A stretch of 32,000 nucleotides of DNA from Pseudomonas sp. 18175. GTDB lineage: Bacteria; Pseudomonadota; Gammaproteobacteria; Pseudomonadales; Pseudomonadaceae. Position 1 is the first letter of the stretch; the number at the start of each line of letters is the position of its first letter. A program made the position numbers and the translations under genes. The notes under the pieces are model-generated. The model did not search any database. It was not told where the DNA came from and saw only the letters and a list, made by a program, of their open reading frames with translations. Positions 1 to 32,000 of this stretch are shown piece after piece. Location: assembly GCF_050432925.1 (NCBI RefSeq), contig NZ_JBKFTO010000008.1, positions 49,593 to 81,592 on the forward strand. The letters run 5' to 3'.

Positions 1-1
1 C

Positions 2-397
2 GATTACGACGATCAGGGAGTCAGCCTGACCACTCCACTGGGCAACCCGGCACTCCAGCAGATCGCCACGCCGATCGCCTTCAAAGTCCTGCAACTGACC
101 GACGACTCGCTGCTGGTCAACGCCAGCCCTCAAGCCCTGGCTGAGGACCTGAAAAAAACCTTGGGCAGCACCTACATCCGCGCCGACGACTACCTGCTCA
201 ACCCAGGCCAGTTCAAGTTCATCGACCTGCGCCCATTGGATGAGGACACGCGCTTTATCGCCGTGATCGCCAACTACCACAACGACGAAGTCGGCCAATG
301 GAAACAGCGCCTGCGCGTCGAGCCCAAGGGCCAGCAATACGCCGTGCTGGTGCAGTTGGACGCCTCACAGGTCAGCCTCAAAGGGGAAACCCGATGA
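2..397 (+). CDS. tssJ: T6SS outer-membrane lipoprotein TssJ, C-terminal part (5' end outside window)
   Basis: Frame 2 is open from nt 2 with no stop. The tail ...VLQLTDDSLL...FIAVIANYHNDEVGQWKQRLRVEP... resembles TssJ/VasD C-termini. It lies directly upstream of tssK. Confidence 0.65.
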   Translation, partial: DYDDQGVSLTTPLGNPALQQIATPIAFKVLQLTDDSLLVNASPQALAEDLKKTLGSTYIRADDYLLNPGQFKFIDLRPLDEDTRFIAVIANYHNDEVGQWKQRLRVEPKGQQYAVLVQLDASQVSLKGETR

Positions 398-434
398 CGT
401 CACTTTCAGCCGCTTTTGCGCAGAGTAAATACCG

Positions 435-1781
435 ATGAGTTCACGTAACCCCGTCATCTGGCATGAAGGTTTGTTCGTCAAACCCCAGCACTTCCAGCAA
501 CAGGCCCGCGCCGCCGAAGCCGCCGTGCATCATCGTATGCATAGCCTTAACGACGCCCTTTACGGCTTCAGCGAGCTGGAGCTGAACAGCGAATATTTGA
601 GCTTCGGCAAGGTCGCCATCACCAGGGCGCGGGGGATCATGCCCGACGGCAGCGTGTTCGATATCCCCCGCGACCTGGCGCCCCCCACGCCGCTGGAAAT
701 CGCCGACAGCAGCGCGGTCAACCAGATCGTCTACCTGGCCCTGCCGCTGCGCTCCAACGGCGCTCTCGAAGTTCGTTGGCCTGACCGCTACGGCAATAGC
801 CGCTACATCGCCCATCGCGAGGAAATCCGCGACACCCACAGTGACGACGGCGACCAGGTCGGCATGGACCTGGCCGTGCCCAACCTGCAATTGATGCTCG
901 AACGCAGCGACCGCAGTGCCTTCACTGGCATCGCCATCGGCAAAATCAAAGACAAGCGCCCGGATGGCAGCCTGGTGATGGATGAGCATTTCTACCCCAC
1001 CAGCCTGTCCGTGCAAGCCGTGCCGGCGCTGCACCGCTACCTGGGCGAAGTGGCCGGGCTGATGCGCGCACGCGCCCAGAACCTGGCCCAGCGTATTGGC
1101 TCGCCGGGGCAGTCAGGCGTGGCCGATGTCACCGACTTCAACCTGCTGCAAACCCTCAACCGCTTGTTCCCGTTGTTTCAACACTTGGCCCGCCAACGCC
1201 AGGTTCACCCGGAACGACTGTACATCGCACTGGCCCAGGCTTGTGGCGAACTGGTGACCTTTACCGATGAAGGTCACCTGCCCCAGGAATACCCGGCCTA
1301 CCAGCACGACAACCTGCGCGAATCGTTCCAGCTGTTGGAACACACCCTGCGCCGTGCCTTGGGCACCGTGCTGCAACCACGTGCAGTGTCGCTGCCGATC
1401 GTCATTCAGCAGTACGGCGTACGCACCGCGGCCTTGAACGACAAGCGCCTGCTGGATAACGCCGAGTTCATCCTCGCGGTGCGGGCCGACCTGCCCGCTG
1501 AGACCCTGCGCCAGCAGTTGCCCAAGCAGATCAAGATCAGCTCCGCCGAGGGCCTGGAGCAACTGGTCAGCCTGCAACTACCGGGCATCCCGCTGCTGCC
1601 GCTGCCGGTGGCGCCACGGCACCTGCCGTTCCATGCCGGCTTCAGCTACTTCGAACTCGACCGCCATCACCCTGCCTGGGAACGCCTAAGCAGCGGCAGC
1701 GGGTTTGGTTTCCATATCGCCGGCGAATTCCCCGAGCTGGAGTTGCAGTTCTGGGCGATCAGGAGTGAGAAAGATGAGTGA
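435..1781 (+). CDS. tssK: T6SS baseplate protein TssK (ImpJ/VasE family)
   Basis: 448 aa. The N-terminus NPVIWHEGLFVKPQHFQQQ is the hallmark TssK motif. It sits in a tssJ-tssK-tssL arrangement. Confidence 0.9.
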   Translation: MSSRNPVIWHEGLFVKPQHFQQQARAAEAAVHHRMHSLNDALYGFSELELNSEYLSFGKVAITRARGIMPDGSVFDIPRDLAPPTPLEIADSSAVNQIVYLALPLRSNGALEVRWPDRYGNSRYIAHREEIRDTHSDDGDQVGMDLAVPNLQLMLERSDRSAFTGIAIGKIKDKRPDGSLVMDEHFYPTSLSVQAVPALHRYLGEVAGLMRARAQNLAQRIGSPGQSGVADVTDFNLLQTLNRLFPLFQHLARQRQVHPERLYIALAQACGELVTFTDEGHLPQEYPAYQHDNLRESFQLLEHTLRRALGTVLQPRAVSLPIVIQQYGVRTAALNDKRLLDNAEFILAVRADLPAETLRQQLPKQIKISSAEGLEQLVSLQLPGIPLLPLPVAPRHLPFHAGFSYFELDRHHPAWERLSSGSGFGFHIAGEFPELELQFWAIRSEKDE

Positions 1782-2616
1782 GTCCATGCCCACCGAAACC
1801 ACACCGCCAACCGACAACAGCAACCCGCTCTTCAGCTATTTGCAGCAGGCCACCCACACCAAGGAGTCAGGCGCCTCAGAGAACCACGCCGAACCCGAAC
1901 TGCTGATCGCAGACCCCGAATTCGACATGCGCGGCCTGGCCTGGAACCCGCTATGCGACGCCGCCACGCCCCTGATCGGCCTGGTCATCCGTCTGCGCCG
2001 CCTGGACCACCACGATGATGTGACCGCGCTGTACAAAAGCGTCAGCAACCAGATCACCACGATCATGGAAGAAGTCAGCCAGCTCGACTACGACGCCGGC
2101 ATGCTCAAGGCCTACTCCTACAGCCTATGTTTGTTACTGGACGAGGTGGTCATGGCCACCTCCTGGGGCAGGCTCTCCAGTTGGAGTGAACGCTCATTGC
2201 TCAGCCAATTTCATGGGGAAACCCGAGGCGGTGAGCGATTCTTCACCGTCATGAACAACATGATCCCTGAAGCGGCCCGCTACCAGCATGTGCTGGAGTT
2301 CATGTACCAGTGCCTGATCTCCGGCCTCAAAGGCAAATACGGCGCCCATAGCAAGGGCGATGACGAAATACAGAAGATCATCAACCAATTGCATGGACTG
2401 TTGCGCCCGCTGCGTGGTGAAACGCCCAAACGCTTAACCGATCCCCTGAAAAACGTCGCCCCGCGCAATTACCGGATCAAACGTGCCTGGCCATTGTGGA
2501 CGCCATGGGCATTGGCCGCCGTGGTGCTGACCTGCGCCTACACGATCTATTCCATGCGCCTGAACAGCATCACCCAGGAAGTGCTCGCCTCCCTGGAACG
2601 GATTCTCAACCTGTAA
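1774..2616 (+). CDS. tssL: T6SS membrane-complex protein TssL (DotU/ImpK family), no OmpA extension
   Basis: The ATG at 1774 overlaps the tssK stop (ATGAGTGA). It has a DotU-like core (NPLCDAATPLIGLVIRLR, YSLCLLLDEVVMATSWG) and a single C-terminal TM helix (WPLWTPWALAAVVLTCAYTIY). The longer ORF-track start at 1705 lies inside tssK. Confidence 0.85.
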   Translation: MSESMPTETTPPTDNSNPLFSYLQQATHTKESGASENHAEPELLIADPEFDMRGLAWNPLCDAATPLIGLVIRLRRLDHHDDVTALYKSVSNQITTIMEEVSQLDYDAGMLKAYSYSLCLLLDEVVMATSWGRLSSWSERSLLSQFHGETRGGERFFTVMNNMIPEAARYQHVLEFMYQCLISGLKGKYGAHSKGDDEIQKIINQLHGLLRPLRGETPKRLTDPLKNVAPRNYRIKRAWPLWTPWALAAVVLTCAYTIYSMRLNSITQEVLASLERILNL

Positions 2617-2720
2617 CCGATTTTCAGCGCGCTCATCCCGAGCGCCTGCAAAGCCATGGCCGTCTCGGCCATAACCCGCGACCCACGGGTCGCTCAATTG
2701 ATCGCGACAAGGAGCATGTC

Positions 2721-3242
2721 ATGCCAACACCCGCGTATATCAGTATCCACGGCAAAGACCAGGGCCACATCACCAAAGGTGCGTTCACCGCAGACTCGGT
2801 GGGCAACGTGTTTGTAGAAGGCCACGAGGACGAAATTCTTGCCCAGGAAATCGACCACCAGATCGGTGCCCCGACCGACCCGCAAAGCGGTCAGCCTACC
2901 GGGCAACGGGTGCATAAACCCCTGACGTTCACCAGCGCATTGAACAAGGCCTCGCCAATGCTGTTCCAGGCACTGGCCACCGGAGAAATGCTGCCGATCG
3001 TCGAAGTCAGGTGGTTCCGTACGTCCACCGACGGCAAACAGGAGCATTTCTTCACCACCAAATTGGAAGAGGCCACCGTCGTCGACATCCACACCGTGTT
3101 GCCTCACGCCCAGGACCACGAAAACAAGAATTACACCCAACTGATCAAAACCAGCCTGTCTTACCGCAAGGTCAGTTGGACCCACAAAGTGTCGGGCACC
3201 GAAGCCTCGGATGACTGGCGTAAGCCGGCCGAAGCGGGCTAA
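2721..3242 (+). CDS. hcp: Hcp (TssD) T6SS inner tube protein
   Basis: The ATG at 2721 is preceded by AAGGAG (2709-2714). 173 aa, starting MPTPAYISIHGKDQGHITKGAF, with ...HKPLTFTSALNKASPMLFQAL..., typical of Hcp. Confidence 0.9.
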   Translation: MPTPAYISIHGKDQGHITKGAFTADSVGNVFVEGHEDEILAQEIDHQIGAPTDPQSGQPTGQRVHKPLTFTSALNKASPMLFQALATGEMLPIVEVRWFRTSTDGKQEHFFTTKLEEATVVDIHTVLPHAQDHENKNYTQLIKTSLSYRKVSWTHKVSGTEASDDWRKPAEAG

Positions 3243-3319
3243 ACGCGGATCCCGTTCCGTCGCAGCCGTTCGCGCAGCGGCGGAACCTTCCACTGACTCA
3301 CTACTGCTAAGGAGGCTCT

Positions 3320-3577
3320 ATGCCCGCCGTCGTTCTGGTCGGACACGACCATGATTGCCCTTTGTGCGGCCCCACCACCGTCAAAAGCGGCACACGCAAC
3401 GTCACCGTCAACGGCCGCGCCATCGCTCGTGTTGGCGACACCCTCGGCTGCGGTGCCGTGATCATCAGCGGCTCGCCCTCAATGATCATCAACGGCAAAG
3501 CCGTAGCCCGCGTCGGTGACAGCACCGACCACGAAGGCATCCTGGAAAACGGCGATGCCAGCTGGATGATCAACTGA
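3320..3577 (+). CDS. Stand-alone PAAR-domain spike-tip protein
   Basis: 85 aa with repeated PAAR-like blocks (VTVNGRAIARVGDT, MIINGKAVARVGDSTDHEG). The RBS AAGGAGG lies upstream, and the gene sits directly upstream of vgrG. Confidence 0.9.
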   Translation: MPAVVLVGHDHDCPLCGPTTVKSGTRNVTVNGRAIARVGDTLGCGAVIISGSPSMIINGKAVARVGDSTDHEGILENGDASWMIN

Positions 3578-3602
3578 TCCGGACTCACTACAAGGAGGTT
3601 TC

Positions 3603-5534
3603 ATGCCCCGTCAAAGCGACCTGCGTTACACCTTCGAACCGCTGCGGGGCGATCCCTTCGAAGTGGTCTCCTTCACCCTTGAAGAGGGCTTATCCCAGCC
3701 GTTCAAACTTGAACTGGAACTGGTCAGCCATCACCCCGCCATCGACTTCTACCGCATGCTCGACCTGGGCGCCCTGTTCACCATCTGGCGCAACGACACC
3801 CCAGTGCGCTACGTCCACGGCCTGGTCAGCCTATTCCAACAGGGAGACACCGGCTTTCGCCGCACCCGCTACACCGCTGTGGTCGAACCCACATTGGCGC
3901 GTTTCAACCTGCGCTCCAACTGGCGCATCTTCCAAGGCCAGACCGTCCCCGACATCATCACCAGCGTCCTCACCGAGCAAAAGCTGACCGACATCCGCAG
4001 CGAAATCTGCTTCAAGCACCAAGCCCGCGAATACTGCGTACAGGCCGGCGAAACCGACCTCGACTTCATCGCCCGCCTCGCCGCCGAAGAAGGCCTGCTC
4101 TACACCTTCGAACACCGCGCCGACGGCCACACCCTTGTCCTCACCGACCGCGTCGGCGGCTTGGGCACCATCGGCACGCACACCGATTGCCCGGTGATCT
4201 ACCAGCCGATGGCCGGCGGCGATGCCATGGAACCGGCGTTGAATCGCTTCCACTACACCGAGCAAGTGCGCACCGCCGTGCAGGTACAGCGCGACTACAC
4301 CTTCACCCACCCGCGCTACAACCAGCAGCACACGGCGACTGGCGACCAGGACCTGAACAACCAGCACAAGGATTACGAACGCTACGACTACCCCGGCCGC
4401 TACAAACGCGACATTGCCGGCAAGCCCTTTACCAAGACCCGCCTGGCGGCCCTGCGCAATGACGCCAAGCTGGCGCATCTGGAGGGCGACGATGAGCGCC
4501 TGCAACCGGGGTTGGCGTTCGACGTCAACGATCATCCGCGTGAGGACTTCAATGATCGCTGGCGCACCATCGCCATCAAGCACGAGGGCAAGCAGCACAC
4601 CAGCTTGCAGGAGGAGTCGTTTGGTAGTGGCCTCGGCACCTCTTACACGTTGAAGGCCAGCGCCATCCGCTGGACCTCGGATTGGAAGGCGCCGCTGCGG
4701 GACAAACCGTGCATCGACGGCCCGCAGATCGCCACCGTGGTCGGCCCTCCCGGTGAGGAGATCTATTGCGACGAATGGGGTCGGGTCAAAGTGCAGTTTC
4801 CGTGGGACCGTTCGGACAAAAACAACGACCACAGCTCGTGCTGGATTCGCGTTACCCAGGGCTGGGCTGGGGCAACCTGGGGCTCGATGGCGATCCCACG
4901 TGTCGGTCAGGAGCTGGTGATCAGCTACCTGGACGGGGATCCCGACCAGCCGATCGCCACGGGGACTACGTACAGACAGACCAACCTGCCGCCCTACCCG
5001 CTGCCCAAACACAAAACGCGGATGACCATCAAGAGCCGAACCCACAAGGGTGAAGGTTTCAATGAGCTGCGCTTTGAGGATGAGCTGGGCCAGGAAGAGG
5101 TGTTTATCCATGCCCAGAAAGATCAGAACACCATCGTCAAGAACAACCAGAGCCTGACTGTTGGAGCGGACAGAACCAAGAGTATCGGTCAGGACGAGAA
5201 CGTCAGTGTCGGTCGAAATCGTGTACGCGTGGTGAGGACCAACGACACCGTGAAAGTCGGCGGCAGCAAGAACGACACGGTCGCCGGCGAGTACGAGATC
5301 GAAGTCGGCGGCACGCTACGTTTGAAGTGTGGCAAGACGCTCATTGAGCTGCATGCAAACGGCAAGCTGAACATCACCTGCGAGGACTTCAACATCACTG
5401 GCGCGCAAACCGGCCAGATCAACACGCTGGGCGCAAAGCTCGACCTTAACCCGGAAGGTGGGTCGGCCGCTGCCGCTGCAAATGGGCAAGACGGTGGTGC
5501 ACTGAAGACCAGTGTCGATGGGCATTTCGAATAG
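3603..5534 (+). CDS. vgrG: VgrG (TssI) T6SS spike protein
   Basis: 643 aa. It has a gp27/gp5-like organisation, the motif WGRVKVQFPWDR...CWIRVTQGWAGATWGSMAIPRVGQELVISYLDGDPDQPI, and a C-terminal beta-helix repeat region. Confidence 0.92.
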   Translation: MPRQSDLRYTFEPLRGDPFEVVSFTLEEGLSQPFKLELELVSHHPAIDFYRMLDLGALFTIWRNDTPVRYVHGLVSLFQQGDTGFRRTRYTAVVEPTLARFNLRSNWRIFQGQTVPDIITSVLTEQKLTDIRSEICFKHQAREYCVQAGETDLDFIARLAAEEGLLYTFEHRADGHTLVLTDRVGGLGTIGTHTDCPVIYQPMAGGDAMEPALNRFHYTEQVRTAVQVQRDYTFTHPRYNQQHTATGDQDLNNQHKDYERYDYPGRYKRDIAGKPFTKTRLAALRNDAKLAHLEGDDERLQPGLAFDVNDHPREDFNDRWRTIAIKHEGKQHTSLQEESFGSGLGTSYTLKASAIRWTSDWKAPLRDKPCIDGPQIATVVGPPGEEIYCDEWGRVKVQFPWDRSDKNNDHSSCWIRVTQGWAGATWGSMAIPRVGQELVISYLDGDPDQPIATGTTYRQTNLPPYPLPKHKTRMTIKSRTHKGEGFNELRFEDELGQEEVFIHAQKDQNTIVKNNQSLTVGADRTKSIGQDENVSVGRNRVRVVRTNDTVKVGGSKNDTVAGEYEIEVGGTLRLKCGKTLIELHANGKLNITCEDFNITGAQTGQINTLGAKLDLNPEGGSAAAAANGQDGGALKTSVDGHFE

Positions 5535-5582
5535 CTCCCACCTTTCTCATTACCCAACTATCAAAAAAAGGACGTGCCTGTA

Positions 5583-6011
5583 ATGGCTGACTATCTGACC
5601 CACGATGTAATCCTTGATTTTTCCGATGAAACACCCGAGGACTCGACACTGAACGTCCTGCGCTTTCAAGCGCGAAATACCACGCTGGTGATTGCCCGCA
5701 GTCCCGTTGGTAAACACCAGACCCTGGATGAAGCACTGACGGCCCAGCTAGATCAACTGCGCAACAAGACCCAAGCATTGAGCATCACACCGGCACAAAT
5801 CACTCACCTGGGGCACCAGCAGCAAGTGGAGGGCCGAGAAATGGCCGTCCAGTTCATGACCGGTGACAAGCCTAACTTCCAGTTGCAAGTCGCCTGCCTG
5901 ATTCCTGGGCAACACCGCATGCTGGTCCTCAATTACAGCAAACAAGGACCATTAAGCGACGGCGACATCACCCACTGGCGTGCCATCAAGCAAACGCTGC
6001 GTTTTTCCTGA
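5583..6011 (+). CDS. Eag-type (DUF1795/DcrB-like) chaperone for a prePAAR effector
   Basis: About 142 aa, lying between vgrG and a prePAAR Rhs gene. The sequence layout (…NVLRF…LVIARSP…LDEALTAQLDQLR…MLVLNYSKQGPL…W…L) resembles EagR/EagT6-type proteins. The start could be the GTG at 5574 or the ATG at 5583. Confidence 0.65.
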   Translation: MADYLTHDVILDFSDETPEDSTLNVLRFQARNTTLVIARSPVGKHQTLDEALTAQLDQLRNKTQALSITPAQITHLGHQQQVEGREMAVQFMTGDKPNFQLQVACLIPGQHRMLVLNYSKQGPLSDGDITHWRAIKQTLRFS

Positions 6012-6060
6012 ACGTCCCCCCTAAGAAACCGGTTCTCGACCAGCAAGGAGCTTCTTGCCA

Positions 6061-9000
6061 ATGGCACAAATTGTCCACGCCGCCCGGCAGGGTGACGCCA
6101 TTCTTCACCCATCACTCATAGCTGAGTTAATCAGTGCAACAGTGGAAGCAGTCATCTATGCGGCGGCTGCGCTGGCGGTGGGGGCCGTTATTTGCCTTGC
6201 AGTAGTGGGTACCGTGTTCACGGGTGGCGCGCTCGGCGTCGTCATCGGGATAGCTGCAGGCGTTGCGGTAGGCGCCATGAGTTCGATTCCCATAGGCGAG
6301 GATCGAAGTATCGGTGACGCCATCTCCGACTTCTGCGACTCAATCGGCAACGCAGTAGACTCGCCCACTGTCTTAGGCGAAATCAAAAGCGGCTCCAAAA
6401 ATACCTTTATCAATGGCAAACCCGCCGCTCGCGCTGCGGCGATCAGTTCCCCCAATGGGTCTGAAGAAGAGAAAAATGGCGAGGAGCCTTCAGTTCTGGA
6501 GAACGTAAGCGCGATAGCGCAAACGGCTCTGGGATTTGCATTTCCTCCCCTCAAGTTGGTCAAAGACCTCTTTGACACGGTTCATCAAATTTTCAACCCT
6601 CCAGTAACAACCCCCGCAGCGCCGGGGTTCACCCCCAAGGAAGAAGACAAGATCACCTGCTCCCGTCATCCGCCCATGCCTGAGACCTACATAGCACAGG
6701 GCTCAGACAAGGTGCAGATCAATAGTCGGCCGGCGGCACGCTCGGGAGATAAGGCCACCTGCGATGCCACCATCGATGTAAACGCCAACGTCTCTCCCAA
6801 TGTGCGTATCGGCGGCGGAACGGTGACGGTTCGGAACATTCACAATGGCAAAAGCAAGACTGCGCAGATCGTGGGGATTGTTGCGGCACTGCTTATATCC
6901 AGACGAATGGGCGCGCGCCCTCGTCGTTCTCCACGATCGAAAAATAACTCGCCAATCTGTGGGTACAAAGGCCGTCCTGTGCATGTTTCCACCGGCAGCA
7001 AAGTCCTCGGCGGTGGAGAAGACGTCGACTTCAGCCTGCCTGGGCTGCTGGGCATCGAATGGGCCCGAAGCTACGACAGCAACGACTCCCGAACCGACGG
7101 ACTGTTCGGCATGGGCTGGAGCGTTCCCTATGAAGTGGAAATCGTCCGTGTTGCGCATCCCCACGGCGGCGAGCTATGGGTCTACGTTGACGAGACAGGC
7201 AACCGCCTGGAACTGGGCCAGCTCAGTGCCGGCAACGCGTTCGTCAGTGTCGTAGATGGCTTGGCTTTCTTCCAGTTGGAGGATGGTCAGACCGTTGTCG
7301 AGGACATTTATGCAGGGCGCTATCAGGTGTTCCAGCCTGATCCGCATAACCCGCAACGCTCGCGACTGATCCGCTTGGGCGATCGCAACCTCAACGTCCT
7401 GGACGTGCTGTACGACGAACAGGGCCGCCTGCACTTCCTCGTCGACAAGTACAGCCAAACCGTCGTACAGCTCCACTACGATCAACAACATCCAAACCGT
7501 GTCGGCAAAGCCTCTCGTGTATTCCTGAAGGCAGGCGGCAGCCTCAGCATTGAGCACAACAAGATCCTGGTCAGCTATCGCTATACACGCAGTGGTCAGT
7601 TGCAGGAAGTGTTGGACGCGACTGACCACGTGGTCCGTCGCTTCACCTACACCGCCGAGGGCTACCTGAACAGCCACCAGGTCGCCAGTGGTGCCGTCCG
7701 CGAGTACGAATGGGCGCGCTTTACCATCCCTGAGAACCGCCCCACACCCAAGCGCGCAGATGGCACCCTGTACCAGCTTCCGCCGCTGCTGGAACCGCAA
7801 CCCGATCACGAATGGCGCGTCACCCGTCACTGGGGCAGCGACGGCGAAGAGTATCGATTCAAATACGACCTGGAACGGGGTGAAACCCACGTCACCGACA
7901 GCCTCGGTCGTCAGGACCATTACTATTGGGGCCCGTTCTATGAGATCTACAAACACATCGACCCCCTCGGCAACTGCTGGCAAGAGGAAATCATCGCCGG
8001 GCAATTGATGAAGAGTGTCGATCCACAGGGCGGCGAATGGCATTACATCTATGATGACGTTGGCCGCCTGATTGAGGCGCGCGACCCACTGGGGCGTAGC
8101 GAATACATCCGCTACCTGCGCCACTGGGCCTTGCCTGTCGAAGTCACCGATGCTGCGGGGCGCACGTACCGCTCCGGCTACGATGCCCAGGGCAACCTGC
8201 TCTGGGAAGCGGATCCGCTGGGCCGTAAGACCCACTACCAATACGACCCCGAAGGTCGGGTGGTACGTGTCACCGATGCTCTGGACAAGACTAAGTACCT
8301 GAGCTGGAATGTGCACGGCCAGTTGCTCAGTTACCGCGATTGTTCCAATGCGCAAACGCTGTACCACTACGATGCCGACGGGCACCTCAGTGAAAGCATC
8401 AATGCCCGTGGCGAGCACACTCATTACCGTTACGACGCCCGCGGCTATCTGATCGAAAGCGAACGCCCAGACGGCCGCATCGACCGCTACGATATCGACG
8501 CTGCCGGCCAGCTCACCGCCTACACCGACCCCGCCCAGCGCATTACCCGCCTGCGTTATGACCGCAGTGGACAGCTAATCCAGCGGGTTGACGCCCTCGG
8601 CCATAGTGTCGAGTTTGGCTACGACGCCTATGGCCGCCTGCTGCACCTGAGCAATGAAAACCACGAACGCTACCGCTTCGAGTGGGATGCGCTGGATCGC
8701 CTGATCGCCCAACAGGACCTGGATGGCAGCGGGCGCATCTACCAGTACAACCCGCTGGATGATGTTACCGGCATCCACCATATTCCCGCGCCGCTGGCCG
8801 AGCCAGGTCTGGACGGCAAGGACAGCGCCGAACCGCACACGCCACTGGTACATCATTTCGAGCGTGATGCCCTGGGGCGGTTGATCCGCAAACGCACCGA
8901 CGATGGGGTCACCGAGTATGCCTACGACAATGCCGACAACCTGCTGACGATCAATTTCACCAACGTTCAAGGTGAAGAACAGTGTCTCAACTACACCTAC

Positions 9001-10680
9001 GACGCCCTCGGTCAACTGCTTAGCGAGACCAACAGCGCCGGCCTGCTGCAGTACGACTACGATGAACTGGGCAACCTGCAAACCCTGACCCTGCCCGATC
9101 AACGTCAGCTCAACCATCTGTACTACGGTAGCGGCCACCTGCATCAAATCAACCTGGGTGGCCGAGTAATCAGCGACTTCGAGCGCGATTCACTGCACGA
9201 GGAAGTGCTGCGCACTCAGGGCGCCCTGCTCACCCGCACCCGCTATGACCGCAATGGCCGACTCAGCCAGAAAGCCCTGCATTACCAGCAAGTCGCCCGT
9301 GAAGTGTTGCCGCTGTTGCAGAAAGACTACCAGTACGACACCAGCGACAATCTGGTGGCCGAGATACTGACCCAGACCCAGCGACCTGGCGGCAGCCGCC
9401 CGATCACGGCGGCCAATGACGACAGTCTGATCGGGCGATTTCACGGCCACACCTCAACCGGCAAATCCTATCAAGGCAGTGCCGCGTACGGCTACAACCC
9501 GGTCGAAGAGATCCAGAGTGTGCACCGGGGTCAGTCTATCGAGAGCCTCAACTACGACGCGGCCGGCAACCTGTTCGATGGCTATCGGGTCAACGGTCTG
9601 ATCAAGCACAACCGGGTGCATGTGTATCAGGACAAGCGTTATCGCTATGACCGCTTTGGCCGACTGAACGAAAAACGTAGCGGCAGCAACCGCATCCAGC
9701 GATTCGAGTATGACGCCGAGCACCGACTGATCGAGGTACATCAACAGAACGGCGCCCTGCGCCAACGCGTGGTATTCGGCTACGACCCGCTGGGGCGGCG
9801 CATCAGCAAGCAGGTGTATAACGACAACGCCAGCGAGCCGAGCCACCGCACGCTGTTTCATTGGCAAGGCTTACGGCTGCTCGAAGAGGTGCAGGACGGG
9901 AGGCCCAGCCTGTACGTGTATGCCGATCCGGGCAGCTATGAACCGCTGGCCCGCCTTGATGGCAAGCCGGGATGTGAGGAAATTTTCTACTTCCACACCA
10001 ACCTGGCGGGGCTGCCGGAACAGCTGACCGACACTGACGGCAACACGGTGTGGCACAGCGAGTACCAGGCCTGGGGCACGACGCGGAACGAGTGGCATGA
10101 TCAGCAGCCAGGGCGTGAGCAGAACCTGCGTTTTCAGGGCCAGTACCTTGACCGCGAAACCGGGCTGCACTACAACACCTTCAGGTTTTATGATCCGGTT
10201 GTGGGGCGATTTACCCAGCCGGATCCGATTGGGTTGATGGGTGGGATCAACCTGTACCAGTACGCGCCGAACCCGATTGGGTGGGTTGATCCGCTGGGGT
10301 TAACTAGATGTCCTGACATTAATCCCCCCCCATCTAGCCCAACCCCAAACCCGCAGACAGGCTTAGGCTATGGCGTGAACGACAAACCAGTAAGAATCGA
10401 GGGGACATGGAACAAACAGGACATATTTAATGGTCTACACGGAAGGACACCAAAATCATTAGGTTCTCCTGACCTACACCATGCACATCAAATGCCTGGC
10501 TCAGGCATACATGAAGTTCGCCCTAGAGACCACAGAGGAAATAAGGCTCTACATCCGAATGGACAAAGAAACCAAGGCGTAACACCCGAAATGCGAAAGG
10601 CCGATCGGGAACTACACTGGTGGTACCGCGCCAGAGAACAAGGCGCCGACAAAATCTACCCCAACTCAATATACGATTAA
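6061..10680 (+). CDS. rhs: prePAAR Rhs-family T6SS effector: prePAAR motif + TM helices + split PAAR + YD-repeat shell + DPxGL cleavage motif + about 125-aa C-terminal toxin
   Basis: The ATG at 6061 follows AGGAG, and the N-terminus MAQIVHAARQGDAILH matches AARxxDxxxH. Long hydrophobic Gly/Ala-rich helices follow. PAAR-like blocks are FINGKPAARAAA and VQINSRPAARSGD. There are many YD repeats (YxYDxxGxL). The core ends PDPIGLMGGINLYQYAPNPIGWVDPLGL at nt 10302. The tip at 10303-10677 is visibly AT-richer. Confidence 0.92.
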   Translation: MAQIVHAARQGDAILHPSLIAELISATVEAVIYAAAALAVGAVICLAVVGTVFTGGALGVVIGIAAGVAVGAMSSIPIGEDRSIGDAISDFCDSIGNAVDSPTVLGEIKSGSKNTFINGKPAARAAAISSPNGSEEEKNGEEPSVLENVSAIAQTALGFAFPPLKLVKDLFDTVHQIFNPPVTTPAAPGFTPKEEDKITCSRHPPMPETYIAQGSDKVQINSRPAARSGDKATCDATIDVNANVSPNVRIGGGTVTVRNIHNGKSKTAQIVGIVAALLISRRMGARPRRSPRSKNNSPICGYKGRPVHVSTGSKVLGGGEDVDFSLPGLLGIEWARSYDSNDSRTDGLFGMGWSVPYEVEIVRVAHPHGGELWVYVDETGNRLELGQLSAGNAFVSVVDGLAFFQLEDGQTVVEDIYAGRYQVFQPDPHNPQRSRLIRLGDRNLNVLDVLYDEQGRLHFLVDKYSQTVVQLHYDQQHPNRVGKASRVFLKAGGSLSIEHNKILVSYRYTRSGQLQEVLDATDHVVRRFTYTAEGYLNSHQVASGAVREYEWARFTIPENRPTPKRADGTLYQLPPLLEPQPDHEWRVTRHWGSDGEEYRFKYDLERGETHVTDSLGRQDHYYWGPFYEIYKHIDPLGNCWQEEIIAGQLMKSVDPQGGEWHYIYDDVGRLIEARDPLGRSEYIRYLRHWALPVEVTDAAGRTYRSGYDAQGNLLWEADPLGRKTHYQYDPEGRVVRVTDALDKTKYLSWNVHGQLLSYRDCSNAQTLYHYDADGHLSESINARGEHTHYRYDARGYLIESERPDGRIDRYDIDAAGQLTAYTDPAQRITRLRYDRSGQLIQRVDALGHSVEFGYDAYGRLLHLSNENHERYRFEWDALDRLIAQQDLDGSGRIYQYNPLDDVTGIHHIPAPLAEPGLDGKDSAEPHTPLVHHFERDALGRLIRKRTDDGVTEYAYDNADNLLTINFTNVQGEEQCLNYTYDALGQLLSETNSAGLLQYDYDELGNLQTLTLPDQRQLNHLYYGSGHLHQINLGGRVISDFERDSLHEEVLRTQGALLTRTRYDRNGRLSQKALHYQQVAREVLPLLQKDYQYDTSDNLVAEILTQTQRPGGSRPITAANDDSLIGRFHGHTSTGKSYQGSAAYGYNPVEEIQSVHRGQSIESLNYDAAGNLFDGYRVNGLIKHNRVHVYQDKRYRYDRFGRLNEKRSGSNRIQRFEYDAEHRLIEVHQQNGALRQRVVFGYDPLGRRISKQVYNDNASEPSHRTLFHWQGLRLLEEVQDGRPSLYVYADPGSYEPLARLDGKPGCEEIFYFHTNLAGLPEQLTDTDGNTVWHSEYQAWGTTRNEWHDQQPGREQNLRFQGQYLDRETGLHYNTFRFYDPVVGRFTQPDPIGLMGGINLYQYAPNPIGWVDPLGLTRCPDINPPPSSPTPNPQTGLGYGVNDKPVRIEGTWNKQDIFNGLHGRTPKSLGSPDLHHAHQMPGSGIHEVRPRDHRGNKALHPNGQRNQGVTPEMRKADRELHWWYRAREQGADKIYPNSIYD
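8572..10302. repeat. Direct repeat copy A (3' part of the Rhs core within the main rhs gene)
   Basis: It aligns to 11169-12899 at a constant offset of 2597 nt with no indels that I could find. From about 8614 to about 10190 it is near-identical, with scattered substitutions. Both edges are more diverged. Confidence 0.85.
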
Positions 10681-10695
10681 AAAGAAGTCAATCAT

Positions 10696-11160
10696 ATGAA
10701 CCGAGACACCTTCAGTAAAAATGTAGAACTTGTAAAAAAACTCAAGCCAGAATGGTTCTTGTGCACAGACGGACAGATAGCAACTCCCAAAAATATAAGC
10801 GCAATTGAAAAATCTATAAATGCCAAACTACCTGACGAATTTACATTTTTCTCGTTAAACTACGAGGCAGGTTACTTTGGCTTTATAAACATCTTCTCCC
10901 TAAGCCCAGATAGTGAGTGGTATTTACCCAGCAAAACAAACGAACACCCCAATGTCGCACTACCCAGCAACTTCATAGCATTTAGCGATGACGAAACAGG
11001 CGGATACTATGGATTTATAAAAAATGACACAAACCACAGCAACAAGGTATATCATCTAGACTCATCAACAAATGAAACAACCCCAACAAATCTAAATTTC
11101 TTTGAATTTGTAATAAGTAATGCCTTCAAACCCGAGCACTTTGAGATCCCCTTACCGTAG
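10696..11160 (+). CDS. SUKH/SMI1-KNR4-like immunity protein for the main Rhs toxin
   Basis: 154 aa, AT-rich, starting 16 nt after the rhs stop. It shows the SUKH-1-like pattern ISAIEKSINAKLPDEFTFFSLNYEAGYF...FSDDETGGYYGF. Confidence 0.7.
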   Translation: MNRDTFSKNVELVKKLKPEWFLCTDGQIATPKNISAIEKSINAKLPDEFTFFSLNYEAGYFGFINIFSLSPDSEWYLPSKTNEHPNVALPSNFIAFSDDETGGYYGFIKNDTNHSNKVYHLDSSTNETTPTNLNFFEFVISNAFKPEHFEIPLP

Positions 11161-11168
11161 TAGATAAG

Positions 11169-12899
11169 CTGCCGGTCCAGCGTGTCGATGCCTTCGGCCA
11201 CAGTGTCAAGTTTGGCTACGACGCCTATGGCCGCCTGCTGCACCTGAGCAATGAAAACCAAGAACGCTACCGATTTGAGTGGGACGCGCTGGACCGCCTG
11301 CTCGCCCAACAGGACCTGGACGGCAGCGGGCGCATCTACCAGTACAACCCGCTGGATGATGTTACCGGCATCCACCATATTCCCGCGCCGCTGGCCGAGC
11401 CTGGTCTGGACGGCAAGGACAGCGCCGAACCGCACATGCCACTGGTGCACCATTTCGAGCGTGATGCCTTGGGACGGTTGATTCGCAAACGCACCGACGA
11501 TGGGGTCACCGAGTATGCCTACGACAATGCCGACAACCTGCTGACGATCAATTTCACCAACGTTCAAGGTGAAGAACAGTGTCTCAACTACACCTACGAC
11601 GCCCTCGGTCAACTGCTTAGCGAGACCAACAGCGCCGGCCTGCTGCAGTACGACTACGATGAACTGGGCAACCTGCAAACCCTGACCCTGCCCGATCAGC
11701 GTCAGCTCAACCATCTGTACTACGGTAGCGGCCACCTGCATCAACTCAACCTGGGTGGCCGGGTGATCAGCGACTTCGGGCGCGATTCACTGCACGAGGA
11801 AGTGCTGCGCACTCAGGGCGCCCTGCTCACCCGCACCCGCTATGACCGCAATGGCCGACTCAGCCAGAAAGCCCTGCACTACCAGCAGGTCGCCCGCGAA
11901 GTATTGCCGCTGTTGCAGAAAGACTACCAGTACGACGCCAGCGACAATCTGGTGGCCGAGATACTGACCCAGACCCAGCGACCTGGCGGCAACCGCCCGA
12001 CCACGGCGGCCAATGACGACAGTCTGATCGGGCGATTTCACGGCCACACCTCAACCGGCAAATCCTATCAAGGCAGTGCCGCGTACGGCTACAACCCGGT
12101 CGAAGAGATCCAGAGTGTGCGCCGGGGTCAGTCTATCGAGAGCCTCAACTACGACGCGGCCGGCAACCTGTTCGATGGCTATCGGGTCAACGGTCTGATC
12201 AAGCACAACCGGGTGCATGTGTATCAGGACAAGCGTTATCGCTATGACCGCTTTGGCCGGCGGAACGAAAAACGTAGCGGCAGCAACCGCATCCAGCGAT
12301 TCGAGTATGACGCCGAGCACCGACTGATCGAGGTACATCAACAGAACGGCGCCCTGCGCCAACGCGTGGTATTCGGCTACGACCCGCTGGGGCGGCGCAT
12401 CAGCAAGCAGGTGTATAACGACAACGCCAGCGAGCCGAGCCACCGCACGCTGTTTCATTGGCAAGGCTTGCGACTGCTTGAAGAGGTGCAGGACGGCAGA
12501 CCCAGTCTGTACGTATATGCCTATCCGGGCAGCTACGAACCCTTGGCCCGCGTCGATGGCAAGCCAGGCAGCGAGGATATCTTCTACTTCCACACCAACC
12601 TGGCGGGGCTGCCGGAACAGCTGACCGACACTGACGGCAACACGGTGTGGCACAGCGAGTACCAGGCCTGGGGCACGACGCGGAACGAGTGGCATGATCA
12701 GCAGCCAGGGCGTGAGCAGAACCTGCGTTTTCAGGGCCAGTACCTTGACCGCGAAACCGGGCTGCACTACAACACCTTCAGGTTCTATGATCCGGATGTG
12801 GGGCGGTTTACTCAGACGGATCCGATTGGGTTGGCGGGCGGGCTGAACCTTTATCAATATGCTCCAAATTCGACAGGTTGGATTGATCCATTAGGGCTA
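11169..12899. repeat. Direct repeat copy B (orphan Rhs core fragment)
   Basis: This is the same alignment as copy A. It begins immediately after the immunity gene stop (11158-11160) and ends at the DPLGL codons (12885-12899). Confidence 0.85.
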
Positions 12900-13271
12900 A
12901 GGAGATGCCCTAAACTATGGGATGTGGACTCCCACCAAAATAATAAGAACGCCGTTAGGGGCCGAAATCTTAAATTGGATTCACACCATGTCGGACAAAA
13001 AAACATCATGCAAAATTTGGTGAAGAATTATGATCCCAAGACAGCTCCGACCATCCTAGTACCTCGGACTGGCCATACAACAAGAAATGGAGAAATCGGC
13101 ATTGTATCCAGAAGCAAGATAAACCCAAAAACAGGACAACCATTTACAAATGCCAGATCTCTTGTCGCTAGAGACATTAAAGAGCTAAGGAGAGTTTACC
13201 CAGACATTCCGAATAGCAAGCTCCAGGAACTCATTAGACTTAACAAAGAAATGTACCCAGAACTCAGGTAA
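11436..13271 (+). CDS. Orphan Rhs C-terminal module (truncated YD-repeat core + DPxGL + alternative 123-aa toxin tip)
   Basis: The frame is open from 11145 but has no ATG/GTG/TTG before 11436. The Met codon at 11436 corresponds to ACG (Thr) in the main copy. The core is near-identical to rhs residues from about 840 on. The tip after WIDPLGL (12900-13268) is unrelated to the main tip and AT-rich. Confidence 0.8.
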   Translation: MPLVHHFERDALGRLIRKRTDDGVTEYAYDNADNLLTINFTNVQGEEQCLNYTYDALGQLLSETNSAGLLQYDYDELGNLQTLTLPDQRQLNHLYYGSGHLHQLNLGGRVISDFGRDSLHEEVLRTQGALLTRTRYDRNGRLSQKALHYQQVAREVLPLLQKDYQYDASDNLVAEILTQTQRPGGNRPTTAANDDSLIGRFHGHTSTGKSYQGSAAYGYNPVEEIQSVRRGQSIESLNYDAAGNLFDGYRVNGLIKHNRVHVYQDKRYRYDRFGRRNEKRSGSNRIQRFEYDAEHRLIEVHQQNGALRQRVVFGYDPLGRRISKQVYNDNASEPSHRTLFHWQGLRLLEEVQDGRPSLYVYAYPGSYEPLARVDGKPGSEDIFYFHTNLAGLPEQLTDTDGNTVWHSEYQAWGTTRNEWHDQQPGREQNLRFQGQYLDRETGLHYNTFRFYDPDVGRFTQTDPIGLAGGLNLYQYAPNSTGWIDPLGLRRCPKLWDVDSHQNNKNAVRGRNLKLDSHHVGQKNIMQNLVKNYDPKTAPTILVPRTGHTTRNGEIGIVSRSKINPKTGQPFTNARSLVARDIKELRRVYPDIPNSKLQELIRLNKEMYPELR

Positions 13272-13281
13272 GGACAGGCAT

Positions 13282-13632
13282 ATGAACCTTGACGAGCAAG
13301 TGATAAATTCCATATTCGAAGAGCTACTCGAAGACAACTCATCTAACTACAAGAAAGAACTGAGTAAACCCGTTGACTCAAAGCTAGACTTATACGCCAG
13401 AGTGCGGTGTGCGCTAGCCAAACTAAGCGCCAGCGAAAGAGACGATATTTTTAGAATTTTCGACATAATTATTGCCGATAGCGCATCTGTAATATTTGGC
13501 ACACTGGATGGAACTCATTTCCCAAACAATATTAATGAAGATTTTATTCTTCAATACAACAACAAAGAAATCCAAGGCAATTTACAGGATATTTTCATAG
13601 AAAAAGCCGAAGAAAAGGGCATCTACAAATAG
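13282..13632 (+). CDS. Putative cognate immunity protein of the orphan Rhs toxin (no family recognised)
   Basis: 116 aa, AT-rich and acidic. It starts 10 nt after the orphan toxin stop with an AAGGA-type RBS. The call rests on position only. Confidence 0.55.
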   Translation: MNLDEQVINSIFEELLEDNSSNYKKELSKPVDSKLDLYARVRCALAKLSASERDDIFRIFDIIIADSASVIFGTLDGTHFPNNINEDFILQYNNKEIQGNLQDIFIEKAEEKGIYK

Positions 13633-13649
13633 AAATAACAAGAGTGATG

Positions 13650-13933
13650 GAGGTGTGCTTTGGCTACCGGCCGACGGCGCCTGGCAACATGCATGAGTGC
13701 CATTCGCCGCCCCCGAACAACGCCCACACCCCGCCCGCGTGGACGGAATCACTTACACACTTCCGCCGCTGCTGGAGCCACAACTCGATCACGAATGGCG
13801 TGTCACCCGCCACTGGGGCATCACCGATGCAATGGACAAGAACAAACACGACCAGTTATTCAGTTACCGCGATTGTTCAAATGCGCAAACGCTGTACCAC
13901 TACGATACCGACGGGCACCTCTACCTGGACTGA
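13650..13933 (+). pseudogene. Degenerate Rhs core remnant with an internal deletion
   Basis: The segment ...YTLPPLLEPQLDHEWRVTRHWG matches main rhs at about nt 7735-7830. It is fused directly to ...DAMDKNKHDQLFSYRDCSNAQTLYHYDTDGHL, which matches main rhs at about 8270-8390. It is more diverged than the orphan copy and has no N-terminus or toxin. Confidence 0.65.
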
Positions 13934-14069
13934 CCCGCCGCTCGGCCAGCACCCGTCGTCCACATCGGCCTAAGTTGTAGGAGAAAGCCATTGACGTCCA
14001 ACGTGGCTTACCCGCCCAATGCCGATCACCATGGATGGAGCGTGCAACAGCACACAGGGGCGGACTGGG

Positions 14070-14423
14070 ATGACGATCGGCGCACGGTTACGAGAGGAAC
14101 GCATACGCTTGGCGCTGTCCCAGCGCGCGTTGGGAGAGGTCGGCGGCGTGGAGGCCAATGCACAGCGACGCTACGAAGACACCAGCCGCTATCCCAAGGC
14201 CAACTACCTCGCCGCGATCACCACCGCAGGGGTAGACGTGCTCTATGTGCTGACGGGCGAGCATCATATTCCGTCGCCAAGCCGCGAAGACCTGACCCTG
14301 GCTCAGCATGACTTGCTGCTCTATCAGCGTCAGCTCAAACAGTTGCAGCGCCGTTCCGAGGGGCTGATGCAGACAATGCAGCAGATGTCCGACGGACTAC
14401 TTCGCCCTGAAAGCAGCACCTAA
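14070..14423 (+). CDS. XRE/Cro-C1 family helix-turn-helix transcriptional regulator
   Basis: MTIGARLREERIRLALSQRALGEVGGVEANAQRRYEDTSRYPKANYLAAITTAGVDVLYVLTG is a classic HTH_3 pattern, followed by a coiled-coil tail. The internal ATG at 14070 is preferred over the ORF-track start at 14019. Confidence 0.7.
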   Translation: MTIGARLREERIRLALSQRALGEVGGVEANAQRRYEDTSRYPKANYLAAITTAGVDVLYVLTGEHHIPSPSREDLTLAQHDLLLYQRQLKQLQRRSEGLMQTMQQMSDGLLRPESST

Positions 14424-14582
14424 GAACCCCAATGTTGCTCCGACGGCAACCCCGCAAACGCTGACAGGAAGTTTCATACAGCGCAAAGGGAAACTGGCGA
14501 CTGGGCAAACCCTGACTGAAACCTAATCTCTCAACTGTAGCGAACCCTACGACAACGCTTAACACAGAGAGGGAGAACAGGT

Positions 14583-15239
14583 GTGTCGACAGTCGAGAGC
14601 GCGATTCCAGCAGATGCCATTCCAGCCATCGGCCAGCCTTACGGAGGTGGATTTGTCACCGGCATCACCCGCGATACGCCGACCGGGCAGCTCTATCTGA
14701 ACATCACGGCGGGCGGTCAATACGAGCTTAGAGGCGCGTGGGGCAAGCCAGGGAAATTGATTGAGGGCGCCGACAGTTTCACCGATAGCCGCGCCAACAC
14801 AGGAGCGATGGCGGCGGCTGGCAGTGAGCTTGCACGACAGACGCTGAATCTGAACATAGGTGGCTTCAACGACTGGGCAATTCCAGCACGCGATGTACAG
14901 GAATTGCAGTACCGCCATTTTAAGCCAGGTTTTTACACCAACCATGTAGGCGCGTGCAGCGGTGTAAACCCAAGCAGCGTGCCTGTGGGGATGCCCTATA
15001 GCGAAGAGGAACCCCCACAGACGGCTCATCCGGGTTTCAGGCCTGGAGAACCGGAGGCATTCCATGGCTTATGGTGGATGACGTCAACGCAGTACTCCGC
15101 AGATTATTGCCATGCAATTAATTTCGAAGAAGGCTTTCAAACGGGCATTGGCAAAGGTGGCGACCTCCCCGCCCGCCCAGTCCGCCGTATACCCATTGCT
15201 TTTGACTACCCTCAACTGCCTGGAACCGCTCAGGATTGA
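14583..15239 (+). CDS. DUF1566 (Lcl C-terminal domain)-like protein
   Basis: GTG start after GAGAGGGAG. The motifs FNDWAIPARDVQELQ and WWMTSTQYSADYCHAINFEEGFQTGIGKGGDLPARPVRRI resemble the DUF1566 signature (DWRLP...EL ... W.S... A..v.f..G......K......vR.VR). Confidence 0.55.
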   Translation: MSTVESAIPADAIPAIGQPYGGGFVTGITRDTPTGQLYLNITAGGQYELRGAWGKPGKLIEGADSFTDSRANTGAMAAAGSELARQTLNLNIGGFNDWAIPARDVQELQYRHFKPGFYTNHVGACSGVNPSSVPVGMPYSEEEPPQTAHPGFRPGEPEAFHGLWWMTSTQYSADYCHAINFEEGFQTGIGKGGDLPARPVRRIPIAFDYPQLPGTAQD

Positions 15240-15395
15240 ACTCGCTGAGGGCTCCACCAGCACATCCGTGAGGGGCGGAGAGTTACGTCTGCGCACTCTC
15301 TATTACTTGTTCGTCAACGGTATTCCCGTATCACTGGACGGCAAGAAGACCGCCTGCGGCGTGGCGCTGATTACCGGCGCCCCTCATGGTTCGGC

Positions 15396-16637
15396 TCACG
15401 ACTGATGTGTACGACCTCGGGTGCGTAAATTGTGATCCGTAGAGGCGGATGCAGGCAGACACGGCAAACCGCGATCGGTCCACCAGCACCAGGCGCCGGC
15501 CAATGCACGCTCCTTGGCGATACGTTCCGATGCCTTCATAAAGGGGCTCAGCACATGCAGCGGCACGGGCGCATCTCCAGCATCCACCAGCAATGCATTG
15601 GCAAAGGCCGCCGCCTCACTAGCCGTCGCGTCATACCGCAACGGCTTGATAAAACGCCTGCGCTGCTCGATCAGTGCGTGAACCAACATTGCGTCATGCA
15701 AGCCCTCCACCGCTATCCATTCAGCCGTGGTCAGCATCAAGCTGGCTGCCTCCACCGCATAGGTGGACTCGCGCTTGGCGTAGACCAGCGCCGTGACAAT
15801 CAACCGTAGAGGGATATCACTGTCAGCATCCCGCGCCTCGAACAATGCTGCGTAGCTATGTTGCAACCGTCTCCAAGTGGCGTCGTTCAGCAGCAGCGGC
15901 ACCTCCGGCATGTGCTTGATCCAGAGCTTATGCCCCTGCCCGCCCGGTTCACAGCCTTTGAGCTCGCCCAGGATCAACGCCAGCGGTCGCTCTTCGCCCA
16001 CCGGGTTGAGCAACGCCAGCTGTTGACGCCGCCGTTGTGCGATATCGGCTTTGTGCTCAAGGGTGAATTGTTCGGGCACATACAGGCGTTCGCTAAGGGA
16101 TACACCCTTGACCCGAATATCCCGCGCCGCCGCCATCAGGTAATGATGGATCACTCGCTGTGAACGCTTCCCGGCCATGGCCGGACTCCAGCGATTGAAG
16201 CCGGCACGCTCGAACAAAAAGTGCGTCACCGCCCGCAAGCTCATGCGTCGCGCCGTGGCCTGCACCTCGCCGGGCTCCTCCTGTGCCGGGCCATGCACGA
16301 CACTGCGTCCGCCCAACCGGGCCCACGGAAAATCCACGCGCAACTCAACCTGCCCCGGCACGTCTTCGCGCACCGCCTCCCCGAGCAATGCGCCCAGTCC
16401 AGACGCTGCCGCCTCGGGCGCATAGGCCGCGCAACCGGGATGGTGCAATTGACCAGTGTCGGGCATACGTTTGATCTGGTACTGCCGGTAGTGCGCGATA
16501 TACATCTCCACGCCTCCCGGCACGCATAGGCAGCGCGGGCGTTCTGCAGTGCCATGCAGTTGCGCCAAATACGTTTGCAGGCGCGGATCGTCAGCTTCAA
16601 AAATATGCCCACCGAGGGCGAAATGACGTGTGCCCAT
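15396..16637 (-). CDS. DUF1173-like protein of unknown function
   Basis: 413 aa. An N-terminal Cys/His cluster (RPRCLCVPGG...HHPGC) and C-terminal ...WIAVEGLHD...RRFIKPLRYD... match my recollection of DUF1173. It starts 24 nt downstream of the recombinase-like gene on the same strand. Confidence 0.55.
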   Translation of the reverse strand: MGTRHFALGGHIFEADDPRLQTYLAQLHGTAERPRCLCVPGGVEMYIAHYRQYQIKRMPDTGQLHHPGCAAYAPEAAASGLGALLGEAVREDVPGQVELRVDFPWARLGGRSVVHGPAQEEPGEVQATARRMSLRAVTHFLFERAGFNRWSPAMAGKRSQRVIHHYLMAAARDIRVKGVSLSERLYVPEQFTLEHKADIAQRRRQQLALLNPVGEERPLALILGELKGCEPGGQGHKLWIKHMPEVPLLLNDATWRRLQHSYAALFEARDADSDIPLRLIVTALVYAKRESTYAVEAASLMLTTAEWIAVEGLHDAMLVHALIEQRRRFIKPLRYDATASEAAAFANALLVDAGDAPVPLHVLSPFMKASERIAKERALAGAWCWWTDRGLPCLPASASTDHNLRTRGRTHQS

Positions 16638-16661
16638 GGTTGCCCTCCCATCGGGTCCGCG

Positions 16662-17588
16662 CTAGAGCAAGCGTTGGGTCAGGTCGGACAGCGTCGGACG
16701 CGGTCGGGGTAACAGCGCGCGCACTGCACTGTTATCGCGGATGCCAAGCAACACCCCGACTTGCGCCTCATCCGCACCGCACTCGTACAGCAATGCGGTT
16801 ACGGTACGTCGGGCATCGCGACTGCTGAGGGCAGGCAAACCCGCCAGGCGAAACAGTTTGCGCAAGGCGTCCTGCATGCCCCGGCAGCGATGATGGGCAA
16901 TGCCATCCACTTCGCTGCATTGCAGCGCATAAGCCTGACCGTAGGGGTTAAGAAATAGCGGGCTGTCGGGTGCCAGGCCCAGGTAGCGGTCACCCTCGCC
17001 CAGCCCATGCCCGCGCCGCACGCGTTCACGCAGATAATCGGTCAGGGCTGCGATCAGCCTAGGACTGGTGAGGTACAGCGGTCGCACATGAGCGTTATGG
17101 CTGACCTCGGCGCGGACTTCGCTACGCGTGCGCAACTGGCCGTTGGCATTCACGCAGTCGCTGACGGTCAAGCGGGCCAACTCCAGCGGGCGCATCCCGG
17201 TGGTGAACAGTAGGTAGAACAGCGCGAGGTCATGCGCGCTATGCCCCGAACGTGCGCGCAGTTGATCTATCGCCTGCTGCAGCATCTGACGATTCAACAC
17301 CGGCGAGACCTCGCCGCATTCCACCGCAACAGTGCGCGCCAGGGCGCATTCGAGGGCTGGGCGATGCTCACGTAAGCGTCGCACAAAAGCCGCACTGTCG
17401 AGCGTCAAACCTTGGATGCCCACGCTGTGGATCAGATGCTCAACCAGCGCCTTGATCCGGCGCTCAACCACACTGCGCGCCAGCCCATGTCGACGGCCCA
17501 CGGTCTGGTAGCTGTCGCCATCGAGCACCTCACGCAACATCACCACCAATTCGGCGTAACCGTGCGGATCCGTCAACCATGCGGGCAT
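16662..17588 (-). CDS. Tyrosine-recombinase (phage integrase)-fold protein apparently lacking the catalytic Tyr and both His
   Basis: The ATG at 17588 is preceded by GAGGGAG; the ORF-track start at 17612 is a TTG. Box I FTTGMRPLELARL retains the Arg. Box II reads SSRDARRTVTALLYECGADEAQVGVLLGIRDNSAVRALL, where H-x-L-R-H...LLGH...Y is expected. Confidence 0.7.
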   Translation of the reverse strand: MPAWLTDPHGYAELVVMLREVLDGDSYQTVGRRHGLARSVVERRIKALVEHLIHSVGIQGLTLDSAAFVRRLREHRPALECALARTVAVECGEVSPVLNRQMLQQAIDQLRARSGHSAHDLALFYLLFTTGMRPLELARLTVSDCVNANGQLRTRSEVRAEVSHNAHVRPLYLTSPRLIAALTDYLRERVRRGHGLGEGDRYLGLAPDSPLFLNPYGQAYALQCSEVDGIAHHRCRGMQDALRKLFRLAGLPALSSRDARRTVTALLYECGADEAQVGVLLGIRDNSAVRALLPRPRPTLSDLTQRLL

Positions 17589-17663
17589 CGGTCCTACTCC
17601 CTCACGTTGCAAGTGGTCAAAAACGGAGAACGGCCACGCCGTTCTCCGTACAGGGGCACCCGA

Positions 17664-17942
17664 TCAACCGGACCGCGTTTGATTGAACGATGAGTCCCCT
17701 CCTTGTGCCTGCATCCACGCCTGGACGTCCTCGGCGCGCCACACCGTGACGCGTTCGGACAGTTTCAGCGGGGCCGGAAAGCTGCCGGCCTGGACCCGGC
17801 GCCACAGGGTCGATTTCGACACCGGGATCAGCGCCAGCACCTGGACCTGGCGTAGGAACCCGCACAGCGGGACGCCCGGCAGCGGTGGTTGAAACGATAA
17901 AACGGAGGCGGCGCTAGGCACCGCCTGTTGTGTAGTGGACAT
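17664..17942 (-). CDS. alpA: AlpA-family (prophage CP4-57 regulatory/excisionase-like) DNA-binding protein
   Basis: GFLRQVQVLALIPVSKSTLWRRVQAGSFPAPLKLSERVTVWRAEDVQAWM is the AlpA/MerR-type winged-helix pattern. The ATG at 17942 lies 7 nt after GGAGG. Confidence 0.75.
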   Translation of the reverse strand: MSTTQQAVPSAASVLSFQPPLPGVPLCGFLRQVQVLALIPVSKSTLWRRVQAGSFPAPLKLSERVTVWRAEDVQAWMQAQGGDSSFNQTRSG

Positions 17943-18160
17943 GATCAAGCCTCCAGCGGCGGATGCCGCAGCAGGTCATGACCCCTCACTCGTTGTCGGC
18001 CTAGGTCAGACTCGTACCGACAACCAGGAACACCGAACGCATTGACGCACCCTGGGGTGTTCCGATCAGGGGGGCGCCGGGAGTCGTGCTCCCGCTTTCA
18101 GGGCTGGACAGATAAAGAGATCCAGCGGTCTCCGACGCTCACCACGGTGGCCGGCGTCCT

Positions 18161-18886
18161 TCAGTGCGAAGGCTCGTCGGGCAACGATGGTGGCGTCGTC
18201 TCAAGCGCGTCATCGTCGAGCAGAGCGGTCGCCGACAACTCAGTGCTCGTCTTCTCCTCGTTCTTCGGGTGCGTCGCTGTGCGGGCCGCGCCCAGGTTCA
18301 TCCGCCGTCGCAAGCCGCTGGCAAAACGTCGCGCGCCGTTGGCGATATCGCGCACTTGGCGCTTGATCAGCGCACGTTGCTTGTCCACGGCCGCCGGGCT
18401 CAGCACTTCGTGAATCTCCAGGGTCTGCAACAACGGCATCAGCTGATCCAGCTTGCCCAGCACCTCCAGATAGCGTCGGCCGTTGGCGGACAGCACCCCG
18501 ACTTCAACCTCCAGCGGCAGCGTGTCGTAGCTCGCGGCGTCGGTAATAGCCTGAGCCTTGAAGAGTGCCTCTGCCTCATCGATGGCGTCATTCAACACGG
18601 TGTTTATTCTTTCCAGTTGCTCGCGCAACACCGCTTCAACCTGGGCGATTTCGGCATGATCCAGCCGGGTACGGGCGATCACCGAAATGAAGTGGCTGTT
18701 GAGCTGCAAGGTCATAAACAGCCGCACAAAAAAACGTTTACCTTCCGGGCTGGCAAACCGCGCGCGCAGCTTGACGCTGGCCGCTTCGATACGCCGAAAA
18801 TCGGCTTTGGTTTGTTTGGCCAGGATGCGGGCATTGACTCCGCCCTGATCGGTGCGCACCCAGTCGCTGTCGGTCATATCGGTCAT
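18161..18886 (-). CDS. ICE protein resembling the PFL_4669/TIGR03761 (DUF1845, AcaB-like) family
   Basis: The ATG at 18886 lies 9 nt after GGAG. 241 aa, helical, with an acidic tail. It occupies the position in the ICE regulatory region next to alpA. The family call is from memory of this family's size and context only. Confidence 0.45.
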   Translation of the reverse strand: MTDMTDSDWVRTDQGGVNARILAKQTKADFRRIEAASVKLRARFASPEGKRFFVRLFMTLQLNSHFISVIARTRLDHAEIAQVEAVLREQLERINTVLNDAIDEAEALFKAQAITDAASYDTLPLEVEVGVLSANGRRYLEVLGKLDQLMPLLQTLEIHEVLSPAAVDKQRALIKRQVRDIANGARRFASGLRRRMNLGAARTATHPKNEEKTSTELSATALLDDDALETTPPSLPDEPSH

Positions 18887-19199
18887 ACCGTCTGCTCCGA
18901 TGTTGCCTGGGCTCATGATCGCGCAATCGCGCTGAATTGGGCGGGCAGAACTCCCACCAACATGCGGGCATTTCACTATTAGTGCGCGGGTTTGGCGGCT
19001 ACGCCCTTGACCCGTGCACGCGCTGGTCCTAGGTTTTCGTCCAGTAGTACGCGGTAGCTGGCACACCGTTTCGACAGCGTCGAACAAGCCAGCCTTATCA
19101 GGTTGTTGGTGCCGGCGTTTAGAGCCGGCGATTGTCTACCCATGCGGGGTCATGCCCCGCGTTGGGGCTGTGCCTCGCTTTTTTCAGGAGGCCATGCCG

Positions 19200-19742
19200 A
19201 TGCTCAGTCTTTGCACATCGTGTTGTTCGCCGCGCCTTGCCCACCCTGGGCCGGACGCGCTGACGGGCAGTCTTCCACTGGAAGGCATCCCGTCGTCCCC
19301 CCTCCCCTTGCCGACCGATTCGGTCGGCGACTGGAGCGAAGAAGAAGTGGTGTATTTACACTGGCGTCTGTTGCAAGACGTCGCGCAACTCGCCGACCCG
19401 GCCGCGCCGTTGGCCGAGAAGTTCGACACCCTGCTCTGGGTGTTTACCGAGCCGCATTACGACGCCCTGCCGTTCTCGTTCGCCACCTGTTTGCGGGTGG
19501 TCGGCTGCAATCCGTTATCGCCGATCGGCTACTGCGGCGCGGTGGATGTTGAGGAGGTCCGTGACCAGCTCCGCCATCAACTGCGGCGTTGGTTCGAGTG
19601 TTCATTGGAGGCTTACCCCGCGTGGGTGCAGCAACTGGTGCGCGAGCGACCTGACTGGGTTCACGCCCACCTGGACAAGAACCCGCAATGGCTCAATGAG
19701 CAACTCAAGAGCATGGCTGAACAAGGTGATTTGTTCAGCTGA
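19200..19742 (+). CDS. Hypothetical ICE protein
   Basis: The ATGs at 19194 and 19200 follow AGGAGG (19186-19191). GC-rich codon usage is consistent with the island. It is the first gene of the plus-strand operon. No family was recognised. Confidence 0.45.
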   Translation: MLSLCTSCCSPRLAHPGPDALTGSLPLEGIPSSPLPLPTDSVGDWSEEEVVYLHWRLLQDVAQLADPAAPLAEKFDTLLWVFTEPHYDALPFSFATCLRVVGCNPLSPIGYCGAVDVEEVRDQLRHQLRRWFECSLEAYPAWVQQLVRERPDWVHAHLDKNPQWLNEQLKSMAEQGDLFS

Positions 19743-19859
19743 GTGATACGCCGCCCCAGCCGGGGTGGCCCTGTGTGCGTTCACCGCCGGTGAGCGTTTC
19801 CCCTGACGGGCCTGCCCCGCTCAGGGGGAGTGCCCGTTGTTTGTACTGCGGAGGACATC

Positions 19860-21476
19860 ATGTTTATCACCGTTAACATCCATCAGGCCAACGCGCTGCG
19901 TAACCAACGTTATGCCTTCACCGACCGGTTCACGCTGGTCTCGGAGTTGTTGCAGAACGCTCGACGGGCCGGCGCCAGCCGAATCGAGATGGTCTATGAC
20001 GAGGCGCAACAGACGCTGCAGGTTCGCGACAACGGTACCGGCATCCAGGACTTTCAAACGCTGCTGAGTCTGCATGAAAGTGGTTGGGCCTCGGACCTGC
20101 GCGACGCCGAGCAGGCGTTCGGCGTGGGCTTTTCCCAATGCCTGTACCGGGCCCGGCATTGCCGTATCACTTCAGGCAGGCAGCGTATCGATTTCGACTG
20201 TGATGCCGCACTGGCCCAGCAGCCGATTGAGGTACTCAACGCGCCCGAGGCGCTCGACGGCACCTGTGTTGAACTGGACGGCGTCGAGCTGCCCGACTGG
20301 CAAGTCCGCATCGCTCAGTTGTGCATGGGCTTTCCGGTTCCTCTCCACCTCAATGGCCAGGAACTGCCACGGCCCTTGGCCCTGGCGGCGCTGAAGACCC
20401 AGCCCACCGAGATCGGCGAGGTGTTTCTATTGGGGCGTGACGATGGCTGCTGCACCCGTCAACTCCTGGTGTTTTTGCAGGGGTTTTGTGTGTGGCATTC
20501 GCCCTGGGGCCTCAATGAACTGGCCAATGTGGTGCACCTGGATCCACAGCAATTTTTGGCCCGCCTGCCGGACCGCGATAAGTTGCTGGACGAAGACCAG
20601 CAACTGGCACGCATTCACGCTGTGCTCGAACGCTGCTGGCAACAGGTGCTAGAAGAACGCGTGACCACGCTGGACGCTGAGCAGTTCCTGGCGCGTTACA
20701 CCTACTGCGTACACCGCTGGAAGCAGCAGGCCTTGCTCAACCACCTGGACCTGTTACCAGAAGCCAACTACCAGGTGTTCCGTGACTACCCGGTGCAATC
20801 CCGCAACGGACTGGGCGAAGGCCTCCAAGCCGCCACCCACCCGCTTCACCGTCAACAGATAGAACGCGCGGCTGTGCAGTTGGTAGAGCTTGCGCCGCTG
20901 AACGAGTTAAATGCCGCCGTGTGGATGTTCGCCCGGGCCTGCAACTATCGGGTGTGTGAGCATCAGGCGTTGGACGAGCAGCATTGGGTTCATCCGCACG
21001 TAAAGGTGCTGGAAACCGAGGCGCTGCAAGTGACCGTGCTGCAGGAGCAGTATCGCGGGTGGTTCGAGAGTCGCTGGATCAGTGCGCCCGTGGTGCTGTG
21101 CGCCGCGGTCCGCCTGCAAATCGGCAATCGCATGGTCGATATCACGGATGAAGGGCTGTGCCACGACGCGGTGCTGTATATCCCGGCCGGCGAACGGTCA
21201 GGCCAGGTGGTGCGCCAGGCGATGAACTACGTCGATGAGCACGACTACGTGCATGAAGACGACGCCGAAGCGGACTCCGTGGCCTTGGCCGAGCTGGTTC
21301 GTCATCTGCGTAGCCGCGACCCGCTGCACACGTTACGCGCATTGTTGAGCGAGCTGCAGTTGGACCGCTACCCCGCATTGCAGGGCCAGCGGTTTGCAGT
21401 GAGCGTCGGCCACCAACCCAGCGACCTGGGCTTGGCGTGCCTGGACGTACAGGGAGGCGATCATGCTCAGCCCTGA
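19860..21476 (+). CDS. GHKL (Bergerat-fold, HATPase_c_3-like) ATPase with a long uncharacterised C-terminal region
   Basis: The ATG at 19860 lies 5 nt after GGAGG. It has an N-box SELLQNARRAGASRIEM, a G1 box VRDNGTGI and a G2 box FGVGFSQ. About 400 further residues have no recognisable motif. Confidence 0.7.
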   Translation: MFITVNIHQANALRNQRYAFTDRFTLVSELLQNARRAGASRIEMVYDEAQQTLQVRDNGTGIQDFQTLLSLHESGWASDLRDAEQAFGVGFSQCLYRARHCRITSGRQRIDFDCDAALAQQPIEVLNAPEALDGTCVELDGVELPDWQVRIAQLCMGFPVPLHLNGQELPRPLALAALKTQPTEIGEVFLLGRDDGCCTRQLLVFLQGFCVWHSPWGLNELANVVHLDPQQFLARLPDRDKLLDEDQQLARIHAVLERCWQQVLEERVTTLDAEQFLARYTYCVHRWKQQALLNHLDLLPEANYQVFRDYPVQSRNGLGEGLQAATHPLHRQQIERAAVQLVELAPLNELNAAVWMFARACNYRVCEHQALDEQHWVHPHVKVLETEALQVTVLQEQYRGWFESRWISAPVVLCAAVRLQIGNRMVDITDEGLCHDAVLYIPAGERSGQVVRQAMNYVDEHDYVHEDDAEADSVALAELVRHLRSRDPLHTLRALLSELQLDRYPALQGQRFAVSVGHQPSDLGLACLDVQGGDHAQP

Positions 21477-22449
21477 CTACCAGTCCCGCATCGATGCGGT
21501 GAAACAGCGCGCGCAGGGGCATTGGACCGACATCCTCGCCGGTCTCGGCGTGGACGCGGCCATCCTGCAAAAACGCAACCGGCCCTGCCCACTCTGCGGC
21601 GGCACGGACCGCTTCCAGTACACCGACAAGTTCGGCCAGGGCAACTACCACTGCCGCAAATGCGGCGCCGGGGACGGATTCAACCTGCTGCAAGCGGTGA
21701 CCAGTAAGGATTTTCATACCTTGCTGGTGGACGTGGAACACTACCTGCGCCTGTCGCCGGCTGATGCGGCCAACAGCGCCGCCGCGCCCTCGCCGGAACG
21801 TATGAAACAACTGGCACGGCGCTTGTGGCAGGAAGCCCGGCCCGTGCAAGCGGGTGATGAAGTGGATCGTTACCTGCAAGGCCGCAGGCTGGAGCTGGCG
21901 GTGTACCCGCCGGTGCTGCGCTGCCATCCGGCGCTGGCGTATTACGAAAAGGATCAGGCCGGCAAGTCGCGCAAGGTAGCCGAATACCCAGCCCTGCTCG
22001 CGTGCGTACAGGGCGCGGATGGGCATGGCGTTTCCGTGCATCGGACCTACCTGCACAACGGCGCCAAGGCCCCGGTCGCCGAACCGCGCAAGCTGCTGAC
22101 CGCCTGTGACGGTGGCGCCGTACGGCTGTTCGCCGCCGCCGAGGAACTGGCGGTGGCCGAGGGCCTGGAAACCGCGTTGGCGGTGCACCTGGCCACCGGC
22201 AAGCCGATCTGGATGGCACTTAACGCCGGCAACCTGGAAAAGCTCTGGTTGCCGGCCCAAGTGCGGCGGGTGCTGATCTATGCCGACAACGACGCCGACG
22301 GCGATTTCACCGGCCAGGCCTGTGCCTATGCCCTGGCCCGCCGCCTGCGACGCATGAGCGCAGACGGAACCCCGCGTGAGGTGCAGGTGTTTGTGCCCAA
22401 ACAGCCCGGCAGCGACTGGGCCGATGTCTGGTACAGCAAAAGCGCGTGA
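21463..22449 (+). CDS. Primase-type zinc-ribbon + Toprim domain protein (P4-alpha/ICE primase-like)
   Basis: CPLCGGTDRFQYTDKFGQGNYHCRKCGAGDGFNLL is the primase-helicase Zn-ribbon pattern. The Toprim acidic residues lie in VAEGLETALAV and IYADNDADGD. It overlaps the upstream gene by 14 nt, after GGAGG. Confidence 0.8.
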   Translation: MLSPDYQSRIDAVKQRAQGHWTDILAGLGVDAAILQKRNRPCPLCGGTDRFQYTDKFGQGNYHCRKCGAGDGFNLLQAVTSKDFHTLLVDVEHYLRLSPADAANSAAAPSPERMKQLARRLWQEARPVQAGDEVDRYLQGRRLELAVYPPVLRCHPALAYYEKDQAGKSRKVAEYPALLACVQGADGHGVSVHRTYLHNGAKAPVAEPRKLLTACDGGAVRLFAAAEELAVAEGLETALAVHLATGKPIWMALNAGNLEKLWLPAQVRRVLIYADNDADGDFTGQACAYALARRLRRMSADGTPREVQVFVPKQPGSDWADVWYSKSA

Positions 22450-22454
22450 CCTGA

Positions 22455-22489
22455 GGGGTGGCGCGGCGCAGGCCGCCCACCCGCTTTTT
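22455..22489 (+). terminator. Putative rho-independent terminator after the primase gene
   Basis: GGGGTGGCG (22455-22463) pairs with CGCCCACCC (22474-22482) with a one-nt bulge, followed by GCTTTTT (22483-22489). Confidence 0.4.
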
Positions 22490-22718
22490 CAGTGCCGCTG
22501 CCTTTTCGGCGGCGGCAGCGAAAAAGCCTAAACCTTCCACCGTTCGACCCGGGATCGCTGTCTGCCCGGATACGCCTATGACGCATCGAAGACAGCCCTG
22601 AAGTGACCGCACGGCGCCCGCCGTGCCTGATCTGGACCGATCAACCGATTGGCCCATTAACCCTGTCGGGGCTTTCCCCGTCAGGGGAGGCACGTCCCCG
22701 TATCCATCGAGGATAAGC

Positions 22719-23783
22719 ATGATGAAAACTGGATGCACACTGCAAAGCCTGGCCCAGGAACTGGAGCGCCAGCAACACGCGAAGAAAGACCTGGTCCTGG
22801 CCTCGTCATTGATGCGACACAGCACCGATGAGCAGGGTCAGACCCAGTTGCTGGTCAACGAACAGCAGGGGCTGACGCGTTACGGCGTGACGCCTCTGGC
22901 GCGCCAGCAACTGGCCGAGAAACTGCGCATTCCGTTCACCTATTTTGAGCGCATGCGCCAAAACGAACCGGCCCTGCTGGATCGCAACGTCAATACTTGG
23001 CTGAAGAGCGGCGAACGGCGGATGCTGCGCACCCTCGACGGCAAGGTCCGCGCGGTGTTGTCGGAACGCTACCGCCGCCTGGACAACTACGCGTTGGCCG
23101 ACAGCGTACTGCCGCTGCTGCAGCAACTGCCGCACGTGCAGTTCATGTCAGTGCAACTGACCGACACACGGATGTACCTCAAGTGCGTGACACCGCGACT
23201 GCACTATGAAGTAGCCCCCGGCGATATGGTTCAGGCCGGGGTGGTCATCTCCAATTCGGAGGTCGGCCATGGCTGCCTGTTGGTGCAACCGCTGCTGTAT
23301 CGGCTGATCTGCCGCAATGGCCTGATCGCTTCCGACCCAACCCTGCGCAAAACCCATCTGGGCCGTGTGGCGGTTGACGACGAGGCCGCATTGACGGTGT
23401 TCCAGGATGACACCCTGCGTGCCGACGACCAGGCGTTCTTCCTGAAAGTGCGCGATGTGGTGCAAGCGGCGGTGTCGGAGGTGACCTTCCGGCAACTGGC
23501 GCAGAAGCTGCAAAAGACTCGCGGCATCCCCCTGACCGGTAACCCGGTCTGCACCGTCGAGTTGCTGGGTCAGCGTTTCGGCCTGAACGAGGGTGAGCGC
23601 AGTGGCGTGCTCTGCCACCTGATCCAGGGCGGCGAGCTGTCCGGCTATGGCCTGGTCAATGCAGTGACCCACTACAGCGCCGAAGTGGAGGACTATGACC
23701 GTGCCACCGACCTGGAAGCCTTGGGCGGCAAGCTGATTGAGTTGCCGTCACGAGAGTGGAAACAGTTGGCGGAAGCGGCCTGA
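22719..23783 (+). CDS. DUF932/DUF945-family protein (common ICE/plasmid leading-region protein)
   Basis: The ATG at 22719 lies 5 nt after GAGGA. 354 aa. The layout (LQSLAQELERQ...DLV..., RIPFTYFERMR..., GVVISNSEVGHGCLLVQPLLYRLICRNGLI) matches my recollection of DUF932. Confidence 0.65.
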   Translation: MMKTGCTLQSLAQELERQQHAKKDLVLASSLMRHSTDEQGQTQLLVNEQQGLTRYGVTPLARQQLAEKLRIPFTYFERMRQNEPALLDRNVNTWLKSGERRMLRTLDGKVRAVLSERYRRLDNYALADSVLPLLQQLPHVQFMSVQLTDTRMYLKCVTPRLHYEVAPGDMVQAGVVISNSEVGHGCLLVQPLLYRLICRNGLIASDPTLRKTHLGRVAVDDEAALTVFQDDTLRADDQAFFLKVRDVVQAAVSEVTFRQLAQKLQKTRGIPLTGNPVCTVELLGQRFGLNEGERSGVLCHLIQGGELSGYGLVNAVTHYSAEVEDYDRATDLEALGGKLIELPSREWKQLAEAA

Positions 23784-23810
23784 ACCGTCTATCCGGCGAT
23801 GAACGCCGGC

Positions 23811-23845
23811 GGGCGCCCCTCGGTTGGAGGGCGCCCGTTTGGCTT
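23811..23845 (+). terminator. Putative rho-independent terminator after the DUF932 gene
   Basis: GGGCGCCC (23811-23818) pairs with GGGCGCCC (23829-23836) around a short loop, followed by GTTTGGCTT. Confidence 0.45.
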
Positions 23846-23887
23846 GTTAGGCTGGTCAACTGAAAACCTAACGCTTGGGAGGAACCC

Positions 23888-24037
23888 ATGAAAACGACTG
23901 AGCAGATCGATGACTTGCGCCAACGCTGGCAGGAGGCACGCGAGGACAACACGCCCGGCGCCCCGGTCGACGAGGTGCTGGATCGCCTGGAGCAAAAATA
24001 TCAGACGCTGGCGGATACTCAGGACACGAGCGAGTAA
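23888..24037 (+). CDS. Small 49-aa acidic hypothetical protein (below the ORF-track size cutoff)
   Basis: The ATG at 23888 lies 5 nt after GGGAGGA. It translates to MKTTEQIDDLRQRWQEAREDNTPGAPVDEVLDRLEQKYQTLADTQDTSE, with TAA at 24035. Confidence 0.35.
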   Translation: MKTTEQIDDLRQRWQEAREDNTPGAPVDEVLDRLEQKYQTLADTQDTSE

Positions 24038-24252
24038 TACCGTTGTCGTGACCCCACGCAAGACCGCGATCTCCTGAACGACGCCCGGTTGCTACCCAGA
24101 ATTTGCCTGGCATTGCCAGGGTCAATGGCCTCGCCCTCTTGCCCTGGCTACCGGCGCGCGCTCCACTGCGCATTCAGACAAACGGGCCACAGAGCCCGTC
24201 GCCGAGCCAGGCCACCCGAGCGTAACGGGCTGGCCGCTGCCGGGAGGAGATC

Positions 24253-24546
24253 ATGGATCAGTTGGCTCTCACTGATGTACAGGCCACCAACCTTTACCAA
24301 TTGCAGACCATCTGCCTGGCGCTGGCTCGCGACCCGCAGGCGGCCGTGCGGCACTACGAGTTGACCCGCGAACACGCCGACGCCCTGCAGCACCTCAGTG
24401 CCGATGAACTGTGGCGGTTAGTCAGCCGGGTTGGCCCGCACACCTTGTTTCCCTTGCGGCGGGATTGGCAGCAGTTGGCGGACTGCCCCGACTCACTGAC
24501 GCCAGCCCACGCAGTGGCGCATAACGCGCTGGCCGGGCGGCACTGA
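24253..24546 (+). CDS. FlhD-like small subunit of an ICE activator (SetD/AcaD-like)
   Basis: 97 aa; the ATG follows GGGAGGAG. The pattern LYQLQTICLALARDPQAAVRHYELTREHADALQHLSADELWRLVS...LFPLR parallels FlhD (INLSYLLLAQRL...MFRLGI.EEMA..L..LT..QMVKLA....LV.FRF). It is directly upstream of an FlhC-like gene. Confidence 0.5.
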   Translation: MDQLALTDVQATNLYQLQTICLALARDPQAAVRHYELTREHADALQHLSADELWRLVSRVGPHTLFPLRRDWQQLADCPDSLTPAHAVAHNALAGRH

Positions 24547-24557
24547 GGTGGACGGCG

Positions 24558-25208
24558 ATGCACACGTTGTTTGCCCAACAGCGCCTGTCGCAGTACGCAG
24601 AAGCCCGCGAGTATGTCGAGTTGGGCGCCCGGCTGGTGACCGTGCAACGCCTGACCGGCTTGCGTCCACCCGACCTGCACCGTTGGTTTTTCCGAGACCC
24701 CAGGCAGGCGCAATTCGGCCGGCCACCGAATGCGGTGCAGTGGTACACGCTGGCCAATCTGTTGCAGCGGGTCGACGCCTGCTTGTTCGCGGCGCCGTTC
24801 CAGCGCCTGATCACACGGGGCTTTGCCCCTAAAGCGGCGCTGCTCAACGCCTATCGCGGCTACCTGGAACTGGGCCTGTGCCAACCACGAGTCGACTTCG
24901 ACCGCGCCGTAGACCTGGCCGGGCATATAGCCGGTCTCTGGCTGACCCACACCGCGCATCTGATCGTGCTCACCTGCCCACTCTGTGCCTGCGACACCTT
25001 GAGCACGCAGGGCCTAAAAACACCCTTGGACTGCCCGTTCTGCCAGTTGCAGTCGCGCTACCCGCGCGACAAACGCGTACGGGTGCACTTCCCCACTCCC
25101 GTGCCGCGCCAACTCGCCATGCCGCGGCTGGGCATCAGCGCCTTCTGTCCCGGCTTATCCCAACCCACGTCTACGCCGCCCTCGTTTTCGCGCAGAGCCC
25201 AGCGATGA
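24558..25208 (+). CDS. FlhC-like transcriptional activator subunit (SetC/AcaC/BisC-like)
   Basis: YAEAREYVELGARL... parallels ARDIQLAMELITLGARL in FlhC. It also has ...AYRGYLE... and a CPLCACD-x14-CPFCQ zinc site like the FlhC CxxC...CxxC. Its stop overlaps the relaxase start (ATGA at 25205-25208). Confidence 0.65.
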   Translation: MHTLFAQQRLSQYAEAREYVELGARLVTVQRLTGLRPPDLHRWFFRDPRQAQFGRPPNAVQWYTLANLLQRVDACLFAAPFQRLITRGFAPKAALLNAYRGYLELGLCQPRVDFDRAVDLAGHIAGLWLTHTAHLIVLTCPLCACDTLSTQGLKTPLDCPFCQLQSRYPRDKRVRVHFPTPVPRQLAMPRLGISAFCPGLSQPTSTPPSFSRRAQR

Positions 25209-26761
25209 GCCAACCCCTTTCGCCCTCACCGACACAAGAGTTGACGGCCCTGCCAGTGTCGCAGGTACTGGCGCAGCATCAGGAATGGATTGAGCGGATT
25301 CGCGTGTGCTACGGCGCCGAGCGCCAGCACTTTGAACACGAGGTGTTGAGCGTCATCGAAGGTTATGCGGCCTATGTGCACTTACTGCCAGCGACGCCAG
25401 CAGATGCCTTTTGTGAACCAGGCGGCTTGCTGCGCCTGGGCTTGGAGACCGCGTTCTACAGCCTGCAAGGCAGCGACGGGCAAATCTTCGCCGGGCGTGC
25501 CAGCCTGTCCAGCCGCCGCCACCTGGAACCGCGCTGGCGACTGGCGGCGCTGATCGCCGGTCTATGCGCCGAAGCCTACCGGCCGCTGGCACAGATGCGG
25601 ATCACTTCGCCCAACGACGCAGCCTGGCCGGCGGCGCTGGAGCCACTGGCACACTGGTTGCGAAACAACGACGTGGAACGTTATGCCGTGGGTTGGCGAG
25701 CGAACCTAGCGGAAGCGCGCAGCCTGAACCTGTTCGTCTTGCCGCATCTACTGCCCGCCGGAGTGTTGCGGCATCTGGCCGATAGCAATGAAGTGATTAT
25801 CCCGCTGTTGCTGAACAGCCTGGCCAATGAACCGCAACACACGTCACCCAACCAGCTATTGGATCTGGTGCGACGCGCACAGAGCGTGGTGATTGATCGG
25901 CAACGACGTCAGTACGCCGGCTGCCACATCACATTCGCTCGCCCACCCTCCCCGCACCAGGCGCTCGACGCTGCACTGCGCCAACTGTGTCAGCACAACC
26001 CCGCGTGGTGGCCAAACCGCCCGAAGAGCCGGCTGTGGTGGGGAGCAGACGGCGTTTTTTTGATCTGGCCGGGGGCCGCTGCCGAACTGCATCGGGCGCT
26101 GCACGATGTGCTGCAGACGAAGCTGCCGGACGATCCCGAGGCCTTGTTGCCCTGGCTGGCCGACGCAGAACTGCTGCAGGCAACCCCGGCGGCGGACTTG
26201 CTTTGGCCTATCCAGCCACCGCCCGCCCAGACGCCGCAGACCGCCCTCAAACTGCTGGACAGCCCACCCTGTTGGGCGGACCTGGACCCAAAGCCCACGC
26301 CGCTGGACCAATGCCTAATGCCTCCGCCCATCGCGCGCCCGCCCACCCTAGCGCCCGAACAGTGGCCCTTGCCGTTGGAGCCAGAACCGGAACCATCCGC
26401 CCCCGAACAACCACCGCCCTTGATCTTGCAGGCACCGCTCCGCCTGAATCCGACCGTACGCGATGCGCTCACCCTGGCCCTGCCCACCCTGTACGCCCCC
26501 TGCGCCACCGCCCAGGTGCGCACCGTCGCCGAGGGCCTGTTTGTACCGCTGAGCACGTTTGAGCAGCACCGCGTGTTGCCGGCGGCCGCGCTACGTGCAC
26601 TGGACGACGCCGGCATGCTGGTGCCGTCAGCGACCGACGCCGCCCCCACCCACACGCGCGACTTTGCGGGTACACCCACCCACGGCGTCATCATCGCACC
26701 GCGCTTTATCGGTGGACTGGACCCGGCCGCCTTCATCCCCCCGACGGAGCCGGAGCCCTGA
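25205..26761 (+). CDS. traI: MobH/TraI_2-family ICE relaxase homologue (PFL_4751/TIGR03760-like), with a proline-rich region
   Basis: The ATG at 25205 is coupled to the upstream stop. The segments YAAYVHLLPA...GGLLRLGLE, ...W..AALIAGL..., ...GVFLIWPGAAAEL... and its position directly upstream of traD fit this relaxase family. The ORF-track start at 24878 lies inside the FlhC-like gene. Confidence 0.6.
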   Translation: MSQPLSPSPTQELTALPVSQVLAQHQEWIERIRVCYGAERQHFEHEVLSVIEGYAAYVHLLPATPADAFCEPGGLLRLGLETAFYSLQGSDGQIFAGRASLSSRRHLEPRWRLAALIAGLCAEAYRPLAQMRITSPNDAAWPAALEPLAHWLRNNDVERYAVGWRANLAEARSLNLFVLPHLLPAGVLRHLADSNEVIIPLLLNSLANEPQHTSPNQLLDLVRRAQSVVIDRQRRQYAGCHITFARPPSPHQALDAALRQLCQHNPAWWPNRPKSRLWWGADGVFLIWPGAAAELHRALHDVLQTKLPDDPEALLPWLADAELLQATPAADLLWPIQPPPAQTPQTALKLLDSPPCWADLDPKPTPLDQCLMPPPIARPPTLAPEQWPLPLEPEPEPSAPEQPPPLILQAPLRLNPTVRDALTLALPTLYAPCATAQVRTVAEGLFVPLSTFEQHRVLPAAALRALDDAGMLVPSATDAAPTHTRDFAGTPTHGVIIAPRFIGGLDPAAFIPPTEPEP

Positions 26762-26762
26762 A

Positions 26763-28655
26763 ATGTTGCGTCGTTACGAAATGCCCTGGCGCCGCGCCTA
26801 TGAGCTGTATGCCGCGATTGCCTGGGGCCTGGGCCTTTTGTGGCTGGTCGCCGTCGGCCTGCCCGGCTGGCTGCATCCACGCCTGGCCCTGCCGTTGGCG
26901 CTGTTGTGCCTGCTGCTGGCGGTACGGCGCCTGGCCCAGGCCCTGCAGGTCTTGATCCTCCGTGCTTCGCTGGTCGGCCATGCCATGCAAACCCTCAGCA
27001 CCCGCGAACTGGCCCGCTGGTGCCAAGCACCGGATCAAGTGTTCCTCGGTTTCGGTTTCGAGTGGCAGCCGCAGCATTCCCAGCGCCTGTATGAGCTGGC
27101 CAAGATCGACTACCGCGACCTGCTCGCCCCGCCCCGCGTCTTGCGCTGGCTGGGCTACCGCCGCCCACCCCAACCCGACGCCGAGATCGGCCTGCCCTAC
27201 CTGCACGGCGTCGAACCCCAGGAGCAGGCGCTGTACCGCCCACTGCAGAACTTCGAGGGCGGCACCCTGCTGGTTGGCACCACCCAGTCCGGCAAGGGCG
27301 TGGCCCTGGCCACCCTGATCACCCAAGCCGTCCGCCGCGGCGACGTGGTGATCGTGCTTGACCCGAAAAACAGCCAACGCCTCAAGCGTGTTGTGCAGCG
27401 TGCCTGCGACGATTACCGCGAACCCGGCACCTTCCTTGAATTCCACCCCGCCTTCCCCGAACACGGCGTGCGCCTGGACTTCACCTTCAACTGGCAAAAG
27501 CCCACCGAAATCGCCTCACGCATCCAATCGGTACTCCCGCCGGACACCGGTGGGGCCTTTGCCGCCTTCGCCTGGGATGCGGTCAACGTGGTGGTGCAGG
27601 CGCTGGTCGATATCGAAGAACGCCCCAACCTGCTCAAGCTCACCCAATGCATCGAAGGCGGCATCGAACCGGTACTGGAACGCTCGCTGTCCCGCTACTA
27701 CGAACAGCAACTGGGCCACGGCTGGCGCGAGCAGGCCACCCTGAAAAAGCTCCTGGACGACGCCCGGCGCGGCAAGCTCAAACGCCCCTCGGACGCGACC
27801 AGCCCACAATTGCTGGCCCTGGTCAGCTACTACGAGCACCACCTGCCCGCCGCCCAACGCACCAAGGTGCTCGACGCCCAGGTGCGCACCTTCCGCCACA
27901 ACCGCGAGCACTACCAGAAGATCACCGCCAACCTGCTGCCGATCCTGTCGATGCTGACCTCCGGCGACCTCGGCCGCAGCCTCTCACCCGACCCGTTCGA
28001 CCCCCACGACCTACGCCCGATCATGAACTTCGAAAAGATCGAACAGGCCGGCCATGTGCTGTACATGTGCCTGGACTCCCTGCCAGACCCCGCCGTGGCC
28101 TCGGCCATCGGCGCCCTGGCCCTGGCCGACCTCGCCGCACGCGCCGGCATGCGCTACAACCTCGGCGGCGGCCGGCGCATCGCCCTGTTCGTCGACGAAG
28201 TGGCCAACGTCATCAATGCCCCGCTGATCGAACTGCTCAACAAAGGCGCCGAAGGCGGCGTCTACACCACCTGCGCCATGCAAACCCTCGCCGACCTGGC
28301 CGAACGCCTCGGCAGCGAACACGCCGCACGCAAGGCCCTGGGCAACCTCAATAACCTGATCGCCCTGCGCAGCAAGGACCGCCCGACCCAGGACTTCATC
28401 GTCGAAACCTTCGGTAAAACTGCCGTCCACAGCCTGCGGCACGGCCTGTCCAGCGGCGCCGACGCGCACCTTGGCGACTTCTCGTCGAGCCACTCAACCA
28501 CAGTGATTGAAGGGTTCGAAGAACGCGTACCGGCCGACATGCTGGGCAAACTGCCTAACTTGCAGTACTTCGCCTCCGTCTCGGGCGGGCGCCTGCTGAA
28601 AGGGCGCTTTCCCATCATCGTGCCGGACAGTGAAGACATGGAGGAACCGCCATGA
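26763..28655 (+). CDS. traD: Conjugative coupling ATPase TraD (PFGI-1/ICEclc class, VirD4/FtsK-like)
   Basis: The ATG at 26763 is 2 nt after the traI stop. It has two N-terminal TM helices, a Walker A GTTQSGKGV and a Walker B-like RIALFVDEV. About 630 aa. Confidence 0.8.
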   Translation: MLRRYEMPWRRAYELYAAIAWGLGLLWLVAVGLPGWLHPRLALPLALLCLLLAVRRLAQALQVLILRASLVGHAMQTLSTRELARWCQAPDQVFLGFGFEWQPQHSQRLYELAKIDYRDLLAPPRVLRWLGYRRPPQPDAEIGLPYLHGVEPQEQALYRPLQNFEGGTLLVGTTQSGKGVALATLITQAVRRGDVVIVLDPKNSQRLKRVVQRACDDYREPGTFLEFHPAFPEHGVRLDFTFNWQKPTEIASRIQSVLPPDTGGAFAAFAWDAVNVVVQALVDIEERPNLLKLTQCIEGGIEPVLERSLSRYYEQQLGHGWREQATLKKLLDDARRGKLKRPSDATSPQLLALVSYYEHHLPAAQRTKVLDAQVRTFRHNREHYQKITANLLPILSMLTSGDLGRSLSPDPFDPHDLRPIMNFEKIEQAGHVLYMCLDSLPDPAVASAIGALALADLAARAGMRYNLGGGRRIALFVDEVANVINAPLIELLNKGAEGGVYTTCAMQTLADLAERLGSEHAARKALGNLNNLIALRSKDRPTQDFIVETFGKTAVHSLRHGLSSGADAHLGDFSSSHSTTVIEGFEERVPADMLGKLPNLQYFASVSGGRLLKGRFPIIVPDSEDMEEPP

Positions 28656-29260
28656 TCCGCGCCATCGCCGTGACGTCGCTGGTGACCTTGCTGATCCTGG
28701 TGCTGTACCTGCCCTCGGCGCATCCACCCGAGCGGTTCTTGGCGCAACTGCGGACGGAGCATGTCGCCAGCATTTCCTTCTGGGGACCGGAGGCCGCGAA
28801 CCGCATTCTTAACCGCGCCTTGCGCCTGCAGGGCGACACGGCCCAGATCACGCCCTTACCCAAGCCCTCCGCCACACCGGACAACGCCACGGCGCAGGAA
28901 ATGAGCGCGATGAACCGGCGGCTATTCAACAACCCCTACTTCCGCTCGATCGACGCCCTACTCCTGCTCGCCAGCTACCGCGCCGCCGTGCTGCTGGAGT
29001 GGTTGCCCTGGCTCGCTGGGCTGATCGCCGTGATGGTCATCGACGCCAGCCTGCAGCGCAGGATCAAGGCCAAGGAGTTTCGGCAGCACGATCCAGAGTT
29101 GTTTGCGTTGTATGCCGGGCTGGGGATTTTTACGGCGTGTGCCAGTGTGTTGGCGTGCGCGGCGCCGGTCACTTGGCATCCGATGGTGATGCCGCTGCTG
29201 CCGCTGGTGGTGGGGCTTTGGGGGAGTCTGGCGTGGGGGCACTATCATCGGAGGGGATAG
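28652..29260 (+). CDS. ICE integral membrane protein (PFL_4697/TIGR03747-like)
   Basis: The ATGA overlap with the traD stop indicates coupling. 202 aa with 3-4 predicted TM helices. Its position after traD matches PFGI-1-type ICEs. The family call is from memory. Confidence 0.5.
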   Translation: MIRAIAVTSLVTLLILVLYLPSAHPPERFLAQLRTEHVASISFWGPEAANRILNRALRLQGDTAQITPLPKPSATPDNATAQEMSAMNRRLFNNPYFRSIDALLLLASYRAAVLLEWLPWLAGLIAVMVIDASLQRRIKAKEFRQHDPELFALYAGLGIFTACASVLACAAPVTWHPMVMPLLPLVVGLWGSLAWGHYHRRG

Positions 29261-29545
29261 GTTTCATTCCAGCATCCACGCAACATTCCATTGTGCTTAT
29301 AGACACCACTTCAGAGTCAATGTAGCTTTTTGACATCGTGATCATGGATCGTACCGAAAGTCTGCCAAGAGGGAACTGGAGTGCTAGTAAAATCCCTTCA
29401 CCCAACCAATTTCAATATGCGCCCATCACTCGAGCAACCTATAGTTCTGGCCTCGTTACTAAAAAACAGGCAGGTGACCTGAAATTTCCAGTTGTAATAA
29501 ATCTATCCCATAACTTTTAAACAAACGACAATAGATAGGCATACA

Positions 29546-31015
29546 ATGGCAACCGAAAGCGAAGTCAGCATCGGTGGAACGTATCTTGGCGGAACAGCTA
29601 GATATCTTGGGGACGAGCAAGCGTCACTCTTCAATTCATCCGATCTTGTGGCAACTGGAGATATCAAGGACGACTCATTCCGTCGAGTCTACAGCATTAG
29701 TATTGCAGAACTCCGTCGCCGTCTAGAAGCACTTGGTTATTCACTGCCCCAGGTACGTAATGAGATAGTTTCAAATTTAAGAAACGGCTACAAAGAACTC
29801 GAAGCAGACGCCCCAACTCAATGCAAAGAATTTCTCGACTATGGCTGCTCAATAACAATCGAACAGCTTATCGAACTAGCCCAACAGTGGAAAACATCAG
29901 ACAAAAGCGAATGGAACTATCTGTCCCAATTTAACATGGATAACTTTCCAGAGACTCTTCTTGAATTTATTCAAGGGTGCAGCTCCGAACTCCTATTACC
30001 CTCTCAAAATATTTGGCTGCACGGCCACTATTTCGAGCGACTACTATGCGAAGTTCATACAGATGACGAGCTATTTGAAATAGATTTCACGCAACTTATC
30101 CGTGCCGGCTATTACAAGCCTGACGCTCAACCAATTTCCGATGATTTCGACCATTCGCTTACGCGATTTCATCCGCGCGCCTTCAGACTCATGGATACCC
30201 TGACGGAAGAGGAGTCCGATACACTCGAATTCAAGTCCGTGTCGGCAGGCAATCCATCCAAAGCCATTGCTAAGCAACTGCCGAAGTACCTCATTGGCTT
30301 TCTGAACAACAAAGGTGGTCAAGTTTTGTTCGGCGTAAGCGATGCCGGCATCGCTGAAGGAGTTTCGCTCAATCGCAATGATCGTGACTTGTTATATCGC
30401 GAGATTGCAGCCGCCACCTTATGTATCACACCGAATATAGCTCAAACTGAAGTTAAAGTAGAGCTACGCCCTTTGATTAGTGCTGGCACGGAAGTAAGTG
30501 ATAAATTCGTTGTTGACATTTCCGTTCCATGCGGCAGACCCAACGAAATGTACTTCACAACTAGTGGAGAGACCTGGTATAGGTTCGGCACAACTACGAA
30601 CTCACTTACAGGGCACAAGTTATTTAATCACATATGCGCCCGCTACAGCTCGGCCGACAATTTACTCAGAGCCGTAACCCAACGTTATCACGCAGCTACC
30701 GATGAAATACGACGTATGGAGCAAGACGAGGCCCGTTCCCAAGCAGATCTCGCAGAAAAGAAAGACGAGTTGTCGGCATTGCGGGAAAGTGTATCTTCCG
30801 CCTGGAAACTACTCAAAGAAACAGATCTGATCTGTCCATCCTGCGACTCTCCGATCGCGCGCAGACATTCTTTTGAAGAAACCCTATCAATCGGCGGGAA
30901 AGATATAGGCGCAGATTGCGAATACATCGAGTATACCTGCGGCTATTCCACTCGAGACGATCGCACCGAACCGTTATCGCCATGCTCAAACAAAGCCCAA
31001 CCGCAGTCCGAATGA
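29546..31015 (+). CDS. Schlafen/AlbA_2-domain protein with an unknown N-terminal domain, a coiled coil and a C-terminal zinc ribbon (candidate defence protein)
   Basis: AT-rich. ESDTLEFKSVSAGNPSKAIAKQLPKYLIGFLNNKGGQVLFGVSDAGIAEGVSL (from about nt 30209) is the AlbA_2 (PF04326) signature E..LEFK...i.k.i.AF.N..GG.l.iGV.d.G.i.G. A heptad-like segment EIRRMEQDEARSQADLAEKKDELSALRES follows. Cysteines CPSCDSP...CEYIEYTC lie near the C-terminus. Confidence 0.7.
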   Translation: MATESEVSIGGTYLGGTARYLGDEQASLFNSSDLVATGDIKDDSFRRVYSISIAELRRRLEALGYSLPQVRNEIVSNLRNGYKELEADAPTQCKEFLDYGCSITIEQLIELAQQWKTSDKSEWNYLSQFNMDNFPETLLEFIQGCSSELLLPSQNIWLHGHYFERLLCEVHTDDELFEIDFTQLIRAGYYKPDAQPISDDFDHSLTRFHPRAFRLMDTLTEEESDTLEFKSVSAGNPSKAIAKQLPKYLIGFLNNKGGQVLFGVSDAGIAEGVSLNRNDRDLLYREIAAATLCITPNIAQTEVKVELRPLISAGTEVSDKFVVDISVPCGRPNEMYFTTSGETWYRFGTTTNSLTGHKLFNHICARYSSADNLLRAVTQRYHAATDEIRRMEQDEARSQADLAEKKDELSALRESVSSAWKLLKETDLICPSCDSPIARRHSFEETLSIGGKDIGADCEYIEYTCGYSTRDDRTEPLSPCSNKAQPQSE

Positions 31016-31037
31016 AGCCCTCCTCAGGAGACGGTTA

Positions 31038-32000
31038 ATGAGCCAACAACGCTTGAACCCTGAATTGGATGCACAAAAATTAAGAGAAAATGCACTCACT
31101 TCGATCCGACTCGGCATTGAAGATTTTGAAAGATGCCAAACGGCTCCGAGTTCCGGAGGCGACCCAGCTCGTGCCCTCTCCGCAGTACGGAATCTTTTCG
31201 CGGGAGTACTGCTGCTGTTCAAGTACAAAATTGCCATTTCGGTGGACGATCCCAACGACGCCGCATCACTCATTTTCACACCTCCAGAAGTTCTACCCCA
31301 AAGCGATGGCAATGGAGGCGTCGAGTGGGCACCCAAAGGAAAATTCAAGCCGACAACCATTGATGTAGGAACAATTAAAAAACGGTTTGAAGGCTTCGAA
31401 ATCAACGTTGATTGGAAGGTGGTAGAGAGACTTCAGAACTGCCGCAATCATCTGGAACATCTGCATCCTGCAACGACATTAGGTGAGGTCGCTGATTTCG
31501 TCGCAGAGCTCTTTCCGGTGGTGCGTGACTTCATCCAGGTCCAGCTGGAAGAACCCCCAGCTGATATTTTGGGCACAGCTTGGCAAACCATGCTGCTGCA
31601 TCACAGCTTCTTCGTGGATACGAAAGAACAATGCAGAAAGGCTTGGGCAGCAGCAAATGTTCCAGACGGCATGACACCTTGGCTTGACGAAAGCCAATGT
31701 GAAGAGTGTTCGTCTTCTCTACTGACCCCCGGCCCACTATTTATTGATGATGGTGCGAGTGTAGAAAGGGACGAAGATACCTTTGAATATCTATGTTTGG
31801 CATGCGGCAATACCGACCTCATTGTTCCACTCATCGTCGAAACTTTAAACAAAGCTCACGACTATGATCCACGGGATGGAGAGGAGCCCAGCGTAGAAGA
31901 CTGCATAGAGTGCGGGCATGGGACATTTGTTATTTATGAACAGAATTGTCTGTGGTGTAAGACAGAGCTTGAGTACACAGAGTGCTGGATCTGTGAAGAA
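31038..32000 (+). CDS. HEPN-like (Rx4H) protein with multiple CxxC zinc ribbons; 3' end outside window
   Basis: It is not in the ORF track because no stop is reached. I translated 321 codons from the ATG at 31038 (8 nt after AGGAG) to nt 32000 with no stop. It has a helical N-domain with LQNCRNHLEHLH (R-N-x3-H at 31443-31460). Then come CEEC...CLAC, CIEC-x12-CLWC and CWIC. It starts 22 nt downstream of the AlbA_2 gene. Confidence 0.6.
   Translation, partial: MSQQRLNPELDAQKLRENALTSIRLGIEDFERCQTAPSSGGDPARALSAVRNLFAGVLLLFKYKIAISVDDPNDAASLIFTPPEVLPQSDGNGGVEWAPKGKFKPTTIDVGTIKKRFEGFEINVDWKVVERLQNCRNHLEHLHPATTLGEVADFVAELFPVVRDFIQVQLEEPPADILGTAWQTMLLHHSFFVDTKEQCRKAWAAANVPDGMTPWLDESQCEECSSSLLTPGPLFIDDGASVERDEDTFEYLCLACGNTDLIVPLIVETLNKAHDYDPRDGEEPSVEDCIECGHGTFVIYEQNCLWCKTELEYTECWICEE

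Follow-up and report, generated by a model that had tools for sequence, protein, structure and literature searches.

Bacterial immunity based on Schlafen proteins was described in 2025–26. In the sections of Perez Taboada et al. (Nat Microbiol 2026; PMC13056530) compared here, prokaryotic Schlafen (pSlfn) proteins, among them RorSlfn5 and EcoSlfn7, confer protection from phage through tRNA cleavage, and a Schlafen protein of Enterococcus lactis likewise provides phage defence by tRNA cleavage (PMC13552941). The former study, in these sections, defines the catalytic motif Ex4(E/D)xK and sorts pSlfn architectures into 55 classes. It reports protection for 2 of 7 systems tested in E. coli and, in its survey, places 30% of pSlfn genes away from defence genes. 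Both papers present phage protection by proteins whose fused sensors vary.

Two further sets of proteins are relevant. HEPN/Toprim-NTD1 modules fused to HEPN, Toprim or Mrr nucleases were catalogued by Anantharaman et al. in 2013 (PMC3710099). Payne et al. (2024, bioRxiv 10.1101/2024.01.29.577857), in the portion of the preprint used here, list PDC-S64 among 145 phage defence candidate (PDC) systems and report HEC-08 as a validated anti-phage system in which the histidine of the Rx4-6H motif is required for defence.

Here we analyse a 32,000-nucleotide stretch of Pseudomonas sp. 18175 (the window; contig NZ_JBKFTO010000008.1, positions 49,593 to 81,592). A sequence-only reading had proposed that two adjacent genes near its right end, here A and B, form an undescribed defence system. 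We instead favour, with a probability of about 0.7, the view that the AT-rich segment was acquired horizontally, as cargo of an integrative conjugative element, and carries two independent single-protein candidate defence genes of the abortive-infection type.

Cargo next to a conjugative backbone

All features described here lie on the forward (+) strand. The GC-rich conjugative backbone ends with a TraD coupling protein and a DUF4400 protein (PF14348) encoded at 26559..29260, assigned with TIGR03743 and Pfam; TraD scored 659.9 bits (cut-off 366). The components expected of such an element (coupling protein, relaxase and integrase) were found in the window, with TraI_2, Phage_integrase and DUF4400 matched in addition to TraD. 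At 29260, the end of the DUF4400 gene, GC content drops abruptly from 0.64 to about 0.47, with values of 0.64–0.69 in the flanking segments before this point and 0.44–0.50 after it. The GC content of third codon positions (GC3) is 0.83–0.85 in the TraD and DUF4400 genes compared with 0.46–0.47 in genes A and B. This strong composition break, directly downstream of TraI_2, TraD and DUF4400, bears out the earlier assignment of the segment as cargo, and the gene boundaries given with it are also correct: gene A occupies 29546..31015 and, beyond a spacer of 22 nt, gene B begins at 31038. The right end of the cargo lies outside the window, and further genes could therefore belong to it. A near-identity DNA search with the cargo against plasmids returned no match. 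Nor did the window DUF4400 protein match the truncated DtrJ-like gene with which a locus of Pseudomonas sp. WP18 (L001) begins, so that a cargo site common to the two elements could not be demonstrated.

An AT-rich intergenic region (29261..29545, GC 0.42; delimited by composition and ORF positions) separates the backbone from gene A and presumably contains the cargo promoter. The promoter suggested previously, TTGTAA-17-TTTTAA, was not recovered by a consensus scan and does not stand out from chance expectation; for this region the scan yielded 2 promoter-like sites, where 2.8 would arise by chance. Gene B has its own ribosome-binding site, AGGAG (31026..31030), located inside the spacer 7 nt upstream of the ATG, and we found no terminator-like site between the two genes. 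Given the short spacer and the lack of such a site, A and B are probably co-expressed, and interplay specific to this locus is therefore possible.

Gene A encodes a candidate Schlafen nuclease

Gene A encodes 489 amino acids, identical to a protein annotated in Pseudomonas sp. 18175 (P0001). Its domains, motif and predicted fold identify it as a putative pSlfn nuclease. Residues 223–353 (30212..30604) match the Pfam family SLFN_AlbA_2 (PF04326; 49.7 bits, E = 6.4 × 10−13, cut-off 25.3). In a Foldseek search of the PDB with the AlphaFold2 (AF2) model (pLDDT 84.5), the top matches were all Schlafen/SAMD9 nucleases, comprising SLFN13, 12, 11, 5 and 14 and the SAMD9 tRNase domain (E = 6 × 10−7 to 7 × 10−4, with SLFN13 at 6 × 10−7). 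The Schlafen/AlbA_2 assignment of the sequence-only reading is thus upheld by profile and fold. The TLEFK motif that it quoted sits inside EESDTLEFK, that is, the catalytic motif Ex4ExK (E223-SDTL-E228-F-K230; 30212..30235, from sequence and homologue alignment), the E223, E228 and K230 residues of which are invariant in 24 homologues.

The N-terminal domain, previously described as unrecognized, corresponds to a known Pfam family: residues 1–192 (29546..30121) match HEPN/Toprim-NTD1 (PF18871; 38.3 bits, E = 1.8 × 10−9, cut-off 25). It is presumed to be a sensor or regulatory module. A homologue search with this domain recovered two proteins only, and the proposal that the module swaps effectors therefore draws on Pfam and PMC3710099. 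Behind the nuclease domain, the predicted structure and weak coiled-coil matches indicate two long helices (residues 356–393 and 399–426; 30611..30823) that are absent from some homologues and possibly serve oligomerization. A β-rich, zinc-ribbon-like domain follows at residues 432–478 (C432, C435, C459 and C478; 30839..30979; alignment and AF2 model) and is missing from shorter relatives (P0013, P0017, P0025 and P0026). The family is small, with about 26 proteins, mainly from Pseudomonas together with Lysobacter and Rhodanobacter, and database names of its members are 'RNA-binding' or 'putative DNA binding domain-containing protein'.

Gene A resembles the pSlfn proteins of PMC13056530 and PMC13552941, as described in the sections compared, in its SLFN_AlbA_2 domain with the Ex4(E/D)xK motif, in joining the nuclease and a variable non-catalytic domain within one polypeptide, and in its occurrence in defence islands and mobile elements. 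It differs from them in the fused module: among the published architectures covered by this comparison, the partners are Ig-like, DUF262 and histidine-kinase domains, whereas gene A carries HEPN/Toprim-NTD1 together with a coiled coil and a zinc ribbon. With the fusions of PMC3710099, it shares the same N-terminal module placed before a nuclease effector in single, abortive-infection-like proteins. The effectors there are HEPN (MAE_18760 in Table 1 and the text, MAE_28990 in Table 2; ERFG_01251), Toprim and Mrr endonuclease domains; Schlafen appears as a separate N-terminal partner of the MAE_18760 HEPN domain, and a fusion of NTD1 to Schlafen is not described in that work.

Gene B belongs to the PDC-S64 family

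The window contains the first 321 of 347 amino acids of gene B (31038..32000), a PDC-S64 family protein with a HEPN-like N-terminal domain and three zinc ribbons. As had been suggested, the gene continues beyond the window, by about 81 nt, given the length of an identical database protein (P0027, 347 amino acids). Residues 11–312 match the PADLOC HMM for PDC-S64 (PDLC05058; E = 1.3 × 10−35, 121.5 bits) over profile positions 6–286 of 305, and distant relatives match the same HMM. No NCBIfam family matches A or B. At 50% identity, the gene B family falls into 795 clusters, spread across Proteobacteria.

We predict from sequence comparisons that residues 11–186 (31068..31595) form a divergent DUF3644-type HEPN domain, of the DUF3644/EC042_2821 branch of the superfamily. 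In hhalign, the gene B profile aligned with a nine-sequence DUF3644 alignment over 144 columns (80% probability, E = 1.4 × 10−5) and placed R136 and H141 on R191 and H196; reversed, shuffled and unrelated-family controls reached at most 3.7%. The nine-sequence alignment was used in place of the single E. coli 042 DUF3644 sequence, which produced a spurious 16-column match (0.65%). The window protein itself has no Pfam match to DUF3644 (PF12358) or HEPN. Among 120 relatives, 24 have sub-threshold DUF3644 matches (best E = 0.0014), and in this set DUF3644 is the only recurrent Pfam family unrelated to zinc binding. Foldseek returned nothing significant from the PDB or BFVD (the HEPN toxins 8yuf and 8xdj had probabilities of 0.18–0.28), and PDB profile searches yielded chance zinc-finger matches only. 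The HEPN assignment made earlier therefore holds only through the profile–profile comparison, and neither Pfam nor Foldseek alone provides it. The RNHLEH sequence on which that assignment was based (R136–H141; 31443..31460) is conserved and has the form of the Rx4H motif of HEPN RNases: across 120 relatives, R136, E140 and H141 do not vary, and N137 is kept in at least 90%.

Residues 221–321 (31698..32000), delineated by their cysteines, contain the first two zinc ribbons in full and the initial half of the third. The sites are C221/C224/C253/C256, C289/C292/C304/C307 and C316/C319/C334 plus a histidine or cysteine at position 337. All eleven cysteines are invariant in the 120 diverse relatives, 70 of which match the Pfam double zinc ribbon (DZR), so that the multiple zinc ribbons recognized at the outset are confirmed as three sites.

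In a near full-length match to the HMM, in standing alone without a partner gene and in its location beside or inside other defence systems, gene B shows no material difference from PDC-S64 as the preprint portion used here presents it. It also resembles HEC-08 as described there, which likewise is a single gene with an N-terminal DUF3644-type HEPN domain bearing Rx4H, followed by several C-terminal zinc modules. However, the PADLOC HEC-08 models gave no match to B at E values up to 1, PDC-S64 being the only model listed. Since the link to DUF3644 also comes from profile–profile comparison only, B is better regarded as an analogue or very distant relative of HEC-08 than as a member.

Genomic context and pairing of A and B

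The surroundings of both families make a role in defence plausible, in line with the sequence-only reading. Genes near gene A relatives include those of Shedu (at 2 loci), PD-T7-1 and Gabija, as well as AbiJ and a reverse transcriptase of the DRT type. In addition, a prophage carries one relative as a moron, and another occupies a different site in a conjugative element. Gene B relatives neighbour AbiH (5 loci), LmuB (4), ThsA, GajB, reverse transcriptases, SIR2 and restriction–modification genes, and one is located between Gabija and an integrase. Further gene B relatives are carried by 11 viral contigs and 13 plasmids, and all but one of these plasmids are conjugative or mobilizable. In the genome scan, a single B protein as query found no loci, whereas an alignment query recovered them.

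To determine the extent to which the two genes travel together, we searched the loci of each family for the other with tblastn, within 6–10 kb where the contig allows. Gene B was found in 0 of 13 A loci and gene A in 0 of 67 B loci; the closest relatives of B (84% and 73% identity) have no adjacent A. Clustering the neighbours of 50 genomic B loci revealed no neighbour family shared by more than 7 loci, and among the loci examined we found no constant partner gene of A or of B. Three genes were weighed as possible partners of A. Two lie upstream of it, one YaaC-like (at L053 and L055) and one SMC-like (at L141 and L143), and the third, of 275 amino acids, overlaps the 3′ end of A (at L057, L141 and L142). 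Each is confined to loci that are closely related, and all are absent from the window.

Because the homologues do not co-occur at the loci searched and B matches a named candidate, PDC-S64, both of which the sequence-only reading had itself listed as refuting outcomes, the proposal of an undescribed two-gene system is unsupported. Nor are the kinds of protein new, as bacterial Schlafen defence and HEC-08, with its HEPN domain and zinc fingers, have already been published.

Alternative explanations

A cooperative two-gene system, with one protein as sensor and the other as actor or with jointly activated RNases, has in its favour the shared orientation, the 22-nt distance, the separate ribosome-binding site of B, the lack of a terminator-like site and the similar GC3 (0.46 and 0.47). 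Against these local features stand the counts of 0 of 13 and 0 of 67 loci and the disparity in family size, with 795 clusters for B and about 26 proteins for A. A putative sensor and an effector are already united in each protein, and PDC-S64 belongs to the PADLOC 'S' series, which we read as single-gene and for which no partner was found. We regard such cooperation as very unlikely. Also doubtful are two further ideas: that A and B were joined in this element into one transcription unit giving layered or synergistic protection and, separately, that NTD1 and the triple zinc array are phage-sensing modules of uncharacterized kinds. We favour the account in which A and B are in tandem by chance and probably co-transcribed in this element; their pairing is defence-gene stacking at a cargo site and has no functional meaning beyond this.

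The two genes might also not act against phages at all, and might serve the element through exclusion of or interference with rival plasmids and elements or through addiction-like stabilization by toxic RNases, or be nucleic-acid-binding regulators. Both are on a conjugative element, and 12 of the 13 plasmids with B relatives are conjugative or mobilizable; AlbA_2 proteins, including the relatives of A, are often annotated as DNA- or RNA-binding, and 30% of pSlfn genes are located apart from defence genes in the survey of PMC13056530. However, both families have invariant catalytic motifs, known anti-phage systems recur among their neighbours where transfer or regulatory genes do not, and a conserved antitoxin-like partner is lacking at the loci examined, which makes this explanation improbable. 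It is similarly unlikely that the helical domain of B is not a HEPN RNase and that RNxxEH has a structural or ligand-binding role in a zinc-finger protein of some other activity. The absence of a Pfam HEPN or DUF3644 match for the window protein, the low Foldseek probabilities and the empty PDB profile search are what this explanation would lead one to expect; the alignment with DUF3644, far above its controls and with the Rx4H residues in register, the recurrence of DUF3644 among the 120 relatives and the invariance of R136, E140 and H141 argue against it. The reading that we retain is that both genes are ordinary defence cargo and single-gene candidates.

Possible mechanisms and implications

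For gene A, we infer a mechanism by analogy with RorSlfn5, EcoSlfn7 and human SLFN11 and SLFN13. The HEPN/Toprim-NTD1 domain would sense a phage cue, until which the nuclease would be kept inactive; on activation, the Ex4ExK site would cut tRNA in the anticodon arm and thereby stop translation, and the coiled coil and zinc ribbon may aid oligomerization. For gene B, the models are HEC-08 and further HEPN proteins of abortive infection: dimerization of two HEPN domains would create the RNase site, and the zinc-ribbon array may bind nucleic acid or a phage protein and so gate RNase activity.

The apparent new system thus resolves into two recognizable modules, and the case cautions that close gene spacing within cargo is insufficient on its own to make an operon-level system. 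If active, gene A would add a HEPN/Toprim-NTD1 sensor class to bacterial Schlafen immunity. Gene B, if active, would validate PDC-S64, a family widespread across Proteobacteria, and would link it to the DUF3644 HEPN proteins.

Locus and surrounding genes

At position 29260, GC content falls from 0.64–0.69 to 0.44–0.50 and GC3 from 0.83–0.85 to 0.46–0.47, so the segment that follows, with genes A and B, is clearly foreign cargo. This position is the stop of a plus-strand gene for a 202-aa DUF4400 protein, which overlaps the stop of the TraD coupling protein gene (659.9 bits to TIGR03743, cut-off 366). Re-reading the sequence recovered the same plus-strand open reading frames that the sequence-only reading had delimited: gene A (29546–31015, 489 aa) and, after a 22-nt spacer containing AGGAG, gene B, which starts at 31038 and runs past the window end. 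The two are probably co-transcribed in this locus. The promoter proposed for them did not pass our promoter scan, which found 2 promoter-like sites compared with 2.8 expected by chance. Inside gene B (31542–31563, plus strand), a hairpin with a T-rich run after it resembles a terminator but is probably a chance match, given 5 such sites in the region compared with 2.7 expected.

The first 13.3 kb of the window hold a type VI secretion VgrG/Rhs–PAAR toxin region, with TssK/VasE (435–1781), VgrG (3603–5534), a 1541-aa PAAR–Rhs toxin (6055–10680) and a second Rhs fragment (11436–13271). The Rhs C-terminal ends, the usual place of variable toxin tips and immunity genes, coincide with two AT-rich patches (approximately 10.5–11.0 kb and 13.0–13.5 kb; GC 0.42–0.43). 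Between this region and the conjugative genes, which include a TraI_2 relaxase (24.9–26.8 kb), a minus-strand segment with a DUF1173 gene and a tyrosine recombinase (15396–17612) possibly forms the conjugative element's left end. The 32-kb window has no tRNA gene, and the attachment site was therefore not located.

Relatives of genes A and B occur separately

Searches using tblastn found relatives of gene A at 0 of 67 loci with B relatives (50 genomes, 11 viral contigs and 6 contigs carrying the closest relatives) and relatives of gene B at 0 of 13 loci with A relatives; clustering of neighbour genes yielded no conserved partner for either. As judged from these neighbourhoods, A and B are not a pair, contrary to the two-gene system first proposed, and we saw no evidence of mutual dependence. 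Upstream of the nearest B relative (84% identity) is just a small divergent ORF, and a relative at 73% identity is flanked by Gabija and an integrase. The closest non-identical A relative (67%; Pseudomonas sp. WP18, locus L001, 10001–11467) lies between TraC and TraU on another conjugative element, with no B relative at the locus; 16 nt separate its start from the end of an upstream 244-aa multi-pass membrane-like gene. At three metagenomic loci (L057, 4421–5290; L141, 7481–8308; L142, 3981–4808), the A relative shares its 3′ end with an overlapping gene of 275–290 aa, the copies of which are 96–100% identical to one another and match no Pfam family. Neither the window nor the other A loci have this gene, which could be an accessory gene specific to a subclade.

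Both families are found among known defence genes. Known defence families recur among 122 proteins flanking B relatives, including AbiH (5), LmuB (4), ThsA, GajB, defence reverse transcriptases, SIR2, Eco57I, XhoI and DndB, and A relatives adjoin Shedu (twice), PD-T7-1, Gabija, a DRT-type reverse transcriptase, AbiJ/YaaC and Abi_C. B relatives occur on 13 plasmids, 12 of which are conjugative or mobilizable. Neither gene was found in the GenBank phage set. The gene A family is also carried by phages, as indicated by a relative (47% identity) in a Lysobacter sp. CA196 prophage (L054, 8001–9383), which occupies a moron-like position between capsid and portal/terminase genes, on the opposite strand to them. 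Two Achromobacter sp. UMC46 contigs (L011 and L012) have identical ORF maps, apparently of one 21-kb B-containing locus, which suggests a duplicated mobile element.

Gene A encodes a Schlafen nuclease

Residues 223–353 of gene A match SLFN_AlbA_2 above the Pfam threshold (E = 6.4 × 10−13). Here EESDTLEFK provides E223-x4-E228-x-K230, which corresponds to the Schlafen-nuclease catalytic motif Ex4(E/D)xK (PMC13056530); none of the three residues varies among 24 homologues. For an AlphaFold2 model built on the homologue alignment (mean pLDDT 84.5), Foldseek returned 34 significant PDB matches (E down to 6 × 10−7), namely Schlafen N-domains (SLFN13, 12, 11, 5 and 14), the SAMD9 tRNase/DNA-binding domain and Corynebacterium diphtheriae DIP2311 (3lmm). 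Family, motif and fold thus bear out the initial AlbA_2/Schlafen assignment. The N-terminal domain, initially regarded as unrecognised, belongs to a known family, because residues 1–192 match HEPN_Toprim_N (PF18871) above threshold (E = 1.8 × 10−9). This N-terminal HEPN/Toprim-NTD1 module (~240 aa) was described in abortive-infection-like proteins as a fusion partner of HEPN, Toprim and Mrr nucleases (Anantharaman et al. 2013, PMC3710099); in gene A it precedes a Schlafen nuclease. Beyond the nuclease, two long helices (356–426) and a beta-rich CxxC...C...C domain are accessory, as both are absent from some relatives.

Gene B belongs to the PDC-S64 family

The identical full-length protein of gene B (347 aa) matched no Pfam or NCBIfam family; it matched the PADLOC phage defence candidate PDC-S64 (E = 1.3 × 10−35). 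In Payne et al. 2024 (10.1101/2024.01.29.577857), PDC systems are 145 candidates of predicted activity, identified through 'guilt by embedding', their genes lying inside BREX, DISARM and type I restriction-modification loci. The family comprises 795 clusters at 50% identity (members taken at E up to 10−3). Its architecture is constant across 120 members (26–63% identity to the window protein), with D29, R45, R51, G56, K62, R136, E140, H141 and eleven cysteines, which form three zinc sites, all invariant. A low-confidence beta-hairpin insertion (residues 85–107, window ~31290–31358; pLDDT ~50) separates helix 3 from helix 4 within the helical HEPN-like domain; D90, G93, W97, P99 and G101 are conserved there in the close family. 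One Pseudomonas sp. Irchel s3h17 contig carries two family genes approximately 300 kb apart (L002 and L044; 69% and 28–29% identity to gene B), so divergent PDC-S64 paralogues coexist in one genome.

The HEPN call for gene B rests on profile comparison. Its confident AlphaFold2 model (pLDDT 85.6) matched nothing significantly in the PDB and BFVD using Foldseek, with probabilities of just 0.18–0.28 for the HEPN toxins 8yuf and 8xdj. Pfam scans of the 120 relatives gave zinc-ribbon families and one other recurrent family, DUF3644 (24 of 120, best E = 0.0014), which is classed as HEPN (Anantharaman 2013, PMC3710099). A DUF3644 profile of the Escherichia coli 042 protein and eight plasmid proteins, with invariant R191 and H196 forming an Rx4H motif, was compared using hhalign with a 30-sequence profile of the gene B N-terminal domain. 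The two align over 144 columns (80% probability, E = 1.4 × 10−5), placing R136 on R191 and H141 on H196. Controls gave 0.1% for reversed alignments, 0.6% for the best of 60 column shuffles (score 18.5 compared with 43.7) and 3.7% over 22 columns for the unrelated gene A family. The E. coli 042 protein (L132, 13188–14501) itself matches PADLOC candidate PDC-S19 (E = 2.5 × 10−68); its gene starts an ssrA-integrated island, adjoining a DNA methyltransferase, with an integrase and ssrA nearby. As no HEC-08 model matched, gene B is not a member of HEC-08, a validated defence protein of HEPN and zinc-finger architecture; it is a distant analogue or relative.

Proposed mechanism and significance

By analogy with RorSlfn5, triggered by the T5 tail assembly chaperone (PMC13056530), and with human SLFN11/13, the N-terminal module of gene A would sense infection and release the Schlafen nuclease, which would cut tRNA and arrest translation. 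By analogy with HEC-08 and other HEPN abortive-infection proteins, HEPN dimerization in gene B would create an RNase site under the control of the zinc-ribbon array.

The claim of an undescribed system does not hold, as bacterial Schlafen defence was published in 2025–26, PDC-S64 has been listed in PADLOC since 2023 and the HEC-08 architecture is validated. Modestly new are the NTD1–Schlafen–coiled coil–zinc ribbon architecture of gene A, in a small Pseudomonas-centred family, and the profile-level link of PDC-S64 to DUF3644 HEPN domains. Genes A and B are best filed as further members of known defence kinds, stacked in a conjugative-element cargo site; the locus is no new type of system and merits a simple experiment.
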